From: an uncultured Candidatus Saccharibacteria bacterium
Lineage (GTDB): Bacteria > Patescibacteriota > UBA1384 > 2-12-FULL-50-11
Length of the DNA stretch: 62,124 nt
NCBI GenBank assembly: GCA_964599405.1
Contig: CAZRED010000003.1
Coordinates: forward strand, 1 to 62,124
Direction of reading: 5' to 3'
Positions 1 through 62,124 of this stretch are shown one piece after another. The notes under the pieces were generated by a model. It did not search any database. It was not told where the DNA came from and worked only from the letters and a program-made list of their open reading frames with translations. Positions within the stretch are counted from its first letter, which is position 1; each line of letters opens with the position of its first letter. The translations under genes and the position numbers were made by a program.

Positions 1-12
1 TCAGGAGGTACT

Positions 13-252
13 ATGGGAGCATCAGTCAAAAAATTTAAACTACGCAAAGAGTTGACTAACTGCGAAATCGCCAGGCTGTTAGGGGTTCAAGATGGTATCA
101 GGGGAGAACTAGGAGTAATTAATGGCGTCTTCTCTGAGAATGGAATGTGGGTTGGCTCACGCTCCGACCCTATGCATTTCACAATCCATATTATGGCTAC
201 GGAACTGCACGAGAGGGCACTTAGTTTCTCGGATTTCGCAGGGGAATCCTAA
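13..252 (+). CDS. hypothetical protein (79 aa)
   Basis: AGGAGG RBS at 3-8 before ATG 13; followed by hairpin plus T-tract; no recognisable motif. Confidence 0.6.
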   Translation: MGASVKKFKLRKELTNCEIARLLGVQDGIRGELGVINGVFSENGMWVGSRSDPMHFTIHIMATELHERALSFSDFAGES

Positions 253-268
253 AGCGTGAGACACATGA

Positions 269-308
269 CTGGCTCTTGGACACATTGTCCTTGAGCCAGT
301 TTTCTTTA
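269..308 (+). terminator. intrinsic terminator
   Basis: actggctc...gagccagt stem followed by tttcttt. Confidence 0.6.
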
Positions 309-339
309 TTTAGTCATTCTAACTGGTAAAATAAGGCAT

Positions 340-1416
340 ATGTTAGACATACGTGGAAAAATTCTGTGGTGGGCGGCGCGGCGACTAATTGAGCGCGACC
401 AGCCGTTTGTTATTGCCATTGGTGGCGGTATCGCTAAGACTTCGACGAAAGTTTCTTTAGGAACAGTTCTAACAAAGGCCTTTCCCGGCCAAGTCCGGGT
501 TGGATTTGGCAATCTCAATACGTATCTGGGAGTACCGCTTGCGGTACTGGACTTTCATTTGGATTTTCATCAGCAAAAACTATCAGTTTTCCATTGGCTA
601 TGGGTATTGAAATTGGCGATCTGGAAAAGCTTATTTGGAAAGTTGCCGAAGTACTTGGTTCTAGAGTACGGCACCGATCGGCCGGGAGATATTGCTTCGC
701 TAGTTAAACGGCTTGCACCGGATATGGCGTTACTAACAATAGTTGCTCCGGCCCACGTGGCCAACTACGGCTCGCTCGAGGCAGTGGCTGAAGATGAAAG
801 TGCCTTAGTTGCTGGCAGTAAAATGGGCGCGCCAATTATTATTAACGCCGCCGATCCCTTTCTTGCCCTACACCGTAAAAATGCCGGTCTTCGCCCAGTA
901 ATTGAGGTTAAAACAAAGCTCGAAACAATTGCTGGTGAATTCGCCCGAGCCGCTGCCGCTCAATTGGGAGTAGCCAAAGATGTGATTAATGAGGCCTTGG
1001 CCACCGTGCAAAATCCCGCTGGTCGTTTCCAGTTTCGGCAAGTCGGTGGCTACAAGTTAGTTGACGATTCATACAACGCAAACCCGGCTTCTATGGAAGC
1101 GGCCCTGCATGTGCTAGAGAAACTGCCGGCTCCGCGGGTGGCAGTATTGGGAACAATGCTCGAACAGGGCGAAGATGAAGTAGCGATGCATAAAGAGGTT
1201 GGAGAGATGGCTCACAGGGCTGCTGATACGGTGATTGGGGTGGGCCAGTTAACCGAAAATTACCAGCCAACTGTTCATTATCAGACAAGTGAGGAAGCGG
1301 CTCGAGCAATCTTCTCACACCTGCCGGAAACTGCTAGCATTTTGGTGAAGGGCTCCCGAGGGGTCCACATGGAAAAAATTGTTAAACAAATAGTGGGAAA
1401 CGATGGGAATAACTGA
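340..1416 (+). CDS. murF: UDP-N-acetylmuramoyl-tripeptide--D-Ala-D-Ala ligase MurF (short form, no N-terminal domain)
   Basis: NLNTYLGVPL, LEYGTDRPGDI, DDSYNANPASM, LVKGSRG motifs; directly upstream of mraY. Confidence 0.85.
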   Translation: MLDIRGKILWWAARRLIERDQPFVIAIGGGIAKTSTKVSLGTVLTKAFPGQVRVGFGNLNTYLGVPLAVLDFHLDFHQQKLSVFHWLWVLKLAIWKSLFGKLPKYLVLEYGTDRPGDIASLVKRLAPDMALLTIVAPAHVANYGSLEAVAEDESALVAGSKMGAPIIINAADPFLALHRKNAGLRPVIEVKTKLETIAGEFARAAAAQLGVAKDVINEALATVQNPAGRFQFRQVGGYKLVDDSYNANPASMEAALHVLEKLPAPRVAVLGTMLEQGEDEVAMHKEVGEMAHRAADTVIGVGQLTENYQPTVHYQTSEEAARAIFSHLPETASILVKGSRGVHMEKIVKQIVGNDGNN

Positions 1417-2425
1417 TATCGCGCATTTTGCCCTGGCGAAAACTTTCTGGCTAGCTAGCCTGTCTTTTTTGGTGGCCGTGCTGTGGACACCGCTTTTTAC
1501 CGATTTTCTTTACAAAAATAAGCTCGGTAAACGGATTCGCCAAACTGGTTTCGACGAGAAAAACGCCCCGATCTTTTACGCCCTCCATAAGCACAAAGAA
1601 AACACCCCAACGATGGGTGGGCTACTTATTTGGATTACCACGGCAGTAATTACTCTACTAATGAACCTCTCCCGATCCCAAACCTATCTGCCGTTATTTG
1701 TTTTGGTGGCCACTGGGGTGGTGGGGGCAATTGACGACTTGATGAACATCAACGGGGTTGGGCCTAATCGGGGTGGCTTACGGTTCCGTTGGAAAGTACT
1801 GCTTTATTTGTTGGTAGCCTTGGTCGGGTCTTGGTGGTTTTTCTATAAATTAGGCTGGAACATTTTAACGCTCCCCGGCATCGGTACTTTTGAAATTGGT
1901 GCCTGGTACATACCGCTGTTTGTTGGGGTAATTGTCTTCACGACGTTTTCGGCTAACGAAGCCGACGGTTTGGATGGGCTATTAGCTGGGATGATGGCCA
2001 GTGCCTTTGGAGCCTTCGGGATCATTGCCCTAGTTCAAGGTAAGCCGGAGTTGGCAGCATTTTGCGGGACAATTTTGGGCTCACTGTTAGCGTTCTTGTG
2101 GTTCAATATTTATCCGGCCCGGTTTTTTATGGGCGATACTGGGGCAATGGCGCTGGGAATGACCTTAGGCGTCCTAGCCTTTTTAACAGATACTGTATTA
2201 ATTTTGCCAATAATCGCCTTAATGATTTATGTCGAAGGGTTCTCTGCCATCATTCAAATTCTTTCCAAGAAATTCCGGGGCGGAAAGAAGATATTTTTAT
2301 CGGCGCCAATCCACCATCATTTGCAAGCACTGGGTTGGCCAGAGCCAAAAATAACCATGCGTTTCTGGGTAATTTCGGCCGTTACCTCGATGCTCGGCCT
2401 GTTTGTTTACTTAATTAGTAGGTAA
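1403..2425 (+). CDS. mraY: phospho-N-acetylmuramoyl-pentapeptide transferase MraY
   Basis: KENTPTMGG, DGLDGL, FMGDTG, APIHHH motifs; multi-TM. Confidence 0.97.
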   Translation: MGITDIAHFALAKTFWLASLSFLVAVLWTPLFTDFLYKNKLGKRIRQTGFDEKNAPIFYALHKHKENTPTMGGLLIWITTAVITLLMNLSRSQTYLPLFVLVATGVVGAIDDLMNINGVGPNRGGLRFRWKVLLYLLVALVGSWWFFYKLGWNILTLPGIGTFEIGAWYIPLFVGVIVFTTFSANEADGLDGLLAGMMASAFGAFGIIALVQGKPELAAFCGTILGSLLAFLWFNIYPARFFMGDTGAMALGMTLGVLAFLTDTVLILPIIALMIYVEGFSAIIQILSKKFRGGKKIFLSAPIHHHLQALGWPEPKITMRFWVISAVTSMLGLFVYLISR

Positions 2426-2506
2426 ACACTTGTGTTTACCTACTATGCACCTAGATTAGTAGGTAATCACAAGTGCCACCTGCTAAGCGCCAAGATTAGC
2501 CGATAA
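2414..2506 (+). repeat. three 40-41 bp-spaced copies of the mraY 3' end (ISR-stop)
   Basis: ATTAGTAGGTAA at 2414 and 2455, ATTAGCCGATAA at 2495; first copy is the left arm of hairpin agtaggtaaacac-tt-gtgtttacctact. Confidence 0.7.
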
Positions 2507-2543
2507 CTGGGTTAACGGGAGGCTTTCTGGCATACTGTAGGTA

Positions 2544-3899
2544 ATGAATTGGTCGGATTTTTCCGGTAAAAAAGTGGCGTTAGCTGGGGCGGGGATAGAA
2601 AACCTTAGCTTAATTCCACACCTGCTAAAGGCCGGAGCGGCTGTAACGGTCTGTGAGCAGTGGAAGAAGGAATTACCGGTGTCTTTACCGAAAGAGGTAA
2701 AGATCATCTTCGGAGCCGAACACCTAACGGCACTGAATGATTTTGAAGTGGTCTTTCGAGCCCCCGGCCTACCTGTCGAAAGAATTAAGGCTGTTATCAA
2801 GAATGACAGTATTGAAATAACCTCTGTCACCGACTTGTTTCTGGCAATGAAGGGATCTCAAACAATTGGTGTAACCGGGACGAAGGGGAAGGGGACAACC
2901 AGTACGATGATCGGCGGAATTCTACGGGCGGCGGGACGGCCAGTAATAATTGCTGGCAATATCGGCCGACCGGTCTTTGATTTTATTGACGAGATTAAAG
3001 ACGACACAATCGTAGTGATGGAACTTTCTAGCTTTCAGCTAGAAGATATTCACCATAGTCCGCGAATGGCAGTGCTACTGCCGATTACATCCGATCATCT
3101 CCAACCACTCTCCGAGCGCAGTCCAAACTATCACAAAGATCTGCCAACCTATATCGCTGCCAAACAGCAGATTACCGCCCACCAGGGGCCGGATGATGTT
3201 GTAGTGTTCTCGCTTGACAGTCAGGCTTCGTCGCAGATTGGCCAGAGCGCCGTCGCCAAAAAAATCAGTGTTTCAGCTATTACCAAAGCCGATGTTTTTG
3301 TGGAGAACGGGGTGATTCACTTCGACCAAGAGAGTATTAATCTAATTAAAGAAACTAAACTGCGGGGCGATCATTTGTTCCACGATGCGGCATTAGCAAT
3401 CGCTGTTGGACGTAACTATCAGTTGGCGACGAGCGATATTATTGAGGGGTTGCGTCGTTACCAACCGTTACCGCATCGGATGGAATCGCTGGGCGTCTTT
3501 AACGGGATTGAATTTGTTGACGATTCGTACGCTACCGCCCCGGATGCAACAGTGGCGGCCCTTAGCGCTTTCACCGACAAGCCGGTAGTAATTATTCTTG
3601 GTGGTTCGTCAAAAGGAGCGGATTTTAGTGAGTTGGCTAAAGCGGCCTCTGGGATTAAGGCAGCGGTGCTGGTGGGCCAAGAAGCCGGTCGGATTGAAGC
3701 TGCGTTCAAAGAGCATGCTCCCGGCGTCAATCGTGTTAGTGGGGTTAGTCGTTTTAAAGATGTAGTTGAAACCGCGATTCACCGAGCGGGCCCGGGGGAC
3801 GTAGTACTGCTTTCGCCGGCTTGTGCCAGTAAGGATATGTTCAGTGACGCGGCCGAACGGGGTGAGTTATTTAAGAAATATGTTCATGAACTCGTTTAA
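2544..3899 (+). CDS. murD: UDP-N-acetylmuramoyl-L-alanine--D-glutamate ligase MurD
   Basis: GVTGTKGKGTT P-loop, AGNIG, ELSSFQL, VLLSPACASKDMF. Confidence 0.96.
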   Translation: MNWSDFSGKKVALAGAGIENLSLIPHLLKAGAAVTVCEQWKKELPVSLPKEVKIIFGAEHLTALNDFEVVFRAPGLPVERIKAVIKNDSIEITSVTDLFLAMKGSQTIGVTGTKGKGTTSTMIGGILRAAGRPVIIAGNIGRPVFDFIDEIKDDTIVVMELSSFQLEDIHHSPRMAVLLPITSDHLQPLSERSPNYHKDLPTYIAAKQQITAHQGPDDVVVFSLDSQASSQIGQSAVAKKISVSAITKADVFVENGVIHFDQESINLIKETKLRGDHLFHDAALAIAVGRNYQLATSDIIEGLRRYQPLPHRMESLGVFNGIEFVDDSYATAPDATVAALSAFTDKPVVIILGGSSKGADFSELAKAASGIKAAVLVGQEAGRIEAAFKEHAPGVNRVSGVSRFKDVVETAIHRAGPGDVVLLSPACASKDMFSDAAERGELFKKYVHELV

Positions 3900-4998
3900 A
3901 CTACGCCGAAAGATTGATCCGTTAATACCGACGATTGGAATTGGATTATCAATAATTGGACTGGTAATGATCCTGTCAGCTTCCCAAATTGCCGCGGCTG
4001 ACAAATTCGGCGACCCCTACCATTTCTTTGTCCGCCAACTAGTTTCTTGGGTCATTGGGATGGCGGCGTTTTTTTACTTCAGTAAGGTTCCGCTGGAGAA
4101 ACTGTTTCAGTGGCGCAACATCCTATTAGTGATAACACTCGTCAGTTTAGTAATGGTTTTCTTGCCATTTATTGGCGGTAAGGTTAACGGTGTTTATCGC
4201 TGGGTAGGGATTGGGCCGCTCACCTTTCAACCGTCGGAGTTTGCGAAACTATTTTTAATTATTTATTTTGCCGGACTATTTGCGGTTAAAGGACAGTTAA
4301 TTCAAAGTTTTGGCAAAGGTTTTTTGCCGTTTGCTATGGTCCTGGCGACGGTAACGTTGTTAATTGGACTAGGGAAAGATCTCGATACGTTGGTGGCGAT
4401 TGCAGCCACTAGTTTGGTAATGTTTTTTATTGCTAAATCGCGTTGGTGGCACGCCTTGCTAATTGTAGTGGTGGGGACGGCAGCGGTTGGGTCGTTAATA
4501 CTGTTTGAGCCTTATCGAGCTGAACGCCTAAATGTTTTTTTAGGCGACGATGTGGCGGCTCGGGATATTCGCGACACCGGCTACCATTCGCAGCAGGCGT
4601 TGATTGCCATTGGCAGCGGTGGGTTGTGGGGCTCCGGTTTTGGACAAGGCATCAGTAAATATAAATATCTTCCAGAGTCGTATACCGACTCGATCTTTGC
4701 GGTGATCGCCGAAGAACTGGGGTTTTTCCGATCCTCAATCATTCTTCTGGCCTTTCTGGTCTTGACTTGGCGAGGCTTTGTGGCGGCCAATTTAGCCAAC
4801 AGTAAATTTGCCCAAATCATCGCCGTTGGGGTTTCTAGCTTGATTATTATTCAGGCACTGATAAATATTGGAGGGATGCTCAATGTTATTCCACTTTCTG
4901 GTCTACCCTTACCGTTCATTAGTTACGGCGGCAGTGCCCTAATCGCCAGCATGGCCATGCTCGGACTGTTAACCAATATTTCTGGTGAGCAGCGATGA
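3880..4998 (+). CDS. ftsW: SEDS peptidoglycan polymerase FtsW
   Basis: FQPSEFAK, IGSGGLWGSG, LPESYTDSIFAVIAEELG, LPFISYGGS; lies between murD and murG; start moved to ATG 3880 (or 3886). Confidence 0.93.
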   Translation: MFMNSFKLRRKIDPLIPTIGIGLSIIGLVMILSASQIAAADKFGDPYHFFVRQLVSWVIGMAAFFYFSKVPLEKLFQWRNILLVITLVSLVMVFLPFIGGKVNGVYRWVGIGPLTFQPSEFAKLFLIIYFAGLFAVKGQLIQSFGKGFLPFAMVLATVTLLIGLGKDLDTLVAIAATSLVMFFIAKSRWWHALLIVVVGTAAVGSLILFEPYRAERLNVFLGDDVAARDIRDTGYHSQQALIAIGSGGLWGSGFGQGISKYKYLPESYTDSIFAVIAEELGFFRSSIILLAFLVLTWRGFVAANLANSKFAQIIAVGVSSLIIIQALINIGGMLNVIPLSGLPLPFISYGGSALIASMAMLGLLTNISGEQR

Positions 4999-6098
4999 GT
5001 AATCGGCTAATTGTTTTAGTTGGTGGGGGAACCGGCGGGCACATCTTCCCGTTAGTAGCGCTGGCAGAGGAGCTGCAGACTAAAAAACAACCATTCGTTT
5101 ATATTGGCTCAAGTTACGGTCCGGAAGCGAAGATAATCAGAGGATATGGCTGGGAATTTATCCAAATTGATGCCGGCAAGTGGCGACGTTACCGCACTCC
5201 AGAGAGTCTCGTTAAAAACATTAGAGACGTTTTTCGGACAGTTAGCGGTTTTTTTCAAGCTTTACGCCTATTGAAAAGACTTAATGCTCGACTAGTTGTT
5301 AGTAAGGGTGGCTTTGTGGCGGTCCCAGTCCTTTATGCCGCCCGGTTGCTACGTTGTCCAGTAATTGTTCATGAATCCGACTCGGTTTTAGGTGTTGCCA
5401 ACAAAATCGGCAGTAAATTTGCCCGGAGAGTCTTAACCGCCTTTGACCCAGCCGTGCTAGGTGGTGACCAACGCTTCGTTAAGGTGGGAATACCGGTACG
5501 CCATGCGTTGATTCAGGCGGCCAAGCTTCGATCGCCGAAAAAAGATCGGCCAATGTTATTAATTTTGCCGGGTAGCCAGGGGTCAATGGCGATTAATCGC
5601 TATATAAAAGAGGGAATGGCCCAGCTACTTAGTAAATACGACGTTATCCACCTAACCGGCGAACAAGACTATCAAGACTTTGCCCAGATTAAACGGGGAC
5701 TACCGAAAGGTCTAGCTACTCGCTATAAACCGTATAGCTTTATCGATCGGGAGTTGCCGTATTACTATAAAGCGGCCGATTTAATTATTGCTCGCTCAAG
5801 TGCGACAACGATGGCCGAGGCAGCGCTATTTGCTAAACCGCTTTACGTTATTCCACTCCCCGAGTCAGCCAATAATCATCAACAACGCAATGCAAAGCTG
5901 CTGGAAGAACAGGGGGCGGTGATGGTTAGGCAGCAGTACCAACTGTCGACCGAACAGTTCTTAACTGATATGGAAACGCTCCTGGCCGACCAGGAGAAGC
6001 TCGCGGCGATGGGTAGTCGGCTCCAAAACTACTTTAATTCTGCTACCGCTACCGAGCAAATGCTAACGGAGATCAATCATGTCAGCGCTCAAAGCTAG
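4995..6098 (+). CDS. murG: MurG glycosyltransferase
   Basis: GGGTGGHIFP, HESDSVLGVAN, GSQGS, HQQRNA. Confidence 0.96.
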   Translation: MSNRLIVLVGGGTGGHIFPLVALAEELQTKKQPFVYIGSSYGPEAKIIRGYGWEFIQIDAGKWRRYRTPESLVKNIRDVFRTVSGFFQALRLLKRLNARLVVSKGGFVAVPVLYAARLLRCPVIVHESDSVLGVANKIGSKFARRVLTAFDPAVLGGDQRFVKVGIPVRHALIQAAKLRSPKKDRPMLLILPGSQGSMAINRYIKEGMAQLLSKYDVIHLTGEQDYQDFAQIKRGLPKGLATRYKPYSFIDRELPYYYKAADLIIARSSATTMAEAALFAKPLYVIPLPESANNHQQRNAKLLEEQGAVMVRQQYQLSTEQFLTDMETLLADQEKLAAMGSRLQNYFNSATATEQMLTEINHVSAQS

Positions 6099-7488
6099 CG
6101 TTAAAAAAGTATATTTTGTCGGCATTAAAGGGGTGGCGATGGCCGGCCTGGCAGTGATGGCTAAGGAACTGGGTTATCTGGTTAGTGGCAGTGACGTTAA
6201 GGAGACGTTTATTACCGACGAGCTGCTGAAGAAGAACCACATAGACTACTACGAAGGGTTTTCGGCCGATAATATCAAGAAAAGCCAGCCGGACATTGTC
6301 GTGATTGGTGCCGCCTATGGTGCTAATAACCCGGAGGTCAAAGCGATAAAAACTTCGCGAGTAAAAACCGTAACCCAATCGGAAATGCTCGGCGAGATTA
6401 TGACTAAGTATGTGACAGTTGGAGTGTCCGGGGTACACGGCAAAACTACCACTACCTCAATACTCGCCTTGATATTGCAGGAAGCTGGCTTCTCACCCAG
6501 CTATATGATAGGAACTAGTACCATTCCCGGACTGCCCGGCAGTGCCCACATCGGTCAAGGACAGTACTTTGTGGTTGAGGCCGACGAGTACAAAAAATCG
6601 GAAGCCGATATCACGCCAAAGTTTCTTGACTACCCAATTCGACACTTAATTGTCACCAGTATCGAGCTAGACCACCCCGATATTTACCCAAGCGCCGAAC
6701 ATGTCTACCAAGTTTTTTACCAACTGTGTTTAAAAATCCCCCGTGGAGGCATTGTGGTTGCCAATACCGACTGGCCATTGGTGCGCCGTTTGGTAGCGCG
6801 TCTAGCCGATCGCCATTGCTTAAGCTACGGTTTCGATAGTTCGGCCAAATATCAAATTGTCGAAGTAAAAACCGGCGAAAAAACCGCTTTTTCCGTCAAG
6901 GGGCCAAAAGCGACAATCGGCCCAATCGAGCTAGCGATGCCGGGACGCCACAATATTTTAAACGCCACAGCAGCTATGTTGATGGCTCTGGAGCTGGGCG
7001 TTAACCAAACCAACATTGAAAAAACTCTGCGAACTTTTACTGGACCGAAACGGCGCTTTGAATACTTAGGGACATTGAACGGTGCCCTCTTTTACGATGA
7101 TTATGCCCATCACCCAACCGCCTTAGAGTTTCTAATCGACGCTGCTAAAAAAAGATTTCCGACTAAAAAAATTATTGTGGTGTTCCAGCCCCATACCTAT
7201 AGCCGAACCGGTCGGCTGTTGGAAGAATTTGGTCGATCGCTCAAAGACGCGGACCGAGTAGTGATTCTTAATATCTGGGCGTCGGCTCGAGAGAAAATCG
7301 GTTACGTGACTATTGGGGATTTATTAACGGAAGTCCGCAAGCATCGTCGCGATGTCGAATACCGTTCAACCTTGGAGGAGGTAACAACTTACTTGGCGAG
7401 CTCGGTAGGTAAGGGCGATGTCGTACTGCTCGTTGGTGCCGGAGACGTCTACAAAATTTATGACAAACTTGCCGCCCAGCAGAATTAA
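6079..7488 (+). CDS. murC: UDP-N-acetylmuramate--L-alanine ligase MurC
   Basis: GIKGVAM, GVHGKTTT, EADEY, DDYAHHPT, FQPHTYSRT. Confidence 0.96.
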   Translation: MSALKASVKKVYFVGIKGVAMAGLAVMAKELGYLVSGSDVKETFITDELLKKNHIDYYEGFSADNIKKSQPDIVVIGAAYGANNPEVKAIKTSRVKTVTQSEMLGEIMTKYVTVGVSGVHGKTTTTSILALILQEAGFSPSYMIGTSTIPGLPGSAHIGQGQYFVVEADEYKKSEADITPKFLDYPIRHLIVTSIELDHPDIYPSAEHVYQVFYQLCLKIPRGGIVVANTDWPLVRRLVARLADRHCLSYGFDSSAKYQIVEVKTGEKTAFSVKGPKATIGPIELAMPGRHNILNATAAMLMALELGVNQTNIEKTLRTFTGPKRRFEYLGTLNGALFYDDYAHHPTALEFLIDAAKKRFPTKKIIVVFQPHTYSRTGRLLEEFGRSLKDADRVVILNIWASAREKIGYVTIGDLLTEVRKHRRDVEYRSTLEEVTTYLASSVGKGDVVLLVGAGDVYKIYDKLAAQQN

Positions 7489-8389
7489 CGAAATTTTTGC
7501 TGAGCGGTTTGGTGAAAACTTTCGCGACCACCAGCCGCTTTCCCAAATCCTTCCCACCCGCATAGGGGGAGTGGCCGATTACTTTGTGGTTGCTAAGCAA
7601 GCTAACGACTTAGTTGATGCGGCCATGCTGGCGATTGAGCATAAAATCCCTTACCGCGTTTTGGGTAGCGGTACCGGAGTGTTAGTTGGGGAGTCGGGGT
7701 TCCCCGGGTTAATTATCCAAAACCACACCAGTGGCTGCACTCGCTTAGGTGGATCAAGCAGGGTAGACGTGGAGTCTGGGACAAAGCTTAGTTTTCTGGT
7801 TCATTCACTGGCGTCACAAGGCTTGGGTGGTTTAGAGTTTTTCTCTCTTATCCCGGGTACGGTCGGTGGCGCCATTGCCAGTACCGCCGCTCAAAACGGG
7901 CAGAAAGTTTCGAGCTTTGTTCGAGAAATTCGTCTCTTTGATCCCGATCGGCGCAAAGTAGCTAGTTTGCCGTTTTCGGATATTGCCACTCCGGCTCGAA
8001 CCCCGTTATTTAGTGATGACGTAGTTTTTCCCCCAATTTTAATTTCAGCCACGTTCCAAATGGCGCAGCTTTCCCAAGATGAGATTCTCCGCCGGCTGAA
8101 AATTCTTGGAAAGAACCGGCGCGGCTGGCCGGCGACGGCCATTGCGATGCCGTTTATTGATCAGATTAACCAGATTCCCACAGAAAAAGATGTCGCTAAA
8201 GAGTTGGGGCAAATCGGGGTTCGATACTTTGCCAATGAAGAGCTGTTAACTTTTAACCCCGAAAAAACCCAGCCAGCCCAAGTTCGTCAGGCGCTAGAAT
8301 CTCTCCAGCAGCAAGCGGCTCGGTTCGGCGTTGAGACAACGCCACGCGTCACGTATCTTGGATACTACCAGGACAAAGATGGCACGTAG
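7460..8389 (+). CDS. murB: MurB-like FAD-binding protein with degenerate C-terminal catalytic region
   Basis: TRIGGVA, GSGTGVLV..SGFPGLII, GLEFFSLIPGTVGGAI; position after murC; start moved to ATG 7460. Confidence 0.75.
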   Translation: MTNLPPSRINEIFAERFGENFRDHQPLSQILPTRIGGVADYFVVAKQANDLVDAAMLAIEHKIPYRVLGSGTGVLVGESGFPGLIIQNHTSGCTRLGGSSRVDVESGTKLSFLVHSLASQGLGGLEFFSLIPGTVGGAIASTAAQNGQKVSSFVREIRLFDPDRRKVASLPFSDIATPARTPLFSDDVVFPPILISATFQMAQLSQDEILRRLKILGKNRRGWPATAIAMPFIDQINQIPTEKDVAKELGQIGVRYFANEELLTFNPEKTQPAQVRQALESLQQQAARFGVETTPRVTYLGYYQDKDGT

Positions 8390-9167
8390 GACACCAAAAG
8401 TATTTTATTCATCGTATAGCCAAACCCAGCGATCGATTTCGGGCGGGTCAACTATGTCGCCGGGGCAATTTCGCCAGTTGCTAATTGTGGCAATTATTAT
8501 TATCGGCGGATATTTTCTAACCCGTTTACCGGTTTTCCAAATAAAGACCGTAACAATTACTGGAACTGATGACCCGGCGTTAATTGGCGAGCTCAATAGT
8601 TTGGTCGGTTACTCAATTCTTTCGGCCAGCGTCACCCAAAAGGTTCAAGAAGTTAGCCAAGCCCATCCGGAGCTAGAAAAGTTAGATTGTATTAAGGGCA
8701 TTCCCGACACCCTGCGCTGCGTGGCGGAGTTGCGCCAAGCGTTGCTAGGCTGGCGGACTAATGGCCAAACCTACTTACTTGACCAACACGGTGTTGCCTA
8801 CCAACAAACTACTAGCCCGGCGGTGCTGGTGGTGGAGGACCGTAAAAACGTTGTCGTTGCCCTGGGCGACCGACCAATTAGTAGCGAAGTGCTGGATGTC
8901 TATCGGGTCCTTCAAAGTGGGCTTACGGCTAACGGCTACGTCGTTGATAAATTTTTTGTGAACACCTCTGTCTTACATGCCGGCGTAGTCGTTAGCAGTC
9001 GCGCAGTGGGATTGCCATTTCCTGCTAACCCTATTGAACTGGAGTTTTCGCTAAGCTACCCAGTATCAATTCAAATCAGCACCCTCAATAAGTTACTAGA
9101 ATCCAAGAGCGGCCAAATTGGCTTACGTGTCGATTTGCGCACGCCTGGCTACCTATACTACAAATAG
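8379..9167 (+). CDS. FtsQ/DivIB-like cell division protein
   Basis: N-terminal TM then FQIKTVTITG POTRA-like start; C-terminal VDLR motif; position at end of dcw cluster. Confidence 0.7.
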   Translation: MARRTPKVFYSSYSQTQRSISGGSTMSPGQFRQLLIVAIIIIGGYFLTRLPVFQIKTVTITGTDDPALIGELNSLVGYSILSASVTQKVQEVSQAHPELEKLDCIKGIPDTLRCVAELRQALLGWRTNGQTYLLDQHGVAYQQTTSPAVLVVEDRKNVVVALGDRPISSEVLDVYRVLQSGLTANGYVVDKFFVNTSVLHAGVVVSSRAVGLPFPANPIELEFSLSYPVSIQISTLNKLLESKSGQIGLRVDLRTPGYLYYK

Positions 9168-9250
9168 CAACTAGGATATTGCTAAGTGTTCGTTTACCGA
9201 ACACTATAGCAACTAGGACGTTGCTTAGTGACCGTTTACCGGACACTATA
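9167..9250. repeat. 42-bp tandem repeat x2, each unit with two hairpins
   Basis: gcaactaggatattgctaagtgttcgtttaccgaacactata / gcaactaggacgttgcttagtgaccgtttaccggacactata. Confidence 0.85.
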
Positions 9251-9256
9251 GGGTCA

Positions 9257-10942
9257 ATGGAAAAAACCCGTTGGCATCTTTATCGACGAAGCGATAGCGG
9301 TTTGCTCAAGCATCTCTGCCGGATTCGTCAGCTACCGCTGGCGGCTCTCCAACCAAGCTTTAGCGAGCATCTCCACCCGCCGGAGTTACTACCAGATATT
9401 GTCGAAGCTCGGCAACTAGTTGTGGCAGCCGTTAAAAACCGCTGGCACTGCCTGATTTTTGGAGATTACGATGCCGACGGTACTCCGGCTGCGGCGATTT
9501 TATCAATGGCCTTTGACCGAATAGGTTTAGCGCATGAAGTGGTGTTGCCAACCCGCGCTACTGGCTATGGATTGCGTCTGGAAGATATCCCCAGGTTTGC
9601 TGCTAAAAGTCAGTTATTGATTACGGTTGATACCGGTATAACCTCGGTTAAAGAAATTGCCTTGGCAAAAAAACTGGGCATGAAAATAATCATCCTCGAT
9701 CACCACTTACCAAAAACACTACTACCGGATGCTGATGCGATCGTTGACCCATTTATTGAGCGCTCGACCTACCCATTTAACGATCTCTGCGGCTCGGCAC
9801 TGGCCTATAAGCTAGTGTTAGCACTCCAAGCTGACTTTCCCAAGCAACTTAGCGAGGGTTATTGTAAGTGGCTGATAGAAATTGTGGCGATTGCCAGCGT
9901 TGCCGATATGATGCCGTTAATTGGTGAAAATCGGGTGATTGTTCACTTCGGTCTCCAGACCCTCGCCAAGACCCGTCGACCCGGCTTGATTGCATTAATG
10001 AACGTGGCCGGGATTAATCCGCAAGCCTTGTCGGCCAGCACGCTGGGTTTTGCCATTGGACCACGGTTTAACGCTAGCGGTCGTTTGGCCGATAATCGGC
10101 CGGTCTTTGATCTACTGAAAACTGACAATATGGATGAAGCGTTAAAAATTGCCCAAGTGCTGGAGCAAGCCAATCGTCAGCGCCAAGATCTGGTAGTGAA
10201 AGTGCTGATTGAAGCAAAAGCACTGCTTTGGCAGCAGAACAGCCCAGACGATCACCTGATTGTACTGCGCGGTGATACTTGGCCAAGTGGTGTCTTGGGC
10301 TTAGTCGCAGGTAAAATTGTGGCCGAGTCGAACCGACCAACGATCGTGCTAACCAAAACTGCCAGCGGCTATGCGGGCAGCGCCCGTTCAATCGAAGGTT
10401 TTTCAATGATTGATGCCCTTGAACAATCCCACGATCACCTTGGCCGGTTCGGTGGCCACCGTCAGGCGGCCGGCCTAGCAATGTCCGAGCAAGAATTGCC
10501 GCAGTTTGTAGACAGTATCAAGGGGTTTGCGAAAAAAGCGTTAACCAAAGAAGATCTCCGACCGATTGTGGAAATTGATTCTGAACTATCAACCACCGAG
10601 CTAAACCTGGAAACAGTTCGAGACATTGAGCAGCTGGCGCCGTTTGGTTATAAAAATTCACAGCCACTGTTTCTACTGAAAAACGTTAACCTGTCTCGGC
10701 CAACAGTGATGGGGTCGGTCGGTAACCACTTGAAATGGCGGACCAAAGTTGGAGAAGTGCCGCTGGAAATAGTTGGGTTTGGTTTGTCAGAGCGTTTTTT
10801 CGCAACACCTGTTGAGCTAGCCGATATCGTTGGCTCGTTAGAGCAAAACCAGTGGAATGGGAGCTCACGCCTACAGCTAAAGTTGAAGGATTATCGCTCG
10901 GTCGGACAACCAATCGATAAACACTTAGACGTTCCGGCTTAG
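9257..10942 (+). CDS. recJ: single-stranded-DNA exonuclease RecJ
   Basis: GDYDADG, VDTG, LDHH, GSARS, GGH motifs; start moved to ATG 9257 past the repeat. Confidence 0.95.
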   Translation: MEKTRWHLYRRSDSGLLKHLCRIRQLPLAALQPSFSEHLHPPELLPDIVEARQLVVAAVKNRWHCLIFGDYDADGTPAAAILSMAFDRIGLAHEVVLPTRATGYGLRLEDIPRFAAKSQLLITVDTGITSVKEIALAKKLGMKIIILDHHLPKTLLPDADAIVDPFIERSTYPFNDLCGSALAYKLVLALQADFPKQLSEGYCKWLIEIVAIASVADMMPLIGENRVIVHFGLQTLAKTRRPGLIALMNVAGINPQALSASTLGFAIGPRFNASGRLADNRPVFDLLKTDNMDEALKIAQVLEQANRQRQDLVVKVLIEAKALLWQQNSPDDHLIVLRGDTWPSGVLGLVAGKIVAESNRPTIVLTKTASGYAGSARSIEGFSMIDALEQSHDHLGRFGGHRQAAGLAMSEQELPQFVDSIKGFAKKALTKEDLRPIVEIDSELSTTELNLETVRDIEQLAPFGYKNSQPLFLLKNVNLSRPTVMGSVGNHLKWRTKVGEVPLEIVGFGLSERFFATPVELADIVGSLEQNQWNGSSRLQLKLKDYRSVGQPIDKHLDVPA

Positions 10943-10984
10943 CAGTTTACGAAGCGGTTCGATAAAGGGTATCTTGCAACAAGT

Positions 10985-12274
10985 ATGGCGAAACCAAAAA
11001 ATATGTTCGTTTGTCTGAACTGCGATCGGTCGTTTGCCCGTTGGGCTGGACGCTGTCCGAACTGCGGTGAGTGGAACACCTTAACCGAAGAAAAGACCGG
11101 AGAACGGAGCAGTGAGTCGCTACCGGCTGAATTGGTGATGGTGGCCGACCTACCAAAGCAGCGGGTGGAACGACTAATCACCGGCAACATTGAGTTCGAC
11201 CGAGTGCTGGGCGGTGATGATCCGGGGGTAGTGCGTGGTTCGGTTGTGCTATTGTCTGGTAATCCAGGGGTAGGTAAAAGCACTTTACTACTGCAAATTG
11301 CGGCTGCCTTAAAAAAGTCGCTGTATTTTTCGGCCGAGGAATCACTACAGCAGCTAACGATTCGTTTTCAACGGCTCGGTATAACTTCACCGACGCTGAA
11401 ATTAAGTACCGAGCGCGATACTAGCCGGATTATTGCCGCTATTCAAAAGGAAAAACCGGATTTTGTGGTAATTGATTCAGTCCAAACTATTTACGACGAC
11501 GGCATTGCCGGTACGCCGGGTTCGCTTATCCAAGTTAGGGAGAATACTTGGCGACTCCAGCAATTTGCTAAAACCACTGACACTGCCATTTTCTTGGTTG
11601 GCCATGTGACCAAAGAAGGGGTAGTGGCCGGTCCAAAAAGCCTTGAGCACTTAGTTGACGTGGTCTTGTTTTTGGAGGGCGAGAAACAGACTGGCTTGCG
11701 GCTACTGCGCGTTGACAAGAATCGCTACGGGCCAACCGATGAGGTGGGAATCTGGCAGTTGCTAAAAAGTGGTTTCCAACCGGTTGACGACCCAGGCAAA
11801 CTATTTGCGAGTCTTTTGGGCAGCGACGTACCAGGGAGGGCATTAACAGTGGCTCTAGAGGGCAGTCGGTCGTTTTTGGTCGAGATCCAAGCTCTTGTTT
11901 CGCGGACCAGCTACGGCTATCCAAAGCGTGCCGCCCAAGGAATTGACCTTAATCGCCTCAACGTCCTGATTGCCGTTTTGGAGAATCGCCTAGAGCTACC
12001 GCTTAGTCAATACGATATTTACATTAATGTGGTCGGTGGATTTACCGTTAAAGACCCAGGGATTGATGTGGCCGTTGCAGCAGCAATTATTTCGGGGCTG
12101 ACCAAGCGTCCACTGGCCGACAAACTAGTAGTTGTTGGCGAAATTGGGCTACTAGGGGAAATCCGCCCACCAGCCGATCAAGAAAAGCGCAAAAAAGAAA
12201 TTAGTCGGTTAAAGTATCAAGCAACCGGAAAGATTAACTCTCTTAGCCAACTGAAACAGCTATTTTCGAAGTAG
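10985..12274 (+). CDS. radA: DNA repair protein RadA/Sms
   Basis: N-terminal C4 zinc finger, GNPGVGKST, IDSVQT, KNRYG, Lon-like C-terminus. Confidence 0.96.
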   Translation: MAKPKNMFVCLNCDRSFARWAGRCPNCGEWNTLTEEKTGERSSESLPAELVMVADLPKQRVERLITGNIEFDRVLGGDDPGVVRGSVVLLSGNPGVGKSTLLLQIAAALKKSLYFSAEESLQQLTIRFQRLGITSPTLKLSTERDTSRIIAAIQKEKPDFVVIDSVQTIYDDGIAGTPGSLIQVRENTWRLQQFAKTTDTAIFLVGHVTKEGVVAGPKSLEHLVDVVLFLEGEKQTGLRLLRVDKNRYGPTDEVGIWQLLKSGFQPVDDPGKLFASLLGSDVPGRALTVALEGSRSFLVEIQALVSRTSYGYPKRAAQGIDLNRLNVLIAVLENRLELPLSQYDIYINVVGGFTVKDPGIDVAVAAAIISGLTKRPLADKLVVVGEIGLLGEIRPPADQEKRKKEISRLKYQATGKINSLSQLKQLFSK

Positions 12275-15115
12275 CTACGGCGCTGTCAGAATCCTGGTTT
12301 CACCGCTGGAAAGATTGCCGCTCGTGTCCATTGACCGGAAGACAAAACGGTAGGCGGTACCGCTAGTTAGCGAACTGATTGTCCGGGCTTGGACACCTTT
12401 AACGACGTCAATAGTTTGTTCCAGGTTGTTGTTGCTGTTCTTGTAAACGAAGATTCGTACCTTATCAAAGTCGCTATCAGTTGGGTCGTTCCAAGTAAAA
12501 CTAATTTGACCGCTGCCGGGAAAGCCTAGAAGTTGGTTTATGTTTGTTATATTGCCTGGGGGTGTCAGGTCTTTCTCAACTTTTATATTGATTTGAGTCG
12601 ATGCGGTAGCGCCATTGACGCTTGTTACTGTAGCCGAGAGTTTGTGTGTGCCATTGGAAAGCGTCCCTGCGTCGTGAGTGCTGCCATACGGCGCATCACC
12701 GTCAGTCACAATCAGGACGTTATCGAGGAAGAAGTCAACCTTACTGACTCCAGAGGGTGACGAAGCGTTGGCGCTGATAGTGAAAACACCGGAGACGGTG
12801 GCGTTATCGGCTGGAGAAGTAATGCTCACTTGTGGCGAGTTACCGCTGGCACTGCATTTTTCGGTGGGGGGTTTGTTGTCAAAGCCGTTTTGGGCTGCCC
12901 AGGCTCGGACCGGGTTCTCCCAGTTCGGATTGTCCGGCTTCTCCGAATGAACGTAAGTGAAGGTTCGCTCCTCGGCTAATTCGTCGGGGATTGATTCGTC
13001 AGCCAACAATCCGTTTTCCCGACAGACGCGAACTCTTTTGTGAACGTCGTCTTTTTCGGTTGGGACTTGCCAGCGAGCAAAAATGTCCGTAATTACTTCC
13101 GATCCGTCCACGGGCAGTTTGTTGGATAGTCGATCCACAGCCAAGTCTTGTATTCCCTCTGGTCTAACAAAAGTCTCTACCGGCATTTCCGCATGAGCCC
13201 GCTCCATATAACCATCCCAAATTGGGGCGGCAGCAGTGGAGCCGCCAATTCGGTTCATTGACGTATGGTCATTGTTGCCGGCCCAAACAGAAGTAACTAG
13301 CTGTGGCGTGTAGCCAATTGTCCAGGCATCTTTGAAGTCGTTAGTCGTACCAGTTTTGGTGGCAGCAACGCGATTAGCCAGAGTCAGGAAGCGCAGGCTA
13401 AAGTTAAAGACTGGCCGTTTAGCGTCAACGTCGGAGAGAATATTAGAAATTTGATAGGCGATTTGTGGGTCGAGCACCAGCCGGCCATCTTTCGGGTCAG
13501 TGTGATCGTAGAGAATTTTATCGCCGCTATCGGTAATTTTTAAGACCGGTGTGGTGGGCATTAAGATGCCGCCGTTGGCAAAGACGCCGTAGGCGGTGGC
13601 CATGTCTATCAGTCGGACTTCGCCGCCGCCGAGTGCCAACGATAGCCCATAGCGATCTTTATCGGTAAGGGTGGTAATACCCAAGTCGTGTGCGGTCTTC
13701 AGGGCTTTATCAAGGCCAACTAAACCTAAGGTTTTAACAGCCGGAATGTTCAAAGAATTACCAATCGCTTGGCGAATGGTCAACGGTCCGCGAAAGGCTC
13801 CATCAAAGTTTTGGGGAATGTAGTTGCCAAAATCGGTCTTAAGGTCAAAGAGAACCGTCGCCGGGTTGTACTTTTCCTTGAAAGCCGTGGCGTAAATTAT
13901 CGGCTTAAACGACGATCCCGGCTGCCGGCTGGCGGTAGCGATGTTGTAGGCACCGAACTGTTCTTGAAAATAATCAACAGATCCGACCATCGCGATTACT
14001 TCGCCGCGTTTCGGGTCGAGCGAAACTAAGCCAGCGTTACTGGCGCCACCGCGTATGAGGTTTGGCACGGCCTTAGCTACTTCTTCTTCGGCGATTGTTT
14101 GTTTGGTAATGTCGAGCGTAGTTACCACGGTCAAACCGCCTTCCTCCACTTTCTTTTCCGCTAACTGGGCGTCGCCAAGCTCATCAGTGAAGTACTGAAC
14201 TAACCAATCTTTGACGTAAAGGACAAAGTGCGGGGCGGCGATTGATTCGTGTTTAGCCACCACCTTCAGTTCAGTTTCTTGGGCGGCCTTAGCTTGCTCA
14301 GCGGTAATGTAGCCCTGCTGGGCCATTCGCTCCAGTGCTAAATTGCGTCGAGCAACCAGTCGGTCGGTGTTAGGGCCGTATGGAGAGAGGGTAGTGGGGG
14401 CTTGCGGCAAGGCTGCTAGGGTGGCGGCTTCCGGCAAAGTTAGTTCGGCAGCGCTTTTGTTGAAGAACGATCGGGCGGCCGCTTCCACGCCGTAGTTGTT
14501 GCCGCCGTAGGGGATTTCGTTGAGATACATTACTAGTATTTCCTCTTTAGAAAAAAGAAATTCTAGCTCAACTGCCATCACCGCCTCTTTGGCTTTACGA
14601 ATTAAGGTTCGCTCACTAGTTAGTAAGGCGTTTTTAATAAATTGTTGAGTAATGGTGGAGCCGCCGCCACGTGATCCGCCAAACAGTACTGCCCGAGCCA
14701 CGCCGCTAAAATCCAATCCAAAATGTTTGTAGAAGTCTTTATCTTCCAGCGCCACGGTGGCATTTTTGACAACGTCAGGAATTTGTTCTTTCTCGATAGT
14801 AATCCGCTTTTTTTCGCCGGAAATGGTGTAGAGCGGATTCATATTGCGATCAAACAGTCGGGTGGAGCTGGCTGAAACCAGATTGCGTATTTTACCGGGT
14901 GTCGGCAAATCTTTCGCAAACCAAGCAAACATAAAAATCACAATTAACAGGAAAACCCCGGTACCCCATAGGGCAACCCGGCCAATTTTTTTCCATACAG
15001 TTTTAGCGGAGGGTTTTTTGCCGCCGAATAACCGGGCTTGCAGTTTTTTTAGGCCGACCGGGTTACGCCAAGGCAGACGGAACTTTGGCAGCCGAAACTG
15101 GAAGAGCTTCATCAT
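12275..15115 (-). CDS. class A penicillin-binding protein with C-terminal Ig-like and FN3-like domains
   Basis: EDKDF, GGSTITQQ transglycosylase motifs; SSFK, SLN, KTG transpeptidase motifs; PQVSITSPADNATVSG Ig-like repeat. Confidence 0.93.
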   Translation of the reverse strand: MMKLFQFRLPKFRLPWRNPVGLKKLQARLFGGKKPSAKTVWKKIGRVALWGTGVFLLIVIFMFAWFAKDLPTPGKIRNLVSASSTRLFDRNMNPLYTISGEKKRITIEKEQIPDVVKNATVALEDKDFYKHFGLDFSGVARAVLFGGSRGGGSTITQQFIKNALLTSERTLIRKAKEAVMAVELEFLFSKEEILVMYLNEIPYGGNNYGVEAAARSFFNKSAAELTLPEAATLAALPQAPTTLSPYGPNTDRLVARRNLALERMAQQGYITAEQAKAAQETELKVVAKHESIAAPHFVLYVKDWLVQYFTDELGDAQLAEKKVEEGGLTVVTTLDITKQTIAEEEVAKAVPNLIRGGASNAGLVSLDPKRGEVIAMVGSVDYFQEQFGAYNIATASRQPGSSFKPIIYATAFKEKYNPATVLFDLKTDFGNYIPQNFDGAFRGPLTIRQAIGNSLNIPAVKTLGLVGLDKALKTAHDLGITTLTDKDRYGLSLALGGGEVRLIDMATAYGVFANGGILMPTTPVLKITDSGDKILYDHTDPKDGRLVLDPQIAYQISNILSDVDAKRPVFNFSLRFLTLANRVAATKTGTTNDFKDAWTIGYTPQLVTSVWAGNNDHTSMNRIGGSTAAAPIWDGYMERAHAEMPVETFVRPEGIQDLAVDRLSNKLPVDGSEVITDIFARWQVPTEKDDVHKRVRVCRENGLLADESIPDELAEERTFTYVHSEKPDNPNWENPVRAWAAQNGFDNKPPTEKCSASGNSPQVSITSPADNATVSGVFTISANASSPSGVSKVDFFLDNVLIVTDGDAPYGSTHDAGTLSNGTHKLSATVTSVNGATASTQINIKVEKDLTPPGNITNINQLLGFPGSGQISFTWNDPTDSDFDKVRIFVYKNSNNNLEQTIDVVKGVQARTISSLTSGTAYRFVFRSMDTSGNLSSGETRILTAP

Positions 15116-15193
15116 CACTAGTATACAACGTCTCAAGGGAAATTGTAGGCAGTTGCTCGACTGACGCCACTATATATATACTGGGCACAGCAG

Positions 15194-16369
15194 ATGGCGA
15201 CACGTTGGCCGATATCAGTAGTGGGGGTAGCAGAGATAATCAGTGAAAAAGAGCTGCAGCGGCTCTTTAAGCAAAAACGTCCGCTCGTTGTAAAGTTAGG
15301 TGTGGATCCAACCTCCAAAGACCTGCACCTGGGTCACGCCGTAGTATTACGGATGCTCAAACAGTTTCAGGATTTAGGCCATAAAGCTTATTTAGTGATT
15401 GGCGACTTTACCGCTTCGATTGGCGATCCGGCGGGCGTTAGCAAAACTCGTCCGATCTTAAGTGACGAGCAGATTCGGGAAAATATGCAGAGCTACCTTG
15501 AGCAAGCCCGACTAGTTCTGGATATGGACAAAACGGAAGTGGTCTACAATTCCAGCTGGCACAAGTCCATGTCGCTTCATCAGTTTATCGGCTACGCCTC
15601 CCAAATTTCGGTCAATCAATTAATTGACCGAGAAGATTTTGCAAATCGCTTATCCAATCAGCAGCCGTTGGCACTACCAGAGCTGCTTTACCCGGTGGTT
15701 CAAGGATTGGACTCGGTGGAGCTGAAGGCCGATATCGAAATTGGCGGCTGGGATCAGCGGCTGAACTTATTAACCGCTCGGGAATTGCAAAAAAAACTGG
15801 GCCAGCGCCCGGAAGTGCTACTAATGATGAAAGCCCTGCTGGGCAGCGACGGCGTGAAGAAAATGAGCAAGAGCGAGAACAACTACATTGCTCTTGGTGC
15901 CAGCGCCGACCAAATGTTTGGAAAAATTATGAGCCTGGCCGACGAGTTAATTCCTAATTTCGCTGAGGCAGCGGCTGGTTGCGACGAGTTGGAAGTGAAG
16001 CGACTACTGGCTCTCCATCCCAAGCAAGCGAAGATCGAGCTAGGCAAGAAAATCGTCGCCATTTATCATGGGAGCGCTGCGGCCAATCTAGCCGCCGAGC
16101 GCTTTGAAGACACCTTCACGAATCGTCGGGTCAGCAGCCACTTAGTCGAGAACGTGACGTTCGACGACTGGGAGATCCCACTGATTCAGGCCGTTACCAA
16201 GGCAGCACTAACAAGCACTTCGGAAGCGAGAAGACTAATCGAACAAGGAGGCGTCAAGCTTAACGGTAAAACTGTTACCGACCAGTTTCAGCCAATTGGC
16301 TTGCGCAAAAGCGGCGCCCAACTGCAGGTGGGCAAGTTTCGGTTTTTTGCGCTACGATGGAAAAAGTAA
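15194..16369 (+). CDS. tyrS: tyrosine--tRNA ligase
   Basis: HLGH, GGWDQ, KMSKS, C-terminal S4 domain (SEARRLIEQGGV). Confidence 0.93.
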   Translation: MATRWPISVVGVAEIISEKELQRLFKQKRPLVVKLGVDPTSKDLHLGHAVVLRMLKQFQDLGHKAYLVIGDFTASIGDPAGVSKTRPILSDEQIRENMQSYLEQARLVLDMDKTEVVYNSSWHKSMSLHQFIGYASQISVNQLIDREDFANRLSNQQPLALPELLYPVVQGLDSVELKADIEIGGWDQRLNLLTARELQKKLGQRPEVLLMMKALLGSDGVKKMSKSENNYIALGASADQMFGKIMSLADELIPNFAEAAAGCDELEVKRLLALHPKQAKIELGKKIVAIYHGSAAANLAAERFEDTFTNRRVSSHLVENVTFDDWEIPLIQAVTKAALTSTSEARRLIEQGGVKLNGKTVTDQFQPIGLRKSGAQLQVGKFRFFALRWKK

Positions 16370-17181
16370 TGGGTTATAAACGGGGGTTCACCCTAATTGA
16401 GGCGTTATCGGTAGTGGCGATTATTGGCATTTTAGTTTCGCTGGCAGTGTACGTGGTTACCCAAGCCCAACGCCAAGCTCGGGATACTAAGCGCAAATCC
16501 GACCTGGCGGCCATTTCCCAGGGGTTTGAGGCTCGATTCTTGGATAGAACTTGCAGCGATCAGGCGGTGGTTGGACAGTACCCTGGCAAAGCACTGTTGG
16601 ATGCTGACAGCGGAACTACCGGGAAAATGCTTTGGCATAAGGTTAGTGAGCTGTCCGGGTTAACCGACAACTGCAATCCGTTTAGTTACTATCTAGCTAA
16701 TGTTCCAACCGACTCACTTGGGGTTCAAAATCAGTACTATTTTAATCTTTCCGGTTCCAGCCTACCCGCCGAGCATTACCGCCTAGCTGCCCGGCTGGAA
16801 AAAGTCCCGTCAGATGCCCAATGGGAAGAAATTTGTCGGTTGAGCGACGTTTGGTCGGAGAATTTTTACGGCCAACCCTACGACGGCTGCGGCGGTGACA
16901 CAATCGCTAAATTCGGACGAGTGTTGTTGGCCGCCACCCTACCTGGACAAGGCACCGGTGGAACAGGCGGGACGGGCGGCACCGGCGGCACCGGTGGAAC
17001 AGGCGGCACCGGTGGCGGCACAGTACCGTGCGAGCCGACAGAAGTTGAAAGCCCACCCGGTTCGGGGAACTGTGTTCCAGGCGGTGGCGGTGAAGGCGGC
17101 GGTGGCGAAGGTGGTGGTGAAGGTGGCGGCGGCGGCCAAGAAGAGATACCACTACCTTACAACTACTACATTGGCCGTTGA
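16369..17181 (+). CDS. type IV pilin-like protein with Gly-rich low-complexity insert
   Basis: G|FTLIE prepilin site, ARDTKRKSDL helix; GTG/GEG repeats; ATG 16369 overlaps tyrS stop (alternative 16357). Confidence 0.9.
   Translation: MGYKRGFTLIEALSVVAIIGILVSLAVYVVTQAQRQARDTKRKSDLAAISQGFEARFLDRTCSDQAVVGQYPGKALLDADSGTTGKMLWHKVSELSGLTDNCNPFSYYLANVPTDSLGVQNQYYFNLSGSSLPAEHYRLAARLEKVPSDAQWEEICRLSDVWSENFYGQPYDGCGGDTIAKFGRVLLAATLPGQGTGGTGGTGGTGGTGGTGGTGGGTVPCEPTEVESPPGSGNCVPGGGGEGGGGEGGGEGGGGGQEEIPLPYNYYIGR
16951..17133 (+). repeat. coding low-complexity repeats (GTG)n and (GGGE)n
   Basis: ggcaccggtggaacaggcgg occurs twice; ggcggtggcgaaggtggtggtgaaggtggcggc. Confidence 0.85.
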
Positions 17182-17217
17182 GTTGTATTTAACTGTCTAG
17201 CCATTATATAATTCAAA

Positions 17218-17330
17218 CGTCCCAGCGCTCAGATAACTCCGGGCAACAAATCTTTAGCTAATGATAATTTCAGCGGAAGCCACGAATGATAACGAACAAA
17301 ATTTATTTTGTGAGTTTTCTGAGCTGGACG
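17218..17330. repeat. long imperfect inverted repeat in argS leader
   Basis: gctcagataactc (17227-17239) pairs with gagttttctgagc (17312-17324). Confidence 0.7.
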
Positions 17331-17340
17331 AAGGACAGCG

Positions 17341-18927
17341 ATGATTATTGGCCAACTACATCAGGCAATTCGCCAAGCGTTTATTCAAGCAATCGGCTCA
17401 CCGCCGCCGCAGTTTGTTATTGAGCCCGCCAAACGAACCTTTTTTGGTGATTTTTCTACCAATATTGCCATGGTGGCTGCCAACGAAACAGATGAAAATC
17501 CGGTGGCTTTAGCCCAAAAAATTGTCCAAAAAATGACAGCCAGTGAGGTTTTTAAATCGGTCAGCGTGGCCACCCCCGGCTTTATTAACTTCACAGTTAC
17601 TGATGAATATCTTCTGGAAGTAGTGCGGGCGATTATTCGCTCACCTGAAAGTTACGGCCGCAGCGATTTGGGTAAAGAAATTCGGGTGCTACTGGAGTTT
17701 GTCTCGGCAAACCCAACCGGTCCGCTGACGCTCGCTAATGGCCGCGGTGCTTTTGTTGGTGAAGCAATTGCTCGGGTATTAGAGCTATACGGCTGCACGG
17801 TGATGCGCGAGTACTACAGTAATGACCGCGGCAACCAAATCGTCTCATTGGGTAAAACAATCCTTGGTGAGCCGGGCGGAGAGTACGCTGGTAAGTATAT
17901 CGATGAATTAAAGAAGCGGGTTAAAGAGCCAACTGCCGAGGCGGCGGGGGAACAGGCAGCGGCAATTATTATGGAAGAAATGATAAAGCCAGTTCTGAAA
18001 CAAGTGGGCATAGACTTTCACCAGTTTTTCTCCGAGAAATCGCTCTTCAGCACTGGTGTTTACAAAAAAAACTTAGAGCTGCTGAAGTCGCGTGGGCTGG
18101 TTTACGTGGCTGACGGGGCGACTTGGCTAGCGACCACTCGATTTGGCGACGATCAAGACCGGGTGTTGGTGCGAACGGATGGCGCTGAAACTTACTTTGC
18201 CTCCGACATTGCCTACCATTCCTACAAAATTCAGCGCGGCTATCACCGGTTGATTAACGTCATGGGAGCCGATCATTTTACGTACAGCAAACAAATGACC
18301 ATGATCGTCGAAGGAGTGCTACGCGATCACTACATGTGGGGCGGCAAGCTCGATTGGGTGGTGACGCAAATTGTCCGGCTGATGAAAGATGGTGAGGAAG
18401 TGAAGATGTCCAAGCGAGCCGGCACCTACGTACCTCTGGACGAATTGTTGGAAGAAATTGGTCCAGACGTTACCAGATTCTTTTTCTTGAGTCGGAGTGT
18501 TGATGCCCACCTAGACTTTGACTTTAACTTAGCCAAATCAGCGACCAGCCAAAATCCGGTTTTTTACATCCAGTATGCATATGCCCGCATTAGCTCAATT
18601 TTTCGTCAATTTTCTAAAACCGATGATTTTGCCGTGCCAGAGAAAATAATGATTACCCACCCGGTCGAACGACGATTATTACTGCGGATTATTCAATTCC
18701 CCGATTTGGTGGAGGAGATTGCCGGAGATTTACAGGTTCACAAGCTAACTCACTACGCTCTCGCCTTAGCCACCGATTTACACGCTTTTTATGAACAATT
18801 GCGGGTTCAGGGTGAGCCGCCGGAGATTGCTCAGTCACGTTTGGCGATTCTGAAAGCGACCAGTCTTACTATTAAGAAAACCCTTGATCTCATAGGGGTT
18901 AGCGCCCCGTCGCGCATGTTACGCTAA
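17341..18927 (+). CDS. argS: arginine--tRNA ligase
   Basis: GDFSTN, EFVSANPTGPL, TYFASDIAYH, MSKRAG, YIQYAYARI. Confidence 0.96.
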   Translation: MIIGQLHQAIRQAFIQAIGSPPPQFVIEPAKRTFFGDFSTNIAMVAANETDENPVALAQKIVQKMTASEVFKSVSVATPGFINFTVTDEYLLEVVRAIIRSPESYGRSDLGKEIRVLLEFVSANPTGPLTLANGRGAFVGEAIARVLELYGCTVMREYYSNDRGNQIVSLGKTILGEPGGEYAGKYIDELKKRVKEPTAEAAGEQAAAIIMEEMIKPVLKQVGIDFHQFFSEKSLFSTGVYKKNLELLKSRGLVYVADGATWLATTRFGDDQDRVLVRTDGAETYFASDIAYHSYKIQRGYHRLINVMGADHFTYSKQMTMIVEGVLRDHYMWGGKLDWVVTQIVRLMKDGEEVKMSKRAGTYVPLDELLEEIGPDVTRFFFLSRSVDAHLDFDFNLAKSATSQNPVFYIQYAYARISSIFRQFSKTDDFAVPEKIMITHPVERRLLLRIIQFPDLVEEIAGDLQVHKLTHYALALATDLHAFYEQLRVQGEPPEIAQSRLAILKATSLTIKKTLDLIGVSAPSRMLR

Positions 18928-19005
18928 CCCCTTTCCAAAAACTCCGTTTTTGTAATAGGTGTTAGCGCTCCGTCGCGGATGTTGCGTGAAGACAGAAGCG
19001 TTTAA
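18892..19005 (+). repeat. in-frame, synonymously recoded duplicate of argS 3' end
   Basis: 18892-18924 and 18955-18987 both encode IGVSAPSRMLR; 5 differences, all synonymous third positions. Confidence 0.9.
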
Positions 19006-20831
19006 AGAGTAACTTGGTAAACACTGTTGTTGGCAACGAACCACAGTTCCCCGCCAACAATAGCGACGCCACTGATAGTTTTATCACTGACAAAGTAGCG
19101 CTGCCAAACTAACTCATTGGCAGGCGTTAGAACCGTAATCAGATTGTCGGTTTGAATCACGGTTAACCCCGCCTCAGTAGTGTCAATTCGACTGTCGGCG
19201 TTAGTGAATAAGTACGGCAAGATGCTACGGGTTTGCTCGCCGCGACGCCAACTGACTACACCGTTACTGGTTAGAGCAATAAAGTCGCCGTTGACGGTAA
19301 AATCAAGCAATTGTGCGCCACTGACTGCTGATAGGTTGTTGTACGGCGTTGTAGCGGTAATTTCGCCGGCAAAGCCACTCGCCCGATAGATACCGTTCGA
19401 CTCGGCAGTGTATATATAAAGATTGGCAGCGTACTTGGCGATTAATTTAACTCCAGTGGAAAGGGGGGCGGGCAGAGCAACAGCTACCGGCCCATTAGCC
19501 TCCCCACGATAGTGCCAAATATTGCCAAGACTATCGGTCACCACTAAGGAAGTTTCACTGAAGGCTACCAACCCAGTTGGCTGGCCAACTTTAAACAAAT
19601 GGTCAATTTGTTTGAGTCCACCGCTAAACAACAATTGCCAGAGCTGTCCCGTCTCGTCGACTAAATATAGCGATTCACCGGCCGGACTGATATCAACCAC
19701 CGAGTTAGGCAGTTCACTGACTACTCCCAGCAAACTGGCCAGTTCAATGCCCCGTCCAATTAGCGCTTGAGCCAATTCGGTGCGTTGGTCCTCTGCTAAC
19801 CCGGAAATCGTCCCCGCATTTTCCCGTAAAAAAGTCAGGGTGTTTTCAGCGGCCACCTCACTTAGTTGGGAGGTAATTGTGATATTTTGACTGGATGTTT
19901 CAGGCTGATTCGGGCGAAGCCATACCCAAATCAGCCCAACTGCCAGAATTATGGCAATTGCGCCAAACTGGAGCTGTCGCCGGCTGGGGCGTTTGATGCG
20001 TCTGACTAATGCCGGGAGCTCTCTAAAAAACCCAAATGATATTTTTGGTAATTTTGGCATAGTCAACCGGGGAAAAGCTGGTTTAGAAAATTGCGGCAGA
20101 TTGGGTAAATGGAATTTTGGCAAACGGATCGGGTAACGTTTCTCGCTTTCCTCCCAGTAAAGCGTTGCTTGGGCGCTCTGATCGGTGGAGTACTGTAGTA
20201 ATACAAGATTTAGAGAGTTTTGGGAGTTTTGGGCGCGGCTCTGAATTTCACTGGCTAATTGTTCAACTGAAGGTTGCTGCCAGAGTTCCGCCGGTTCGGA
20301 GGCTAAAAACTCGTAAAGATTTTGATTGGTGATACAAACAATATCGTTGCTATCGATGTCACCGCTGGTGACGGCCGCGAATTGGCCGCCAGCCTTATCG
20401 GCTCCGGCAGTCACGTCACTAAAAGTGCCGGAGCGAGCCAGTAGTATCCGACAAGTGCCAATTGTCGAAAAGTGAATTTGGTTATCTTCTAAAATAACCG
20501 CTGCTACCGATACCGGTTGTTGGATTTTTTCTTGCGACTTCACAATAGCCTTATTTAATTCCTTGAGCGCTTCTTCAAAGCGGATGAGGGTGGAGCGTGA
20601 TTCTGAGTGGGTGAATTCCCGGACGTATATTTGCCAGAACGATGTCGCTGCTTCCCGGGCGTGGTGCCAACGTTCCGGAATATCAATCATTAAAATTAGT
20701 CCCACCGGATGGGAGTCTTTAGACAAAACCGCAAAATAACTACTGCTAACGGCGTCTAGCGAACGTTTGTGGGCGAAGCGAAAAAGGCGGTAAGGGAAGG
20801 TAGTGTCGGCTGTCAGGTTTGTTTGGTCCAT
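19002..20831 (-). CDS. membrane protein: degenerate PP2C-like N-terminus, single TM, beta-propeller-like C-terminus
   Basis: IHFSTIGTCRILL resembles PP2C GDSR strand; TM FGAIAIILAVGLIWVWL; repetitive beta segments. Confidence 0.55.
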   Translation of the reverse strand: MDQTNLTADTTFPYRLFRFAHKRSLDAVSSSYFAVLSKDSHPVGLILMIDIPERWHHAREAATSFWQIYVREFTHSESRSTLIRFEEALKELNKAIVKSQEKIQQPVSVAAVILEDNQIHFSTIGTCRILLARSGTFSDVTAGADKAGGQFAAVTSGDIDSNDIVCITNQNLYEFLASEPAELWQQPSVEQLASEIQSRAQNSQNSLNLVLLQYSTDQSAQATLYWEESEKRYPIRLPKFHLPNLPQFSKPAFPRLTMPKLPKISFGFFRELPALVRRIKRPSRRQLQFGAIAIILAVGLIWVWLRPNQPETSSQNITITSQLSEVAAENTLTFLRENAGTISGLAEDQRTELAQALIGRGIELASLLGVVSELPNSVVDISPAGESLYLVDETGQLWQLLFSGGLKQIDHLFKVGQPTGLVAFSETSLVVTDSLGNIWHYRGEANGPVAVALPAPLSTGVKLIAKYAANLYIYTAESNGIYRASGFAGEITATTPYNNLSAVSGAQLLDFTVNGDFIALTSNGVVSWRRGEQTRSILPYLFTNADSRIDTTEAGLTVIQTDNLITVLTPANELVWQRYFVSDKTISGVAIVGGELWFVANNSVYQVTL

Positions 20832-20840
20832 AGAAGGTTG

Positions 20841-20914
20841 TCGGGACAGTGAGACTTGAACTCACGACCTCCGGACCCCCAGCCCGGCGCGCTACCAAAC
20901 TGCGCCATGTCCCG
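20841..20914 (-). tRNA. tRNA-Pro(GGG)
   Basis: CGGGACA/TGTCCCG acceptor, CCGGG-CTGGGGG-TCCGG anticodon arm, TTCAAGT T-loop. Confidence 0.96.
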
Positions 20915-20924
20915 AAATTGAGTA

Positions 20925-21200
20925 TCAGTCGTAGTCGAGCCCACGAACGGCTTGCTCCTGTGCCCGATTAGCCTTGCCGCATCCAACGAATTGGCACCCA
21001 ACAATGTGTCTCTTATGTGTCCAGCCCCGACACAGGCGTATCGCCCAGATCCAAGCTAAAATTGTAAGACAGGTGGGTATCCTTCTGGGCCTACCAAGGT
21101 AGACCCTGATCGCTTAGCCGGTTGGCCAGCGCCCAAAGGGTAGATTCCCGTAGAAATCTGTAAGGACCAATTGTTGTAGCGTACAAGGCTACCGTCAATA
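20925..21200 (-). ncRNA. candidate structured RNA (family unidentified)
   Basis: ORF-poor GC-rich intergenic stretch with nested stems GCTTG/CAAGC, CCTGTGTC/GGCACAGG, GGTCTACC/GGTAGGCC. Confidence 0.35.
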
Positions 21201-21227
21201 TAACGACAACCAAACGAGTTTCAAGGG

Positions 21228-21866
21228 TTAGCCACCGATGAGTAGGGCAGTGAGCTGGTTGCTGGCAAAGACTAAGTAATCAAGCAAGAAAAATATCACT
21301 AAAAAGAAGATGCCGAAAAAGAGTAGGGGATTCGAAGCCAAGGAAAAGTAGGTTTGTTCTGGTAAAAATAACCGCAGTAACCGGGAACCATCGAGTGGCG
21401 GAATCGGTAAAAGGTTGAAAAACATTAAGAAGATATTTAGATATATCCCCAGAAAAATTATCGCTTCTGCCAAGTCTGGTAGCGCTACAAAACGGTAAAT
21501 GGCAGCAAAAACAATCGCTAAAATAAGATTGCTCATTGGCCCAGCTAAGGCCGTTTGGATGCCATAGAGCCGGGGATTGTCGAAATTGCGCTCATCCACC
21601 GGGACTGGTTTGCCCCAGCCAAAAACTGGCAAATTCAAGCCGAACATCCGTAGTACTAACAAGCCAACCAGCAGAGTTGTTCCCACCGGATCCCAGTGTC
21701 GCAAGGGGTTTAACGACATCCGTCCGTCCATTTTGGCGGTTGGGTCGCCGAACAGGTTGGCCACAAAGGCGTGGGCAAACTCGTGAACCGTTAAACTCAT
21801 TAATATCAACACAATTACCCCGATCCCCACGAGCGTCGAAATTAGAACCGTCCCTTGAACATCCAT
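21228..21866 (-). CDS. site-2 protease, peptidase M50 family
   Basis: HEFAH, ALAGPMSN, FNLLPIPPLDG. Confidence 0.93.
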   Translation of the reverse strand: MDVQGTVLISTLVGIGVIVLILMSLTVHEFAHAFVANLFGDPTAKMDGRMSLNPLRHWDPVGTTLLVGLLVLRMFGLNLPVFGWGKPVPVDERNFDNPRLYGIQTALAGPMSNLILAIVFAAIYRFVALPDLAEAIIFLGIYLNIFLMFFNLLPIPPLDGSRLLRLFLPEQTYFSLASNPLLFFGIFFLVIFFLLDYLVFASNQLTALLIGG

Positions 21867-21908
21867 GCCTCTAAGTATATAATGGTTCTACTTCTATTCA
21901 AGATATAA

Positions 21909-22097
21909 ATGAAAAAATTTCTATTTTGTGAAATCTGCGGCAAAACTACCCAGTCGGGCAACAACCGTCCTAAATCGCTGCACAAAACCAAGCGGTTAAT
22001 TCAACCAAACGTTCAGAAATGGAACGGCGTCAGGCTATGTACTCGGTGCCGCCGCACTCTCAAAAAGCAAATTACGAAGCCGGTAGCCGTAGCTTAG
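21909..22097 (+). CDS. rpmB: 50S ribosomal protein bL28 (zinc-ribbon form)
   Basis: CEICGK..SGNNRPKSLHKTKR..PNVQ...LCTRC. Confidence 0.9.
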   Translation: MKKFLFCEICGKTTQSGNNRPKSLHKTKRLIQPNVQKWNGVRLCTRCRRTLKKQITKPVAVA

Positions 22098-22378
22098 GGG
22101 CTCTTTTTCGTTAAGACTTTTTCTTCGAAGCAGTTGCGGCAGAAAATTTCCGCATCCGGATTACTGGGCTTGAACATGGCTTCGCCGATTTGTCCACAAG
22201 AGCTACAAGTAATTTTGAAATACTCCGCTTCAACTTTTTGACGATTATTTTTTCGGCAATCTTTACAGCGAGTCGGTCGGTTTTTGAAGCCTTTTTGAGC
22301 AAAGAAATCCTGTTCGCCGGCGGTCCAGGTGAATTCTTTGCCGCATTCTTTGCATTTCAATACTTTGTCTTCAAACAT
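22094..22378 (-). CDS. zinc-ribbon protein (CxxC-x17-CxxC type)
   Basis: LKCKECGKEFTWTAGEQDFFAQKGF..PTRCKDCR followed by second CxxC pair. Confidence 0.88.
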   Translation of the reverse strand: MFEDKVLKCKECGKEFTWTAGEQDFFAQKGFKNRPTRCKDCRKNNRQKVEAEYFKITCSSCGQIGEAMFKPSNPDAEIFCRNCFEEKVLTKKSP

Positions 22379-22437
22379 TTAGCTAATCCTATCAGCAAAC
22401 CCCAGCTTATTCAATTGCTTAACAGGGTATTTTCGGT

Positions 22438-23040
22438 ATGATGTCAGCAATGTACCAACTCACCCCCGGCCGGTCTTACGTTATTGAGAGTCAAGTACCT
22501 GTTACCCAAGAGGTGTTTCCGGGAGTCTTACCGTACGACGTGATTGCTTTGGACGCAAGAATTCTCGATGTCAAAGATCTCCGGAACCAATTAACCAGCT
22601 TTCAGCAGCGCCCGTCGGGGGATCTGCGGCTATTATTAATCATCAACGCTCAACATTTGAGCGAGATTGCCCAAAACACTTTATTAAAAACCGTTGAGGA
22701 GCCGCCTAGCCAGGGGGCAGTAGTTTTTCAAACCAGTTCCATTGATGGATTTTTGTCGACACTGCGCTCGCGCTTACAGAAACTGCCAAGCATCTCTGCC
22801 CGGAGTCGCTCCACCACTACGGTTAAACTAGACATTGCGGCACTAATGAAAAAAGACCGGGCCGATGTGATCACCGAGCTGCAGAGCGCCTTGTTGTCGC
22901 TAGATTTAACAACGACAGAAGGGATTTATCAGCATCAACTATTAAATGCCACGCTGCGGCGTCTGCGCCAGAACGTCAACGTGAAGCTGGCGTTGGACTG
23001 GCTTCACTTGAACTCAAACCTAGAGTTAGGTATTGAGTAA
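22438..23040 (+). CDS. holB: DNA polymerase III delta-prime-like subunit (truncated)
   Basis: IINAQHLSEIAQNTLLKTVEEPP, TLRSR. Confidence 0.75.
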   Translation: MMSAMYQLTPGRSYVIESQVPVTQEVFPGVLPYDVIALDARILDVKDLRNQLTSFQQRPSGDLRLLLIINAQHLSEIAQNTLLKTVEEPPSQGAVVFQTSSIDGFLSTLRSRLQKLPSISARSRSTTTVKLDIAALMKKDRADVITELQSALLSLDLTTTEGIYQHQLLNATLRRLRQNVNVKLALDWLHLNSNLELGIE

Positions 23041-23086
23041 TAACACCGATGATTGCAACGCAAACAGATAGTGGCCCGGCAATAGT

Positions 23087-23728
23087 ATGATTATTCAGCT
23101 AATTTTCTTTATCGCTTTGGCCGCGTTTATTATTATCTTTGCCCACCGTTACTCGCTGAGATCAGAGGGGTTCCGCCGAATCCTTACGAGTGTCGTTACC
23201 GCTCTTGGGGCTGCTGCCGGCTGGTTAATTGGGCTACTGCGAAAGGTGAAGCTACCAACACCACGCCGCTCCAGGCGGCAGCGGGAGAGTTTTGGGGCAA
23301 CTAAAGTACTTTCTAATCAATCCGATGCCCCAACCGACCACGCCTTTTGGGCCAGCGAGGCGTTGGCTGACAAACCGGATATTTCCTCACACTTTGAAGA
23401 AGGCGAGCAGTTGTTCCGCCGGGGCAAGCACAAAGAAGCCGAACAGTTCTTTTTGAAAGCGGCCGCCAACAATCCCGGCGACGCCAAGGTTTACGCCCGG
23501 CTCGGGTTGCTATATTTGGAACAGAAAAATTACTCCGATGCTATCGAGTCACTGAAAGTGGCCGTCAAATTAGAGAAATATAATCCCAGCCGCCACTACA
23601 ATCTAGCACTGGCCTACTGGGGCAATAAAGACACTCGCCGAGCGATCTCTTGTGTTCGGGAAGCGATTGGACTAGATCCGGTGACGGAAAAATATCGAAA
23701 ACTCCTTGAGCAACTACTGAACGGGTAA
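23087..23728 (+). CDS. membrane-anchored TPR protein
   Basis: N-terminal hydrophobic segments; three TPR-like repeats (VYARLGLLY, RHYNLALAY). Confidence 0.85.
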   Translation: MIIQLIFFIALAAFIIIFAHRYSLRSEGFRRILTSVVTALGAAAGWLIGLLRKVKLPTPRRSRRQRESFGATKVLSNQSDAPTDHAFWASEALADKPDISSHFEEGEQLFRRGKHKEAEQFFLKAAANNPGDAKVYARLGLLYLEQKNYSDAIESLKVAVKLEKYNPSRHYNLALAYWGNKDTRRAISCVREAIGLDPVTEKYRKLLEQLLNG

Positions 23729-23784
23729 TTGCCGGTTTAATCTGGATTATCAGGGCTGGATTTGGTAAAATTTGGTAGTTACTT

Positions 23785-23840
<56 letters not shown>

Positions 23841-23856
<16 letters not shown>

Positions 23857-23905
23857 CGGTTTGTCTAGGGGAACGAGCGAACGCGAGTATCCCCGAAGAC
23901 GGCTC
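23841..23905 (+). repeat. 17-bp direct repeat of tRNA-Thr 3' end
   Basis: atccccgaagacggctc at 23841 and 23889. Confidence 0.9.
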
Positions 23906-23908
23906 TAG

Positions 23909-23992
23909 GCTGGGTTAACGAAGTGGTCAAACGTATCTGACTGTAAATCAGACGCCCTCGTGGCTTCGTAGGTTCGAATCCTACACCCAGCA
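23909..23992 (+). tRNA. tRNA-Tyr(GTA)
   Basis: GCTGGGT/ACCCAGC acceptor, TCTGA-CTGTAAA-TCAGA, long variable arm. Confidence 0.96.
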
Positions 23993-24144
23993 CTGGTCAA
24001 AATTTGGTCGTTGACCAAATTTTGGGCAGTATTGGAAAGGTCGAACCGACTGCTACAGCAGCAGGTTCGCTAGCGACTAATCCGCCGCTGGCGGAGAGGG
24101 AGCTTTCTGAAGCCCGCAGGGCTGAAGCCTCCTACACCCAGCAC
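23979..24144 (+). repeat. 15-bp direct repeat of tRNA-Tyr 3' end bracketing a palindrome-rich insert
   Basis: tcctacacccagcac at 23979 and 24130; insert has caaaatttggtc-gtt-gaccaaattttg and ccgccgctggcgg. Confidence 0.88.
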
Positions 24145-24147
24145 ATC

Positions 24148-24219
24148 GCCACCTTAGCTCAGTGGTAGAGCAGCTGTTTTGTAAACAGCAGGTCGTCGGT
24201 TCAAGTCCGACAGGTGGCT
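24148..24219 (+). tRNA. tRNA-Thr(TGT)
   Basis: GCCACCT/AGGTGGC acceptor, GCTGT-TTTGTAA-ACAGC. Confidence 0.96.
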
Positions 24220-24257
24220 CAACAAATTAGAAATTTTAAGGTACAATACATATTCAC

Positions 24258-24422
24258 ATGGCAAAGAAAAAAACCCGCGAACAAATTACGCTCGAATGTA
24301 CAGTCTGCAAAGAGCGTAATTACTACACCGAAAAAAACAAAACCAACAGCCCCAACCGGCTGGAGCTCAAAAAATTCTGCGACCGCTGCAAAAAAGTGAC
24401 TGCTCACAAAGAGAGCAAATAA
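24258..24422 (+). CDS. rpmG: 50S ribosomal protein bL33 (zinc form; not in ORF track, 54 aa)
   Basis: [54 protein letters not shown]. Confidence 0.96.
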
Positions 24423-24478
24423 CCTCGACGCTACCCGGACTTATTGGTAGCATTGTTAGGTGTATTTAGGAAAAATTT

Positions 24479-24549
24479 AGGGGCTTAGTTTAATGGTAAA
24501 ACGACGGTCTCCAAAACCGTTGACGCGGGTTCGATTCCCACAGCCCCTG
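24479..24549 (+). tRNA. tRNA-Trp(CCA)
   Basis: AGGGGCT/AGCCCCT acceptor, ACGGT-CTCCAAA-ACCGT; one C-A mismatch in T stem. Confidence 0.95.
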
Positions 24550-24655
24550 CGAATTATATGAGCAGGGCAAGGGAACGCTCGTTAGAGCGATTCCCACAGC
24601 CCCTGCGAATATGTGGGAAAGGCGTGGTGCGACTATCCCTGTCACCCCTGCAAAT
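24532..24655 (+). repeat. 23-bp direct repeat of tRNA-Trp 3' end plus a degenerate third copy
   Basis: cgattcccacagcccctgcgaat at 24532 and 24588; cgactatccctgtcacccctgcaaat at 24630. Confidence 0.9.
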
Positions 24656-24670
24656 TGTCAGCCGTCGGCG

Positions 24671-24700
24671 TTGACAACCGGTTTTTCCGGCAAGTATACT
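24671..24700 (+). promoter_or_regulatory. sigma70 promoter of pil cluster
   Basis: TTGACA-18 bp-TATACT; GGAGG RBS before TTG 24728. Confidence 0.7.
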
Positions 24701-24727
24701 AGGTAAAGAAGAAATTAGGAGGGGATT

Positions 24728-25321
24728 TTGGAAAGTCACGACAAACAGCCAGTAGTACCGGCTCCGGCCGAAGATACGCAGGATCGTATCTCTTCGCTGG
24801 AAGACGCCTCAAAAACACTAAATAGCTTCGGGGTGATTATTTTCTACGTGGTGTTAGTCGAAATCGCCCTAATGTTTTTTCTTAATCTTTACCAAACCAG
24901 TCGCTACAAAACATTAAATACCGAGCTGGATACCCTTAGGGGGACCCTTAACTCCGTCGAGTACAGTACGCTTAATGCTCAAGTGGAAGAAGTGATTTCT
25001 GGTGCCGAAAAACTCGACATGGTTCTGGGGGCAAAAGTGAAATGGAGTAGTTTCTATACCCAGCTCAACGCCATCACGCCGAAAGATGTCAAACTTGGCA
25101 CCATTAACATTGGCAGCGACGGCTCCTTTAAGGCCGAGGGCGAAACCGCCAGCTTAACCAGCTTAGCTCGGGCGTTAGTCTCTTGGAACCAGGGAACAGT
25201 CTCCGTATCCACCCCATTTTCAACGATTAAGCTTAACTCCAACGGCTTTGTTGCCAAGGCCGGCGGCAAACGCGTTAGTTTTACCATTTCCGGCCAAATT
25301 AACTTGGGGAGGCTTCGCTGA
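24728..25321 (+). CDS. PilN-like type IV pilus assembly protein
   Basis: single TM, coiled coil, WSSFYTQLNAITPKDVKL; position before PilO-like gene. Confidence 0.72.
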   Translation: MESHDKQPVVPAPAEDTQDRISSLEDASKTLNSFGVIIFYVVLVEIALMFFLNLYQTSRYKTLNTELDTLRGTLNSVEYSTLNAQVEEVISGAEKLDMVLGAKVKWSSFYTQLNAITPKDVKLGTINIGSDGSFKAEGETASLTSLARALVSWNQGTVSVSTPFSTIKLNSNGFVAKAGGKRVSFTISGQINLGRLR

Positions 25322-25824
25322 TGGGCAAAATAAAAAAAGCCGGGCTACTTTTATTGTTGGCGGCCATTCTTGGTTGGTTTGCCGTCATCCGGCCGCAATT
25401 TAGTGCTTTCTCCCAAAACGCGACAAACGTCAAAGTCAAAAGCACGGAGGTCGCCTCCTACCAGCAACGTCTTGACGACTTACAAGCCATTAAAGCCCAG
25501 GGTGACAACGTTACCAAAACGCTAGAGTTACTCTACTTAGCCATGCCTAAATCCAGCCAAATTCCGGAAGTATTAGTGATGATTGAGGCGCTCGGTAGCC
25601 GGGCCGGAGTAGTGTTAGACGCCGCTACCGTTGGTACACCGACAGCCGGAGAAGTGCCAGTGTCGCTGTCATTCAGCGGTAATCTTGGCTCGGTCAGTAA
25701 TTTCTTAAACGCCATTAACGAAAACGTTCGAACGGCCATAGTTAAAAATCAGTCCATTACCTCTGAAGACGCCGGCTCAATGACTGTCAGTATCCAGTTG
25801 GGCTTAATTTTCCAGGGGGAATAA
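25321..25824 (+). CDS. PilO-like type IV pilus assembly protein
   Basis: N-terminal TM, coiled coil, MPKSSQIPEVL, SLSFSGNLGSVSNFLNAI. Confidence 0.8.
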   Translation: MGKIKKAGLLLLLAAILGWFAVIRPQFSAFSQNATNVKVKSTEVASYQQRLDDLQAIKAQGDNVTKTLELLYLAMPKSSQIPEVLVMIEALGSRAGVVLDAATVGTPTAGEVPVSLSFSGNLGSVSNFLNAINENVRTAIVKNQSITSEDAGSMTVSIQLGLIFQGE

Positions 25825-25832
25825 AGAATACG

Positions 25833-26099
25833 ATGAACAAATTCAAAGTAGAGTCGTTAATTGGTATGGGGCTGCTAACAGTCGCAATTTTGGGATTTAT
25901 TCTTAGTTTTGTGTTGAGCCTACCGAAGGGCGATGTGGTGACGGGTCGCGCCCAAGCACTACCGCCAATACCGCCCAATCTGTTTGCTAGCGACAACGAA
26001 CTAACCAAAAAAGTCCAAAGTTTAATCGCCCCACCTGGCGTACCGGTCACTCCCGACCCAGCTAACCTAGGGCGAACCAATGTATTTGAGAACTTTTAA
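25833..26099 (+). CDS. small membrane protein (PilP position)
   Basis: TM plus Pro-rich tail ending GRTNVF; between pilO and pilB. Confidence 0.55.
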   Translation: MNKFKVESLIGMGLLTVAILGFILSFVLSLPKGDVVTGRAQALPPIPPNLFASDNELTKKVQSLIAPPGVPVTPDPANLGRTNVFENF

Positions 26100-26102
26100 T
26101 GC

Positions 26103-28460
26103 ATGGCGTTAAAAGTTACCCAAAATCCGCCAGTTAAAGCATCGGGACGTCAATTCGTTGAATTTTTAGTCACCCGCGGGCATTTAAAAGACGGTTTTCG
26201 CTCCGTTTTAGGTGGGCGGGAACTTTGGCAAGTAGACCAGTATTTACTGGAGAAAAACCTCGTCTCCAAAGATCGGCTGCAACAGCTTTACGCCGACTAT
26301 TATGGTTTGCCGTTTATTCACATTGCCAACGTCGAAATACGCCCAGAGACTTTGTTATTAATCCCTAAAGACGTAGCGGAGAAATTTTTGGTTATTCCCT
26401 TCAAGCTAGTTGACCGGGAACTCTCGATTGCCATTGGCCGACCGGCGATGCTCCAGTCTTCAGCACCGCAAGCGCTACTGCAGTTGCGCCAACAAAAAGG
26501 GCTAGATATTCACTTGGCCGTTTCGCCGTTAGAAGAAGTACGGGCAGCGATTGAAAAAGCTTACAGTCCGGCTGCCGCGCCAGCTGCACCGCTGCCAGCC
26601 CCTGTCGAACCAACTACCGCCCACCCAGTTCAATCACTTAACAAACAAGACTTAATCAACGAGGTTGACCCGCGCCAAAAAACCGTCGATCTGACTAAGC
26701 TAAAAATACCCCAAGAAGTTTTAATGAAAATCCCGTTGACGGTGGCCAAAAAGTACAAAATTGTTGTCTTTGGTTCGAATTTGCAGCGCGGTCAGTATGA
26801 GCCGGCAATGATTCAGGTGGGTGTAGTTAATCCCAACGATCAGCACGTCAAAGAAATCTTGGGATATATCGAACAGAAAAACAAGATTCTTATCAATCGC
26901 TACTTAATTAGCGAGGAGTCGTTCCAGGCGGCGGTTGCCCACTATCCAAACATTCCAGAGGCAAAATCAGTTACCCCACCTTCACCGGTAGTCACTCCGA
27001 GCGCTGCCGTTCCGTCGGTGCCATCAACAGCGTCCGTTGCGCCACCATTACCAGCCCCACCCCCAGAAGTCACCGAAGGAATCGTTATTACAGAAGGTGA
27101 TATTACGAATCGCCCGTCAACTGATCTCTCAAACGTTGATGTCGCCAAAGAAGCCCAGCAGCGCGCCGACGACTTCGAGGACCAAGATTTAGATAAGTTG
27201 ATTCACCAACCGATCGTCGACACTAATGGTCTGGCGGGCGTTATCCGAACCGGCGCGGTGCCAGAAATTGTGGCGGCCACGCTGTTTTTGGGCATCCGCA
27301 TGAAAGCTAGTGATGTTCACCTGGAAGCTCAACGGAACGGTGTCCGGTTACGTTACCGCATCGACGGTATTTTGCACGACATCATCACGATGCCAAAATT
27401 TATGCACGCGCCGCTGGTTTCCCGCGTGAAAATTCTCTCCAAAATGAAGATTGACGAACAGCGTGTTCCCCAAGACGGCCGGTTTGACGTGATTATTGAT
27501 AAACGGCAGGTAGACCTGCGTGTCTCCACCCTTCCCACCGTTTTCGGTGAAAAAGTGGTAATGCGGCTGCTTGATAAATCGGCCGGGTTACTAACGCTTG
27601 AACAGATGGGCATTACCGAGGCCAATTTCGATACATTAATTGAAAACATCAACAAACCCTACGGAATTATCCTGGCAACTGGCCCAACTGGCTCGGGTAA
27701 AACCACTACGCTCTACGCCATCTTAAACCGCATCAGCAAGCCGGGCATCAATATTATCACCCTGGAAGATCCGGTTGAGTACGAACTTCCCGGCGTTAAC
27801 CAAGCGCAAGTCAAGCCGCAGATTGGCTTTAATTTTGCCGACGGGCTCCGTTCCGTGCTACGCCAAGATCCGAACGTCATTATGGTCGGTGAAGTGCGCG
27901 ACCTAGAAACGGCGGCCATGGCCACCCACGCGGCGCTCACTGGCCATTTAGTACTTTCAACGCTCCATACTAATGATGCGGCCGGCGCTTTGCCGCGGAT
28001 GATTAATATGGGTGTTGAGCCGTTTTTAATTACTTCTTCGGTTAATGCTGTCATAGGCCAACGGTTAGTCCGGCGGATTTGTCCAGATTGTCGGGAAAAA
28101 ACCACCATTCCGCCGGCTGTTAAAGATTTCGTTAACAAACAGCTCGATCAGGTTCCTTCCGGTCAGCTCAAAGACCTAAACCTGGAGCAGTTAATTTTCT
28201 ATCACGGTAAGGGCTGTCCGAACTGTACTAACGGCTACCGCGGCCGAATCGGGATTTTTGAGGTGTTGGCGATGAACGAGAAAATCGAGGATTTAGCGAT
28301 TAACAAGGCACCGTCGTCGGATATTAAGAAAGCGGCCGTTGAGGGGGGAATGATTACGATGATTCAGGACGGCTTTATTAAAGCTCTCAAAGGCATTACC
28401 ACGGTGGATGAAGTGATGCGCGTTACCACCGCTTCAATTAAAGACGCGCCACAGGAGTAG
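26103..28460 (+). CDS. pilB: type IV pilus extension ATPase PilB/GspE with tandem N-terminal domains
   Basis: ASDVHLE, GPTGSGKTTT, LRQDPNVIMVGEVRD, HLVLSTLHTN, CPDC/CPNC zinc site. Confidence 0.93.
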   Translation: MALKVTQNPPVKASGRQFVEFLVTRGHLKDGFRSVLGGRELWQVDQYLLEKNLVSKDRLQQLYADYYGLPFIHIANVEIRPETLLLIPKDVAEKFLVIPFKLVDRELSIAIGRPAMLQSSAPQALLQLRQQKGLDIHLAVSPLEEVRAAIEKAYSPAAAPAAPLPAPVEPTTAHPVQSLNKQDLINEVDPRQKTVDLTKLKIPQEVLMKIPLTVAKKYKIVVFGSNLQRGQYEPAMIQVGVVNPNDQHVKEILGYIEQKNKILINRYLISEESFQAAVAHYPNIPEAKSVTPPSPVVTPSAAVPSVPSTASVAPPLPAPPPEVTEGIVITEGDITNRPSTDLSNVDVAKEAQQRADDFEDQDLDKLIHQPIVDTNGLAGVIRTGAVPEIVAATLFLGIRMKASDVHLEAQRNGVRLRYRIDGILHDIITMPKFMHAPLVSRVKILSKMKIDEQRVPQDGRFDVIIDKRQVDLRVSTLPTVFGEKVVMRLLDKSAGLLTLEQMGITEANFDTLIENINKPYGIILATGPTGSGKTTTLYAILNRISKPGINIITLEDPVEYELPGVNQAQVKPQIGFNFADGLRSVLRQDPNVIMVGEVRDLETAAMATHAALTGHLVLSTLHTNDAAGALPRMINMGVEPFLITSSVNAVIGQRLVRRICPDCREKTTIPPAVKDFVNKQLDQVPSGQLKDLNLEQLIFYHGKGCPNCTNGYRGRIGIFEVLAMNEKIEDLAINKAPSSDIKKAAVEGGMITMIQDGFIKALKGITTVDEVMRVTTASIKDAPQE

Positions 28461-28512
28461 CTTTGGCAACGACAAAAAATATTAGTACACTGGGAATTGA
28501 GATGGAGGGAAC

Positions 28513-29582
28513 CCATGGTTGAGGCAATGACCACCGAGATGAAGCAGCTACTCGATTACGCCATCGAGAAGGGTTCGAGCGACTTGCATATTACGGTGGG
28601 GCTACCACCAATGATTCGCATTGACGGCAAACTACTGCCGATTCAAGACGCTGGCGTTGTTACGCCGGACGCTGCCCAACGGCTGTTGGTGAGCATAATG
28701 AACCAAGATCAAATGGAGCGCTTGCAGCAACGCCGCGAGCTGGACTTCTCTTTCGGCTACCAAAAAATGCGTTTTCGTACCAATGCTTTCTACCAAAAGG
28801 GCAACATTGGGGCCGCGCTACGCCTTATCCCTATGGCCATCAAAAAGATGGAGGAATTGGGTGTGCCGCCGATACTCGAGCGCTTTACTGAACCGAGCCA
28901 AGGCTTCGTGGTGATTACCGGGCCAACTGGTCACGGTAAATCAACGACTCTGGCGGCGCTAATTCAAGGGATTAACGCCAAACGGGCCGAACATATTATT
29001 ACTATTGAAGATCCGATTGAGTATGTCTTCGAGCACGACAAATCAATGATTGTCCAGCGGGAAGTTGGCTCCGACACCAACTCTTTCTCCCGAGCCCTCC
29101 GTTCGGCGCTGCGTGAAGACCCGAATGTGATTCTGGTTGGGGAGATGCGCGATTTAGAAACAATCGAAGCGGCCCTAACGCTAGCGGAAACCGGCCACCT
29201 GGTTTTCACCACTCTCCACACCAACTCCGCTGCCCAAACCGCTGACCGCATTATCGACGTTTTCCCGCCGCACCAACAGCAACAGGTGCGGATGCAGTTG
29301 GCTAACGTGCTACTTGGCGTTGTTTCGCAGCGTCTCCTACCACGTGTTCAGGGTGGACGAGTGCTCGCCACCGAAATAATGGTGGCCAATTCGGCCGTTC
29401 GCAACACTATTCGCGAAGGCAAAACTCATCAGTTACCTAATATTATTCAAACTTCGGCTTCCGAAGGTATGATCTCGCTCGATAAAGTTTTGGCCGAGTT
29501 GGTTAGCCGGGGCGAAATCACCATTGATACAGCGCTATCTTGGGCAATCGACCCCAAGGCCTTTAAGATGATGGTCTACTAG
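28513..29582 (+). CDS. pilT: retraction ATPase PilT
   Basis: SDLHITVG, GPTGHGKSTT, LREDPNVILVGEMRD, TLHTNSA. Confidence 0.95.
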
Positions 29583-29593
29583 CTAGTCTAACC

Positions 29594-30667
29594 ATGGCTA
29601 AACGTAACGGCTTCAGCGTCAATCGCTTACTCGGACGGGTTTCTTTCCAGGAGAAATCATTCGTTGCTCGCCAGCTGTCGGTGATGCTGGATGCTGGACT
29701 GCCCCTGACCCAAGCGATGCGCTCGCTTTCCGAGCAAACCGACAATCCGGTTTTGGAGAAAGTGCTCTCGCAGATTTTGCGCGATTTAGAAAACGGCTAC
29801 CGTCTTTCGGAAGCCGTCAAAAAACATCCCCAGATCTTTAACAACGTTTTCTACTCTGTGGTAGCGGCCGGGGAATCGTCCGGTAAGCTCGACGTCGCCT
29901 TAAACCTGTTGGCCGACGAAATGGAGCGCGATTTCGGCTTCCGCAGCAAGGTTGTTGGGGCGATGCTCTACCCAGCTTTTATTGTGGTGGCGATGTTTAT
30001 TGTTGGGGTAATTATGGTTACCCGCATTGTCCCAGCACTGGAATCGGTCTTTAGCGAAGCCAATATCGAGCTGCCTTGGACCACTCGAACGGTGGTTTGG
30101 GTAACTAATAGCATTATTGGCTATTGGTATGTTTACATTGTGCTGATCGCGCTGGCGATTTACTGGTTCACCCGCTACTCCGGCACGGCTGAAGGTAAAC
30201 GCTCAATTAACAACTTTATTATGCGCATTCCCGCCATCGGCAGCCTCTTTACCAACCTGGAGATGGCCCGAATGACCAGAATATTGGGAATCATGATTCA
30301 AGCCGGTGTGCCGATTATTCAGGCCTTAGATTCAGTAGCCTTGGTGATGGATAGTATAATTTATCGGGAAATACTCCAAATTGTTGCTAGGAACGTGGAA
30401 CGTGGCGCGCCGATTTCCCAAACGTTGGTAAAATTTGAGCAAATTCCTAGCACCGTTACCGAAATGATGGCCGCCGGCGAAAAAACCGGCAAATTAGAGC
30501 TAGTACTTTCCAAATTAGCGGACTTTTACGAAACCCAAACTAATCAATCGGTCAAAAATCTGGCCGCCCTCATTGAACCAGTGGTATTTGTGATTGTCGG
30601 GCTCGGTGTGGCCTTTATCGTTTTCTCGATTATTGTACCAATCTACAATCTTTCAGCCGCGTTCTAG
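29594..30667 (+). CDS. pilC: platform protein PilC/GspF
   Basis: RQLSVMLDAGLP, AGESSGKLD, YPAF, AGEKTGKL, LIEP. Confidence 0.94.
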   Translation: MAKRNGFSVNRLLGRVSFQEKSFVARQLSVMLDAGLPLTQAMRSLSEQTDNPVLEKVLSQILRDLENGYRLSEAVKKHPQIFNNVFYSVVAAGESSGKLDVALNLLADEMERDFGFRSKVVGAMLYPAFIVVAMFIVGVIMVTRIVPALESVFSEANIELPWTTRTVVWVTNSIIGYWYVYIVLIALAIYWFTRYSGTAEGKRSINNFIMRIPAIGSLFTNLEMARMTRILGIMIQAGVPIIQALDSVALVMDSIIYREILQIVARNVERGAPISQTLVKFEQIPSTVTEMMAAGEKTGKLELVLSKLADFYETQTNQSVKNLAALIEPVVFVIVGLGVAFIVFSIIVPIYNLSAAF

Positions 30668-30795
30668 AAAAAATTAGCACTCTTGACATAGTAGCCCAGC
30701 AGAGGTGTTATATAGGTAATGGCTTTCACCGATCTTACAAATGTGAGGGGCGGTCGACGAAAGTTATCTTCATTAATTTCCCTAAAGGAGGGATT

Positions 30796-31326
30796 ATGAA
30801 ACTGAAAATGAATATGAAAAAGGGCTTCACCCTTATTGAGCTGTTGGTGGTTATTGCCATTATCGGTATCTTGGCGGCTTTAATTATCGTTTCGCTTTCG
30901 GGCGCACGACAAAAAGCCACTGATACGCAGTACAAGAACAATATTCGCAACATCACGACAGCTCTGGAGCAGTACGCCCTTGACCAAACAACCCCAGCAT
31001 ACCCAGGGAACGCTTCGGCTGGAACACATCAAGTTATTGCTGCGACAACGGTTATGGCGGGTGGCGATACGTTCGGGGACTTCTTGAGTCCATACCTTGC
31101 TGGTGGCGACGGTTCGCAAGCTTGGGATTATGACAGCCAAATAGCTCTTTATGAAGCGGGTGCCTCTAACCTGTCTTGGGCAGCTTTTGTTCAGCTGTTA
31201 AGCAGTACGGACAAGGGTTCCGGAACGATTGATGGTGCAGCAAATATAACCGTCAATAGTATTGACTTTGTCGCAACCGGTTTGTCGGCTGGTGAACGCG
31301 CTTTCGCCGTTTCTGGTCCGAACTAG
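30796..31326 (+). CDS. major type IV pilin candidate
   Basis: G|FTLIELLVVIAIIGILAA; strong AAGGAGG RBS; own terminator. Confidence 0.92.
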   Translation: MKLKMNMKKGFTLIELLVVIAIIGILAALIIVSLSGARQKATDTQYKNNIRNITTALEQYALDQTTPAYPGNASAGTHQVIAATTVMAGGDTFGDFLSPYLAGGDGSQAWDYDSQIALYEAGASNLSWAAFVQLLSSTDKGSGTIDGAANITVNSIDFVATGLSAGERAFAVSGPN

Positions 31327-31341
31327 ATTTGACTAGCTAGT

Positions 31342-31376
31342 CAAAAAGAAAACCCCGTTCTGGGGTTTTTCTTTTT
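31342..31376. terminator. bidirectional intrinsic terminator
   Basis: aaaaagaaaacccc-gttct-ggggtttttctttt. Confidence 0.85.
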
Positions 31377-31402
31377 GAGGTGATTATGGGTAAGATATAA
31401 CT

Positions 31403-32188
31403 ATGTTATCTGGGGGGGTAATCGCAGCCTTTGTCTTTGGGCTTATCTACGGCTCGTTTCTGAACGTGGTAATCCTGCGCTGGGACGACTGGATGTCAAT
31501 CATTACCGGTCGCTCCAGCTGTCCGAGCTGCAAGAATAACCTTCGCTGGTTTGATATGGTGCCGGTATTAAGCTTTTTAACGCTAGCCGGCCGCTGTCGT
31601 TACTGTCAGAAACCAATTTCCTGGCAGTACCCAGTTGTAGAACTTGGTACAGCAATATTGGTGGCAGTGGGGTACCAAACCATATTTTCTGCCGGCTTAA
31701 CCGACGCCACTGGCGCTGTAATCGCCTTTTTAGCCTATTTGGTGGTAGTTGGCCTATTGGTCAGCGTGTTCTTTCACGATCTCTACGAAATGCTGGTTCC
31801 GGATGTGATGGGCTATATTCTACTAGTGGCCGCCGCGGTTTTTGGGGTGATTTACTACGGCTGGCTCGATACGCTTTACGGGCTGCTGGTGGGGGTGGTG
31901 CCAATTGCGCTGCTGGTATATCCGTCGGGCGGCCGGTGGATGGGTGAAGGCGACGTCAAAATTGCTGCCGGAATCGGAGCATTTGTTGGTTGGCCGGTGG
32001 CGATAGTTTTCCTGCTGCTATCGTTCTTCTTGGGTGGACTCTACGGCGTTTTCGGACTAACCGTTGGAAAAGTGAAAATGAAAACAGCAGTGCCGTTTGC
32101 GCCGTTTCTAATTGTCGGGGGGCTACTGGCCTTTTTCTACGGACAAACACTAATTGCGTGGTATTTTAATAGTGGCTATGGGTTATAA
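31403..32188 (+). CDS. pilD: prepilin peptidase
   Basis: YGSFLNVVI, RSSCPSC, CRYC, GEGDVK, VPFAPF. Confidence 0.94.
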   Translation: MLSGGVIAAFVFGLIYGSFLNVVILRWDDWMSIITGRSSCPSCKNNLRWFDMVPVLSFLTLAGRCRYCQKPISWQYPVVELGTAILVAVGYQTIFSAGLTDATGAVIAFLAYLVVVGLLVSVFFHDLYEMLVPDVMGYILLVAAAVFGVIYYGWLDTLYGLLVGVVPIALLVYPSGGRWMGEGDVKIAAGIGAFVGWPVAIVFLLLSFFLGGLYGVFGLTVGKVKMKTAVPFAPFLIVGGLLAFFYGQTLIAWYFNSGYGL

Positions 32189-32816
32189 GCGACGAGGCTA
32201 CACCTTACTGGAAGTACTGGTTACCACGGCGATTATCGGCTTGTTAATCGGCCTGTTGCTGCCCAACATTGATCGCTCGCTCGATAAAAACAATATTTCC
32301 AATGATATCGACCTGCTTAAGGCTAAAATCGAAGAAGTTCGGCTGCTTTCCGGCTCTACCCAGCAAGACGACGTGTCCAGTGCCACCGGTGGCGTAACTA
32401 GCGACGAAACGGGCTACTACGGCATTGTCATTCCATCTGGACAGGTGGGCTATCTGGGAATTGTCCGGATTTCTTACCCACTAGACGAACTTTCTAACAG
32501 TCCAACCTGGTGCGATATTGACGGACAAGCAGGCGTGATTGCTCAAACCACCAACGACAAGGGCGACTGCCTGATCGAAAGAGTGGCCTTAAGTAGCGGT
32601 GTTACCCTAGCCGATAACGCCACCGACCAAATAATTGCTTTTCGTGTCCCGGCCCAGCGGCTGGTCCGGATTATCGATGGGGCTGGGGGCTGGACCGAAG
32701 AACCGCCGCGGTTCGATAATCCATTTCTTTTTTCATTGACATATCCCGGCGTCAAAGCGAAAGTAAAGTTAGATGACTACTCGGGGAGGGTAACGGTGCA
32801 ATATGTACAAGATTAA
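32178..32816 (+). CDS. minor pilin (FimT/FimU-like position)
   Basis: G|YTLLEVLV prepilin site. Confidence 0.85.
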   Translation: MGYKRRGYTLLEVLVTTAIIGLLIGLLLPNIDRSLDKNNISNDIDLLKAKIEEVRLLSGSTQQDDVSSATGGVTSDETGYYGIVIPSGQVGYLGIVRISYPLDELSNSPTWCDIDGQAGVIAQTTNDKGDCLIERVALSSGVTLADNATDQIIAFRVPAQRLVRIIDGAGGWTEEPPRFDNPFLFSLTYPGVKAKVKLDDYSGRVTVQYVQD

Positions 32817-33582
32817 AAATAGCTTCACCCTAATTGAGGTGTTGGTGGCCGGTAGCGTGCTGTTTATTGTTTCGGCGGCAGTGGTTGGTTTAAGTAACTC
32901 GATTATCCAGGGTACAGCGCTGACTACCGATGAAGCTGTTGCTAACCGCCTTTCTACCGAAGGGTTGGAAGTTGTCACCAAAATTCGCGACGACCAACTT
33001 AAACAAGCCTCTTACCAATCCGGACGATTTGTTTGGTTTGACCCGGCAGAAACCAGCGCTGGCTACGGTTGGTACATGCTCGAGGAAGAAACTGCCAACC
33101 CTAACTCTTGGCAACTGCAACCACAAAGCGCCCTGCCGAACGTCATCAACACTGCTGATGGAACCTTTGACGTTGCCCAAGCCCAACATCTTCCAGTCGG
33201 AACAATCGATTTTTACCGGTTAATCTGTGTTGAGGCGGTAGCGGGCAGCGACAACCAAGCTGACGGATCCTTGAACTGTAATACCCGCTCAAACCCCGGC
33301 GATCCGCCAATTATCGTTAACGACGGCGACCGTCAGTTGGCGGTACTAACAAATAACTGTTTTTCGGACGGCGCCAACGCCAATGAGTATAAAGAAGATA
33401 TTTACTGCCAGTTCACAGAAACTAGTATTAATCGCAACAGAATCACTACTACTAACGAAAAAATCATTCCCGACGGCAACGCCGTGAAGGTGCGTAGCGT
33501 GGTGGTTTGGAACGACAAAGGTCGTTACCGCTCTAGTGCCACGGCCACGCTGTTTACTAACTGGCAGTCGGTAGTTGACTAA
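32803..33582 (+). CDS. minor pilin (PilV-like position)
   Basis: S|FTLIEVLVA prepilin-like site. Confidence 0.82.
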   Translation: MYKIKNSFTLIEVLVAGSVLFIVSAAVVGLSNSIIQGTALTTDEAVANRLSTEGLEVVTKIRDDQLKQASYQSGRFVWFDPAETSAGYGWYMLEEETANPNSWQLQPQSALPNVINTADGTFDVAQAQHLPVGTIDFYRLICVEAVAGSDNQADGSLNCNTRSNPGDPPIIVNDGDRQLAVLTNNCFSDGANANEYKEDIYCQFTETSINRNRITTTNEKIIPDGNAVKVRSVVVWNDKGRYRSSATATLFTNWQSVVD

Positions 33583-34289
33583 TGTTTGTTGGTAAAAAAC
33601 GGGGCTTCACCCTAATTGAATTATTAGTTGCCGTATCAATTTTTTCCGGGATTATTGTTTTGACTCTTGGTGCATTTGCCCGCAGCGCTAGCTCGTCCCA
33701 AAAAAGCTCGGCGATCCGGGAGCGAACCGAAGCGGCTCGAACAATTGTCGACCGAATCGGTAACGACGTTCAATATCTTTACACCGATCAGCCGTTTATG
33801 GCGACCACTAACGAATGCAATAGCTCAACCACTCCAGTTCAAGCCTTGGGCCTGTATTTCAATGAAAGTAGCTGTCTGTTTTTAGTCCTGGAATATCCTG
33901 ATTCAGCCGAACTAGTAGCGAAACGCTATCTACGTACCAATCGGTTAATTGGTAATGTGGTATACAAAACACTTTCACTAGAAGAATCTAGGGAGTGTCG
34001 GATTGAAGCTGGGGCGCTATCTTGCGATGATCGTGATACTTCCCGCTTGGGGACAATAATTGGCGAAAAATACCTACTGGCCAGCGAAAACGAGCCCTCA
34101 TACCTAGCCGAACCACTCTTTTCGGGAATCACGCCGCTGCAGGCAGCTAGCGCTAACCCCCCAACTACGGCGATCATGCGTCTCAATGTTATTGTTAAGG
34201 GCACTGACGTCGCCAACGAGCCCTGCAAGCTCGATCCTCCGTCCAGCCACTGTTACACCATTAAAACGTCATTTGTTGTTGGGAATTAG
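33582..34289 (+). CDS. minor pilin (PilW-like position)
   Basis: G|FTLIELLVA. Confidence 0.85.
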   Translation: MFVGKKRGFTLIELLVAVSIFSGIIVLTLGAFARSASSSQKSSAIRERTEAARTIVDRIGNDVQYLYTDQPFMATTNECNSSTTPVQALGLYFNESSCLFLVLEYPDSAELVAKRYLRTNRLIGNVVYKTLSLEESRECRIEAGALSCDDRDTSRLGTIIGEKYLLASENEPSYLAEPLFSGITPLQAASANPPTTAIMRLNVIVKGTDVANEPCKLDPPSSHCYTIKTSFVVGN

Positions 34290-35255
34290 ATGCGATACGC
34301 TATTGATATGCACAACGGGGGGGAACGACGGGGTAGCGCTTTGATCATGGTGATGTTAGTTGTCGCCAGCATCACTACTATTGTCTTTGCCACCCAACGG
34401 ATCGCCCTGGTGCAATTCAGCCAATCGGTTCGCGAAGAAGATAACTTGGCCGCCTACTACGCTGCCAAAGCCGGCGTTGAAGATGGCTTGCTGCGCTATC
34501 ATTTTGACCGCAACGTCCAAACCGAGAATGATTCAATCTTCCGTTTCGATCTGACAGCGGCCGCTACACCGGATTCCGCCGGTACAGTTCCGTACGAAAT
34601 CCCCGCCAACACGCCAATTACCGACGGCGTTGACGGTGACTTTGACCCGAGCCATCAATACTACGATTTAGCAATATCTTACAAAACCAAAACGATTAAT
34701 TTTAATGAAAACGGCAATCCGGTTTTCAGCACTGACTTTGCCGTTGCGACTGACGACACACTAACCTTAACCGGTTTTCCCATTTCTAATACGCCGTACT
34801 ACCTGCGTTACGCCTTTAAGTTTGATTCAGCTTGTGCCAACTTGTCGCAGGCTCGGATTACCTTACAGCAGGTTATTACAGACAGTAGTGGTAACCAGTC
34901 TTCCAGCCAGGTGCTAGTAGAGTATTCGCCTAGCCTGCCGGACTTTACCTACGATTCGAGCGCTAATGTTGCCAATTTGCCAATCCGTACACAAGCTGGG
35001 GATTTAGTCTCGTCGGTGCGGATTCGAGCCTACTACTGCGGGTTCCAATACGCCTTCGCTACCAGCCAAGAAATTGATGGCCGAGGTGGCGATACGGACG
35101 ACCCAGAGTTTGACAGCCTGATTAGCGAAATTCTTTCGACCGGTTACTTCGGTGGCGCCAAGCGCACCCTGGTGGCGGCAATAAACCGTCAAACCGGTGA
35201 TTTAATCGGCATCTTTGACTTCTTGCTCTATTCGGGTGGTAACATTCGCCGTTAA
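34290..35255 (+). CDS. PilX-like minor pilin
   Basis: RG|SALIMVM lacking E5, AYYAAKAGVEDGL. Confidence 0.82.
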   Translation: MRYAIDMHNGGERRGSALIMVMLVVASITTIVFATQRIALVQFSQSVREEDNLAAYYAAKAGVEDGLLRYHFDRNVQTENDSIFRFDLTAAATPDSAGTVPYEIPANTPITDGVDGDFDPSHQYYDLAISYKTKTINFNENGNPVFSTDFAVATDDTLTLTGFPISNTPYYLRYAFKFDSACANLSQARITLQQVITDSSGNQSSSQVLVEYSPSLPDFTYDSSANVANLPIRTQAGDLVSSVRIRAYYCGFQYAFATSQEIDGRGGDTDDPEFDSLISEILSTGYFGGAKRTLVAAINRQTGDLIGIFDFLLYSGGNIRR

Positions 35256-35290
35256 GCAAAGCCTCTGGTTCTTGTGGTATATTCAACCCC

Positions 35291-35710
35291 ATGACGAAAT
35301 ACGTTATTCATACTGACGGCGCTTCTCGTGGTAATCCTGGCGATGCCGCCATCGCCTATGTCATCAACCAAGACAATAATTTAACCGAGTACTGCCAGCG
35401 GATCGGCGAAACTACCAATAATATTGCTGAATATCAGGCAATGCAGGCGGCGCTCGAAAAGTTAATTGAGATGAGCGTCGAACACTCCCAACTGGATTTT
35501 TTTTCGGACAGCGAATTGATGGTCAAGCAGCTGCTGGGGGAGTATCGGGTAAAAGACGCAAAGCTGCGCCCCCTTTACGACTCGATCCAATCTATGCTTA
35601 CTAAACTACAGAGCGACGGGAACCACTACACCCTCAACGCTATCCGCCGCCAATACAACAAACGGGCTGATGAGCTGGCCAACCACGCCTTAGACAATCA
35701 CCGGGCGTAA
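35291..35710 (+). CDS. rnhA: ribonuclease HI family protein
   Basis: TDGASRGNPG, TNNIAEY, SDSELMVKQ, NKRADELAN. Confidence 0.93.
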   Translation: MTKYVIHTDGASRGNPGDAAIAYVINQDNNLTEYCQRIGETTNNIAEYQAMQAALEKLIEMSVEHSQLDFFSDSELMVKQLLGEYRVKDAKLRPLYDSIQSMLTKLQSDGNHYTLNAIRRQYNKRADELANHALDNHRA

Positions 35711-36822
35711 TGCGCCGTTTCTTTAACCTACCGATCGACTGGTTTGCGCTACTGGTGCCGATTGTCATTTCGGCTACCGGCATTATCACAATTTTCACCA
35801 TCACCTATCAAGAGCATGGCTATCGTCTCGCCATCGATCAAAGCGTCTTTTTCTTGCTAGGTCTGGGGGCGTTGGCGTATTTTATGTTTAGCGACTACCG
35901 TTCGCTGCAAGCCTACAGCAAGGTTATTTATTTCGTCGGTATTCTGCTGTTGGTTCCGCTGCTGCCGCTGATTGCTCAAAACGTGTCATTTATCCCAAAG
36001 GTTTTTGGTGCTCACCGTTGGTTGGATTTTGGTTTTTTCCAACTCCAACCGGCGGAAATTTTCAAGCTGATTGCAGCGATTGTTGGTGCGAGCATTCTCT
36101 CAAAACAAATTGGCCGGGTTAACCTAAAAACCATTGGGTTTTATATTGCTGTTGCCGCCATACCGCTTTCGATGGTCCTGTTTCAGCCAGATCTTGGCAC
36201 CACTGCCCTGCTTTTTACAATTTTTTTAGTAATTTTCTTTGCTGGCCGTCCCTCTTGGCGGGTAATTATAGTTTTTCTGGTTGGCCTAGCGGTATTGGCG
36301 GGGCTTGTTTACTCCAACCTCCAGCCCTATCAGCGCAACCGCATTGAAACTTTCCTTAACCCTGCTTCCGACCCGTTAGGGGAAGGCTACAATGTCCGCC
36401 AGTCGCTGATTGCCGTCGGTAGTGGCGGATTAGTTGGGCGAGGCTTTGGGCAGGGTTCACAGACGGTGCTAAATTTTCTACCAGTGCCGCACGCCGATTT
36501 TATCTACGCCGGTTACGCCGAGGCCACTGGCTTCATTGGCTCGTTTATTCTATTACTGCTCTACACTGTGCTGATTTTTAGGGCACTGGCAATTGCCCGG
36601 GATTCCACTGACCCATTCGGTCAGTTACTAGCGATTGGAATTGCCACCAAATTCTTTATCCAGTCAGCTGTGCACATTGGTATGAACGTCGGTTTATTGC
36701 CAGTCACCGGTATTCCATTGCCGTTTATGTCATACGGCGGCACGGCGTTGATTGTGGATATGGCGGCGGTGGGGATACTCCAGAGTATTGCCATTCGCCA
36801 CAAGCGCGTGGTTTTTGGCTAA
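35710..36822 (+). CDS. rodA: SEDS rod shape-determining protein RodA
   Basis: LQPAEIFK, QPDLGT, QRNRIETFLNP..DPLGEGYN, HADFI, LPFMSYGG. Confidence 0.92.
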   Translation: MRRFFNLPIDWFALLVPIVISATGIITIFTITYQEHGYRLAIDQSVFFLLGLGALAYFMFSDYRSLQAYSKVIYFVGILLLVPLLPLIAQNVSFIPKVFGAHRWLDFGFFQLQPAEIFKLIAAIVGASILSKQIGRVNLKTIGFYIAVAAIPLSMVLFQPDLGTTALLFTIFLVIFFAGRPSWRVIIVFLVGLAVLAGLVYSNLQPYQRNRIETFLNPASDPLGEGYNVRQSLIAVGSGGLVGRGFGQGSQTVLNFLPVPHADFIYAGYAEATGFIGSFILLLLYTVLIFRALAIARDSTDPFGQLLAIGIATKFFIQSAVHIGMNVGLLPVTGIPLPFMSYGGTALIVDMAAVGILQSIAIRHKRVVFG

Positions 36823-36827
36823 GTACG

Positions 36828-36856
36828 TTGACGTTTCCTGGTATTTTTCGTACAAT
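36828..36856 (+). promoter_or_regulatory. sigma70 promoter of rplU-secE-nusG-rplK
   Basis: TTGACG-17 bp-TACAAT. Confidence 0.75.
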
Positions 36857-36868
36857 ATTCTCTGTTAC

Positions 36869-37231
36869 ATGAGCGAAGCAACCCCTAAAACAATGTTGGT
36901 AATTGAAGTCGGCGGCAAGCAACACTTGGCTGGTGTTGGCAGTAAGCTAGTAATTAGTGGTGTAACTGCCAAAGAAGGCGAGACTATTACCGCCAAAGAT
37001 TTATTAACTAATAAGGAAGTTTCACTCAAAGTACTTAAGGATTTTCTCGGTGAAAAAATTCACGGATTGAAATTCAAAAACAAAGTTCGCTACACCCGTC
37101 GCTACGGCCACCGCCAGCAAATGGCGTTAGTCGAAGTTGCTGGGTCAGCTGCTAAAGCGGTGAAACCAGCCGTAAAAGCCAAGCCAACGGTCAAACCAGC
37201 TGTTAAAAAAGCCAAGGTGGTTAAGAAATGA
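36869..37231 (+). CDS. rplU: 50S ribosomal protein bL21 with Lys/Ala-rich tail
   Basis: VIEVGGKQH, KFKNKVRYTRRYGHRQ; start moved to ATG 36869. Confidence 0.92.
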   Translation: MSEATPKTMLVIEVGGKQHLAGVGSKLVISGVTAKEGETITAKDLLTNKEVSLKVLKDFLGEKIHGLKFKNKVRYTRRYGHRQQMALVEVAGSAAKAVKPAVKAKPTVKPAVKKAKVVKK

Positions 37232-37404
37232 TTAGCTACTTTCGTTCTGTTATTGAGGAAGGAAAAAAAGTTGTTTGGCCAACCCGTCAAACGATCGTTC
37301 GCCACACCGCTATGGTCACTATAAGCGTTATCATTGCTGCTGCCATTTTTGCCAGTGTTGATTACGGCTTCCAGCAATTGGTACTGGCCAGCTTAACAAA
37401 GTAA
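37228..37404 (+). CDS. secE: preprotein translocase SecE (not in ORF track, 58 aa)
   Basis: MISYFRSVIEEGKKVVWPTR, single TM, VDYG; directly before nusG. Confidence 0.93.
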   Translation: MISYFRSVIEEGKKVVWPTRQTIVRHTAMVTISVIIAAAIFASVDYGFQQLVLASLTK

Positions 37405-37406
37405 CG

Positions 37407-37988
37407 ATGGCGGACATTGATTTAAAAACTACCGAAGACAGCCAAGAAGACGCCCGCCAATCCGGTAAGGGCGGTTGGTATGTTATCCACACCTACGCCG
37501 GTTACGAAGACCAAGTATCGGAGAATATTAAACAACGCGCCGAAAATCTGAAGCTGAAAGACTTCATCTTCGACGTTGTGGTTCCTAAAGAAAAACAGGT
37601 AGAAATTCGTAATGGCAAACGGAGGATTGTTGAGAAGCGCAGTTTCCCGGGTTACGTTTTTGTTAATATGATTGTTACCGACGAGTCATGGTACGTTGTT
37701 CGCAACACCCCTAGTGTCACCGGATTTTTGGGCAGCGGCGTTCGCCCAACCCCCATTCCCCAGTCAGAGATTGATGCAATTAAAGTTAAGATGGCTCGTG
37801 ACGAACCGGAGCATACAATCGACTTACAAATTGACGACCTAGTCCGGATTAACGATGGTCCGCTTAAGGGTTACGAAGGCAAGATTACTGTCGTCGATCA
37901 TGCCAAGGGGAAGATTAAAGTCTCCGTTTCAATGTTTGGCCGCGAAACTCCGGTCAATTTAGACTTTTTACAAGTTAAAAAAATGTAA
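37407..37988 (+). CDS. nusG: transcription factor NusG
   Basis: [38 protein letters not shown]. Confidence 0.97.
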
Positions 37989-37990
37989 TC

Positions 37991-38416
37991 ATGGCCAAAA
38001 AAGTAAAAATAGTAATTAAGCTTCAAGCCCCAGCCGGTAAAGCCACGCCCGGTCAGCAGATTGGTACAGCGCTCGGACCGCACGGCGTTAATATGATGGA
38101 GTTCATTACCCAGTTTAACGAGCGCACTAAAGCGATGGGCGACACCGTTATTCCGGTGGAGCTGACAGTCTACGAAGATCGAACATTTAGTTTTGTCACC
38201 AAAACTCCGCCCGCCGCTATTCAGCTGCTGAAGGCCGCCGGTTTGGAGAAGGGCTCACAGACACCGCGTAAAGAAAAAGTTGGCAAAGTCACCAAAGCCC
38301 AGATTACTGCTATTGCCGAGAACAAGATGGTGGACTTAAATGCCCGCACCATTGAGCAAGCCTCCAAAATCATTGAAGGCACCGCCAAGTCAATGGGCAT
38401 TGATATTGTTGGCTGA
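37991..38416 (+). CDS. rplK: 50S ribosomal protein uL11
   Basis: [24 protein letters not shown]. Confidence 0.97.
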
Positions 38417-38680
38417 AGCCAACAAAACACTTCTCACAGTGTCTACGACACTGTTCGCAGTCGACATTGCAAATAAGTAACGAAAAAGCCGGACGTAAAC
38501 GCCCGGCCTTTCCTAATCCCTCACTGCTGATCGACACCTGCATAAAGCAAATTTTTCCCGGCCGAACTTTACGGGGCCAGGGGTGGCGAAGCAGGAAGGT
38601 GCCAAAACTCCATATATATAATGAAGCACTGACAGCTGCCTACTCGACAAGCTTGGGAAAAATACCATACCCTAAAGATA

Positions 38681-39805
38681 ATGTCAATAGCAAGCGGGGT
38701 ACCAGCGTCGCTAAGTGGGGGTAATCCGCCCACTATACCCAAACAGCACTTTTTCGATATTGCTCCCGAGCAAATTGCCGCGTTAGCGGCGGTTGACGTG
38801 ATAGGTCCGGCCGCCTGGACGAAAATTCGCCAACACTTTCCTAGTTTGAGTAATTTTCTGAAAACGCCCCAGTCGGCTCTGGCGGGTATTCTTAACCAGT
38901 CACAATTTGCTGGGCTCCGCCTCCGCCAAAGTGCCATCGCTATCCCGAAAACGATGGCGTTAATTACTCTTGACGATCAGCGCTACCCAGCGCTCCTTCG
39001 GGAAGTTAACGATCCGCCGCTTTGGTTGTTTTTCATGGGAAACCACAAAGTATTAACCGGCAAGACTTTAGCCGTGGTTGGTAGTCGCAAACACAGCTCG
39101 TATGCCAGTGAGGCGATTGAACAACTCCTTCCCGACCCAATCGCCAAGAACCTTATTATTATTTCTGGATTGGCATATGGCATTGATAAATTAGCTCACC
39201 AACGCTGCATCGCTGCCGGCGGCAAGACCGTCGCCGTGTTAGCGTGTGGACTGGACAGAATATACCCATCAAACCACGAACAGTTGGCTAAAAAAATCGT
39301 TGAAACTGGCGGCGCGTTGATTAGCGAATATCCGCCTGGCTCGCCAGCGCTACCGTTTAAGTTTCCCATTCGCAACCGCATTATCGCCGGGCTGTCGCGT
39401 GCGACGTTGGTGGTGGAGGCGGCGGTTAAATCTGGCACGATGATAACTGCGCGGAGCACGATTGATTACAATCGCGAACTGTTTGTCGTGCCAGGCGACA
39501 TCACCCGCACCACCAGCGAAGGCTGCAATTATTTAATTGCTCAAGGGGCTACACCACTAATTACCCCAGTGCAGCTGAAGCATTTTTTCAGTATTTTGCT
39601 CAAACGTCGTGTCCCAATTCTTGACCAACCCAGTAGTGAGCTTGTAGACTTACTGGCCAGGCAACCTCGTCGTATTGACCAACTCGTTGCTGATACGGGA
39701 CAATCAGTCGAGGTTGTCTTACAGAAATTGACGGAGCTGGAATTAGCTGGCACCGTTTATCAAGTCCGCCCAGGGATATACCAAACAAAGAAAAAACATG
39801 TCTAA
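38681..39805 (+). CDS. dprA: DNA-protecting protein DprA
   Basis: AVVGSRK, ISGLAYGID, FPIRNRIIAGLS, VEAAVKSGTMITA, C-terminal wHTH. Confidence 0.95.
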   Translation: MSIASGVPASLSGGNPPTIPKQHFFDIAPEQIAALAAVDVIGPAAWTKIRQHFPSLSNFLKTPQSALAGILNQSQFAGLRLRQSAIAIPKTMALITLDDQRYPALLREVNDPPLWLFFMGNHKVLTGKTLAVVGSRKHSSYASEAIEQLLPDPIAKNLIIISGLAYGIDKLAHQRCIAAGGKTVAVLACGLDRIYPSNHEQLAKKIVETGGALISEYPPGSPALPFKFPIRNRIIAGLSRATLVVEAAVKSGTMITARSTIDYNRELFVVPGDITRTTSEGCNYLIAQGATPLITPVQLKHFFSILLKRRVPILDQPSSELVDLLARQPRRIDQLVADTGQSVEVVLQKLTELELAGTVYQVRPGIYQTKKKHV

Positions 39806-42038
39806 GAAAAAACTCGTCATCGTTGAATCGCCGGCCAAAGCCAAAACAATTGGTCAATATTTGGGTGAAGAGTTCGTGGTAAAGGCCTCGTTTGGCCATG
39901 TTCGCGACCTTCCCAAAAACAAACTCGGTATTGATACCGATAAACATTTTGAGGTTACTTACCAGAATATTCCCAAAGCCAAAAGAATTTTAGACGAATT
40001 AAAAAAAGAACTCTCGGCCAGTAGCGAGCTTTACTTAGCGCCGGATCCAGATCGCGAAGGGGAGGCCATTGCTTGGCATTTAGTCCAAGCTCTCAAACCG
40101 AAAGTCCCAATTCACCGGATTAGTTTCACCGAAATCACCAAGCCGGCCGTTCAGCACGCAGTCGAACATCCCCGGAAAATTTCTCAAGAACTTGTTGATG
40201 CCCAGCAAGCCCGGCGCATCCTGGACCGGTTAGTTGGCTACAAATTATCACCGCTGCTGTGGAAAAAAGTTTATCGTGGTCTGTCAGCCGGTCGGGTCCA
40301 GTCGGTGGCAGTACGGCTAGTGGTTGAGCGCGAACGGGAGATTAAGGCTTTCAAGGCGCGCGAGTTCTGGACAATCTCTGCTGATTTTGCCGCCATGGCT
40401 GGCAGCTTCAGCGCCTATATTACCAAACCGGGTTCTACCGGAAAGCTGGAATTTGCCACCAAAGCGGAAGTCGACAAAGCGGTTAACGCCCTAAAATCCG
40501 CCGACTTTTTGATGGACAATATCGAAACTACTACTTCCCAGCTTAAGCCGTTGGCGCCGCTAATTACCTCGACGCTTCAACAAAACGCCGCCCGTTATTT
40601 TGGCTTTAGTGCCAAACGGACAATGAAAGTGGCTCAAGACCTTTACGAGGGTATTGATGTGGTGGGCAAGGGGACGGTCGGCTTAATCACCTATATGCGT
40701 ACCGATTCTCACAACATCTCCGATATTGCTAAAAAAGAAGCTAACGAGGTAATTGCTAAGAATTTTGGCGCTAAGTACTTGCCGAACACCCCCAATATTT
40801 TCTCTAAAAAAGTCAAAGGCGCTCAAGAAGCTCACGAAGCGATTCGGCCAACCCACTTCGCTCTCAAGCCGAGCGATATTAAAGACCAATTATCACCCGA
40901 TCAACTGAAAATTTACTCTCTGGTTTACAACACCGCTACCGCCTCCCAAATGGCACCAGCCGACGTGGAGACTGTCACGGCCACAGTTGTCGGCGGTAAG
41001 CAGCAGCTAATTGCTCGTGGTCGCACCCTGGTATTCGACGGCTTTTTAGCGCAATTACCAGTGGATGGTGAGCGTTTCGAACCACTGCCAAAACTGACTG
41101 AAAAAGAAAAATTGAAATTAAAGAAAGTTATTGATGAGGCTCATACTACCGAGCCGCCTGCCCGCTACTCCGAAGCCTCGCTAGTGCGGGAGTTGGAGAA
41201 GCGGGGCATTGGCCGGCCCAGCACCTACGCGCCGATTATGTCGACGATTGTCGACCGTGGCTATGTTACCAAACAAACTGGCCGATTTTTCCCGGAGGAA
41301 GTAGCCGGCATAGTTATCGATCTGCTTGTTGAAAATTTCCCGTCAATTGTTGATTACGACTTCACTGCCCAAATGGAAGACCAGCTCGACGAAATTGCTG
41401 AAGGCCACAAAGAGCTGGAGCCGGTGTTGCGGGATTTCTATTTACCGTTTGCGGCGCTGTTGGCCGAAAAAGAAAAAACTATTGAGAAAAAAACCGTCAT
41501 TGAAGAAACCGACAAAATTTGCCCGAAGTGCAGTAAGCCGGTGGTGATTAAGATGGGCCGGTTCGGGAAGTTCTACGCTTGCAGTGGTTTTCCGGATTGT
41601 AATTACTCCGCGCCGATTATTGCCGAAGGCGACAAAAAAATCGCCGAAGAAGTGGCGGAGGAGATTAAAGATCCTTGTCCCGAGTGCGGGCACGCCTTGG
41701 AAGCCAAACAGAGCCGGTTCGGCTCGTTTATCGGCTGCTCTAATTATCCCAAATGCAAATTCACCAAATCCATTAAAATTGGCTCCGGCGTGATGTGTCC
41801 GAACTGCGGAAAAGAGCTAGTGCGCAAGAACACCCGCAAAGGCAAAGTTTTCTGGGGCTGCTCCGGCTACCCCAGCTGTAAAACCGCGTTCTGGGACGAG
41901 CCGACAAATGAAAAATGCCCAGATTGCAGCAGCTTGCTAGTGAAGAAGAAATCCGGCATTGCCTGTAGCCAGTGTAACTTCAAAAAGGCCGAAGAGCCGG
42001 CTGGCGCTGGTAATGCGGAAACGTTACAAGGTAAGTAA
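39798..42038 (+). CDS. topA: DNA topoisomerase I
   Basis: IVESPAKAKTI, DPDREGEAI, SAGRVQS, ITYMRTD, AHEAIRPT, four C-terminal zinc ribbons. Confidence 0.98.
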   Translation: MSKKKLVIVESPAKAKTIGQYLGEEFVVKASFGHVRDLPKNKLGIDTDKHFEVTYQNIPKAKRILDELKKELSASSELYLAPDPDREGEAIAWHLVQALKPKVPIHRISFTEITKPAVQHAVEHPRKISQELVDAQQARRILDRLVGYKLSPLLWKKVYRGLSAGRVQSVAVRLVVEREREIKAFKAREFWTISADFAAMAGSFSAYITKPGSTGKLEFATKAEVDKAVNALKSADFLMDNIETTTSQLKPLAPLITSTLQQNAARYFGFSAKRTMKVAQDLYEGIDVVGKGTVGLITYMRTDSHNISDIAKKEANEVIAKNFGAKYLPNTPNIFSKKVKGAQEAHEAIRPTHFALKPSDIKDQLSPDQLKIYSLVYNTATASQMAPADVETVTATVVGGKQQLIARGRTLVFDGFLAQLPVDGERFEPLPKLTEKEKLKLKKVIDEAHTTEPPARYSEASLVRELEKRGIGRPSTYAPIMSTIVDRGYVTKQTGRFFPEEVAGIVIDLLVENFPSIVDYDFTAQMEDQLDEIAEGHKELEPVLRDFYLPFAALLAEKEKTIEKKTVIEETDKICPKCSKPVVIKMGRFGKFYACSGFPDCNYSAPIIAEGDKKIAEEVAEEIKDPCPECGHALEAKQSRFGSFIGCSNYPKCKFTKSIKIGSGVMCPNCGKELVRKNTRKGKVFWGCSGYPSCKTAFWDEPTNEKCPDCSSLLVKKKSGIACSQCNFKKAEEPAGAGNAETLQGK

Positions 42039-42667
42039 TGCGCAACATCCTACCAAAATCCGTTCAGTTGCTTGCTGAAGTGTTGGGGACACTCCCGGGC
42101 GTAGGGCCAAAGACTGCCAACCGCCTAACTTTTTACTTACTAAGCCGTTCCGACGATGAGCTGAAAAAGTTCGGTGAAGCCTTTTTGAAGCTGCGCGAAA
42201 ATCTTACTAGCTGTTCGTTGTGTCATATGGTCAGTGAGAGCGACCCCTGCCCGCTCTGTGCTGATGCTAAGCGCGAACAAGAAAAGTTGGCGGTAGTGGA
42301 AGAATCGCTGGATGTAGTGGCTATGGAGAAAGCCCACTTCACCGGGCGCTACCACGTGTTGGGTGGGCAAATTTCGCCAATTAACAACGTTGGCCCAACC
42401 GACTTAACTATTCACCAGCTACTCAAACGACTAGAAGCGGGGGAGATTAAAGAAGTAATATTAGCGACTGACCCATCGCTGGAAGGTGAAGCGACTGCCC
42501 TGTATATTGACGAGCAAGTTAGCGAGGCGCTGAAAACCGGTAAGATTGATGCCAAAATCAGTGTCACCCGCTTGGCGCGGGGACTGCCGGTGGGTGGGGA
42601 CTTAGAATACGCTGACGAGCTAACACTATCGCGGGCGCTCGAAGGCCGCCGCAGCTACAGAGATTAA
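42038..42667 (+). CDS. recR: recombination mediator RecR
   Basis: LPGVGPKTANRL, C4 finger, YHVLGG, EGEATA, RLARGLPVGGDLEYAD. Confidence 0.97.
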   Translation: MRNILPKSVQLLAEVLGTLPGVGPKTANRLTFYLLSRSDDELKKFGEAFLKLRENLTSCSLCHMVSESDPCPLCADAKREQEKLAVVEESLDVVAMEKAHFTGRYHVLGGQISPINNVGPTDLTIHQLLKRLEAGEIKEVILATDPSLEGEATALYIDEQVSEALKTGKIDAKISVTRLARGLPVGGDLEYADELTLSRALEGRRSYRD

Positions 42668-42750
42668 AATATATATTGTGGCTGGTACACCACTAAGCAA
42701 TCTCCTAGTTGCTATTGAATTGAAAATATTTTCGCTACAATTATTCAAAC

Positions 42751-43020
42751 ATGGAAGACAGTCAGCTATATATCTGCGAAGCCTGTGGCCAAACCACGCC
42801 AGTCATGGGCGATTCTTGCCCGAACTGCGGTGGGAAGCTGGTGAACTTCGACGGTAAAGAACACGAACCGGGCAAAGAGGAGTTGGAGAACGATAGTTTG
42901 AGCAGTGGCTTGACAGACACCGAAACTGGCACTCAGTCGCTGGAGGATCTAGCCAAAAAAGAGTTGGAAGAAGACGACGAAGACTACCGCGTTCACACCC
43001 TCGGCACTGAGGACGAGTGA
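42751..43020 (+). CDS. small zinc-ribbon protein with acidic tail
   Basis: CEACG..CPNCGG then D/E-rich region. Confidence 0.65.
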   Translation: MEDSQLYICEACGQTTPVMGDSCPNCGGKLVNFDGKEHEPGKEELENDSLSSGLTDTETGTQSLEDLAKKELEEDDEDYRVHTLGTEDE

Positions 43021-43034
43021 GGGCAGTACTAGTG

Positions 43035-43205
43035 GCTCGGGAATGTTTCTCTCGCGACTGTAGTTAATTTTACCGCTCGGGAAGTTTTTCGCAGCGACGT
43101 GCGCAGGCGATTTGCTGGGTTTCTGCGCAGCAGAAAAATCGCCGAGGAAGTAAGCGAGGAGCCCGCTGGAGGCGACGAGCGGTCGCGAGAGAAATCTTCC
43201 CGAGC
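43035..43205. repeat. MITE/REP-like element with 24-bp terminal inverted repeats
   Basis: gctcgggaatgtttctctcgcgac (43035-43058) vs gtcgcgagagaaatcttcccgagc (43182-43205), 22/24 complementary; homolog at 49591. Confidence 0.8.
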
Positions 43206-43252
43206 TGTTTCCCACTTTATGAATAAGAATAATTAAGTTACAAAGAAACAAG

Positions 43253-44587
43253 ATGCTTCAGATTTATAACACTCTTACTAGCCAGAAATCCGAATTCAAG
43301 CCAATTAAGGCCGGAGAGGTCTCAATGTACGTCTGTGGTCCGACAGTTTACGATTACGACCACGTTGGCCATGCCAGAACCTACTTAAGCTTCGACTTAC
43401 TTCACCGACTCTTGCGCCACCACGGTTTCACAGTGAACTACATTCAAAATATCACCGACGTCGGCCACCTGGTAAACGATGCAGAAGTCGGTGCCGATAA
43501 GGTTCAGAAAAGAGCAGCCGAAACAGGGCAAACGCCACGCCAAATTGCTGAGCATTTCACCGCTGCACACCTGGAAGACTTGAAAAAGCTCAATATCCTC
43601 CCACCTACCAATTTTCCCAAAGCGTCAGATCATATCAAGGAAATTCAGGACTTTATTGCGGGGTTAATTAACGCCGGAATAGCATATGTTACCAATCAAG
43701 GAAACGTTTACTTTGCTGTTTCGAAAGACCCGGATTACGGCAAGCTTAGCCACCGTAGTCTCACCGAACTCTTAACCGGTACTCGGGTAGATACGGCACC
43801 TGACAAGCGCTCTACTGCCGATTTTGCCCTGTGGAAGACCTCTCGGGTCAATGACCCAGAAATGACCTGGGATTCCCCCTGGGGCCGCGGTTATCCAGGT
43901 TGGCACATTGAATGCTCGGCTATGAGCCGCAAGTATCTAGGCGATACCTTTGACATACATGGTTCAGCCATTGAACACGTCTTTCCTCACCATGAGAACG
44001 AAATCGCCCAAACCGAGAGTTTAACCGGTAAGCAGATGGCTAATTACTGGGTACACAGTGGTATGTTAACCGTTGATGGCAAGAAAATGAGCAAATCCCT
44101 TCATAACCAGGTTAATGTTCAAGACGCTATGAAAGAATACTCAGCCAACGAAATTCGCCTAGCTTTCTTCCAAACCCACTACCGTAAACCCTTTGACTAC
44201 ACTAAGGAGGTAATGGAACAGGGTAAGGCGCTGCGTCGCAAGGTATTCCAAGCGTTACCATTTATGGCGGAAAGTGCAGGAGGGGAGTATCTAACAGAGA
44301 TAATCACCGCTTTATCTGACGATCTCGATACTCCAACGGCACTACACCTGTGGAACGAACACTTTAAAGAATTCGGTCAAAGGGAAACGCATATGCTATT
44401 TGAGCTATTGGGTATCCGTTACGTTGAGTTTGCTGACAACCCCCAGGCCCAGGAGTTAGCCAAGCAGCGCGATGATGCCCGGATCCGAAACGACTTTCTT
44501 ACTGCCGATAACCGTAAGGCCGAGATTCTGCAATTAGGCTTTGAAGCAGTTGATGCTTCTGACGGCACCAAGTTTGTACCGCGTTAA
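43253..44587 (+). CDS. cysS: cysteine--tRNA ligase
   Basis: [36 protein letters not shown]. Confidence 0.97.
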
Positions 44588-44604
44588 GAAATTGCCCTAC
44601 ACCC

Positions 44605-44633
44605 TTGACAGAATGAATAGTATATGCTATTAT
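44605..44633 (+). promoter_or_regulatory. sigma70 promoter heading the accessory island
   Basis: TTGACA-17 bp-TATTAT with extended -10 TG. Confidence 0.7.
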
Positions 44634-44910
44634 CCTGGCAACGAAGAAGAAGTCTTTTTCGCGCCCCTCAAAGAATATAGAAGTAAGCCACTTGTGGACC
44701 GCAACGGTAGTGCGGATGTTGAGTAATCGACGAAAACGCCGCAAGTGTTTTTTATTTCTTAAATTCAATGAAGGTTCCCGTTGTGGGACACGGCTGTGCG
44801 GATTGCGTCTAAAGAGCAATACCCCAAAAGCGGCCGGACCTTAACATCTTGTTCTCTCCAACGCGCCTACATTTATATATATGCAGGTGGGTTGGAGCGA
44901 ATTAACAACA

Positions 44911-45234
44911 ATGCAATTACGAATCACGCTAAACGGTAGCTCAGCAGCCCAGGCACTTGAGACCATTCGAAATCAAGGTGGTCGTTTTCTCTGGGTCACA
45001 CGTACACAAGAGAACGTCGAAACGATCGTTTACCAACTTCCGAACGGCAGGTTTTGCACGATCGGAACTGATCGGATCCCGTCATACGGTGGTCTCGGCG
45101 TTCACGGTGACCCCGAAAATCGTTCAAACGACCCGCTCGATGAATTGGCCGAAGAACTGATTTTTCAGCTCAAGACTCAGCAGGAAGCAGGCATCCCGAT
45201 TGGTCACGCTGTCGAAGATCTGGTGCTGGCATGA
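44911..45234 (+). CDS. hypothetical protein
   Basis: ORF; start moved to ATG 44911 just after hairpin module. Confidence 0.6.
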   Translation: MQLRITLNGSSAAQALETIRNQGGRFLWVTRTQENVETIVYQLPNGRFCTIGTDRIPSYGGLGVHGDPENRSNDPLDELAEELIFQLKTQQEAGIPIGHAVEDLVLA

Positions 45235-45321
45235 ACCACATTCGGCGACGCGCATTCGTGCGCGTCGCCCCTTCCAACCCCTTCACAGCTTGACGTTGTG
45301 GGCGGATTGGACGGAACAACA

Positions 45322-45699
45322 ATGGCAACAAAGAAAGACATCAATGTCGTTATCGTCAGAAAAGACGCATCGCGAGACTCGGTGATTAAAGCGGCTCATA
45401 AGGTTTTTGGGCCTACCAACAGTAGGATTCAAAGGACAATTGAGACAGCCCTTGACCATGGAACGGTCGTTGCGCTGGTTACCCTGGAGCATTTCCAGCT
45501 TGTTGTCTACACGAATCAGCTCCGGTCTTACGAGATGGAAATTGAATCCCTACAATACGTCTATGTATGCGAACACCCATGGTACGAAGAACGATTAGGA
45601 GAGTTCGGCAAAGCCGAAATGGCCAATCCGGAGACTACGATCAGGGAAGCCGTTGCGCTACAGTTCCAGGCGCACATTACTAAACAACCTAGCGGGTGA
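45322..45699 (+). CDS. hypothetical protein
   Basis: ORF; ATG 45322 follows hairpin module. Confidence 0.65.
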   Translation: MATKKDINVVIVRKDASRDSVIKAAHKVFGPTNSRIQRTIETALDHGTVVALVTLEHFQLVVYTNQLRSYEMEIESLQYVYVCEHPWYEERLGEFGKAEMANPETTIREAVALQFQAHITKQPSG

Positions 45700-45764
45700 C
45701 GGACACTGTCCGTCACCCCTTCCAACCCCTTCACAACTTCGGTTGTGGGTGGATTGGAGAAGAA

Positions 45765-46103
45765 ATGAAGCTCTTACGATACGAAGCAACTGTTTTTGTT
45801 GCACTAAAAGCCAGCCTTCTGGACACCCAAGGCAAGTCTGTCGAAAGATGCTTGCAGCAGAGACTTGGCTTCAAGTCGGTAAAGGGGCTAAGAATTGGTA
45901 AGCGAATTACGTTTACACTGAAGGCTGGCAATCGAAAAAATGCCGAGGCTGCAGTGAAGAAGATGTGCACCAAACTCCTTATCAACCCGGTTATTGAAAC
46001 GTACGAGTTCTCAATCGGTAGAGGTGTTCGTGAAAAAGCAAAGAAAAAAACGAAAAAAGGGTCAAAACCCCGAAATCGAAAACGTTCACGGCGTCATGCG
46101 TAA
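45765..46103 (+). CDS. purS: PurS-like protein with basic C-terminal tail
   Basis: VFVALKASLLDTQGKSV, LRIGKRITF, MCTKLLINPVIETYE match PurS pattern. Confidence 0.82.
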   Translation: MKLLRYEATVFVALKASLLDTQGKSVERCLQQRLGFKSVKGLRIGKRITFTLKAGNRKNAEAAVKKMCTKLLINPVIETYEFSIGRGVREKAKKKTKKGSKPRNRKRSRRHA

Positions 46104-46465
46104 AACAGGACCGATGAAACATCGGCTTGCCAAGCGCTGCAAACAACGCGAAAATAACTTCGATCGGCGTCAAGCCGACGAGTAACGACTTTCCAGCGCA
46201 CTCTACTCCTCCGCGGGACCCCCGCCCTGAACAAGGATAATAGGCTGTCGAGACCTGCAAGGGTCGTAAAACGCTTCGGCGGACGACAGATCTGAAGGGC
46301 GACACGGCTACGGCCGTGCGGGCAAGTCGAGCCCGGCCTTGGTTGCTGCCATGCTGGCAAAACACAAAGAGCGCGCGATCCGAGGGAGGTGGCAGGGCAT
46401 TAACGCCCCCACCTCCCTCATTCCAACCCCTCGACAACTTCGGTTGTCGGTGGATTGGAGCGAAA

Positions 46466-46684
46466 ATGAGATCAGAAGTAATCCAATCAATGACCGTGTT
46501 TTTCTTTGCAATAGGATCGGTGATGCTTCTCTTGGCGCTTTACTATATAGCGTTCAAAGATAAGCGAGCCGCGCTCCTGATTGAAATTGGCCTTTTGGCT
46601 ATTGTGAGCGTCCTACTCATGATACTTGGCGTGTTATTCGCCGTTTTTGACAGGTTATCACCTGTCGTTCCTATCTCGCAGTGA
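46466..46684 (+). CDS. small two-TM membrane protein (72 aa)
   Basis: two hydrophobic helices; ATG 46466 follows hairpin module. Confidence 0.65.
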   Translation: MRSEVIQSMTVFFFAIGSVMLLLALYYIAFKDKRAALLIEIGLLAIVSVLLMILGVLFAVFDRLSPVVPISQ

Positions 46685-46922
46685 GCCTTTCGCTCACTGC
46701 CTCCAACTTGCCCGCAACTTTTTCTACCGAATTGGTTGTGGGCAAATTGGAGAGATAAAACATTCTTATCAGTACTATCTCGGCTGGGACTAGGGAGAGT
46801 TGCCATCATCAGGAAGCTTGCTTCCTGCGGCAATTTCCCTCCTTCCCTCCTCCTGGCTGAGATTGTGCTGGTAAGAAAAATGTCAGCATGCCCCGTAACC
46901 GGGGCGGGTGAGAAACGTGAAG

Positions 46923-47849
46923 ATGAAACTCATAAGAATCCTAATCGTCACTATCGCCCTGCTCATGGCAATTACTGCCAATGCGGGGTCCTACAAGTTG
47001 AAGTATGAGAGCAAAGGACAGGTGTCCCTCGTTCTCATCGACCGGTCTCGTGGGCCGGAACTATCCTTTCAGGTTCTGCCGCTCACCGGCGATCACTCGC
47101 CAGGAGCAGCATTGGTTCGTCTCGATGGTCAACCAGTTTGGTTCACCACCGGCGGCGGATATCGTGGAAGCATCGTCATTCCCGAGAACGGGCACATCCC
47201 GGTCTTGAACAACGACGACCTGAAGCAGTTTGGGCAGTCGCAACCGAACGCCCAGCCAATCAAGGTTGACGAAGACTGGTTCTTACATGAGCACCAGATT
47301 GAAGTCTTCTTCTACGCCAATGACAGCAGGGGACGTCCTTCGAAGAACCACTCGGCGGCACCGGCGACGCAGTTTCGCATCGAGCGAGAAGCGCCGTTTA
47401 CGGCAGCCGTCACCAATGGTGGTGCGCCACTGTCCAGCAACCAACTCGACGCTGCCATCCGGCAGTCGTACGAGCAGGGTGTCGAAGATACCCGCAAGAC
47501 AGAGGCGCAGAATCTTGAAGAGCTGCACCGTCAACTGAAAAAGGCGACGGATGAGAATAACGAGCTACGACGTAAGTTGGCGCTCGGGTCATCTGGCGGT
47601 GGTGGTTCGCAAAACTCTGACTCGGTCATGGTCGAACGGTACATCCCGTTCGGCTTGGACAAAGCCGATCCACCGAAGGTCAACGACATGATGGTAATCG
47701 TCGACAGGAACACCGGTCGCTTCATCGCTGAAGCGAAGGTTGTCCAAGTTCTGGGTGGCTACGTTTGGACTAACTCCAAACTAACACCTCTTAATATGGA
47801 CTTCGGTTCCATCAAGCTGGTTCGCAAGACCCGCACGGAGAAAAACTGA
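46923..47849 (+). CDS. secreted hypothetical protein with coiled coil
   Basis: signal peptide MKLIRILIVTIALLMAITANA; coiled-coil segment. Confidence 0.75.
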   Translation: MKLIRILIVTIALLMAITANAGSYKLKYESKGQVSLVLIDRSRGPELSFQVLPLTGDHSPGAALVRLDGQPVWFTTGGGYRGSIVIPENGHIPVLNNDDLKQFGQSQPNAQPIKVDEDWFLHEHQIEVFFYANDSRGRPSKNHSAAPATQFRIEREAPFTAAVTNGGAPLSSNQLDAAIRQSYEQGVEDTRKTEAQNLEELHRQLKKATDENNELRRKLALGSSGGGGSQNSDSVMVERYIPFGLDKADPPKVNDMMVIVDRNTGRFIAEAKVVQVLGGYVWTNSKLTPLNMDFGSIKLVRKTRTEKN

Positions 47850-48751
47850 TGAAGACTCTAATCATAACGGCGCTTATCGCCGTACTCGTCGTTCTCTTTC
47901 CGCTGCGGGCTAACGCCCAAGGCGGGGGAGAGTACTTGGACTTGTCCAAAGACCAGTTCGTCCCAGGGGGACTGACTGGTGAAGGCATCTCAAAGGAGCT
48001 GTTGCCGGCTTTTGCTGGTTACGCTCCGAAAGAGAGCTCCCAAGAGTGCATAGTTCTTGCCTTCAACTACGACATCCCGAAGTTGCAGGTGGCGTTCAAG
48101 AAGGCAAGCGGGACGATCTACACCAAAGCCGAGCCCCTTCGTAAGGGCGAGAAGCTTGTGGCAACCATAAACTCCCGACGAAATCTCGGAGACTGCTGGG
48201 AGGTTAAGGCGGTTCCTCGTTGGCTTGTAGCTTGCGGGAACCCCTTGCCGTACCCAGTCGAGATTACTTTCTGGATCCCCAAGTGGGGAGAGAAGGAAGT
48301 AATCATCCAACGAGTGGAGATTCCGAAACCTTACGCAGTCACTGTGAAGGAAGGGATCGTTATCCAGCAGCTTGTCCCGAGCCTTCGGGACATTGAGTTG
48401 GTTCTCCCTCCCACTGAGAAAGGCAAGTACTCACTCGTCGTTACCGGCCATGAAGAAGCAGGGCGACGCTGGGTTTACGAGAAGGATTTCTGGGACAAGT
48501 TCCTAGACTTTCTTCGGGTTGTGGCGATGCCGATCGGACAGATCCTTAGGCGCGCCGACAACATCAAAATCACTGCCAACGGTGGCAGCGGTTATGGTGC
48601 AGCAGCGGCTGCAGCGGCCGCTTCTTCCTCTTCGTCGTCGACTGCAGTCACACCGACATCCGGTGCCGGAACATCTGGTTCGGGTGGAGCTGGTGCTGGC
48701 GGAGCAGCTGGCGGCGGAGGTGGCGGCGAAACCTATCGGTTTGCGATCTAG
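47849..48751 (+). CDS. secreted hypothetical protein with Ala/Ser/Gly-rich C-terminus
   Basis: signal peptide MKTLIITALIAVLVVLFPLRANA; AAAAAAASSSSSS tract. Confidence 0.75.
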   Translation: MKTLIITALIAVLVVLFPLRANAQGGGEYLDLSKDQFVPGGLTGEGISKELLPAFAGYAPKESSQECIVLAFNYDIPKLQVAFKKASGTIYTKAEPLRKGEKLVATINSRRNLGDCWEVKAVPRWLVACGNPLPYPVEITFWIPKWGEKEVIIQRVEIPKPYAVTVKEGIVIQQLVPSLRDIELVLPPTEKGKYSLVVTGHEEAGRRWVYEKDFWDKFLDFLRVVAMPIGQILRRADNIKITANGGSGYGAAAAAAAASSSSSSTAVTPTSGAGTSGSGGAGAGGAAGGGGGGETYRFAI

Positions 48752-48780
48752 CCAAACTAGATCCAACCAACTATCCTAAT

Positions 48781-48806
48781 GGCCGAGACACGCAAGTGTC
48801 TCGGCC
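48781..48806 (+). other. perfect GNRA-capped hairpin (no U-tract)
   Basis: ggccgagacac-gcaa-gtgtctcggcc. Confidence 0.7.
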
Positions 48807-48888
48807 CATTCCATACCTAACTAATAGTGCGCAAGCACAGGTCGAATTGGTTGGGAATGTAGATGAAAAATTAAAGGAGAAATATATA

Positions 48889-49509
48889 ATGAATAAAATT
48901 ATTGTTTCATTGTTTGGCGCCCTCTTGGCTGCTGGTTTTGCCGGTTCAGTCTATGCTGCGTCAACAAGCTCAAGCTCTACAAGCTCAACCACCTCTGCCG
49001 TTGTTATCAGCGGCTCTGGCGGTGCGGCTGCTTCGAGCGGTGCTGCAGGTGGAGCTTCGGCTTCAGCTGGTAACGGCGCTGCTTCTGCAGCTGCTTCGAG
49101 CTCGTCTTCGAGCGCAGCTGTTGCCGTCAGCGGTAACGGCGGCTCGGCTGGTGCCGGTTCATCCGGTTCTGGTTCGAGTTCGTCTGGTTCTGGTGCTTCT
49201 GGCTCGTCCGCGAGCTCTAGCTCTAGTTCCGCCGCTGTTGCTACCGTTTCAAACGGTGGTAAAACGGTAACGAAAACTGCTTCTTGCCCGAACGCTTCGG
49301 CCGCTGCTTCTGCAGCTGCTGCAGCTGCTTCGAGCGCAAGTTCCAGCGCTGCTGCTGCCGCTAAGGCCAGCTGCGTTGCGGCTACCAAAACCACGGCTCT
49401 GCCGAAGGCTGGTGCCGAAGTTGCTTTACTGCCGGGCGCGTTAACGGCCTTTTCGGTCGCTTTTCGCCGCTATCTATCGGCTCGTAAAGAAGCTGCTTTG
49501 TTTGCCTAA
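48889..49509 (+). CDS. Ser/Ala/Gly-rich surface protein with LPxTG-like C-terminal signal
   Basis: AAGGAG RBS, signal peptide, poly-S/A tracts, LPKAG + hydrophobic + RRYLSARK. Confidence 0.78.
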   Translation: MNKIIVSLFGALLAAGFAGSVYAASTSSSSTSSTTSAVVISGSGGAAASSGAAGGASASAGNGAASAAASSSSSSAAVAVSGNGGSAGAGSSGSGSSSSGSGASGSSASSSSSSAAVATVSNGGKTVTKTASCPNASAAASAAAAAASSASSSAAAAAKASCVAATKTTALPKAGAEVALLPGALTAFSVAFRRYLSARKEAALFA

Positions 49510-49526
49510 ACAGCAACCAAACAAAT

Positions 49527-49556
49527 TAGACCCCGTGCAAACGGGGTCTTTTTTGT
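49527..49556 (+). terminator. intrinsic terminator
   Basis: agaccccgt-gcaa-acggggtct followed by T-tract. Confidence 0.85.
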
Positions 49557-49590
49557 TACCTAAAAATTCTATACTGCGGAAACAAAATTA

Positions 49591-49700
49591 CTTTCGCAGA
49601 CGCTTCCTCGCCCCAGCGCGCTCGTCGCTTAGCGTCCTCGGCAATTTTTTCGCAGACGAAAACCATGCAAATTGCCTGCGGATACTGCTCAAGCAACTTT
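49591..49700. repeat. second (inverted) copy of the cysS-upstream element
   Basis: aligns to reverse complement of 43081-43190 in three blocks (17/19, 14/15, 13/14). Confidence 0.78.
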
Positions 49701-49734
49701 GTTTCCTTGTCTTGACTGGTTTAAGATAGGAAAG

Positions 49735-50718
49735 ATGACAATTCGTAAAGCCGAGCTGGCGAAAATCCTCGATATTGAAGGCAAGCAGACCCGGTTCGAC
49801 GCTATTCAGGAGCAGATGAAAAACCCCGACTTTTGGCGTGATCACGAAATGGCCGGTAAAGCATCACAAGAGCTAAAGCACTTGGAAGACTTTTTACTGA
49901 AGTTTGAAGTGGCTGAATCGGAGCACGAGCTAGAGGAGCTAGAGAAAGAAGCGATTTTTACCGGCAAGCACGATAACGACAACGCTTTTATGTCCATCCA
50001 CGCTGGCTCTGGCGGCACTGAAGCCCAGGACTGGGCGGAGATGCTGCTGCGAATGTACTCGCGCTACGGTGAACAGAGCGACTTTAAAACCGAACTACTA
50101 GAAAAAACCATGGGCGAAGAGGCCGGCATCAAATCGGCCACGCTATACTTCAAGGGCTTCCGGGCCTTTGGCAAGCTGAAAGGGGAGAACGGTGTCCACC
50201 GGTTAGTGCGCATCAGCCCATTTGACGCTAGCAAATCCCGCCACACCTCGTTCGCATTGGTGGAAGTGGTACCGGAAGCGGTCGACAGCGCCGAAATTCA
50301 AATTAAACCCGATGAAATACGTATCGATGTTTACCGGGCCGGCGGACACGGTGGCCAAGGCGTTAACACCACCGACTCGGCGGTACGGATTACCCACATT
50401 GCCACCAAAATAGTGGTGACTTGCCAAAACGAGCGCTCCCAGCTTCAAAACAAACAGCAAGCGATGAAAATCCTCCAGGGCAAGCTGCAACTATTGGACG
50501 ATGAAAAGCGCCGGGCCGAAGAGCAAAGCTTGAAAGGGGAGCCAGTGTTGGCGTCTTGGGGTAACCAAATTCGCTCCTATGTATTACAGCCCTACCAGCT
50601 GGTAAAAGATCTGCGCAGCGGCTTTGAGACCAGCGCTACTGACGATGTTTTAGACGGCGAAATTGAGTCGTTTTTAGAGTCCTACGCTAAGTGGCAAGCC
50701 GTCCAAAAGCATAAGTAA
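49735..50718 (+). CDS. prfB: peptide chain release factor 2
   Basis: GSGGTEAQDW, RISPF, GGQGVNTTDSAVR; start moved to ATG 49735; no internal frameshift. Confidence 0.96.
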   Translation: MTIRKAELAKILDIEGKQTRFDAIQEQMKNPDFWRDHEMAGKASQELKHLEDFLLKFEVAESEHELEELEKEAIFTGKHDNDNAFMSIHAGSGGTEAQDWAEMLLRMYSRYGEQSDFKTELLEKTMGEEAGIKSATLYFKGFRAFGKLKGENGVHRLVRISPFDASKSRHTSFALVEVVPEAVDSAEIQIKPDEIRIDVYRAGGHGGQGVNTTDSAVRITHIATKIVVTCQNERSQLQNKQQAMKILQGKLQLLDDEKRRAEEQSLKGEPVLASWGNQIRSYVLQPYQLVKDLRSGFETSATDDVLDGEIESFLESYAKWQAVQKHK

Positions 50719-50784
50719 CCCTTTCAGTTAAACCCGTTTAGGAGTAGAATAAAGACAACAAGCTAGCCTTCGAAAGGAATCAAT

Positions 50785-51102
50785 ATGGCAATCCCAAATT
50801 TTGGTCAGATGAAAGAGCTCTACAATCTGCAGAAAAAAGCCAAGCAGATGCAGAAAGAGCTAAAAGCCTTAGAGATTGAAGCCGCCTCCAACGACGGCTC
50901 GGTTAACGTGGTCGTTAGCGGCGAAATGAAGCTAGTATCTCTGTCGATTGCCGAAGAGGCGTTATCACCAGAGAACAAGACCCGCTTGGAAATGGCCATT
51001 AAAGACACAATTGGCCAAGCCATGGGCCGCGCTCAAACCGAATCCGCCAGCCGCATGCAGCCGCTACTCAAAGACATGAACCTGCCAGGACTCGGCGGTT
51101 AA
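50785..51102 (+). CDS. ybaB: YbaB/EbfC nucleoid-associated protein
   Basis: QKKAKQMQKEL, DGSVNVVVSGEMKLVSLSI. Confidence 0.88.
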   Translation: MAIPNFGQMKELYNLQKKAKQMQKELKALEIEAASNDGSVNVVVSGEMKLVSLSIAEEALSPENKTRLEMAIKDTIGQAMGRAQTESASRMQPLLKDMNLPGLGG

Positions 51103-51686
51103 TGGTTATTTTAGCCGGGCTTGGTAACCCGGAAGAAGAGTATCGGGAAACCCGCCACAACCTGGGTTACAAAATCGTGATTGAGCTAGCCAAAAAGCTT
51201 GGTCAGGATTTTTTAACCGAAGCCAATACCTACCGCGCTAACCAATACCTGAAAACCACTGTCGGGGAGACGGAAACGGTGTTAACGCTGCCGCTCGGCT
51301 ACATGAACAACTCCGGACAAGCGCTCCGCCAAATTATGGATTTCTACGGCGATAACATTACCAAAGACCTTTGGGTGGTTCACGACGATACCGACGTTCC
51401 GTTCGGCGAAGTTCGCATCAAGATGGCTGGATCTTCAGCGGGGCATAACGGTATTAAATCGATCGACGAAGCCATCGGCAATAAGTTCTGGCGCATTCGT
51501 GTCGGCGTTGGTCACCCAAAAAGAGACGGGCAAGATTTAGCCGACTATGTACTTGCAGCCTTCAACAAGGCCGAAAAAGAGCACCTAGCTACCATCATTG
51601 ACCAGACGGCCGCATATCTGTTAGAATCATTAAACAAAGGGAAGTTAGAGCCCGTTACATTCAATGCCAAAGAAACTAAAAAATAG
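51102..51686 (+). CDS. pth: peptidyl-tRNA hydrolase
   Basis: AGLGNP..Y.ETRHNLG, YMNNSG, VHDD, SAGHNGIKSI, RIRVGVG. Confidence 0.96.
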   Translation: MVILAGLGNPEEEYRETRHNLGYKIVIELAKKLGQDFLTEANTYRANQYLKTTVGETETVLTLPLGYMNNSGQALRQIMDFYGDNITKDLWVVHDDTDVPFGEVRIKMAGSSAGHNGIKSIDEAIGNKFWRIRVGVGHPKRDGQDLADYVLAAFNKAEKEHLATIIDQTAAYLLESLNKGKLEPVTFNAKETKK

Positions 51687-52578
51687 TCCAGTTGAAACCG
51701 AAAAAGCTGCCGAACTCGATGCAGAAGTATTGGCCGTAGAGCCCGACGAGGCTTCTGCTGCTGTCCAAAATCTCGACGAAGAAGCCGAGAAAGCCTTAGT
51801 CGTTGAACAAGCGGCCGATGCCGATGCGGTTGTTCCGGCCGAGGTAGCAGCGATACATGAAGATAACGAATCCGCCGAAGCCTTAAACGCAGACGCACCA
51901 AAGGGCGTTAAGAAGGTAGAAAAATCCGCTAAGGTTGCTAAGAAAGCTGAACCAAAAAAGCCCAGCCGCTCACCCAAGCACATTGCCGCCAGCGCCCACG
52001 TTGAACCAGGCAAGCTCTACGGTATTGAAGAAGCGATCGAACTAGTGAAGAAAACCTCCTACTCCAAATTCGACGGTTCGGTGGAACTGCATTTGAAGCT
52101 ACTGAAGAAAAAAGCCAAAGCCGCCAACGAATCGTCCAAAGGTATTTTCCACTTACCGCACGGCACCGGCAAAACCAAGAACATCATTGTTTTAGACGAA
52201 GCGAAAATCGACGAAATCGCCAAAACCAAGAAGATTGACTTCGATATTGCCATCGCTACACCGGAATTGATGCCAAAGGTGGGCAAAATTGCCAAGATTT
52301 TAGGGCCACGTGGCCTAATGCCCGATCCAAAATCCGGCACCGTCACTGCCGACCCAAAAAAAGCGATAGAGGAAATTAACTCCGGCAAAATCGAATACCG
52401 CATTGATGCGGCCAACAACATTCACCAAATCGTCGGCAAAGTTTCCTGGGATACCGCCAAGTTGGCCGAAAACCTTCACGCCATCTTCGGCGGTTTTCAG
52501 AAATCCCGTATTGATGTGGCTTACCTGACGGCCACCATTGCTCCGTCCATCACTCTTGACTTGTCGGAATTGAAGTAA
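51664..52578 (+). CDS. rplA: 50S ribosomal protein uL1 with acidic N-terminal extension
   Basis: SKFDGSVELH, LPHGTGK, IATPELM, LGPRGLMPDPKSGTV. Confidence 0.92.
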   Translation: MPKKLKNSPVETEKAAELDAEVLAVEPDEASAAVQNLDEEAEKALVVEQAADADAVVPAEVAAIHEDNESAEALNADAPKGVKKVEKSAKVAKKAEPKKPSRSPKHIAASAHVEPGKLYGIEEAIELVKKTSYSKFDGSVELHLKLLKKKAKAANESSKGIFHLPHGTGKTKNIIVLDEAKIDEIAKTKKIDFDIAIATPELMPKVGKIAKILGPRGLMPDPKSGTVTADPKKAIEEINSGKIEYRIDAANNIHQIVGKVSWDTAKLAENLHAIFGGFQKSRIDVAYLTATIAPSITLDLSELK

Positions 52579-52733
52579 TATTGTTTATTCGTTCACTGGA
52601 GCATCCGGTGGGCGTCGAACAGTGGTTGAGCATAGGCCCGCGCATCGCGCGGGCCCTTTAATTACCCAAAGAAAAAGCCGCGCTGATGCGCGGCGATTGT
52701 TGGTCAAATGTCGGAAAAATTATCCAACACGGC

Positions 52734-53057
52734 CTAAGGTCTGGAGTTAACAGTTACATCTCCACCTTTCAGTTCGGCGGTGTGGCTGTGTTCGTAGTCT
52801 CCTGGGTGAAACTTGCTTCCAATAAGCGTCTCCATACGACCCCTTGCCATTTGAAAAGACGGATTGTCGTAGTACGGGCCAAGGACAATGTACGCCTTCA
52901 CCCGGCCATCTTTAACTTTGGACTCCACTTCGAGAATCTCCTTGTCGAACTTTCTCCCGAGTTTTTCGCGTAGTTGGGCGAGGAACCGGCGTTGTTGTCT
53001 TGCGGTAGTGACAATTGAGTCGAGACTGTTTATTTCATCTAATAGGTGCGATGGCAT
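52734..53057 (-). CDS. hypothetical protein inserted between rplA and rplJ
   Basis: AGGAGG RBS; own hairpin terminator near 52670-52697. Confidence 0.65.
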   Translation of the reverse strand: MPSHLLDEINSLDSIVTTARQQRRFLAQLREKLGRKFDKEILEVESKVKDGRVKAYIVLGPYYDNPSFQMARGRMETLIGSKFHPGDYEHSHTAELKGGDVTVNSRP

Positions 53058-53167
53058 GAAGGCCTCCTACTTGGCAATTCGCTACTTGGAATTATCACAG
53101 CATTTGTTGATTTGTCTATGGTCATTGACCATCTTCACTCTTTTTGGCATAATTACTTCGTTCCAAA

Positions 53168-53210
53168 GAAAGCCAGTGGTGCTTGACGCCTTAATTCCTG
53201 GCCGAGGTCA
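53168..53210 (+). promoter_or_regulatory. L10 leader (rplJ autoregulatory RNA)
   Basis: aaagccagtgg...ccttaattcctggccgaggt resembles the recalled L10-leader core; directly upstream of rplJ. Confidence 0.65.
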
Positions 53211-53262
53211 AAGCTTTTACGCGGCGCCTTCTTTGGGGCGTCAATTTAATTAGAGGATTTAC

Positions 53263-53793
53263 ATGCCACTACTTAGAGCCCAAAAAGAAAGTTTAGTTGA
53301 AACCTTAGTGACCGATTTGAAAGAATCGCGCATCGCGCTGGTCGTTGCCTACACCCACTTGAATGCCAAAGCCAACCTTCAGTTGCGCGACAAAGCCTTT
53401 GAGCAAAGCGGCAAGCTGCGCATGCTCTCCAACAATCTGTTGAAGCTGATTTTAAAGAACCTTGGCCAAGACAAAGAGTTAGAGATCCCCGAGCGTCAGC
53501 TCGCCCTGGCCTACGGCTTCCAAGATGAAGTTACCGCTGCCAAACTGTTGGCTGACTTTGCCAAAGAAACCGAAGCGCTGGAAGTACTGGGCGGTTGGAT
53601 TGACGGTAAATTCTTCACTGCTGCTGATGTCAAAACCCTCGCTTCGCTGCCAAACAAAGAAACCCTGCAAGCCCAAGTTGTCGGCCGTTTGGCTGGCTTA
53701 ATCCAGGGTCTGGTTTACAACTTAAACTTCCCGCTGCAGCAATTTGCTTTTGTGGTGAAGGCAGTTGAGCAGAGTAAGGGAGAAAACAGTTAA
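53263..53793 (+). CDS. rplJ: 50S ribosomal protein uL10
   Basis: K..LVETL, LRDK, NNLLKL, LASLPNKETL. Confidence 0.93.
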   Translation: MPLLRAQKESLVETLVTDLKESRIALVVAYTHLNAKANLQLRDKAFEQSGKLRMLSNNLLKLILKNLGQDKELEIPERQLALAYGFQDEVTAAKLLADFAKETEALEVLGGWIDGKFFTAADVKTLASLPNKETLQAQVVGRLAGLIQGLVYNLNFPLQQFAFVVKAVEQSKGENS

Positions 53794-53798
53794 GTACA

Positions 53799-53822
53799 GG
53801 ATATGTGTTTAAACACATATCC
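53799..53822. repeat. perfect 24-bp palindrome (GTTTAAAC family copy 1)
   Basis: ggatatgtgtttaaacacatatcc. Confidence 0.9.
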
Positions 53823-53886
53823 GTCCAAAAAGAATATAAATTAGAAATAAGATATATAAGCATAATAAAGAAATAAAGGAGAAAAA

Positions 53887-54276
53887 ATGAGTGAAAAAGT
53901 AGACAAAATAATTGAACAGGTAGAGAAGTTGTCCGTGATGGAGTTGTCCGAGCTGGTTAAAGGCTTGGAAGAGAAATTTGGCGTATCGGCTATGCCGATG
54001 ATGGCCGCAGGTGCTGCTCCGGCAGCTGGTGGTGCTGCCGCTGGTGCGGAAGCCGCTGAAGAGAAGGCCGAGTACACCGTGGTCCTAGCCGCTTCCGGCG
54101 ACCAAAAGATTGCTGTGATTAAGGCCATCCGCGAAATTAAACCAGATCTAGGCTTGAAAGAAGCCAAAGACTTGGTTGACGCTGCTCCCAAAGAGCTCGG
54201 CACCATGAAGAAAGAAGACGCTGAAACCGCCAAAACCAAACTCGAAGAAGCCGGCGCTAAGGTTGAATTGAAGTAA
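53887..54276 (+). CDS. rplL: 50S ribosomal protein bL12
   Basis: [42 protein letters not shown]. Confidence 0.98.
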
Positions 54277-54291
54277 ACTTTTCCTTACCGG

Positions 54292-54330
54292 AAAACAAAA
54301 AACCCTGCCTTTGGTGGGGTTTTTTGTTTT
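54292..54330. terminator. bidirectional intrinsic terminator
   Basis: aaaacaaaaaaccc...ggggttttttgtttt. Confidence 0.85.
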
Positions 54331-54372
54331 GTATTTGACCCATTAGTATCTTAAGGGTATTTTCTGCATTGT

Positions 54373-54951
54373 ATGAGTAGCGCATCATTTCGTGAGAATG
54401 TTAATATTATCATTGGTTTTTTAGTTCTAGCATTTTCGGTATACGGTTACTCTGCAACCCAGCACGACAAGTTTGTTAATGATGAAATGCACAGAGAGGA
54501 GACTGCACTAAGGAACCAATTAAGCGGCTACTGGGTGTATAAACTTACTACGAAAACGTCGGATTTGGGAAGGTATATAAATATTGAATTGGGATTCCTT
54601 GTGACAATGGGAGTAGATGAAAATCTTAGCGTGGGTGGGGTGGCATATAAATGGAGAGAAAAGAACTCTGACGGAGAATTTATTTACACAAGGAGTAACA
54701 GGGCTAGAGCAGATATTACTGGTAGCATATTTGAAAATCAACGAATAGAGCTTAGATGGGTTATGGTCGACAAGAGATATGGTGAAAGTATAGTTATTGT
54801 TAACGGACAAGTTGGGGAAGGATATATTATTGGAACATTTGCTAGCGACGTTGCATTCCAGAAAGGGGATTTTTGCGCAAAGATTATTGGTGTGGGTATT
54901 TCTGAGGATTTAACTTATAGATTTTTGGATTGCTCAATACTACTCCCATGA
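54373..54951 (+). CDS. membrane-anchored beta-rich hypothetical protein
   Basis: one N-terminal TM then LSGYW and alternating beta strands; AT-rich DNA. Confidence 0.6.
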   Translation: MSSASFRENVNIIIGFLVLAFSVYGYSATQHDKFVNDEMHREETALRNQLSGYWVYKLTTKTSDLGRYINIELGFLVTMGVDENLSVGGVAYKWREKNSDGEFIYTRSNRARADITGSIFENQRIELRWVMVDKRYGESIVIVNGQVGEGYIIGTFASDVAFQKGDFCAKIIGVGISEDLTYRFLDCSILLP

Positions 54952-55412
54952 CCGATATACTTAAGATCTTTATCACCAGCGGCCTCACGATACTTGGCGG
55001 TTTACTTACTTACACTGCAGGGCAATCGTTCGTAAAATTTTTTATTGAGCCCTACTCTAAATATAGAGAATTAATTGGGGAAATTGATCACGGGTTAATT
55101 GTTTACGCCAACATTATCTTTAATGAATGTTTCATTGAATCCCCAGAACAGCTTAGGAGTGAGGCTATTTCCGTAAGAAGTAAAATCCGCGATTGGTCTG
55201 GTAGATTTTCTTCACTATATAACCAGCTGACACTAAGAGAGCGTCTGGTTATTGCTAAGTTAGTGCCCGATAAAAATGAGGCAAAAATTGTTGGACAGTC
55301 GCTGATTCGTTTATCGAACCTAGCTGGCAACGTGAACGGGGTGGGAAGTAATTTAGAAGTGATTATTTCTGACGAAGAAAAAGTAAGATTACTTCTGGGT
55401 ATACCAAAATAG
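54948..55412 (+). CDS. hypothetical membrane protein
   Basis: ATGA overlap with previous stop; N-terminal TM; AT-rich DNA. Confidence 0.65.
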   Translation: MTDILKIFITSGLTILGGLLTYTAGQSFVKFFIEPYSKYRELIGEIDHGLIVYANIIFNECFIESPEQLRSEAISVRSKIRDWSGRFSSLYNQLTLRERLVIAKLVPDKNEAKIVGQSLIRLSNLAGNVNGVGSNLEVIISDEEKVRLLLGIPK

Positions 55413-55489
55413 TTATTACTCTCTTATGAGACTTATTGTTGAAAACTGGGAAAAGTTTTACAAAACCGGCTCGAATTTTTGACGGGAGT

Positions 55490-55667
55490 AAAGAAAAGGC
55501 CCCGGCCGTGAAGACCGGGGCTTGTGTCTGACCCCATGATGATCCACTTCGCATTGGAGAGCGTCAGTAACGAAGCACCGTGCATTAACCTTAACCACCA
55601 GGTATTGGCACGGCCGGATCTAAAGACCCACTGACGTCAAGCCGGAGTCCTGACGGCTTTACGAAGC
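55490..55667 (-). ncRNA. candidate structured ncRNA with own promoter and terminator
   Basis: TTGACA (55702-55697)-17 bp-GAAAAT; three nested stems; GC hairpin + U-tract at 55523-55490; no convincing ORF. Confidence 0.5.
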
Positions 55668-55720
55668 AAATGTATTTTCTCTCCCCACAAACAACTTGTC
55701 AATAATAACCTCTTTGAACG

Positions 55721-55748
55721 GAAAGTATGTGTTTAAACACATACTTTC
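55721..55748. repeat. perfect 28-bp palindrome (GTTTAAAC family copy 2)
   Basis: gaaagtatgtgtttaaacacatactttc. Confidence 0.9.
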
Positions 55749-55800
55749 AGGTAAAGAAAAACGACTCGTCCATGGAGGACGAATTGTTGTGGTTCGTGGG

Positions 55801-56136
55801 TCATTCGGGCAGATGGTACTTGTTCGGGGCATTCGGATCGAGGAAAAGACGCTTACCAAGCTCTGTTGGTCGGTATTCCCAGCGTGTGTATTGCGCCTCG
55901 TCCGATCCTTTTTCTTCAAAAGACAACAGTCCGTGTTCCTCTGCAAATGTTGCGGCTTTGATCTGAAGCTCTTTCCTACGGTCATCGATGTAGATGTAAT
56001 CTGCCTTGCCGTCACGGAGAGCTTTGACAAAAGAGACTAAATAGTCGTGCTCCTTAGGGAACAGGGTCCGACATTGTTCCCAGAAGTTAGGGGTCTGAAT
56101 GGCCGGGAATCCGGTAGGTGCTAATTCTTTAGACAT
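55801..56136 (-). CDS. hypothetical protein
   Basis: TTGATA-17-TAAAAT promoter, GGAGG RBS, downstream terminator. Confidence 0.75.
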   Translation of the reverse strand: MSKELAPTGFPAIQTPNFWEQCRTLFPKEHDYLVSFVKALRDGKADYIYIDDRRKELQIKAATFAEEHGLLSFEEKGSDEAQYTRWEYRPTELGKRLFLDPNAPNKYHLPE

Positions 56137-56210
56137 ACAAAGTTACGCCTCCAAAGGGTCTGAGCCGATTTTATACAAACTTATGACTTATATCAATCGG
56201 TATTGAACGC

Positions 56211-56236
56211 AGAGTATGTGTTTAAACACATACTCT
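56211..56236. repeat. perfect 26-bp palindrome (GTTTAAAC family copy 3)
   Basis: agagtatgtgtttaaacacatactct. Confidence 0.9.
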
Positions 56237-56286
56237 CAGAAAAGAAACATGCCCGTCGAGGACGGGCATGTAAATGATAGCTGGGT

Positions 56287-56721
56287 TCAGGCAGGGGCTT
56301 TTGTGGCTTCGAGCCGTTGTTGGTAACTGTTGAAGAACTGTTTACCCCAACTGGTTACCTCTTCAACGGTTAGGCCAAGTTCAGTCGTTACTTCAATGGC
56401 CCAAACCACCGGAACGTAGATCACCAGCGTACTGCTAGCGTTGGTGCTGATGCGACCAGGCATTAAGAGCATGGCGTCGTACGTTGTTTTTTGCCAGGCG
56501 ATGGAGTAGGCACCGAGCGTTTCTGGGTCGTACAGTCTGGCCTGCTCTTTGATCCAGTCCGGAAATGCTCCGGCTACGCAGGCATCGTGAAGGGCGCGGT
56601 CGGGTATGGATTGGGCGTCGTATATTTTCACTGGTTCGCTCTTCTCCCACCCCAACACTAAAGCGGCGATTATCAGTCGTGACAGTTGGTACTGCCGATC
56701 GTCGAAACTAAGTTCTCGCAT
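56287..56721 (-). CDS. hypothetical protein
   Basis: TTTACA-16-TATAGT promoter, GAGG RBS, terminator catgcccgtc-gag-gacgggcatg. Confidence 0.75.
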   Translation of the reverse strand: MRELSFDDRQYQLSRLIIAALVLGWEKSEPVKIYDAQSIPDRALHDACVAGAFPDWIKEQARLYDPETLGAYSIAWQKTTYDAMLLMPGRISTNASSTLVIYVPVVWAIEVTTELGLTVEEVTSWGKQFFNSYQQRLEATKAPA

Positions 56722-56794
56722 TGTTTACCTCACTGAAAGGTTCGTGCCCAAACTATACCAGTGAAACGTAAATTGTAAACCAATTAGGGCGTCG

Positions 56795-56812
56795 TATGGG
56801 TTTAAACCCATA
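56795..56812. repeat. perfect 18-bp palindrome (GTTTAAAC family copy 4)
   Basis: tatgggtttaaacccata. Confidence 0.85.
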
Positions 56813-56879
56813 TTTTTAGATAAAGAAAAACGGCCCACGCGGGTGAGCCGTTCAAAGGGAATGGTGTCCACCGTGCCGC

Positions 56880-57752
56880 CTAGAGCTTTTGATTCGCTGC
56901 TTCGAGCTTGCGCTTTTCCGCATCCTTACGGGCAATGCGTTTTTGCTTCTCATTAGCAAGTTCATCCAAGTACCGGGTTAGTCGCCTGGCTTTGTGCGGC
57001 ACCGGAAGTTTCTGGGGGAGGGTCTTACCGGGAAGCGGCAAGGAATCGCTAGGAACAAAGTATGTTCCATACGCCCAGTCCCAAATTGGCAGAAAGAAAA
57101 ATCCGCCGATCGCCTGGTTAATCCTCATGTTTGCGTGATGCATCAAGTGGAAACCGTAAAGCTGGCGAATAAGATGGAACCTCTCCACCCACTTTTTCCA
57201 ATACCGCTCATAGCTTAGATGCATAGCGGCGTGATAGACCTCGTAGAGCACCAGGGAGAAGGTGACGGAGCAGTTACAGCTAATCAGCACTGGCGAACCA
57301 GGGAAAATTATCTGCAACGGCAAGAAGAAAATGACGGTAAAAATCAAGCAAAACAAACCCAATGCGTAGACTGGGAACGTTGCAGACTCGTTTTGATGCG
57401 AGTGCTCAATCTCGTATTCGTTCTTGATTGTTGTAACGTCGGTTAGGTCGTGGTGATGGGTGTGGGTGTCGCACTGCGACCGGAGCCACCGCCAAATCAC
57501 TGTATGGAGTAGGTAGCGGTGGTAGAACCACTCGAACTTGGAAAGAAACAGATGCCCCCCCAAGAACCAGCCAACGTAGTTGTACCAGGCGGAGTGAAAT
57601 TGAACGTCGTATGTGGTTATGCCGACGCCGACACCAGCCGATATGAAACCAGCCTGTGCTGCCAAGAACTGGATAAGGTAGAGAGTGAGGAACTTGCCGT
57701 GCTTAAACCGCGCATTCTCATCTCTGAGTGATAAGAGCTTTTCGATTGACAT
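56880..57752 (-). CDS. fatty acid hydroxylase / sterol desaturase family protein
   Basis: His boxes WFYHRYLLH, HTHHH, YEVYHAAMH, FHLMHH with TM pairs; ATG 57752 preferred. Confidence 0.82.
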   Translation of the reverse strand: MSIEKLLSLRDENARFKHGKFLTLYLIQFLAAQAGFISAGVGVGITTYDVQFHSAWYNYVGWFLGGHLFLSKFEWFYHRYLLHTVIWRWLRSQCDTHTHHHDLTDVTTIKNEYEIEHSHQNESATFPVYALGLFCLIFTVIFFLPLQIIFPGSPVLISCNCSVTFSLVLYEVYHAAMHLSYERYWKKWVERFHLIRQLYGFHLMHHANMRINQAIGGFFFLPIWDWAYGTYFVPSDSLPLPGKTLPQKLPVPHKARRLTRYLDELANEKQKRIARKDAEKRKLEAANQKL

Positions 57753-57860
57753 AGTGAACACCTGTAAATTAAGGTTCAGCCTAACGTAATTATACGTCTT
57801 TTTGATGAAAAAATAATTAAAAGAGAACGGCTCGCCGAGAGGGCGAGCCGCGAAAGGGGG

Positions 57861-58241
57861 TTAGTTGGGGCAGATGGGCGGAAAGTAGTTGACGTTTATC
57901 TCTTCGAAACGAATCAGCGTAATGCCGTCTGAGACGAAGATATCACATTCAAGCACATTAGACCCAGTTTTAGCAGCTATTTTCTGGTTGGCTAAGCAAG
58001 CGAAGTCCCTAAACCACGGATTTACTCCCCTGAACATCACCCGGTGTAGTACCCGAGCGTGTTCTGAATCAGGCAGAAAATCCAGAGTTGTTTGTCTGGC
58101 AAGAGCTTCGTAAGCAAGTTCGTGAAACTCTTCCGGTACAAGCTCTTCCCGGTAGATGTTCCTTGCTTCTTCGAAACTGATCGGAGCGTCGTTGGCGAAT
58201 TTGCCTTGTTGGCGTGACTCTTTGTTATCATCCTGTGACAA
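57861..58241 (-). CDS. hypothetical protein
   Basis: TATAAT and AGGAGG upstream of TTG start; downstream hairpin terminator. Confidence 0.7.
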   Translation of the reverse strand: MSQDDNKESRQQGKFANDAPISFEEARNIYREELVPEEFHELAYEALARQTTLDFLPDSEHARVLHRVMFRGVNPWFRDFACLANQKIAAKTGSNVLECDIFVSDGITLIRFEEINVNYFPPICPN

Positions 58242-58305
58242 TCTATATCCTCCTGTGAAAGTGCGGTTGGTATATTATACTACTCGCATATGACGAAACA
58301 ATGGC

Positions 58306-58548
58306 TTGTGGGACGGTTTTTTTGCTGGCAACGTGGGGGAAATGCATTACTGTGCCTATAGCTTCGCTGATTTGTTTAAAGCGGCCTTCGGCCGTCAGGC
58401 AACGGAAAGGGAAAATACCCAATTTGCCGCGCTAACACAAGATGAGCGCAACGAGCGAGTTAAAGAATTAGCTAAAATCGCTGATTGGCGAACGGAAAAC
58501 GTGACAACCGGCGAGGGAATGTTTGTGGCTTTCTGGCCGGGTTCGTAA
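58306..58548 (+). CDS. hypothetical protein
   Basis: ORF in front of phosphatase-tgt run; start uncertain. Confidence 0.5.
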   Translation: MWDGFFAGNVGEMHYCAYSFADLFKAAFGRQATERENTQFAALTQDERNERVKELAKIADWRTENVTTGEGMFVAFWPGS

Positions 58549-58564
58549 CTGGTAGAATTACTGC

Positions 58565-59095
58565 ATGGACGAAAAACTCCAGACGGTTATTTTCTTTGTC
58601 CGCCATGGCCAAACCGATTTTCCGTACAGTAACGATCCAGCGGTGGACGATATTCGCCGCCTAACCGAAAAAGGGGAGGGCCAGTCGCGAAAAAACGGCG
58701 AGTATCTTTTGGCCTTTCAACCCACCGCAATATATTCCAGCCCATTGCATCGAACGATGGCAACGGCCGAAATTATTAAAGTAGCGGCCGAAATCCCTGG
58801 CGAAATAATAATTGGCAAGGATTTGTATGAAATTTATGATAACGACAGTTTTTATTCGATTGGTAAAAGACTGCCAAAGTTTTTTGAAGGAATAATTGCC
58901 AAACATCCGGGCGAGCAAATTGTCTGTGTATCCCATCAAGACGTAATTGAAACGGTTCTAAAATCATTCGACTCGGCCGATGCCGAAGCGGAGTTTCCTT
59001 GCCAGATGGGGGAGATGTATCGAATGGTGTTTGCCGGAAAAACTTTCGTACAGGCCACCAAACTAGCACCGGCCAATCATGAAATTCACCGTTAA
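58565..59095 (+). CDS. histidine phosphatase family protein
   Basis: FVRHGQT, LTEKG, YSSPLHRTMATA, VSHQ. Confidence 0.9.
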   Translation: MDEKLQTVIFFVRHGQTDFPYSNDPAVDDIRRLTEKGEGQSRKNGEYLLAFQPTAIYSSPLHRTMATAEIIKVAAEIPGEIIIGKDLYEIYDNDSFYSIGKRLPKFFEGIIAKHPGEQIVCVSHQDVIETVLKSFDSADAEAEFPCQMGEMYRMVFAGKTFVQATKLAPANHEIHR

Positions 59096-60206
59096 GAAAT
59101 CGTTGGCAGATAGTTTAGCTCGAATTGGCGAGCTGACAACGCCGCATGGGACAATCCAAACACCGGTATTTATGCCGGTTGGTACTTACGGAGCAGTACG
59201 CGGCATCATGCCCTGGGAGCTGGAGGAATTGGGCTCGGAGATTATTTTGGGCAATACCTATCATCTCCACCTGCGCCCTGGCGAAGATTTAATTGCCAAA
59301 CACGGCGGGTTACAAAAATGGAGCCGGTGGAACAAACCAATTCTGACTGACTCGGGTGGTTACCAAGCCTATTCGCTGGGGTCAACAAAAATGAAAACCG
59401 CCAAAACCACCGACAATGGCGTTTCGTTTCAGTCGCATTTGGACGGAAAAAAATTGCAATTTACACCGGAGAACGTACTAGACATCCAAGCCAAGCTCGG
59501 CGCAGACATAGCTATGGTCCTGGACGACTGCCCACCCATCGAAGCCAGTAAAGAACGAGTTGCCGATGCAGTGAATCGAACAACCGCCTGGGCAAAGAAA
59601 TCTATTTCTCATTGGCAAAAAAATATCTCCATCAGCCGTCCGGCACTGTTTGGCATTATCCAGGGCGGGCTGCATCAAGACTTGCGCGAACTGTCGGCCA
59701 AAGAAATCCAAGCGCTACCATTTGACGGCATTGCCATCGGGGGAGTGGCGATTGAGTCGGAAGGGAAAGATTTGATGAACAAAGCAGTGGATTTCGTAGC
59801 GCCGCTGCTGGATATTGCCCGGCCCCATTATTTAATGGGAGTAGGGGAGCCGGTGGATTTAATCCGGATGATTCACCGGGGAATCGACATGTTCGACTGC
59901 GTCATTCCCACCCGCTACGCCCGCCACGGCTCTTTTTGGCTAACGAAAGATTTTTCTCGCAAAAGTATTGATGCTGCGCAATACACTGACGACGAATCAC
60001 CGCTCGACCCAGACTGTTCCTGCAAAATTTGCCAAACATTTTCCCGCTCGTATCTGCGCCATCTCTATCTAGCTAACGAAATAAATGCTGCCCGAGCGTT
60101 AAGTTATCACAACCTCCACATTCTGCACGAACTGATCCGCCAAATCCGTATTTCGATTGAAGAGGGGACGTTTACCAAAAAGTACGCTCAATATCTGACT
60201 GACTAG
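59079..60206 (+). CDS. tgt: tRNA-guanine transglycosylase
   Basis: TPVFMPVGT, LGNTYHL, LTDSGGYQ, GIIQGG, DMFDCVIPTR, CSCKIC...H zinc site. Confidence 0.97.
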   Translation: MKFTVKKSLADSLARIGELTTPHGTIQTPVFMPVGTYGAVRGIMPWELEELGSEIILGNTYHLHLRPGEDLIAKHGGLQKWSRWNKPILTDSGGYQAYSLGSTKMKTAKTTDNGVSFQSHLDGKKLQFTPENVLDIQAKLGADIAMVLDDCPPIEASKERVADAVNRTTAWAKKSISHWQKNISISRPALFGIIQGGLHQDLRELSAKEIQALPFDGIAIGGVAIESEGKDLMNKAVDFVAPLLDIARPHYLMGVGEPVDLIRMIHRGIDMFDCVIPTRYARHGSFWLTKDFSRKSIDAAQYTDDESPLDPDCSCKICQTFSRSYLRHLYLANEINAARALSYHNLHILHELIRQIRISIEEGTFTKKYAQYLTD

Positions 60207-60241
60207 CTTTCAGTTTTTAAGGTTGGTGGTATACTAAAAAT

Positions 60242-60532
60242 ATGGTTGAGAGGGGACCGCGCTCGGAAGATTTTGGAGGTCCTATTGAATTGCCTGCCGT
60301 TGAAAGCGAGGCGACTCCGGCTGTTGCCGTGCCGGAGCAAACCCAGCCAAATACCACTGCAGAAGTTATTCTGCCCGAGCTACCGGATGAAAAGGCTGCA
60401 CAGTCCATGGTGAGCAAAGTCAACGAACCGACTATCGAAGCTATCGCCAATGGGGCACAAACTACCGACATCGAAGCAACGCAAAAAACGATGAATACTG
60501 TCTTTGAGAGCAATATCGATCATGCTGCTTGA
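60242..60532 (+). CDS. small acidic hypothetical protein
   Basis: E/P/T-rich ORF overlapping next start. Confidence 0.55.
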   Translation: MVERGPRSEDFGGPIELPAVESEATPAVAVPEQTQPNTTAEVILPELPDEKAAQSMVSKVNEPTIEAIANGAQTTDIEATQKTMNTVFESNIDHAA

Positions 60533-62124
60533 AGATATCCCAACCTACGTTCTATATATAATCTTGGGCTTCGTGGTTATTGTCCCGGTGGGATTAATGC
60601 TGTTTGTTCGCTATTTCCAACAAAAAGACGCCGTGACGGATGTTAAAACGTTAGTGTGCTTGGTGGTTTCGATCCCGCGTGAGAGCGCTAAGGCGGCGGC
60701 CGAACAAAATAAAGCCAATGAAGACTTTAAGGATTTAATTTCGCCGATGGAGCAATTTTTTGCTTCCCTGACGACCATTATTCACCAAAAACATTTTATT
60801 GATTGGCTGTTTAGCACCCCGGCGCACGTTAGCTTTGAGATTGCGTCGGTGGGCGGGACAATTCAATTTTCAATAATCTGTCCGAAAAGAATTAAAACCA
60901 TCGTTGAGCGGCAACTGCACAGTTTTTTTCCAACCGCTGATGTTCAGTATGGCACGCCGCCAGCAATTTTTTCCGCCTCCAACCCAGCCGTGGTCGGCGC
61001 CACCATGCAACAAGCCAAGAACTTTATTTTGCCGATTAAAACTTATCGGACAATGGAAACTGACCCTTTGGGCTCGCTAACAACGGCCTTAACTAAGCTA
61101 CCCAACAACGCTGGGGCCAGCATCCAACTACTAATCCGGCCAACCAACGAGTCGTGGCGAACCCATACCCATATCGCCAGCCAACACGTGGCTGAAAACC
61201 GGCTCCATTTAGTTAACCGCTCGACAACTGGGAGGATTGTTGGGAGTATCGCCGAAGCTGTTAAGGCACCACCGGCTCCTGGCACAATCGATCAGAACAA
61301 GCCCCGGCAGTTCACCGCCCAACAAGAAGAGTTAATGCGGGCCTTGCAAGAAAAAGGTGGCAAGACCGGTTTTGAAGCGATTGTCCGAGTGGTCACAACC
61401 GGGCCGACCCGCGCCGAAGCAGAGGCCAACCTGACCGCCTTGATTTCCGCGTTCTCCCAGTTCTACGCCCCGCAGTTCAATTCTTTCAAATATAAAAAAC
61501 TACCGGCCGAGAAAATTAGCCGGGATTATTTATTACGGTTATTTAGTAATGCTTCAAAGATGATTCTAAACGTTGAAGAGCTGAGCAGTATTTTTCACCT
61601 ACCCAACCGTTTGCTCGACACCCCCGGGCTGAAGTGGCAAACGGCTAAAACCCTGCCACCGCCAGCCGATTTACCCAAAACCGGCGTGGTCATTGGTGAG
61701 TCGGTTTTTCGCGGTGCCACCACGTTGGTGCGCCTAAAAGAGGACGACCGCCGTCGCCATATGTTTATGATCGGTAAAACCGGTACCGGTAAAACCACGC
61801 TATTTGAAACGATGATTGAGCAAGATATGCACGAAGGCCGCGGCCTGTGCTTTATTGACCCGCTCGGTGATGCCATTGAAAATTTGCTGGGCAAGGTCCC
61901 GACCCATCGAGCCAAAGACGTAATCCTGTTTGACCCATCAGACACCGCCAGCCCATTGGGGCTAAACTTGTTGGAGTTTAAGCGTCCAGAAGAACGAGAC
62001 TTTTTAATTCAGGAAGTAATTGAAATTTTCTACAAATTGTTTGACCCGAATCGCACCGGCATTGTTGGCCCGCAGTGGGAGCACTGGGCCAGAAACGCGG
62101 CGCTAACCGTGATGGCCCAACCGG
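60522..62124 (+). CDS. TraG/VirD4/VirB4-like membrane-anchored ATPase (partial; runs off window end; not in ORF track)
   Basis: open frame from ATG 60522: N-terminal TM, then DRRRHMFMIGKTGTGKTT Walker A, FIDPLGD, LNLLE. Confidence 0.85.
   Translation, partial: MLLEDIPTYVLYIILGFVVIVPVGLMLFVRYFQQKDAVTDVKTLVCLVVSIPRESAKAAAEQNKANEDFKDLISPMEQFFASLTTIIHQKHFIDWLFSTPAHVSFEIASVGGTIQFSIICPKRIKTIVERQLHSFFPTADVQYGTPPAIFSASNPAVVGATMQQAKNFILPIKTYRTMETDPLGSLTTALTKLPNNAGASIQLLIRPTNESWRTHTHIASQHVAENRLHLVNRSTTGRIVGSIAEAVKAPPAPGTIDQNKPRQFTAQQEELMRALQEKGGKTGFEAIVRVVTTGPTRAEAEANLTALISAFSQFYAPQFNSFKYKKLPAEKISRDYLLRLFSNASKMILNVEELSSIFHLPNRLLDTPGLKWQTAKTLPPPADLPKTGVVIGESVFRGATTLVRLKEDDRRRHMFMIGKTGTGKTTLFETMIEQDMHEGRGLCFIDPLGDAIENLLGKVPTHRAKDVILFDPSDTASPLGLNLLEFKRPEERDFLIQEVIEIFYKLFDPNRTGIVGPQWEHWARNAALTVMAQP

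Follow-up and report, generated by a model that had tools for sequence, protein, structure and literature searches.

Why does the gene for an aminoacyl-tRNA synthetase carry two versions of its own 3' end, one in use and the other just downstream of the stop codon, and which of the two belongs there? The question is raised by argS in the stretch of 62,124 nucleotides that was analysed here as a whole (the window), where the gene occupies positions 17341-18927 of the plus strand and encodes an arginine--tRNA ligase (ArgRS) of 528 amino acids, as judged from the open reading frame, its translation and the Pfam domains Arg_tRNA_synt_N, tRNA-synt_1d and DALR_1. The best relatives of this protein are two ArgRS of Patescibacteria/Berkelbacteria, P0001 and P0002 (93% and 92% identity, respectively). 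The last 11 codons in use (18892-18924) and the stop TAA (18925-18927), together denoted copy 1 (18892-18927, plus strand), read ATA GGG GTT AGC GCC CCG TCG CGC ATG TTA CGC TAA. Offset by 63 nt, in the same frame, lies copy 2 (18955-19005, plus strand, 51 nt), ATA GGT GTT AGC GCT CCG TCG CGG ATG TTG CGT GAA GAC AGA AGC GTT TAA, which comprises the counterparts of the 11 codons (18955-18987), a tail encoding EDRSV (18988-19002) and a TAA stop (19003-19005). Between the two copies is a 27-nt spacer, CCCCTTTCCAAAAACTCCGTTTTTGTA (18928-18954, plus strand), with a single occurrence in the window. The 26 codons 3' of the stop of copy 1 stay open and in frame, and the C-terminal peptides that the two ends would give are ...SAPSRMLR and ...SAPSRMLREDRSV.

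Both copies encode the peptide IGVSAPSRMLR. They differ at 5 of the 33 nt (positions 6, 15, 24, 30 and 33, with G, C, C, A and C in copy 1 and T, T, G, G and T in copy 2) and share identical stretches of 8 nt. All five differences are in third codon positions and are synonymous; the probability that five random substitutions are all synonymous is 7-9e-4, and that all five fall in third positions, 0.002. The repeat had been reported in a preliminary description of this DNA, and its coordinates and sequence proved exact; the further proposal made there, that both copies were once under coding selection for IGVSAPSRMLR, is supported by the synonymous-only differences (p ~8e-4), which are consistent with such selection having shaped both. 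A degenerate 32-mer representing the repeat has two matches in the window, namely the two copies, against 0 expected, and of the 58 gene ends that the window contains, only those of argS and mraY (12 nt) are followed by a significant repeat of the end. At the mraY end (2414-2466), the end of the gene is followed by its complement and then by the gene end again, the repeat being perfect over 12 nt and the complement 13 nt long.

The genome was assembled from a metagenome, and the preliminary description had pointed to a chimera of two strains as the way in which such a repeat could be spurious. Searches of the Logan runs with three different stretches of this DNA found a single public run that contains it, X1, a permafrost metagenome. 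Over 18400-19500, an independent k=31 Logan contig from this run (9072 nt, depth ~10) reproduces the window without a single difference or gap. Differences between the two copies occur every 5-9 nt, which leaves them no 30-mer in common, so that a de Bruijn path cannot hop between strains at this point, and given that the k=31 assembly reproduces the structure, every 31-mer across both junctions is present in the reads. A search for alternative contigs over the repeat region at an identity of at least 80% found none. In the sister run X2, there is a low-depth strain that is ~96% identical to the window, represented by a 171-nt contig at 19018-19181 that stops short of the junction; the existence of this strain speaks for an assembly-level or read-level chimera of co-occurring strains, as does the metagenomic origin of the genome, but with the independent assembly identical to the window, such an artefact is very unlikely. 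The doubled argS end is genuine DNA, confirmed at the assembly level.

The native end of the gene can be recognized by comparison with relatives, a comparison that the preliminary description had called for. Downstream of argS and convergent with it is a gene for a 609-aa protein (19002-20831, minus strand), the conserved neighbor of argS in this clade, delineated by its open reading frame, by synteny in the related loci L001 and L002, and by its C-terminus ..WFVANNSVYQVTL, which is conserved among the relatives. A Pfam scan of this protein produced no match; one partial relative carries the NCBI name PP2C-family phosphatase. In nine related loci, the distance from the argS stop to the convergent stop ranges from -14 to +7 nt, and is exactly -4 in five of the nine (L002, L004, L011, L012 and L013). 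The stop of copy 2 lies at the same -4 position relative to that of the 609-aa gene (19003-19005 versus 19002-19004), whereas the stop of copy 1 lies at +74 nt, a distance that is seen in no relative. The protein termini agree with this picture. All 65 listed members of the ArgRS clade contain the near-invariant motif ...KKTLDL[IVM]G[IV][ST]APS[RK]M, which is followed by V, L, I or M, usually by R or K, and then by 0-12 variable, mostly polar residues. The REDRSV tail of copy 2 fits this pattern (compare SRMVREDTKS and SRMIRDSKES), and an ArgRS that ends at copy 2 would have 533 aa, the length of P0002, whereas an ArgRS that ends at copy 1 terminates in ...SRMLR, the same as P0001. No second copy or occupied site was found in 17 related loci. 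Because its tail fits the clade and its stop is at the conserved -4 position, copy 2 is shown by this comparison to be the ancestral argS end at its native position, now an apparently untranslated relic, and the extra material at the argS end is the segment 18892-18954. By itself, the -4 overlap shows solely that copy 2 has remained linked to the 609-aa gene throughout.

If copy 2 is the original end, the extent to which copy 1 departs from it bears on the origin of copy 1. The identity between the copies is 28/33, which can be compared with the values for L001 (27/33 with copy 1 and 28/33 with copy 2) and for L002 (25/33 and 27/33, respectively). No genomes closer than L001 and L002 are known, and these two have argS sequences 78-80% identical to that of the window at the nucleotide level and a fourfold-site identity across argS of 0.39-0.47, near saturation. 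This comparison shows the two copies to have diverged like orthologues of separate species (MAGs). Divergence that is synonymous only and reaches the level of orthologues implies that both copies were translated while they diverged, that is, in separate genomes, and given that the relic displays no visible decay, the event that brought them together would be recent.

The 63-nt block that precedes the relic has a structure of its own. A perfect 11-bp hairpin, AGGGGTTAGCG-N17-CGCTAACCCCT (18894-18932), spans the stop codon of copy 1; its fold energy is -19 kcal/mol, a value equalled by 4 of 1000 shuffles. A comparable hairpin is absent from the argS end in nine relatives. Two of the five bases specific to copy 1 (G at 18897 and C at 18924) lie within the stem, and the shared hairpin suggests that copy 1 is co-adapted with its own flank. 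Within the spacer, the right arm of this hairpin is followed by a second, small A/T hairpin, CAAAAAC-TCC-GTTTTTG (18936-18952), which fills most of what remains. Perfect stems of at least 11 bp at or across stop codons are common among the other gene ends in the window, far above the expectation from shuffles; 3' of the stem at argS, there is only a short T run (TTT/TTCC), the loop is 17 nt long, and a consensus scan for promoters and terminators reported none. The new gene end thus has in this hairpin a plausible candidate for a terminator or for a structure that marks the 3' end. No Rfam family was recognized, whether the gathering threshold or E<=1 was applied. We also considered whether the spacer could be a remnant of the donor's own convergent gene and rejected this possibility, the minus-strand peptides YKNGVFGKGLA* and TKTEFLERG* being unlike the family C-terminus ..[VA]Y.[VIL].[LN]*.

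Hairpins of this kind could also mean that the arrangement as a whole is functional, with copy 2 selected as the A' partner of CGCTAACCCC in an A-B-A' RNA switch, or retained as part of a read-through isoform. Indeed, CGCTAACCCCT can pair either with copy 1 (11/11) or with AGGTGTTAGCG of copy 2 (10/11), the 26 in-frame open codons after TAA would permit an extended protein, and an A-B-A' layout is also present at the mraY end. However, the similarity between the copies reaches 22 nt past the part that can pair, the z-scores of the folds are weak (-1.6 and -2.1) and go along with the negative Rfam result, and no relative has the repeat, so that conservation offers no argument for a function. 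As for read-through, genes of the window end in TAA more often than in any other stop (25/47), and a release-factor gene is present. We therefore consider a functional arrangement highly improbable.

The explanation that we favor, with somewhat more than even confidence, is that the doubled argS end is a recombination scar, left when homeologous DNA of a related species was joined illegitimately on one side. Under this scenario, the block that now precedes the relic would consist of 11 foreign codons, the stop codon of the lineage they came from, and 27 nt of flank that complete the 11-bp hairpin, and its donor would be a different but related Berkelbacteria-like lineage. The foreign DNA would most simply have been taken up by transformation and have entered via homeologous recombination, with one junction within homologous sequence, where it would now be invisible. 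The other junction would be an illegitimate join at 18954/18955, made 33-51 nt "too early", such that both ends were kept, the old tail among them, with a redundancy of 33 nt. In one version, the incoming DNA would be on the left, that is, the argS side with copy 1 and 27 nt of flank from the donor, whose own argS would then end ...CGC TAA CCCCTTTCC.... The local sequence fits the mirror version equally well, with copy 1 and the spacer resident and the 609-aa gene, together with 51 nt of the donor's argS end, having come in from the right. Either way, ArgRS would have lost a dispensable tail of 5 residues, and the convergent genes would have come to end 74 nt from each other, separated by a strong hairpin. 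How the recombination proceeded, from which side, and whether the hairpin acts as a terminator are matters that we infer from this structure.

The main rival requires no foreign DNA. An in-frame tandem duplication of 63 nt could have occurred in situ in an ancestral argS of 533 aa, via slippage or template switching, and could have been followed by a GAA>TAA change and by remodelling of the linker into hairpins. The duplicated unit would be 21 codons, KKTLDLIGVSAPSRMLREDRS, present at 18874-18936 and 18937-18999. Several features fit: the 63-nt period is divisible by 3; TAA of copy 1 is aligned with GAA of copy 2, one substitution apart; the heads of the two units, that is, the last 18 nt of the spacer and the 18 nt before copy 1, match at 10/18 positions in register (p ~0.008); and the translated linker (E)PLS-KNSVFV is loosely similar to EDRS-KKTLDL. 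The likeness of the heads and the TAA/GAA alignment are predicted by in-situ duplication and are not predicted if the spacer is foreign flank. In addition, AGGGGTTAGCG in copy 1 recurs as its exact reverse complement in the right hairpin arm, as expected from template switching, and the mraY end has the same layout with perfect copies. Template-switch (quasipalindrome) mutations reportedly generate duplication-inverted-duplication structures on the micro-scale, and the argS end resembles such products in its layout, in which A is followed by its reverse complement and then by A', with the mraY end as a second example.

The pattern of divergence runs against tandem duplication. Divergence is uneven along the putative units, with 5/33 differences in the cores versus 16/30 between them; the tails of the units match at 4/12 positions, and the 30 nt after each core at 8/30. 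A second copy released from constraint should have decayed at the pace of its flanks and gained non-synonymous changes, but all five differences are synonymous, and if all five changes fell in the coding copy 1 while the neutral copy 2 stayed unchanged, the probability can be estimated at ~(9/42)^5, roughly 5e-4. The divergence of the cores would also date the duplication to the split from L001 and L002, and neither of these has the repeat. Template switching, which draws on a genome's own DNA, cannot alone give five synonymous-only differences at the level of divergence between orthologues. Taken together, these observations make an in-situ duplication unlikely, although it is the alternative that we take most seriously.

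A further reading takes the 63-nt block for a self-contained "gene-end cassette", made up of recoded codons, a stop and a bidirectional hairpin, that would be installed by a recurrent, perhaps even dedicated, process which finds gene ends via homeology or template switching. We regard it as quite improbable. If it were true, overlapping convergent genes would gain a terminator of their own in this manner, and the mraY end would be another case in this genome, more recent than that at argS.

In the preliminary description, the doubled end was attributed to an incoming element that carried an attP-like replacement 3' end and displaced the old one. Integration into the 3' ends of tRNA, tmRNA and protein-coding genes commonly proceeds in this way: a near-copy borne by the element replaces the end of the gene, and the original is displaced. 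The argS end resembles the resulting attL/attR duplications in that the end in use is a near-copy and the original is found downstream as a direct repeat. If it were a remnant of a site-specific integrative element, copy 1 would be on the attL side and copy 2 on the attR side, the body having been deleted later to 27 nt; the 8-nt stretches identical in the two copies could be a crossover core, and a tRNA-Pro gene lies 1.8 kb from the argS end. The window is a Patescibacteria chromosomal housekeeping stretch, as indicated by Pfam scans of 56 large ORFs; the majority are housekeeping genes, and 14, including that of the 609-aa protein, have no Pfam match. It encompasses a mur/ftsW cluster, recJ, radA, a class A PBP, tyrS, a pilin-like gene and argS, then the 609-aa gene, tRNA-Pro, an M50 protease, holB and a tRNA cluster, and furthermore a full type IV pilus set, dprA, topA, recR, cysS, prfA/B-like and pth genes and genes for ribosomal proteins. 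Among the 56 large ORFs of the 62-kb window, the Pfam scans revealed neither an integrase, excisionase or transposase nor a phage gene, in agreement with the earlier remark that no integrase is visible. L001 and L002 share the gene order tyrS - pilin-like - argS - 609-aa - M50, and onward through holB. The 11-codon core, either version of which the preliminary description had proposed to look for in phages and islands, has no match in IMG/VR, among INPHARED phages or among PLSDB plasmids, and neither has the spacer.

Unlike attL/attR duplications, the argS end combines a body of only 27 nt with intact synteny, the 17 related loci include no occupied site, and a second, nearly exact internal deletion would be required. 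A site-specific element is accordingly improbable in our estimate: of the original proposal, the replacement and the displaced old end stand, and the attP-like element does not. Neither is there a basis for the other suggestion made at the time, that an allelic tail was kept for swapping: the relic is a single one, accompanied by neither a recombinase nor an inverted arrangement. A diversity-generating retroelement was likewise rejected, as the mismatches are not at adenines and the sole RVT_3 match belongs to an RNase H gene 16 kb away.

The lack of a donor and of a mosaic signal in the region counts against the favored scenario of recombination with a related species. ArgRS-based scans of metagenome and genome contigs, Logan searches and exact-protein look-ups produced neither a donor nor a pre-event allele, and gave distant relatives only (at most 93% amino acid and ~80% nucleotide identity). 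No public sequence with copy 1 and the spacer was found, and the exact-protein look-ups gave no record of the window's own ArgRS. A homology search with the 609-aa protein retrieved the same nearest contigs as that with argS. Codon usage and GC3 of argS and of the 609-aa gene are typical in comparison with 45 other genes. No mosaic signal emerged in argS or its neighbors when sliding identity and quartet site patterns were computed with L001, L002 and L011, the patterns being star-like and saturated, and the per-gene identity matrices present the same saturated picture. Flat outcomes in all these tests are expected where silent sites have reached saturation in the nearest genomes, and with relatives at such a distance the tests have almost no power.

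Among known processes, the closest counterpart is homology-facilitated illegitimate recombination (HFIR), described for natural transformation in Acinetobacter, Streptococcus pneumoniae and Pseudomonas stutzeri, in which homology anchors the foreign DNA on one side and an illegitimate join closes the other (PMC3240628). As in HFIR, where an illegitimate joint may retain an insertion, a deletion or a short redundancy, the argS event would require neither a recombinase nor a mobile element, and the redundant segments appear, on the divergence described above, to come from different lineages. Genes for the uptake and processing of DNA (type IV pilus, DprA, RadA and RecJ) are present: the window encodes PilB, PilT, PilC, PilD, PilO, pilins, DprA, RadA, RecJ and RecR, and comEC was not seen within its 62 kb. 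Patescibacteria (Saccharibacteria) are naturally competent, as shown experimentally in members of the phylum other than this host (PMC10633639). Unlike the demonstrated cases of HFIR, the argS event is deduced from its product, and its host is Berkelbacteria-like, a group from which HFIR is not known.

The argS end also invites comparison with in-situ (xenologous or orthologous) gene displacement and with the horizontal transfer of aminoacyl-tRNA synthetase genes, which is reportedly frequent. As in these cases, a housekeeping aminoacyl-tRNA synthetase gene, or a part of it, would have been replaced at its own locus by another lineage's homologue, with the neighbors staying in place. Unlike the usual in-situ displacement, the donor would be close, as indicated by the same 11 residues with the rare V and L states. 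With a close relative as the donor, the displacement is invisible in phylogenetic trees, and only the leftover end betrays the event at argS.

The argS case adds one more example to a class of events that is already known, this time at an essential gene of a phylum that has been little studied, and it involves no new element, system or mechanism. With respect to annotation, it accounts for an ArgRS that is 5 residues below the local norm and for the intact-looking mini-ORF downstream of it. If the favored explanation holds, between-species recombination has left at the argS end, in an essential housekeeping gene of uncultured Patescibacteria, a footprint that is small yet unusually clean, and the readable displaced end allows the event to be recognized even though trees and composition are flat. 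Bacteria of the candidate phyla radiation carry competence genes and are rarely cultured. Short, synonymous-only repeats of gene ends can be searched for systematically, and such a search may provide an estimate of the rate at which these bacteria incorporate homeologous DNA.

A scan of the gene ends in the window identified a significant downstream repeat of the gene end at only 2 of the 58 ends, those of an mraY-like gene and of argS, the arginine--tRNA ligase gene (17341-18927, + strand). The mraY-like ORF (1403..2425) terminates with the 12 nt ATT AGT AGG TAA, of which a perfect second copy is located at 2455-2466, offset 41 nt downstream. The two copies flank a 13-nt exact reverse complement (2433-2445). 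The layout of this site (2414-2466), in which the gene end is followed by its complement and then by a second copy of itself, is the same as at argS.

Among the related loci carrying argS, the BroJett034 locus (L012, 4560-4620) contains Gly-Ile-Ser codons, GGAATTAG, that are able to pair with CTAATTTCC across the argS stop codon. This pairing, 8 bp with one bulge, is an analogue of the stop-spanning hairpin of argS in the window but is weaker. In the MAG LejiaD_49_69, the argS 3' region and the sequence downstream of it are present twice, on contigs JBBDZM010000016.1 (locus L011) and JBBDZM010000009.1 (locus L015), and only 80 nt separate one of the two copies from the end of its contig. Such doubling probably reflects contig-end redundancy or the presence of two strains in the bin.

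The convergent neighbor of argS (19002-20831, - strand), which is conserved at this position, encodes a fast-evolving 609-aa protein that shows 63-65% identity to its nearest relatives, compared to 92-93% for ArgRS. This protein has no Pfam match; one partial relative is annotated by NCBI as a PP2C-family phosphatase.

Within 17002-21300, the window and the Logan contig, an independent assembly from the same run, differ by 18 nt of gaps. The most likely site of this difference is a run of Gly-rich GGN repeats with periods of 9 and 12-15 nt (16951-17135), with which the pilin-like gene (16357..17181) ends at its 3' side; this low-complexity stretch draws a pile-up of many unrelated contigs.

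Elsewhere in the window, a 42-nt tandem repeat (9164-9247; two copies, 86% alike), each unit of which holds two small hairpins, lies at the boundary between an ORF without a Pfam match (8331..9167) and a recJ-like ORF (9179..10942). Finally, a palindrome based on GTATGTGTTTAAACACATAC occurs in three copies (53799-53822, 55721-55748, and 56211-56236) within the lower-GC stretch at 54-56 kb, adjoining ORFs without Pfam matches, and resembles an operator.

Follow-up and report, generated by a model that had tools for sequence, protein, structure and literature searches.

Several genes of this small-genome bacterium are followed, after a short spacer, by a second copy of their own 3' end, and these modules look like scars of gene-end turnover rather than tiny mobile islands. 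As a tentative explanation, to which we give somewhat less than an even chance, an allele would have arrived together with its end and a short stem-loop, been joined ahead of the resident end and then been remodelled by slippage. The window analysed is the whole 62,124-nt stretch of DNA from an uncultured Candidatus Saccharibacteria bacterium. The relatives compared with it (given here by L numbers) are Patescibacteria MAGs, and sequence searches were run over the ~200 kb of window and relatives. The geometry of gene end, spacer and copied gene end was found at three tRNA genes and three protein genes (mraY, ftsQ and argS). Direct repeats (14-mers with at most one mismatch, 20-170 nt apart) formed 16 clusters in the window, compared with 1.55 ± 1.2 in first-order Markov shuffles. 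Outside coding low-complexity repeats, all clusters with a period of up to 63 nt were located at gene 3' ends, as was a tRNA-Tyr repeat pair with a period of 151 nt. The sole other non-repetitive cluster was a pair with a period of 138 nt (39835-39851) near the dprA/topA junction. Duplicated gene ends measured 4-36 nt over all modules and 15-28 nt at the tRNA modules. An assembly artefact can be dismissed, since the Thr, Tyr, Trp and ftsQ arrangements were identical in a separate k=31 assembly of this permafrost metagenome sample, and homologous modules are present in MAGs from other samples.

The three tRNA modules, all on the plus strand, agree exactly with the repeats reported in an earlier first-pass annotation of this DNA. 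Behind tRNA-Thr(GGT) (23785-23857; ARAGORN; Rfam, 66.2 bits), which lacks an encoded CCA, the last 17 nt (copy A1, 23841-23857) recur 17/17 at 23889-23905 (copy A2), 3 nt upstream of tRNA-Tyr and separated from the first copy by a 31-nt spacer (23858-23888). The last 15 nt of tRNA-Tyr(GTA) (23909-23993; ARAGORN, Rfam), at 23979-23993, recur 15/15 at 24130-24144, 3 nt upstream of tRNA-Thr(TGT); the 136-nt spacer (23994-24129) folds into a string of hairpins. Behind tRNA-Trp(CCA) (24479-24550; ARAGORN, Rfam, tRNA-Trp type comparison), which is of 'type N' with an unusual D arm, the repeat search placed copy A1 at 24532-24554 and a 23/23 copy A2 at 24588-24610, with a 33-nt spacer (24555-24587) between them. 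A second spacer of 22 nt and a degenerate third copy (24633-24655) complete this module (24611-24655; repeat and allele comparison); the third copy is 65% identical to the first, and the window thus holds 2.4 tandem units. In all three cases the repeat starts in the 3' half of the T loop and overshoots the discriminator base, by 1 nt at Thr and Tyr and by 4-5 nt at Trp. The fourth tRNA gene, tRNA-Thr(TGT) (24148-24220, plus strand), has no copy downstream here and is followed by the rpmG leader and rpmG (24258-24422). An exact look-up of L33 returned no entry on record. In Rfam, the four tRNA genes scored and the inserts gave no significant match, even at permissive thresholds; the conserved region 20915-21227 had no Rfam match at permissive thresholds either. 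Among the contigs assembled from the sample, a short joint with 27-nt sides that leads from 23847 to 24147 probably stems from another organism's tRNA array. A search of these contigs, by a method insensitive to 40-nt matches, found no further genomic copies of the sites.

The att-like geometry described in the first-pass annotation, a direct repeat from the T loop to the tRNA end, was recovered, and as in the attL/attR pairs of tRNA-integrating islands and prophages the downstream copy behaves as a displaced resident end. T-loop-type att sites at tRNAs are reportedly treated in Williams 2002. The repeat pairs could accordingly be the attL and attR of an integrated element that lost nearly all of its cargo, and small selfish genes do occur in the tRNA cluster of relatives (a PD-(D/E)XK nuclease in L092, a group I intron in L091, and in L011 an ORF that is GIY-YIG-like by eye only). 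We nevertheless regard this origin as very improbable. The tyrosine recombinase that the annotation proposed to look for did not emerge, since Pfam detected no integrase domain in the 38 ORFs scanned (~19-62 kb), nor any transposase, RAYT (REP-associated tyrosine transposase) or Cas domain; 15 ORFs were without any match. The other genes checked, with NCBIfam, are housekeeping genes, as are the dcw-cluster genes, which are named only from the precomputed annotation of relatives. The spacers of 31, 136 and 33 nt contain no ORF and no cargo, and integration as a circle, as the annotation envisaged, is impossible for a 30-nt duplex. Spacer lengths do have the short mode that it suggested checking, 22-35 nt at most sites of the window and relatives, and leftovers of independent deletions should not cluster in this way. 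Large islands in relatives, which would have marked the modules as simple island remnants, were found at these positions in none of 12 related loci; these have either no insert or the same short spacer, and the small ORFs of relatives sit at other junctions. Unlike in tRNA islands, unit numbers vary (0, 1 or 2 units with homologous spacers suit tandem copying, not island decay), L002 and L092 have swapped the whole tRNA allele including the 5' acceptor strand, and protein-gene ends with duplications of 4-36 nt behave alike. CRISPR-like ectopic spacer integration was rejected as well, on the grounds of duplications of 4-36 nt, spacers complementary to the repeats and the lack of a Cas domain in the scanned window ORFs.

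The protein-gene modules show how such duplications change over time. The annotation had pointed to argS and mraY as further sites with inserts of 27-29 nt; both were confirmed, with a 36-nt end copied after 27 nt and a 12-nt end copied after 29 nt, respectively, and a third site behind ftsQ was added. The mraY module (2414-2506, plus strand) consists of the functional end ATTAGTAGGTAA (2414-2425), a 29-nt spacer, a second ATTAGTAGGTAA (2455-2466), a 28-nt spacer and ATTAGCCGATAA (2495-2506), the last of which is the ancestral codon type. L096 has one end only and L095 and L097 have one extra unit, giving a range of 0, 1 and 2 extra units, although these comparisons in three genomes are mutually non-independent. 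In the argS module (18892-19005, plus strand), the functional end (18892-18927) is separated by the 27-nt spacer from a relic end (18955-18990) that reads on to a stop at 19003-19005. This stop overlaps the stop codon of the opposite-strand neighbour, and the relic thereby keeps the ancestral arrangement. The site is 63 nt longer than in L092/L097, L094 and L096, which have no duplication. The two argS ends are 83% identical to each other, and orthologues between MAGs are 78-80% identical; in sliding windows, identity to relatives was 78-80% on the left and 63-65% on the right, and affinity did not switch at the junction, a point on which the relatives are too distant to be informative. Over the protein-gene copies, all 10 sense-codon differences are synonymous, and the only other one exchanges the stop codons TGA and TAA. 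Under local duplication with a neutral relic, synonymous-only divergence would be expected with P ~1e-4 overall and 0.01 for argS alone.

One way to obtain such modules locally is by replication errors, in which template switching and slippage at hairpin-prone gene ends make the inverted arm and the duplication, and selection in a compact genome retains just those events that spare the gene. Template-switch mutations are known to create or perfect hairpins (PMC5453318, PMC8794818), and mraY unit 1 has features of this kind: 2427-2445 repeats the gene end and its flank in inverted orientation at 19/20 positions (p < 0.003), the stem is perfected, and the loop is flipped from CACAAGTG to CACTTGTG, which, as far as the sequence can be read, is a template-switch signature. 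Clusters of compensatory-looking changes are likewise reminiscent of such products. Second units simply repeat the first in tandem (mraY unit 2 resembles unit 1, p = 0.002), and the perfect tRNA repeats suit a recent local event. Most spacers are nonetheless not detectably templated locally. The primary spacers of argS, Thr, Trp and Tyr resembled neither upstream nor inverted local sequence (p = 0.2-0.98): as inverted copies, only mraY unit 1 was significant, and alignments to upstream sequence, both in register and semi-global, supported an origin from the decayed 5' part of a plain tandem duplication for second units only. For the Tyr spacer, no significant similarity to flanks or relatives was found; a blastn-short comparison with the relatives, among them L089 and its 540-nt insert, gave nothing significant, and homology to the 127-nt Tyr spacer of L014 was unconvincing. 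The synonymous-only divergence of the protein-gene copies also argues against replication errors, and flanking direct duplication is not a usual outcome of template switching; the switch orders that would give it were not observed in a human-chimpanzee survey (PMC5453318). We consider a local origin by replication errors rather unlikely.

The ftsQ insert is of a different nature. Two tandem 42-nt double-hairpin units, 86% identical to each other, occupy the TA of the ftsQ stop codon (9165-9248, plus strand; 29-nt spacer site), adding 84 nt between ftsQ and recJ compared with L095, L096 and L097, where the site is empty. Further copies lie downstream of recR in the opposite orientation (42676-42714, minus strand; covariance model R1, 55.4-55.5 bits) and, more weakly, upstream of dprA (38688-38735, plus strand; 23.6 bits, E = 5e-4). 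With two in L092, this ~40-nt family comprises six copies, four of them in the window, all flanked by TA and headed by ATAG, with full covariation of the second hairpin from copy to copy. In the other genome, three sites are empty. Copies are positioned directly behind ftsQ and recR and, in L092, 5 nt behind tRNA-Pro, and in several of them the last 3-5 nt repeat the bases left of the target. The ftsQ insert belongs to a genuinely dispersed element family with presence/absence polymorphism, and this 40-nt double hairpin is put forward as a candidate very small mobile element of Patescibacteria.

This family raises the possibility that all modules are micro mobile elements, i.e., non-autonomous hairpins of the REP or MITE kind whose targets are the first bases past a gene and which bring along or recreate a copy of the target end, with the tRNA, mraY and argS inserts as old, diverged subfamilies of the process that spreads the double hairpin. 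The placement of double hairpins right behind genes, sometimes in tandem, and the terminal 3-5 nt would agree with this, as would the mraY insert of L095, whose 38 nt are enclosed by the stop-codon TA and a second TA and contain an ATAGC..GCTAT hairpin. However, covariance model R1 was silent at the tRNA, mraY and argS modules with filters off, and their spacers, in contrast to REP and MITE sequences, are locus-specific and single-copy, sharing no sequence with each other and having no second copy in ~200 kb (blastn-short, R1). The tRNA modules are patchy among relatives, but have duplications of 15-28 nt; the Thr repeat contains no TA, the long target duplications of 12-36 nt match no known transposase, and the window ORFs scanned yielded neither a transposase nor a RAYT domain. 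The Thr(GGT) spacer, moreover, has homologues at the orthologous position in L089, L002, L092 and L010 and is inherited vertically in five genomes including the window. For these reasons, the micro-integrative family that the first-pass annotation suggested for tRNAs was not borne out; the idea of a non-autonomous element family survives for the ftsQ insert, and not for the tRNA and argS modules or for mraY, which the annotation had named. Micro elements as a general explanation appear possible but unlikely to us. A broader version is still less probable in our view: Patescibacteria might carry 40-60-nt gene-end modules that spread without a recombinase of their own, as hairpins copying themselves behind gene ends together with a copy of the target end, through short-fragment transformation or switching of templates by the polymerase. 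In that case, the active and recognisable subfamily would be the TA-flanked double hairpin, and the tRNA, mraY and argS modules older, locus-adapted members. If this were true, such modules would count as some of the smallest known mobile units and, for streamlined genomes, as a general source of 3' stem-loops.

The alternative account in the annotation, a recurrent process of 3'-end duplication, fared better. It fits the empty argS and ftsQ sites, the 0, 1 or 2 extra units at mraY and a relative's tRNA-Trp with at least three identical units: in L002, two complete identical 63-nt units stand behind the gene, so that the tRNA end is present in at least three copies including the tRNA's own, and further units may lie inside an N run.

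The annotation further stated that the Thr and Trp inserts supply an arm that pairs with the duplicated end, and the folds agree. In the Thr module, the arm GTCT..GGGGA pairs with the downstream copy (-19.1 kcal/mol), although with z = -1.8 this hairpin is marginal. The corresponding Trp hairpin, formed by the arm CAGGGC..GGGAACGCTC and copy A2, has z = -3.1. For Tyr, 150 nt of the 3' trailer fold with z = -4.3 and include a long hairpin (23987-24035, plus strand; inverted repeat and fold) with 23-nt arms that are 83% complementary, the 5' arm starting inside the tRNA 3' end. A consensus scan found no intrinsic terminator at the Thr, Tyr and Trp module hairpins. The sole plus-strand terminator-like site, a hairpin at 24655-24677 followed by a T run, comes after the third Trp copy and overlaps a promoter-like site for pilus genes at 24671-24700 (24655-24700 in all; consensus scan only). 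As this hairpin begins at 24655, the Trp repeat modules would lie inside the tRNA-Trp 3' trailer.

These hairpins could have been selected as tRNA-like minihelices, serving as a signal for RNase P or RNase Z, as a substrate of the CCA-adding enzyme or as a decoy against a trailer that invades the tRNA, a role compatible with any origin of the modules. Consistent with selection, the Thr(GGT) hairpin is kept in five genomes, and 3 of the 14 pairs of its consensus structure are changed on both sides; in L089, a C-to-T change in the T loop of the tRNA is mirrored in the copy and compensated by G-to-A in the spacer. In folding predictions, the acceptor and T arms of tRNA-Trp are disrupted by the spacer when the copy is missing. 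The Thr and Tyr copies stand exactly 3 nt ahead of the next tRNA, as would a tRNA in an array. On the other hand, the hairpins lack a T-loop motif, have loops of 4-17 nt and find no match in Rfam, and the marginal Thr stem exerts no decoy effect in silico. The copy differs from the tRNA end in 3 of the 5 genomes, many relatives possess the same tRNAs without modules, and equal geometry exists behind protein genes. We therefore consider a selected minihelix improbable. At most, the module hairpin probably serves as a stem-loop with a structural, processing or insulating role; it is not a canonical terminator.

The relics themselves bear on a possible import of allele ends. In L002, the Thr relic plus flank matches the tRNA end of L091 at 25/27 positions and its own tRNA at 17/27, and the Thr relic of L092 matches the tRNA end of the window at 17/17 and its own at 14/17. 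In both genomes the whole tRNA, and not the 3' part alone, is another allele. L011 has 35 nt from the 3' part of a different tRNA-Thr(TGT) allele. Since relics match alleles of other lineages and the protein-gene copies differ only synonymously, the copies look like separate alleles. The third Trp copy of the window may be a further case, matching the 3' end of the 'type O' tRNA-Trp of L008 at 20/23 and that of its own tRNA at 17/23, although on the sequence the fit to type O is only modestly better.

Modules of the form gene end, ~30-nt locus-specific spacer and second gene-end copy, sometimes with more units, could have arisen from such imports as follows. The incoming DNA would comprise a functional allele together with the 3' end of that allele and the initial tens of bases of the stem-loop behind it. 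Joined immediately ahead of the resident end rather than exchanged for it, this DNA would displace that end downstream as a relic. The likely route would be recombination with DNA from a diverged lineage, with homology on the gene side and a short-homology or illegitimate join on the other; in a compact genome, junctions that delete sequence would be lost and only those that duplicate it retained. The paired direct repeats destabilise the module, which gains and loses units and homogenises with the gene end; among relatives, the unit count is 0, 1, 2 or at least 3, and second units are tandem copies of the first. Ordinary homologous recombination, with the gene end as one arm, could subsequently transfer modules between lineages and give rise to mismatched pairs of tRNA allele and relic allele. 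Finally, the spacer arm and the downstream copy pair into a stable hairpin in the 3' trailer or inter-tRNA spacer, which selection or template switching may keep paired. Pairing is indeed preserved at mraY, where the Ser-Arg codons went from AGC CGN to AGT AGG and the facing arm from CGGCT to CCTACT, and in the Thr module of L089. The genome encodes a type IV pilus, DprA, RadA, RecJ and RecR, and the presence of competence genes was counted in favour of allele import. Against it, no donor lineage was identified for any spacer, six sites in 25 kb sit poorly with the rarity expected of illegitimate joins, and the ~30-nt spacer mode is not obviously given by random joins. The tRNA copies in the window, being identical, carry no allele signal and are explained equally well by local duplication.

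The module geometry is a variant of already known kinds of arrangement. In E. coli tyrT/tyrV-tpr, as checked on NC_000913.3, a 178-bp unit that starts with the last 19 nt of tRNA-Tyr is repeated 3.1 times behind the gene. The Trp modules of the window and L002 share this feature, a tandem unit beginning with the tRNA end such that partial tRNA 3' ends recur in the trailer, whereas the Thr and Tyr modules have one extra copy only. The units here are also shorter (45-63 nt vs 178 nt), the small ORF and sRNA of the tyrT unit are an E. coli feature, and tyrT is a single locus and no genome-wide habit. We know of no complementary, minihelix-making arm at tyrT.

A second kind is the replacement of a gene's 3' end by incoming DNA that brings its own end. 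Instances are the free-standing nuclease genes of organelles and, in transformable bacteria, homology-facilitated illegitimate recombination. T4 SegB, in a tRNA gene cluster, provides an example (PMC2330249). In common with such replacements, the modules have a new functional end upstream, a displaced old end downstream and copies that differ in an allele-like, synonymous manner, and nuclease ORFs and an intron occur in the same tRNA cluster of relatives. In contrast, only ~30 nt separate the two ends and no nuclease gene is present at the sites; transformation or homing is here a proposal.

Copies of tRNA ends are no proof of island integration, and relic ends can mislead att-site finders. 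If the allele-import reading is true, the scars would be readable junctions of inter-lineage recombination that show both the limit of the imported allele and the resident allele it displaced, and recombination and tRNA gene turnover would become directly measurable from metagenomes.

Scanning the window for 14-mers repeated with at most one mismatch at distances of 20-170 nt yielded 16 clusters, compared with 1.55 ± 1.2 in Markov shuffles. Coding low-complexity sequence aside, all short-period clusters (≤63 nt) lie at gene 3' ends, namely those of mraY, ftsQ, argS, tRNA-Thr and tRNA-Trp, and the tRNA-Tyr pair (151-nt period) likewise sits at a gene end. The tRNA and ftsQ arrangements were recovered in independent k=31 contigs from the same sample. 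The gene-end repeat pattern is neither a product of chance nor restricted to tRNAs. An additional repeat pair was found at 39835-39851 (138-nt period), near the dprA/topA junction. A pilin-like gene has Gly-rich repeats with periods of 9, 18 and 27 nt (16951-17135), and an unannotated ORF has repeats rich in Ala and Ser (48675-49336); both are coding low-complexity sequence unconnected with the gene-end modules, in which a gene's 3' end is followed by a spacer and a second copy (relic) of that end.

The window encodes five tRNAs. The three tRNA repeat pairs described in the first-pass annotation were reproduced exactly in length and spacing: 17 nt with 31 nt between copies for tRNA-Thr(GGT), 15 nt with 136 nt for tRNA-Tyr, and 23 nt with 33 nt for tRNA-Trp, which is followed by a third, 65% identical copy. 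Each repeat starts in the 3' half of the T loop and ends beyond the discriminator base; none of the three genes encodes CCA. The tRNA-Tyr starts 3 nt after the end of the Thr copy, and tRNA-Thr(TGT) 3 nt after that of the Tyr copy. In the tRNA-Trp (24479-24550), the D arm is unusual (GTTTAATGGTAAAAC) and the T stem contains a C-A mismatch. Computed folding agreed with the initial claim that the Thr and Trp spacers base-pair with the downstream copy, marginally for Thr (-19.1 kcal/mol, z = -1.8) and with z = -3.1 for Trp; the Tyr trailer scored z = -4.3. No module hairpin passed a terminator scan, which placed a terminator-like site downstream of the third Trp copy. An in silico decoy effect was seen for Trp and was absent for Thr. 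A functional minihelix is possible.

We compared the tRNA cluster across about a dozen related MAGs and contigs. The sources of the homologues label them Patescibacteria, Saccharimonadales or Berkelbacteria, and argS DNA of the "close" relatives is only 78-80% identical. The Thr(GGT) spacer is homologous in the window and in the related loci L089, L002, L092 and L010, with a sixth variant in another sample, and it is present although the tRNAs are ordered differently, as GGT-Tyr-TGT in the window and L089 and as TGT-Tyr-GGT in the other loci. The T loop of the L089 tRNA has a C-to-T change that is repeated in the copy and offset by G-to-A in the spacer arm. The Thr copies of L002 and L092 differ from their own tRNA ends at 4 of 17 positions; the L002 copy with its flank matches the tRNA end of locus L091 (25/27), and the L092 copy is identical to the tRNA end of the window (17/17). 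Further cases are a Thr(TGT) module in locus L008, a perfect 21-nt Tyr copy after 127 nt in L014 and a 35-nt Thr(TGT) relic of another allele in L011, while the tRNA clusters of L091, L003 and others have no modules.

Two kinds of tRNA-Trp occur in the clade, type N with the unusual D arm (window) and type O (L008); the locus in relatives holds either the window-like or a canonical type. In the window, a type N gene is followed by one type N copy and by the third copy, which is closer to type O (20/23 vs 17/23). L002 carries two complete, identical 63-nt units, each headed by its own, different Trp end, and thus at least three copies of that end. An N run (L002 5976-6085) and the contig end of L001 both fall inside this array, and the region occurs on two contigs of the L001/L002 MAG; such an array is likely to break assemblies or to differ within the population. 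Overall, modules are heritable, patchy, expandable and sometimes located beside a foreign tRNA allele.

The dcw-recJ-argS region was compared in three further loci. As first annotated, the argS end of the window is duplicated around 27 nt, and the duplication was not found in the relatives compared. Most argS homologues end in a short variable tail following ...SRM[VIL][RK]. The downstream copy in the window reads ...SRMLREDRSV*, and its stop overlaps the stop of the opposite-strand gene, preserving the ancestral arrangement; therefore, the 63 additional nt, made up of a new 36-nt end and 27 nt, sit upstream of the old end. Within 18925-18957, the length of the argS spacer (27 nt) is a multiple of 3 and the spacer is in frame, so that read-through of the TAA would reach the relic end and its stop, although this is probably a coincidence. 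In locus L096, a 55-nt unit absent from the window is repeated about three times in the spacer that precedes argS (17033-17200). The ftsQ stop and the recJ ATG are 5-6 nt apart in relatives; the window has 84 nt more, consisting of two 42-nt units. At mraY, a single end is present in L096, one additional unit in L095 and in L097, and two in the window. The last mraY copy of the window has the ancestral codons AGC CGA and the functional end AGT AGG, and the complementary arm changed in step (CGGCT to CCTACT).

Copies at the protein-gene sites differ at 10 sense codons, all synonymously, and by one TGA/TAA difference. Under a model of local duplication followed by a neutral relic, synonymous-only divergence has a probability of ~1e-4 for all sites together and of 0.01 when argS is taken alone. 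The copies thus resemble alleles whose divergence took place while both were coding and whose juxtaposition is recent. Local template switching is a possible alternative: unit 1 of mraY agrees with the reverse complement of the gene end and its flank at 19 of 20 bases, with the loop flipped, and the second units repeat the first ones in tandem. Apart from this unit, inverted copies were undetectable among the spacers, and comparison with upstream sequence rejected decayed upstream copies. The tRNA, mraY and argS spacers had no further copy in the ~200 kb searched and no Rfam match.

The annotation had also proposed a family of micro-integrative elements. This is partly borne out by the ftsQ unit, which belongs to a dispersed, TA-flanked family of ~40 nt with empty sites, but the tRNA modules gave no match to its covariance model. 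Micro mobile elements are a possible explanation of the modules. The element comprises an ATAG head with hairpin 1 (TAGCAA-CTAGGAKA-TTGCTA) and a hairpin 2 with an 8-bp stem and 5-nt loop, whose stem sequence differs wholly between copies with pairing intact (AGTGTTCG/CGAACACT vs AGTCGGCA/TGCCGACT). Copies lie at 9165-9206 and 9207-9248 (the ftsQ units), 42676-42714 (minus strand) and, as a weaker match, 38688-38735 of the window. L092 has two copies, one at 9886-9927 and one at 9494-9535 that lies 5 nt downstream of tRNA-Pro. At the ftsQ site, three relatives lack the element, and the window lacks it at both of the sites filled in L092. In Patescibacteria, the double hairpin may represent a REP/MITE-like mobile element of very small size. 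Between tRNA-Pro and an M50 peptidase gene, ~300 nt of non-coding sequence (20915-21227) are strongly conserved with L092 9615-9885, which points to a structured RNA that may lie on the minus strand; Rfam gave no match for this stretch even at E ≤ 1.

Relative to relatives, the module sites are insertions or duplications; unit number varies between genomes, relics can hold other alleles, and spacer/copy pairing is kept. We infer that, at each site, an incoming allele would first have joined ahead of the resident end, together with its own 3' end and the short stem-loop that followed it, with later changes by slippage and homologous exchange. Island remnants are possible but are the weakest of the rivals because there is no integrase and no cargo, the size mode is tight and unit numbers vary. 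Att sites and gene-end replacement driven by nucleases or recombination come closest as precedents for displaced gene ends. Pfam scanning of 38 ORFs (~19-62 kb; 15 matchless) detected no integrase, transposase or Cas domains. Other genes up to ~28 kb were checked by NCBIfam, and the remaining dcw-cluster genes were named via the relatives' precomputed annotation only. Among tRNA-anchored repeats, the closest precedent tested is that of E. coli tyrV (178-nt unit, 3.1 copies), whose unit, as checked on the genome, opens with the final 19 nt of the tRNA; REP/MITE elements are nearest to the double hairpin. No single one of these precedents matches every feature.

The window also holds a full natural-transformation kit within one 62-kb stretch (24728-35255, 38681-39805, 9257-12274 and 42038-42667), with a type IV pilus set (pilus ATPases, platform protein, prepilin peptidase and several pilins) and DprA, RadA, RecJ and RecR. 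In relatives, the tRNA cluster contains a PD-(D/E)XK nuclease ORF (L092 12604-13011; PF11645, E = 1e-27), an ORF classed by eye as GIY-YIG-like (L011, about 2150-2370), a 223-aa ORF with a weak HTH match (L002 5237-5908; E = 0.004) and a matchless 128-aa ORF (L089 1005-1391). The two nuclease-like ORFs point to homing-type genes of the free-standing kind. In L091 (3912-4204), a ~210-nt group I intron-like insert splits the anticodon loop of tRNA-Tyr, and ARAGORN did not call this interrupted gene. Together, the nuclease-like and unannotated ORFs and the intron argue that the tRNA cluster is a hot spot for breakage and exchange, for which T4 SegB provides a precedent (PMC2330249).

Follow-up and report, generated by a model that had tools for sequence, protein, structure and literature searches.

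Does the row of small genes located 3´ of cysS in an as yet uncultured member of the CPR represent a gene-capture platform comparable to an integron, or an operon punctuated by RNA signals? The small genomes of CPR/Patescibacteria encode a wealth of small proteins without known function and, to our knowledge, almost nothing is known about how these bacteria regulate or diversify them. In the window, i.e. the whole analysed stretch of 62,124 nt, a single promoter and a structured RNA leader, itself conserved, precede a series of small genes, most of them unknown. The preliminary description saw here unrelated small genes with a recurrent two-hairpin module behind a single promoter, and proposed either an integron-like cassette array or an array-wide RNA translation/processing signal. 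The array is genuine and all its described elements are in place. Of the two proposals, the RNA signal is the better supported, by Shine-Dalgarno (SD) pairing, G-U strand bias and a UUCG/GAAA loop swap, whereas the integron/attC reading fails. The locus comprises the following features:

44605-44633, + strand: sigma-70-type promoter TTGACA-17-TATTAT with extended -10 TG (11/12 match)
44640-44758, + strand: leader domain 1, branched, terminator-/attenuator-like, closing stem followed by U6
44770-44855, + strand: leader domain 2, CGGCUGUG...UAAnGAG...CAAAGCGGCCG...CCUUAACAUCUUGUUCUCUCC
44856-44897, + strand: h2 copy c0, CUCCAAC GCGCCUACAU...AUGCAGGUGG GUUGGAG; folding z = -5.5
44911-45234, + strand: ORF A, 107 aa, family without known function with 4 other 50%-identity clusters
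45244-45269, + strand: h1a, perfect GC-rich 11-bp hairpin without U-tract, 9 nt past the stop of ORF A
45273-45311, + strand: h2 copy c1, 60.3 bits with covariance model R1
45322-45699, + strand: ORF B, 125 aa, no assigned family, distant homologue B' in locus L027
45694-45718, + strand: h1b, perfect 11-bp hairpin overlapping the ORF B stop codon
45721-45759, + strand: h2 copy c2, 69.7 bits; GGAG 5 nt ahead of the PurS-gene ATG
45765-46103, + strand: PurS-family gene (Pfam PF02700, E = 2.4e-25)
46030-46185, + strand: sb, uncalled 51-aa highly basic ORF with GTG start and GAGG SD
46186-46380, + strand: structured noncoding stretch (z = -5.9 for 46100-46470)
46382-46419, + strand: h1c, long GC-rich hairpin GAGGGAGGUGG...CCACCUCCCUC
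46422-46460, + strand: h2 copy c3, 65.4 bits; GGAG 5 nt ahead of the ORF D ATG
46466-46684, + strand: ORF D, 72 aa, hydrophobic two-helix peptide by its translation
46678-46700, + strand: h1d, perfect 9-bp hairpin overlapping the ORF D stop codon
46701-46752, + strand: terminal h2 copy c4, conserved CUACCGA in the loop; folding z = -9.2
46765-46875, + strand: 'giant' hairpin of 110 nt directly 5´ of gene E; folding z = -11.6
46923-49509, + strand: genes E (46923-47849), F (47849-48751) and G (48889-49509), from translations
49528-49549, + strand: intrinsic terminator at the operon end, AGACCCCGUGCAAACGGGGUCU then U6

Each intergenic unit is the same two-hairpin module, hiding the ribosome-binding site of the next gene. 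Its second hairpin, h2 (CUCCAAC…GUUGGAG type), occurs in five copies (starts 44856, 45273, 45721, 46422 and 46701), four of which are preceded, at a distance of 0-3 nt, by the GC-rich h1 lying at the preceding stop codon. The h2 stems, found between every cistron, are irregular, 15-21 bp long and carry conserved 1x1 internal loops; h2 length is 39-65 nt overall and 39-40 nt in c1-c3. The conserved stem was correctly recognised in c1-c3, as were c0 and c4, diverged copies conserving the ends around different interiors. Folding z-scores of the intergenic segments range from -4.6 to -9.2, and the pattern TCCAA-N20-50-TTGGAG has seven matches against 1.08 expected, a number reached in none of 100 shuffles. 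The match at 11632 is unrelated and lies inside a gene.

Base pairing is preserved through sequence change. The covariation reported between copies (CACAAC/GUUGUG versus GACAAC/GUUGUC) is correct, and so is the G-U pair at 45288. In h2 of the c1-c3 type, 95% of cells are paired, compared with 35-51% when partners are slid. Alignment A7 of the terminal h2 comprises 21 pairs, 12 of them changed on both sides, with 91.7% paired, values not reached in any of 500 shuffles. In four relatives (L031, L035, L034 and L033) the c0 interior differs in sequence and keeps its complementarity, while in the L027 orthologue of c2 the loop UUCG is replaced by GAAA. Between the window and L027, dS exceeds 2; despite this saturation of synonymous sites the h1+c4 segment is 90% identical, the leader being 79% and cysS coding DNA 76% identical. 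At its 3´ side c4, probably the ancestral h2 copy, is adjoined by the 110-nt hairpin and not by an ORF.

The element is confined to arrays and has no Rfam family, a point which the preliminary description had left to be checked. In 190,607 bases (the window and nine further loci), covariance model R1 gave matches inside arrays only, and scanning for exact motifs in 185,579 species genomes, JGI metagenomes and IMG/VR produced chance matches only. Rfam yielded nothing but five tRNAs in the window at the gathering threshold, weak matches of 14.7-22 bits, all below threshold, in 44500-47000 at E up to 10, and only a tmRNA fragment in five related loci.

The stop-proximal h1 hairpins are perfect or near-perfect, as described, yet calling them variable was wrong. 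They form a loose family, GGYGA...UCRCC, conserved at orthologous positions of relatives: the h1a orthologue is present in L026, L027 and L028, even with a different upstream gene, and h1c has its counterpart GGAGGUGG...CCACCUCC in L028. They can be ruled out as intrinsic terminators, h1a-d being followed by CC(U)UCC and not by a U-tract; true terminator examples from the same locus are found at 44739-44753 and 49528-49555.

The operon does not end at 46760, as had been supposed. A single operon is predicted from the lone strong promoter, from h1 hairpins that all lack a following U-tract, and from the one terminator at 49528, with E, F and G co-transcribed. The proposed promoter is borne out, being the top site within 7.5 kb; nine cysS-linked relatives keep it as TTGAC(A/T)...ATATGCTA(A/T)T(A/G)T. 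In leader domain 1, which has a conserved CGGUAG loop in its inner hairpin, CACUUGUGG (44689-44697) pairs with CCGCAAGUG (44739-44747) and U6 follows at 44748-44753; this 8-bp closing stem is kept in seven loci, with two covarying pairs and a U-tract after it in all seven. Leader domain 2 lies at the 5´ end in all the arrays examined (11 loci, including uvrC/uvrA-linked L040 and L043); it has an invariant part, UUAACA..U..U..UCC, and a 6-bp P1 stem with two covarying pairs. At the other end of the array, the giant hairpin contains an unpaired, anti-SD-like internal loop, CCCUCCU. Its alignment A6 (45 pairs, 96.7% paired, 12 compensatory, five invariant G-U) is not equalled by any of 500 shuffles, and its + strand is, on average, more stable by 14 kcal/mol. 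Signal peptides are present in E and F, and G is Ser/Ala-rich with an LPKAG-type sorting signal. No Pfam, NCBIfam or PADLOC family matched these three genes, whose synteny is common to L027, L028, L034 and L035.

What remains constant in h2 is informative as to its role. Closing sequences vary between arrays, but CUYC...GGAG is always kept. To judge from these alignments, the constant feature is the pairing of CUCC/CUUCC in the 5´ arm with the GGAG/GGAGG SD of the ORF that follows, and not a recombination core of the AAC/GTT type. In c0 the GGAG lies 13 nt from the ATG of ORF A; c1 carries GGAC, plus GGAA 5 nt from the ATG. Over nine arrays, 25 of 36 ORF starts have at least 75% of an SD-like motif within the 3´ arm of a hairpin, the mean probability of the SD being unpaired amounting to 0.20. 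Folding energies of the -60..+3 regions are -26.2 (A), -20.5 (B), -18.5 (PurS) and -22.6 kcal/mol (D), compared with a mean of -11.3 (sd 4.5, minimum -18.4) in 40 housekeeping genes. G-U pairs favour the transcribed strand in folding models, in which h1+h2 modules also display a weak + strand preference (1.65 kcal/mol, Wilcoxon p = 0.03, n = 29). ROSE and fourU thermometers and RNA-phage operator hairpins likewise hold the ribosome-binding site in a 3´ arm directly 5´ of the start codon; in contrast to such elements, h2 precedes every array gene, is coupled to an upstream h1, has no Rfam match and, at -18 to -25 kcal/mol, is far more stable than RNA thermometers.

We therefore favour, at about even odds and from sequence alone, the interpretation that the repeated unit is a cis-acting punctuation module within a single long, heavily structured polycistronic transcript. 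Transcription would begin at the 44605 promoter, have to pass terminator-like domain 1, where attenuation may operate, and proceed through domain 2 into the array. h1 would serve as a 3´-end barrier or insulator stabilising the message, and h2 would keep cistrons translationally occluded by default and insulated from their neighbours. Hairpins of such stability would nearly abolish initiation, so that a releasing factor must exist, presumably acting in trans by endonucleolytic stem cleavage, as a helicase, or as an RNA or protein partner. It counts against RNA modules of this kind that, in thermodynamic models, the SD is not set free by a ribosome that terminates. Moreover, h2 is present without a following ORF in c4 and L035, implying that SD occlusion is not its sole role. 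Finally, the 70-90-nt modules are dispersed direct repeats, and recombination within or between arrays may lead to ORF loss, replacement and reshuffling, which would explain a conserved RNA scaffold alongside gene turnover. Against this, gene-content differences between genomes of such old divergence (dS saturated) require no special mechanism, and neither a recent event nor polymorphism within a population was caught.

A refinement of this interpretation, not its opposite, is RNA processing. Here h2, or coaxially stacked h1 and h2, would be cut by a double-strand- or hairpin-specific, RNase III-like endoribonuclease, which would divide the polycistronic RNA into monocistronic pieces, leaving h1 as a protective 3´ hairpin and unmasking the SD, as at the early RNase III sites of phage T7. 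Those sites are irregular looped hairpins between cistrons of a long transcript, where the 3´ hairpin stabilises upstream RNA and cleavage can unmask a downstream ribosome-binding site; our arrays differ in having shorter stems, a two-part module and no sequence similarity to them. Processing would suit the irregular, internally looped stems between all cistrons, the close apposition of h1 and h2, and the full burial of the SD, which calls for an activation step; it also accommodates h2 copies lacking an ORF better than a purely translational role does. We still regard it as unlikely, since, for canonical RNase III, stems of c1-c3 (~17 bp, two mismatches) are short, the arrays have no linked nuclease gene, and the wide differences between interiors of different arrays argue against a sequence-specific nuclease.

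Gene content and order, whose fixity in relatives was a possibility raised at the outset, proved to vary. The same architecture recurs in at least ten related Patescibacteria loci and at least two genomic contexts (arrays lie at cysS-prfA, at uvrC/uvrA and after a terminator). The shared plan consists of promoter, terminator-like leader, leader motif and h2, then 0 to ~11 small ORFs, each with h1+h2 after it; the cysS-linked type adds the conserved 110-nt hairpin and three secreted/surface-protein genes, while the L040 array ends at a terminator without E, F and G. Between the same conserved flanks relatives possess 0, 1, 2, 4-5, ~6 or ~11 ORFs. Three ORF families (A, sb and L034_g2/L040_g5) are found in different slots or genomic contexts. 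In L028 an unrelated 218-aa gene sits between conserved c0 and h1a, so that compared with L026 the ORF alone is exchanged, c0 upstream and h1a+c1 downstream being homologous. In L030, c0 is a chimera of c0 flank and c1-type interior, and the single h2 of the empty array L035 joins the 5´ flank of c0 to the loop and 3´ flank of c4. Metagenomic contigs L026, L030 and L031 end within the array. With the scaffold kept while genes of relatives differ, the locus has the appearance of a new, RNA-punctuated array of variable gene content rather than of an integron.

Resemblance to integrons and CALINs is nonetheless considerable. Both have co-oriented, promoterless, unrelated small ORFs behind a single promoter, an imperfect palindrome in each ORF interval, an ORF number varying among relatives and a conserved element at the promoter-proximal end, and h2 ends of the window type resemble RYYYAAC/GTTRRRY. 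In c0, CTCCAAC/GTTGGAG matches the attC boxes at six of seven positions each. In c1-c4, however, the G of GTT is lost (ATTGGAG), and AAC/GTT is not kept as a core from one array to another: h2 ends of other arrays read CUCCUCA/UGAGGAG, CUUCCAC/GUGGAGG and CUUCCGAAG/CUCGGAAG (as DNA, CTCCTCA/TGAGGAG, CTTCCAC/GTGGAGG and CTTCCGAAG/CTCGGAAG), none of which has AAC/GTT. The hairpin geometry is also wrong for attC. In the arm TCCAAC-CCCTT-CACAAC the half-sites (CCAAC...ACAAC) are direct and not inverted repeats, as an L''/L' pair would be; the irregularities are symmetric 1x1 mismatches (C.A, C.U) instead of extrahelical bulges; and attC sites are 57-141 nt long, as against 39-65 nt for h2. Integrons further lack a separate h1 in the unit, an SD inside the stem and G-U pairs favouring the transcript strand. 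The absence of IntI, noted earlier, was confirmed: no Phage_integrase or other recombinase domain occurs in ORFs of at least 100 aa in the 62-kb window, and no co-occurring recombinase was found among called genes within ~10 kb of the array in eight relatives. As CALINs lack IntI by definition, this absence alone does not exclude a CALIN.

A new DNA-level capture system would not have to obey attC rules. Here h2 would be the attachment site of a recombinase encoded elsewhere, the leader motif would correspond to attI, and each cassette insertion at an h2 would add one h2. N ORF units accompanied by N+1 h2 copies and a conserved leader are what a site-specific insertion system also predicts, and we see both, with a single hybrid c0/c4 h2 in empty L035 and the leader motif at the 5´ end of 11 out of 11 arrays. 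The varied contexts of arrays, ORF families in different slots, the 6/7 box matches and the contigs breaking inside the array point the same way, as does ORF A, which is nearer to L040_g1 (E = 2.8e-18) than to A of the close relatives L027 and L026 (E about 1e-5). We consider such capture quite unlikely all the same. No integrase, transposase or other recombinase occurs in the 62-kb window or in the flanks of the relatives; AAC/GTT triplets vary between them while the CUCC...GGAG SD pairing does not; a cassette bringing its own site would leave a pattern other than the ORF-only swap between L028 and L026; and G-U bias indicates RNA. Besides, all gene-content differences lie between genomes with saturated dS, and where contigs of different samples share an identical array-linked protein, their array DNA is identical too or the array is likewise empty, with no polymorphism seen. 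Similarly doubtful is a Patescibacteria-specific cassette system in which the leader would mark the insertion end, h2 would be the site for a recombinase or nucleic-acid-guided enzyme, and hairpins would double as translational locks.

Processive antitermination or anti-polarity, by which paired hairpins and/or the leader would act on RNA polymerase so that it crosses a long, terminator-like stretch with little translation and reaches E, F and G, is very unlikely. Adjacent stem pairs do recur along the operon, perhaps reminiscent of the two-stem put RNAs of phage HK022. The terminator-like leader must be read through, occluded SDs would otherwise invite Rho-dependent polarity, and the cysS-linked type has E, F and G downstream. 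The L040 array, however, stops at its terminator without these genes and, unlike in put RNAs, module interiors are not sequence-conserved between arrays.

In favour of selfish miniature repeats of REP/BIME or MITE type, which would have colonised the operon with no host role, are the palindromic nature of the elements, their intergenic position, and their several copies, alike at the termini and differing inside. This is nevertheless highly improbable, since 0 copies lie outside arrays in 190 kb searched (window and nine loci, none a complete genome), the exact-motif scans gave chance matches, placement is always exact from stop codon to SD with the SD built into the stem, orthologous copies are strongly constrained, and RAYT or transposase is absent. 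REPs are also intergenic imperfect palindromes past stop codons within operons and can stabilise upstream mRNA, but they occur genome-wide in hundreds of copies linked to RAYT, whereas h2, seen in arrays only, holds the SD of the next gene.

Two further known systems can be set aside. CRISPR arrays have 24-48 nt repeats and spacers of similar length; here intervals of 300-700 bp contain ORFs under purifying selection, and no cas genes were detected with Pfam. In T4-type phages, PeSL stem-loop motifs flank small ORFan genes in hyperplastic regions, indel and replacement endpoints between relatives fall within the motifs, each motif combines a sigma-70 early promoter with a working terminator, and mini-circles have been shown (Arbiol et al. 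2010, PMC2839356; Comeau et al. 2014, PMC4122927). The ORF-precise swap between conserved flanks in L028 versus L026 resembles this pattern, but our modules have no promoter-like site, no U-tract after h1 and a buried ribosome-binding site, and they belong to housekeeping surroundings on a bacterial chromosome, not to a phage.

The design of promoter, attenuator-like leader, leader motif and SD-locked small ORFs is repeatable, reappears with other gene sets at other chromosomal sites, and has an RNA scaffold more strongly conserved than the proteins between. If the RNA interpretation is true, the locus provides three to four structured RNA motifs that are new and have no Rfam entry (leader domains 1 and 2, h1+h2, the 110-nt hairpin), and it would be a natural example of standardised intercistronic insulators. 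If cassettes are involved, a functional integron analogue without homology would capture small ORFs, shuffle them and pass them between arrays at different chromosomal loci, a second, independent invention of such a platform. Either way, a hypervariable locus lies directly 5´ of secreted and cell-wall-anchored proteins in episymbiotic bacteria and is plausibly a site of host or phage interaction.

ORF A has only four further 50%-identity clusters among 1.8 billion representative proteins, with dN/dS of 0.22-0.29. For ORF B a word-based search gave no homologue; its distant homologue B' in L027 is 30% identical (E = 3.5e-5). The PurS assignment is supported by NCBIfam equivalogs NF004630 and TIGR00302, both above their cut-offs, and the L027 orthologue (93 aa) is 40% identical. 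The 362-nt gap after the PurS gene is not empty: it holds uncalled sb and the structured noncoding stretch. sb overlaps the PurS-gene 3´ end in a different frame, the basic C-terminal tail of PurS being read-through into this overlap, and it is kept in L027 (72% identity, E = 1e-21) and L040 (E = 4e-10) with dN/dS of 0.25. The stretch at 46186-46380, with recognisable homologues in L026 and L028, may be either a ghost cassette or an ncRNA. In L027 the slot matching ORF D encodes an unrelated hydrophobic peptide of 32 aa. Public gene calls give ORF D a shorter start, and so a length of 53 aa.

The array downstream of cysS is composed of the following elements (window coordinates):

44605-44633, + strand: promoter, TTGACA-17-TATTAT with TG, the sole strong site in 7.5 kb
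44640-44758: leader domain 1, directly 3' of the promoter, a branched RNA of ~110 nt closed by CACUUGUGG/CCGCAAGUG, then U6
44856, 45273, 45721, 46422 and 46701, + strand: five copies of the second hairpin (h2), named c0 to c4
On or shortly behind stop codons: h1, four GC-rich hairpins with near-perfect stems
Between array hairpins: ORF A (107 aa) and ORF B (125 aa)
45765-46103: PurS-family gene, Pfam and NCBIfam equivalog, above NCBIfam cut-offs
46030-46185: sb, a basic 51-aa ORF absent from the gene calls, which overlaps the PurS gene at its 3' end
Last array ORF: D, a 72-aa hydrophobic peptide
46765-46875: giant hairpin of 110 nt, directly after c4
3' of the giant hairpin: E, F and G, three genes with secreted or wall-anchored products
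49528: terminator after E, F and G, the operon end

A promoter, recurring hairpins and small genes had been reported in the preliminary description, and coordinates, chance and folding tests confirm them. The TCCAA...TTGGAG pattern has 7 matches against 1.08 expected, and all intergenic segments reach folding z of -4.6 to -9.2 relative to their own shuffles; scanning all of the window for strong local folds lacked the specificity to be informative. No U-tract follows any of the h1 copies, and the array is therefore one operon. The window is part of a Patescibacteria (CPR) chromosome, and its gene content is housekeeping: it includes a mur/fts cluster, recJ, radA, a class A PBP, tyrS and argS, and a type IV pilus cluster is also present. 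RNase H, ftsW, L21, secE, nusG, L11, dprA, topA, recR and cysS are among the genes preceding the array, and a release-factor gene (RF-1/PCRF domains), ybaB, pth, L1, L10, L7/L12 and tgt lie on its 3' side. By annotation, the nearest CysS proteins belong to Patescibacteria, Berkelbacteria or Saccharimonadales.

Relatives of the locus were obtained via CysS homologues (68-86% identical), and their cysS neighbourhoods were compared. All cysS-linked relatives share a 5' frame (promoter, leader domains 1 and 2, first h2) and a 3' frame (c4-type last h2, 110-nt hairpin, E, F, G and the release-factor gene). The stretch between the first and the last h2 varies from genome to genome.

Variable stretch in cysS-linked loci (CysS identity to the window in brackets)
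Window (reference): four ORF units (five ORFs)
L026 (85%): one ORF, then another well-formed h2 and a noncoding stretch
L027 (83%): four ORF units (five ORFs)
L028, L029 (79%): like L026, one ORF, extra h2, noncoding stretch
L033 (71%): ~six ORFs, h2 sequences quite different
L034 (68%): two ORFs
L035, L036, L038, L039 (68%): no ORF, single h2

Variation of gene content among relatives had been proposed as a check, and ORF number and identity do differ between conserved flanks. The single h2 of the four empty loci combines the c0 5' flank with the c4 loop (CUACCGA) and c4 3' flank. The first slot of L028 holds an unrelated 218-aa gene, and the flanking c0, h1a (the first h1) and c1 are still homologous to those of L026; this is an ORF-precise replacement. 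In L030, a c0 flank is joined to a c1-type interior, where the contig terminates. Mutual identities among c1-c3 are 72-91%, with no clear pattern of orthology or concerted evolution. Three metagenomic contigs from close relatives (L026, L030, L031) terminate within the array or its hairpins, possible reasons being assembly breaks at repeats and strain heterogeneity. Where contigs from separate samples share identical array-linked proteins, their arrays showed no polymorphism: over window 35765-49256 the public Logan contig L011 matches at 100% identity, L040, L041 and L042 are identical in DNA, and L035, L036, L038 and L039 carry the same empty array. The differences in ORF content all lie between old lineages, since the window and L027 are separated by a dS >2.

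Arrays also occur at other loci. ORF A is rare: a search of 1.8 billion representative proteins gave just four 50%-identity clusters besides its own, and two of these led to further arrays, L040 and L043. The L040 array is flanked by uvrA (assigned with Pfam) and by a UvrC-like gene recognised from its N-terminus on visual inspection. It possesses a promoter of its own, shares the leader domain-2 motif with cysS-linked arrays, and contains ~11 small ORFs; one of these, an sb homologue, is absent from the gene calls. The h1+h2 modules of L040 form a related family, CCUUCCACAGAGC...GUUGUGUGGAGG, and the array closes with a terminator; E, F and G are absent. The L043 array, in which the leader motif is present and the A homologue occupies the third or fourth slot, begins directly after a terminator. 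The window terminator with its 3' flank (49528-49560, GACCCCG...CGGGGUCUUUUUUGUUACCUAAA) has a near-verbatim copy at L043 1-35, immediately upstream of that array. In phmmer comparisons, window A matches L040_g1 with E = 2.8e-18 and A of L027 and L026 with E ~1e-5; it is thus much nearer to L040_g1 despite 83-85% CysS identity to L027 and L026. By the same method L034_g2 is homologous to L040_g5, and sb is found in the window, L027 and L040. These links across arrays show that ORF families move between slots and loci.

Next, we considered the hairpins as RNA. In h2 of the c1-c3 type, 95% of cells are paired, compared with 35-51% when partners are slid. In the terminal h2, both sides have changed in 12 of 21 pairs, and none of 500 shuffles matched the observed values. 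The h2 loop changes from UUCG in the window to GAAA in L027. The hairpin structure is under selection. For h1+h2 modules the + strand is more stable by 1.65 kcal/mol (p = 0.03). One trait stays constant through h2 sequence turnover, namely pairing of 5' CUCC/CUUCC with 3' GGAG/GGAGG, 4-13 nt before the start codon. At 25 of 36 array ORF starts at least 75% of an SD-like motif lies within the 3' arm, and mean SD unpaired probability is 0.20. For A, B, PurS and D, the translation-initiation region has a folding energy between -26.2 and -18.5 kcal/mol; the mean of 40 housekeeping genes is -11.3 (sd 4.5). Between the window and L027, DNA identity is 90% for h1+c4, 79% for the leader and 76% for cysS, so that the noncoding scaffold is conserved at least as well as cysS coding DNA.

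Leader domain 1 is branched across cysS-linked relatives, with the closing pair CACUUGUG/CGCAAGUG and a U-tract behind; its inner loop CGGUAG is kept in seven cysS-linked arrays, and it has no match in Rfam. Its predicted fold is terminator- or attenuator-like (riboswitch-like). The core of the giant hairpin, CUCGGCUGGGAUUAGGGAGAG...UUUCCCUCCUUCCCUCUUCCUGGCUGAG, is nearly invariant in six genomes. Its alignment comprises 45 pairs (96.7% paired, 12 compensatory, five invariant G-U pairs), and the + strand is more stable by 14 kcal/mol. A coding ORF across it was rejected: an indel between the window and L027 breaks the frame, and the element is therefore RNA, not coding. Its internal loop CCCUCCU is unpaired and identical to an anti-Shine-Dalgarno sequence; gene E begins 50-90 nt downstream, and the loop could pair with its SD.

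Our leading reading, which we hold at even confidence, is that the array module is a cis-acting RNA punctuation module. In this model, each cistron would be closed at its 3' end by h1, as barrier or insulator, h2 would lock the ribosome-binding site of the next one, and the terminator-like leader would gate entry into the transcript. In the DNA, copies of the module would serve as footholds for homologous recombination leading to ORF loss, replacement and shuffling. Such shuffling would follow the logic of PeSL cassettes of T4-type phages, where gene loss, replacement and shuffling proceed by recombination at repeated modules (PMC2839356, PMC4122927).

How h2 is opened bears on the first rival. 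Opening by a terminating ribosome was not obtained in silico, and translational coupling through h1 was rejected, SD unpaired probability being 0.17-0.22 with 13-20 nt after the stop masked and 0.20 unmasked. The most economical idea is that a double-strand-specific RNase cleaves h2, which would rival or refine the punctuation module; we regard it as possible, if rather unlikely.

A new recombinase-dependent gene-capture system is an unlikely explanation. The N/N+1 architecture, the leader motif universal among arrays and the spread of arrays over multiple loci speak for it; no recombinase was found in the 62 kb window or in the flanks of any relative examined. The integron/attC label of the preliminary description is not supported: the AAC/GTT core of attC outer boxes is not conserved across arrays, inner boxes in h2 arms are direct repeats, not inverted, and h2 irregularities are symmetric mismatches, with lengths mostly below the attC range. 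Its observation of the array and its cassette variability stand, as does its idea of an array-wide RNA signal, supported by selected structure, strand preference and SD pairing. Antitermination is less likely, indeed improbable. Selfish repeats are more improbable still, since the copies found with covariance model R1 are confined to arrays across the 190 kb searched, which argues against REP- or MITE-type spread.

Rfam gave no match for array elements. Scans with the exact motif TCCAACCCCT-N12-26-GGYGGATTGGA yielded 10 matches in GTDB species genomes, 14 in JGI metagenomes and 0 in IMG/VR; all lacked the inner stem and are therefore chance matches. Viral origin was rejected, as IMG/VR contains neither the leader motif nor the core of the giant hairpin, and PHROGs matched PurS only. 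A defence system was rejected as well, PADLOC giving no matches. Intercistronic SD-occluding hairpins and regulatory-cassette-mediated shuffling are already known kinds, and the ensemble here (leader domains, h1+h2 module, 110-nt hairpin with exposed CCCUCCU loop, recurring sb protein) varies on both; neither Rfam nor the searchable literature yielded an account of it.

Array ORFs diverge fast (window-L027 amino-acid identity is 34% for A, 31% for B and about 39-40% for PurS, where CysS has 83%), yet they are under purifying selection, with dN/dS of 0.2-0.3. The best-conserved one is sb (68%), small and highly basic, located at window 46030-46185, L027 12705-12851 and L040 2681-2830; in none of the three is it among the public gene calls. 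It carries the motif ...VM(R/K)K(T/S)G(P/V)MKHR...R...Q(R/K)E..., and word-based search retrieved no homologues; the hairpins are candidate RNA targets of the sb protein. The PurS equivalog stands alone in the array, purL and purQ being absent from the 62 kb window. Its basic tail was rejected as an RNA-binding fusion: it arises from reading on into the sb frame, which overlaps, and L027 PurS has no such tail. An AlphaFold2 model of ORF A (four sequences) had a mean pLDDT of 54, too poor for fold search. The ORF A search also returned P0126, a 399-aa protein with six tandem repeats resembling the ORF A core (NWFTIGTDRTDGQGFWG compared with CTIGTDRIPSYGG).

Two further noncoding features were noticed inside arrays. 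Homologous, structured noncoding stretches at window 46186-46380, L028 12396-12610 and L026 12095-12300 represent a cassette that has decayed or else an additional ncRNA domain. At L033 8513-8647, a 135-nt Rfam tmRNA match (58.8 bits, gathering score 47) lies within a small-gene array. It spans the two ends of the model alone, that is, a tRNA-like domain without the tag region, and received no ARAGORN call; it may be an integration scar or remnant.

Signal peptides are present in both E and F, known domains in neither, and similarity between E/F of the window/L027 clade and those of L028 and L035 is not detectable. Gene G (48889-49509) encodes a Ser/Ala-rich, low-complexity product whose C-terminus, LPKAG followed by a hydrophobic stretch and a basic tail, is a sortase-type cell-wall sorting signal. 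Finally, a perfect palindrome with the core TATGTGTTTAAACACATA is present in three copies (53799-53822, 55721-55748 and 56211-56236), downstream of L7/L12 in an AT-richer stretch with small genes of no known function; these palindromes resemble operators to which a dimeric regulator would bind.

Follow-up and report, generated by a model that had tools for sequence, protein, structure and literature searches.

What are the four perfect palindromes (24, 28, 26 and 18 bp) that lie within a 3-kb part of a Patescibacteria (CPR) chromosome, one between rplJ and rplL and three in an adjacent island whose genes differ from one relative to the next? A preliminary description of the window, by which we mean the whole stretch of 62,124 nucleotides analysed here, read them as boundary marks of promoter-gene-terminator modules and favoured a role as DNA, be it the site of a dimeric protein, a cruciform or a site of module exchange. 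The explanation that we prefer, tentatively and at slightly less than an even chance, is that they are copies of a short (~40 nt) lineage-specific REP-like stem-loop repeat which has been propagated locally.

A local family of palindromes and its gene setting

Reading of the sequence and a census of palindromes showed that the four share the core TATGKGTTTAAACMCATA, with 4 matches in the 62-kb window against 0.09 expected. This number was reached in none of 100 shuffled sequences and stayed at 4 when three mismatches were allowed, so that the family put forward in the preliminary description is indeed real and non-random. Apart from these four, the census of the 62 kb turned up perfect palindromes of 14 bp or more at 4948 and 31328 only. 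The locus is present, as contigs, in only one permafrost DNA sequencing run. An independent Logan assembly made from this sample (L001) carries the locus without a difference, and this agreement of two assemblies, together with the orthologous hairpins found in other samples (see below), shows that it is no assembly artefact. The copies, named w1 to w4, are arranged with their neighbours as follows.

53263-54276, plus strand: conserved block of rplJ (53263-53793) and rplL (53887-54276), with w1 inside
53799-53822, no strand assigned: w1, 24-bp perfect palindrome GGATATGTGTTTAAACACATATCC (core 53802-53819), in the rplJ-rplL spacer
54285-58549, no strand assigned: hypervariable island from rplL to His_Phos_1, with w2 to w4 inside
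55674-55702, minus strand: sigma-70-like promoter TTGACA-17-GAAAAT, downstream of w2
55714-55750, no strand assigned: w2, with a 28-bp perfect palindrome at 55721-55748 (repeat family D2)
55764-55784, minus strand: intrinsic terminator of the 111-aa gene (repeat family D1), its T-tract ending 7 nt before the w2 core
56168-56196, minus strand: promoter TTGATA-17-TAAAAT, which lies downstream of w3 and serves the 111-aa gene
56203-56239, no strand assigned: w3, with a 26-bp perfect palindrome at 56211-56236 and the flank TTGAACG at 56203-56209
56247-56271, minus strand: intrinsic terminator of the 144-aa gene, closely followed in the minus sense by w3
56752-56779, minus strand: promoter TTTACA-16-TATAGT, which lies downstream of w4 and serves the 144-aa gene
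56794-56813, no strand assigned: w4, with the 18-bp perfect palindrome TATGGGTTTAAACCCATA at 56795-56812
56828-56853, minus strand: intrinsic terminator of the 293-aa gene, closely followed in the minus sense by w4

The palindrome w1 starts about 5-6 nt past the rplJ stop codon. In the island, w2 to w4 end 3-10 nt from the T-tracts of minus-strand terminators, and the next -35 boxes (55702, 56196, 56779) follow at 18, 14 and 15 nt, distances which had been described correctly. The transcript predicted from the promoter downstream of w2 is about 170 nt long and holds no ORF. The copies w2 and w3 are 92% identical across 37 nt; w2 is flanked asymmetrically by TTGAACG (55714-55720) and AG. The w4 stem is a G/C variant, as in the relatives, and its closing G.T pair is possible on the plus strand only. 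A plus-strand promoter starting from TTGAAC was considered and rejected, as was a terminator role, a T-run following on the plus strand only at w4.

The gene array, bordered by rplL and by His_Phos_1/TGT, is made of 192-, 160-, 111-, 144-, 293-, 126- and 80-aa genes and one sRNA-like unit. Its proteins had no informative match in Pfam, PHROGs, PADLOC or NCBIfam, with the sole exception of TrhA_N_extend in the 293-aa protein, and no homologue of the 144-aa protein was found. The 111-aa gene is the only cassette gene having relatives (three homologues elsewhere, none with a hairpin); the AlphaFold model of its product is poor (pLDDT 54), and neither Foldseek nor a PDB sequence search returned a match. 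In Rfam, only tRNAs reached the gathering score in the window, weak matches in 53700-57000 being at chance level. The plus strand is G-rich, and the cumulative GC skew climbs monotonically through the locus.

Orthologous hairpins in relatives

The rplJ-rplL hairpin has orthologues at the same place in three relatives, L164 TATGGGTTCTAACCCATA, L165 TATGGGCTTAAACCCATA and L240 TATGGGTTATATCCCATA. The stem TATGGG/CCCATA is retained in all of them, with centres (TTCTAA, CTTAAA, TTATAT) that are not palindromic and outer pairs that vary with compensation, the outer stems GGA/TCC, CATC/GGTG and CACCG/TGGTG being different yet complementary. With a stem that persists and six central nucleotides that vary and cannot pair among themselves, the conserved unit is a stem-loop. 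Judged from these sequences, the zero loop is peculiar to the window genome among those compared, and the argument that zero-loop symmetry favours a role of duplex DNA is not supported.

Pairing was maintained. In the covariation test, 83% of cells were paired and four pairs had changed on both sides; the score of 0.31, against 0.157 for shuffled sequences, was reached in none of 500 shuffles, and register 0 was the best among seven slides. Flank pairing surpassed that of shuffled flanks in w2 (6/1000) and w3 (12/1000), and lay weakly above it in w1, L165 and the rplJ-rplL copy of L164 (L164a). The copies w4 and L164b, the latter a second copy in L164, have no outer stem. Wobble G.T pairs occur mainly on the plus strand (w4, L164a, L164b and the outer stem of L165). 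The symmetry of the flanks pointed out in the preliminary description is borne out in that pairing is kept through compensated changes.

The hairpin is dispensable: it is absent from L241, a near-identical strain whose L10/L12 proteins are 97-98% identical to those of L165, which makes it an insertion-type polymorphism. The outgroups also lack it, with rplJ-rplL spacers of 18-28 nt. In L164, the second copy (at 14328) lies between convergent terminators and adjoins genes that are unrelated, as compared at the protein level; its flank TTGAACGGGTCG matches those of w2 and w3 (asymmetric TTGAACG-N5). The 5' flanks are TTGAACG-N5 in island copies and GTTAA-N3-9 in rplJ copies. A covariance-model search of about 204 kb of clade DNA recovered eight copies, none of them outside the rplJ-rplL spacer and the island beside it. 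The T/A stem variant is specific to the window and common to w1, w2 and w3, whereas the orthologues of w1 have G/C; likewise, the loop begins with TTC in both L164 copies. Such lineage-specific variants, common to copies within one genome, imply that the repeat has been copied intragenomically.

Exact matches to the 18-mer in public contigs amounted to 45 loci in genomes, 106 in metagenomes and 11 in viruses, and a scan with a relaxed centre gave 75; these numbers are near chance level, and almost all matches were single. Matches in CPR were set aside as coding coincidences (YGFKPI in a Tag-like glycosylase, and another gene). Neither a wider family nor a link to viruses emerged from these scans of public contigs.

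A proposed REP-like, locally propagated repeat

According to the reading that we prefer, the repeat would consist of a stem TATGKG(T)/(A)CMCATA round a 4-6-nt loop, extended by copy-specific outer base pairs; island copies, read on the plus strand, are preceded by TTGAACG-N5 and followed by YTYTY-AG. A small subclade of Patescibacteria would have gained one copy between rplJ and rplL, and intragenomic copying would then have placed others directly behind minus-strand terminators in the flexible island alongside. The repeat would act not as a duplex palindrome but as a single-stranded hairpin, either RNA where it is transcribed (rplJL mRNA) or DNA on an exposed plus strand. Its spread may be due to an HUH/RAYT-like enzyme, or to gene conversion or template switching, and its benefit may be, for instance, that of a REP-like intercistronic or 3'-end RNA stabiliser.

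The likeness to REP/BIME elements of Enterobacteria and Pseudomonas, which are mobilised by RAYT, a Y1 HUH transposase, lies in short (20-40 nt) palindromic intergenic repeats, sited between operon genes or after 3' ends, with a conserved stem, lineage-specific flanks, a polarity given by a conserved one-sided flank, and presence or absence differing between close strains. The palindromes of 18-28 bp and the stem-loops described here are indeed all intergenic. Classical REPs are, however, numerous and dispersed, and the local confinement of only eight copies in about 204 kb of clade DNA (four in the 62-kb window, within 3 kb) counts against a REP-like nature. So does the lack of a GTAG/GTGG tetranucleotide 5' of the hairpins, and of a RAYT gene or any other Y1/HUH or other transposase among the Pfam matches listed for the 62-kb window, no RAYT gene appearing at the relatives' loci either. 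Three of the four window copies are perfect palindromes of 24-28 bp, unlike REPs, and island copies come after good intrinsic terminators instead of replacing them, and so may be little transcribed, which is a further objection. The two copies without an outer stem also fit poorly, and the symmetric K/M change would be equally expected for the operator of a homodimer.

The hairpins also recall the subterminal hairpins of IS200/IS605 elements and their PATE derivatives, in having a short conserved motif at a fixed distance and an apparent strand specificity, the wobble-compatible strand being G-rich, presumably the lagging-strand template. In IS608, TTAC lies 19 nt 5' of the left-end hairpin and TCAA 10 nt 3' of the right-end hairpin (PMC3201880). 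Here, on the minus strand, the end of GTTCAA lies 12 nt past the core of w2, w3 and L164b, and no upstream sequence complementary to it was found at the hairpins. This family differs in having one hairpin per junction, no pair of left and right ends, and neither tnpA nor tnpB. The resemblance may serve as a lead only.

Alternative explanations

We think it unlikely that promoter-gene-terminator cassettes are inserted, excised and shuffled in the island next to rplL by structure-specific recombination at the hairpins, whether these be minimal attC-like sites or IMEX/Xer-like or invertase-like ones. Island gene content is indeed completely different in every relative, the order of the 80-aa and 293-aa genes is changed relative to L166, and the repeat, its asymmetric flank always pointing the same way, comes between three single-gene units that follow one another. 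This resembles attC/CALIN arrays of small orphan genes in one orientation, with palindromic sites whose sequence varies while pairing is retained, in a hypervariable locus. In Xer dif/IMEX/pdif systems, too, repeated sites border the modules, and the 28 bp of w2 can be parsed as 11-6-11, the 26 bp of w3 as 12-2-12. By the refuting condition set in the preliminary description itself, however, exchange at the palindromes is not supported: the one informative comparison, window versus L164, places the breakpoints elsewhere, homology ending at the rplL stop (54284) and resuming at His_Phos_1 (58550). Three copies do stand between a terminator and the next promoter, as the proposed module boundaries would have it, but the repeat is missing at several junctions (126/293 aa, sRNA unit/160 aa, and seven of eight in L164), islands are equally variable in the hairpin-free relatives L166 and L167, homologues of the 111-aa gene occur elsewhere without a hairpin, and the segment between w1 and w2 holds the essential gene rplL. 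A search for recombinases, suggested earlier, found no such family among the Pfam matches listed for the window's larger ORFs (first list: best 25 of 43 families); these included no integrase (Phage_integrase, as in IntI) or invertase, and the array has rplL and His_Phos_1/TGT as its neighbours where an integron would have its integrase and attI. The R''(RYYYAAC)-L''...L'-R'(GTTRRRY) architecture and extrahelical bases of attC are lacking, the centre GTTTAAAC cannot be parsed into boxes, the length (18-28 nt versus 57-141 nt) is far too short, and the genes, unlike attC cassettes, have their own promoters and terminators. Unlike Xer sites, the copies have a perfect dyad with a symmetric spacer, arms of 6 to 11, a centre that is not conserved in relatives and a palindrome length of 18-28 bp instead of a 28-bp site at the terminus skew switch; the absence of a GC-skew switch indicates that the locus is not a dif position. 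Parsings as parS, dif, hix or attC gave no fit beyond coincidences of length. We regard as distinctly improbable the related idea that the hairpins would be minimal structure-recognised sites of an undescribed, integron-/HUH-like cassette-capture system of Patescibacteria, anchored beside rplJL and building the island unit by unit (promoter-gene-terminator).

Little probability is also given to the idea that a homodimeric transcription factor binds the 18-bp dyad as its operator, with half-sites TATGKG/CMCATA set 6 bp apart, and so controls the three promoters of the island and perhaps rplL as well. In its favour are the perfect dyad, the siting of three copies 14-18 nt upstream of a -35 box, half-sites conserved round a spacer that varies among relatives, as in operators of homodimeric HTH proteins, and the symmetric change from T/A to G/C in both half-sites, which would fit an altered monomer specificity; the centre would also fit the GT-N-TA-N-AC pattern of HutC/GntR operators. 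An operator leaves unexplained the copy-specific, complementary but non-conserved outer flanks. Dyad centres at about -58.5, -62.5 and -67.5 show no helical phasing, L164b has no promoter between its two convergent terminators, no recognisable promoter follows the rplJ-rplL copies, and no HTH or other regulator family that could be cognate was found among island proteins, the 111-aa model being poor and structurally unmatched. A purely functional, non-mobile RNA element, namely a processing or stability hairpin of rplJL mRNA re-used in 3' regions of island transcripts, seems no likelier: the orthologous position in a highly expressed operon of four genomes, the compensated stem changes and the wobble pairs on the mRNA-sense strand of rplJ-rplL copies speak for it, and against it speak the 97-98% identical strain without the hairpin, the island copies that follow intrinsic terminators with their wobble-compatible strand antisense to the adjacent genes, the lack of an Rfam match, and stems of 10-14 bp, short for RNase III. 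Extremely improbable, finally, is a model in which neighbouring MITE-like modules abut with their terminal inverted repeats and share a target duplication of TTAA/TA, and so is an artefact of assembly or of chance. The central TTAA and arms ACACATAC.../...GTATGTGT would fit such repeats in tandem elements, but a w3-w4 module would be T-type at one end and G-type at the other, the match of the outer flanks spans the junction and not the module, and the spacer copy is solitary in four genomes. We rejected this model because the symmetry belongs to the single palindrome, not to the module; as to an artefact, two assemblies agree and the shuffles exclude chance.

Taken as a whole, the preliminary description was right about a real family, compensated pairing and the terminator-promoter siting of three copies, and is not upheld as regards a zero-loop duplex role and module exchange.

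Significance

The literature searched contained no description of REP-like elements in CPR/Patescibacteria, and nothing relevant on palindromic repeats or uptake sequences there. If the REP-like reading holds, the hairpins would constitute a small REP-like family in a lineage of this group, unusually local and with clear signs of intragenomic copying. They mark a conserved hot spot of gene turnover, from rplL to His_Phos_1/TGT, in reduced genomes. Their practical value would be modest, as a marker of strain variation and as a candidate for studying the shuffling of accessory genes in tiny genomes, and would become much greater only if the hairpins prove to be the recombination sites of this hot spot.

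Genomic setting

The window covers core chromosomal DNA of a Patescibacteria (CPR) bacterium from one permafrost metagenome, with genes for Mur ligases, type IV pilus proteins, DprA, TopA, RecR, RF-1 and ribosomal proteins L11, L1, L10 and L12; the best named relatives of its L10 are Saccharimonadales and Berkelbacteria MAGs. Related genomes have the gene order RF1-YbaB-Pth-L1-L10-L12-island-His_Phos_1-TGT-TrwB-like, where the island between rplL and His_Phos_1 holds wholly different genes in each relative compared. Nucleotide homology with the closest full relative, L164 (L10, 88%), stops at 54284 (the rplL stop) and restarts at 58550. Apart from a 293-aa TrhA_N_extend-like membrane protein and an 80-aa protein, both found again in the L166, L167 and L172 islands, the island proteins are orphans.

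Two hot spots of gene turnover, at 54285-58549 (rplL-His_Phos_1) and 52579-53140 (rplA-rplJ), bracket the L10/L12 genes, and their content differs in every relative; among the genes in the relatives' islands are DUF402, Nuc_deoxyri_tr2 and one with a faint HEPN_RiboL-PSP match. The 293-aa protein (56880-57761, minus strand) matches NCBIfam TrhA_N_extend at E = 8e-43, under the curated cut-off, and bears histidine boxes (HTHHHD, HAAMH, HLMHH) characteristic of membrane di-iron hydroxylases/desaturases; L166 and L172 have homologues of it in this island as well. A candidate small RNA also lies within the island, as a minus-strand transcription unit of about 170 nt (55495-55667; promoter 55702-55674, terminator 55521-55499) with no plausible ORF, a predicted fold of -69.6 kcal/mol (z = -2.8) and no Rfam match.

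Palindromes between genes

Four perfect palindromes without a loop were found in this region:

53799-53822, w1, 24 bp, rplJ-rplL spacer
55721-55748, w2, 28 bp, island
56211-56236, w3, 26 bp, island
56795-56812, w4, 18 bp, island

Their common core, TATGKGTTTAAACMCATA, gave four matches even with three mismatches allowed, versus 0.09 expected, and neither strict nor loose searches of the remaining 59 kb of the window returned an additional copy. This count led to the rejection of a chance origin. The locus sequence is identical in L001, assembled independently from the source sample, and an assembly artefact was rejected as well. On the minus strand, the 293-aa, 144-aa and 111-aa genes are each followed by a GC-rich terminator hairpin, a T-tract, the palindrome and, 14-18 nt further on, the -35/-10 promoter of the next gene; w1 starts 6 nt past the rplJ stop. 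Both the family and this placement thus stand as given in the preliminary description.

Hairpins in related genomes

Orthologues of w1 are present in the rplJ-rplL spacer of three related genomes:

L164: TATGGG TTCTAA CCCATA
L165: TATGGG CTTAAA CCCATA
L240: TATGGG TTATAT CCCATA

Because these keep the stem around six central bases that are not self-complementary, and because the outer stems are unlike yet pair (GGA/TCC in the window, CATC/GGTG in L164, CACCG/TGGTG in L165), the unit of the repeat is a stem-loop. The zero-loop symmetry, initially taken to favor a role at the DNA level, is by this comparison a peculiarity of the window genome. More distant relatives have a spacer of 18-28 nt lacking the hairpin. 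It is also missing from L241; L165 and L241 come from one metagenome, and their L10/L12 are 97-98% identical. The element is dispensable and polymorphic.

In an alignment of eight copies, the 12-pair helix had 83% of cells paired and four pairs changed on both sides, and register 0 was the best among seven slid registers. The covariation score was 0.31 versus 0.157 when shuffled (reached in 0/500 shuffles), for copies that are related to each other and a structure derived from those same copies. For w2 and w3, the outer flanks paired better than shuffled ones (6/1000 and 12/1000, respectively), and a weak excess was seen for w1, the L164 spacer copy and L165; no such pairing was present in w4 or the second L164 copy. 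Predicted free energies of the RNA hairpins ranged from -8 to -18 kcal/mol. G.T wobbles form mostly on the plus strand (w4, both L164 copies, L165 outer stem), which is the mRNA sense for rplJL, the G-rich strand and, by the usual skew rule, would be the lagging-strand template.

This second L164 copy (TATGGG TTCAAG CCCATA, 14328) lies between two convergent terminators in the L164 island, amid genes unrelated to any window gene. Its plus-strand flank TTGAACGGGTCG matches TTGAACGGAAAG of w2 and TTGAACGCAGAG of w3, and its 3' flank fits YTYTY-AG; the island-type element is therefore an asymmetric sequence of about 40 nt, conserved across genomes at non-orthologous places. Copies within one genome also share lineage-specific states, namely a T/A stem variant in w1, w2 and w3 (G/C in the w1 orthologues) and a loop beginning with TTC in both L164 copies, which indicates intragenomic copying or concerted evolution. 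A search of 204 kb (window plus relatives) with a covariance model of the hairpin (R1) gave the eight known copies and no others.

Other repeats and palindromes

Another repeated element of intergenic DNA, CCCTTCCAACCC(C/A)TTCACAAC-TTCG-GTTGTGGGTGGATTGGAG followed by 6-8 nt and ATG, was seen at these positions:

Window: 45268-45325, 45716-45768, 46425-46468, UUCG-type element
L164: 2225-2273, 2685-2733, 3290-3338, UUCG-type element

This UUCG-tetraloop hairpin leader is placed after the terminator of the preceding gene and before the RBS in several small tandem genes on the plus strand; in L164 one of them is PurS. Identity between window 45711-45759 and L164 2219-2267 is 96%, versus about 75% for surrounding genes. 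The leader, which matched no Rfam family, is a candidate for cis-regulation from the 5' end.

Directly 3' of a plus-strand gene stop, an 18-bp perfect palindrome unrelated to the family (TTTGACTAGCTAGTCAAA, 31328-31345) stands ahead of AAGAAAAA and a bidirectional, GC-rich terminator, repeating on the plus strand the order palindrome, A-tract and GC-hairpin of the w-family. Window 2416-2470 holds an inverted repeat with 14-bp arms, TAGTAGGTAAACAC-TT-GTGTTTACCTACTA, at the 3' end of ORF 1403-2425, and a third half-site, TAGTAGGTAATCAC (2457-2470); the arrangement resembles an array of operators for the gene downstream at 2544, and has GTGTTTA/TAAACAC words in common with the w-family core, but in everted order. 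In L165, a 22-bp perfect palindrome unrelated to the w-family (CATATAAGATATATCTTATATG, 2386-2407) overlaps the start codon of an HTH_3 (XRE-type) gene and is probably an autoregulatory operator.

Alternative explanations

Recombination sites for cassette exchange, as first proposed, are an attractive reading of a hypervariable island with modular units. Homology with L164 nevertheless breaks at 54284 and 58550, away from the hairpins; many island junctions have none, relatives devoid of the hairpin are equally variable, homologues of the 111-aa gene carry no hairpin, and no recombinase was among the Pfam matches listed for window ORFs. The exchange role was not borne out, and it is improbable that the hairpins are minimal, structure-specific sites for cassette capture in CPR. 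As a separate matter, the L164 island (11669-13017 and 11718-13835) has repeated promoter-like boxes (TCGACAT...) ahead of several genes and a 5' gene fragment, ATGCACGAAGAACCTCGAAAATGCGCGTGCGGCTGCGGCCGG (MHEEPRKCACGCGR), that is present three times, which suggests cassette shuffling by another repeat.

Binding of a homodimeric regulator, with the palindromes as its operators, would account for half-sites that are conserved around a variable spacer, as well as for the symmetric change between T/A and G/C in the stem, but leaves the complementary, non-conserved flanks and the copies lacking a promoter unexplained; protein family searches of the island, and the structure and structural searches for the 111-aa protein, revealed no regulator. 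A pure RNA function is weakened by the near-identical strain L241, which has no hairpin. Reading the palindromes as abutted TIRs was rejected by palindrome census and repeat comparison.

A proposed lineage-specific hairpin repeat

The observations are best explained by a REP-like hairpin repeat that is specific to this lineage and would have entered the rplJ-rplL spacer in a small subclade, then been copied locally to spots just behind the terminators of the adjoining flexible island. The comparisons demonstrate the family, its stem-loop form, its dispensability, its asymmetric conserved flank and copying within genomes. The copies may have been made by an HUH/RAYT-like enzyme that acts on ssDNA; gene conversion/template switching is the other candidate and could also have perfected the palindromes. 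IS608 ends comprise a hairpin, then TCAA 10 nt later (PMC3201880); in the present family GTTCAA ends 12 nt past the core, a likeness that we regard as a lead only. The hairpin may also bring some benefit at the RNA level.

Motif scans of genome, metagenome and viral collections returned no related sequence family. The exact 18-mer TATGGGTTTAAACCCATA does occur inside coding sequence of other CPR contigs (L020, L032, L076, L079, L146, L152, L028, L066 and others), where it encodes YGFKPI in a Tag-like 3-methyladenine glycosylase and another conserved gene, a coincidence that inflates the CPR match count for the motif. The sequence family is thus new, while its kind, the short intergenic hairpin repeat, is already known; it differs from known repeats of this kind in its very local distribution and its placement next to terminators.
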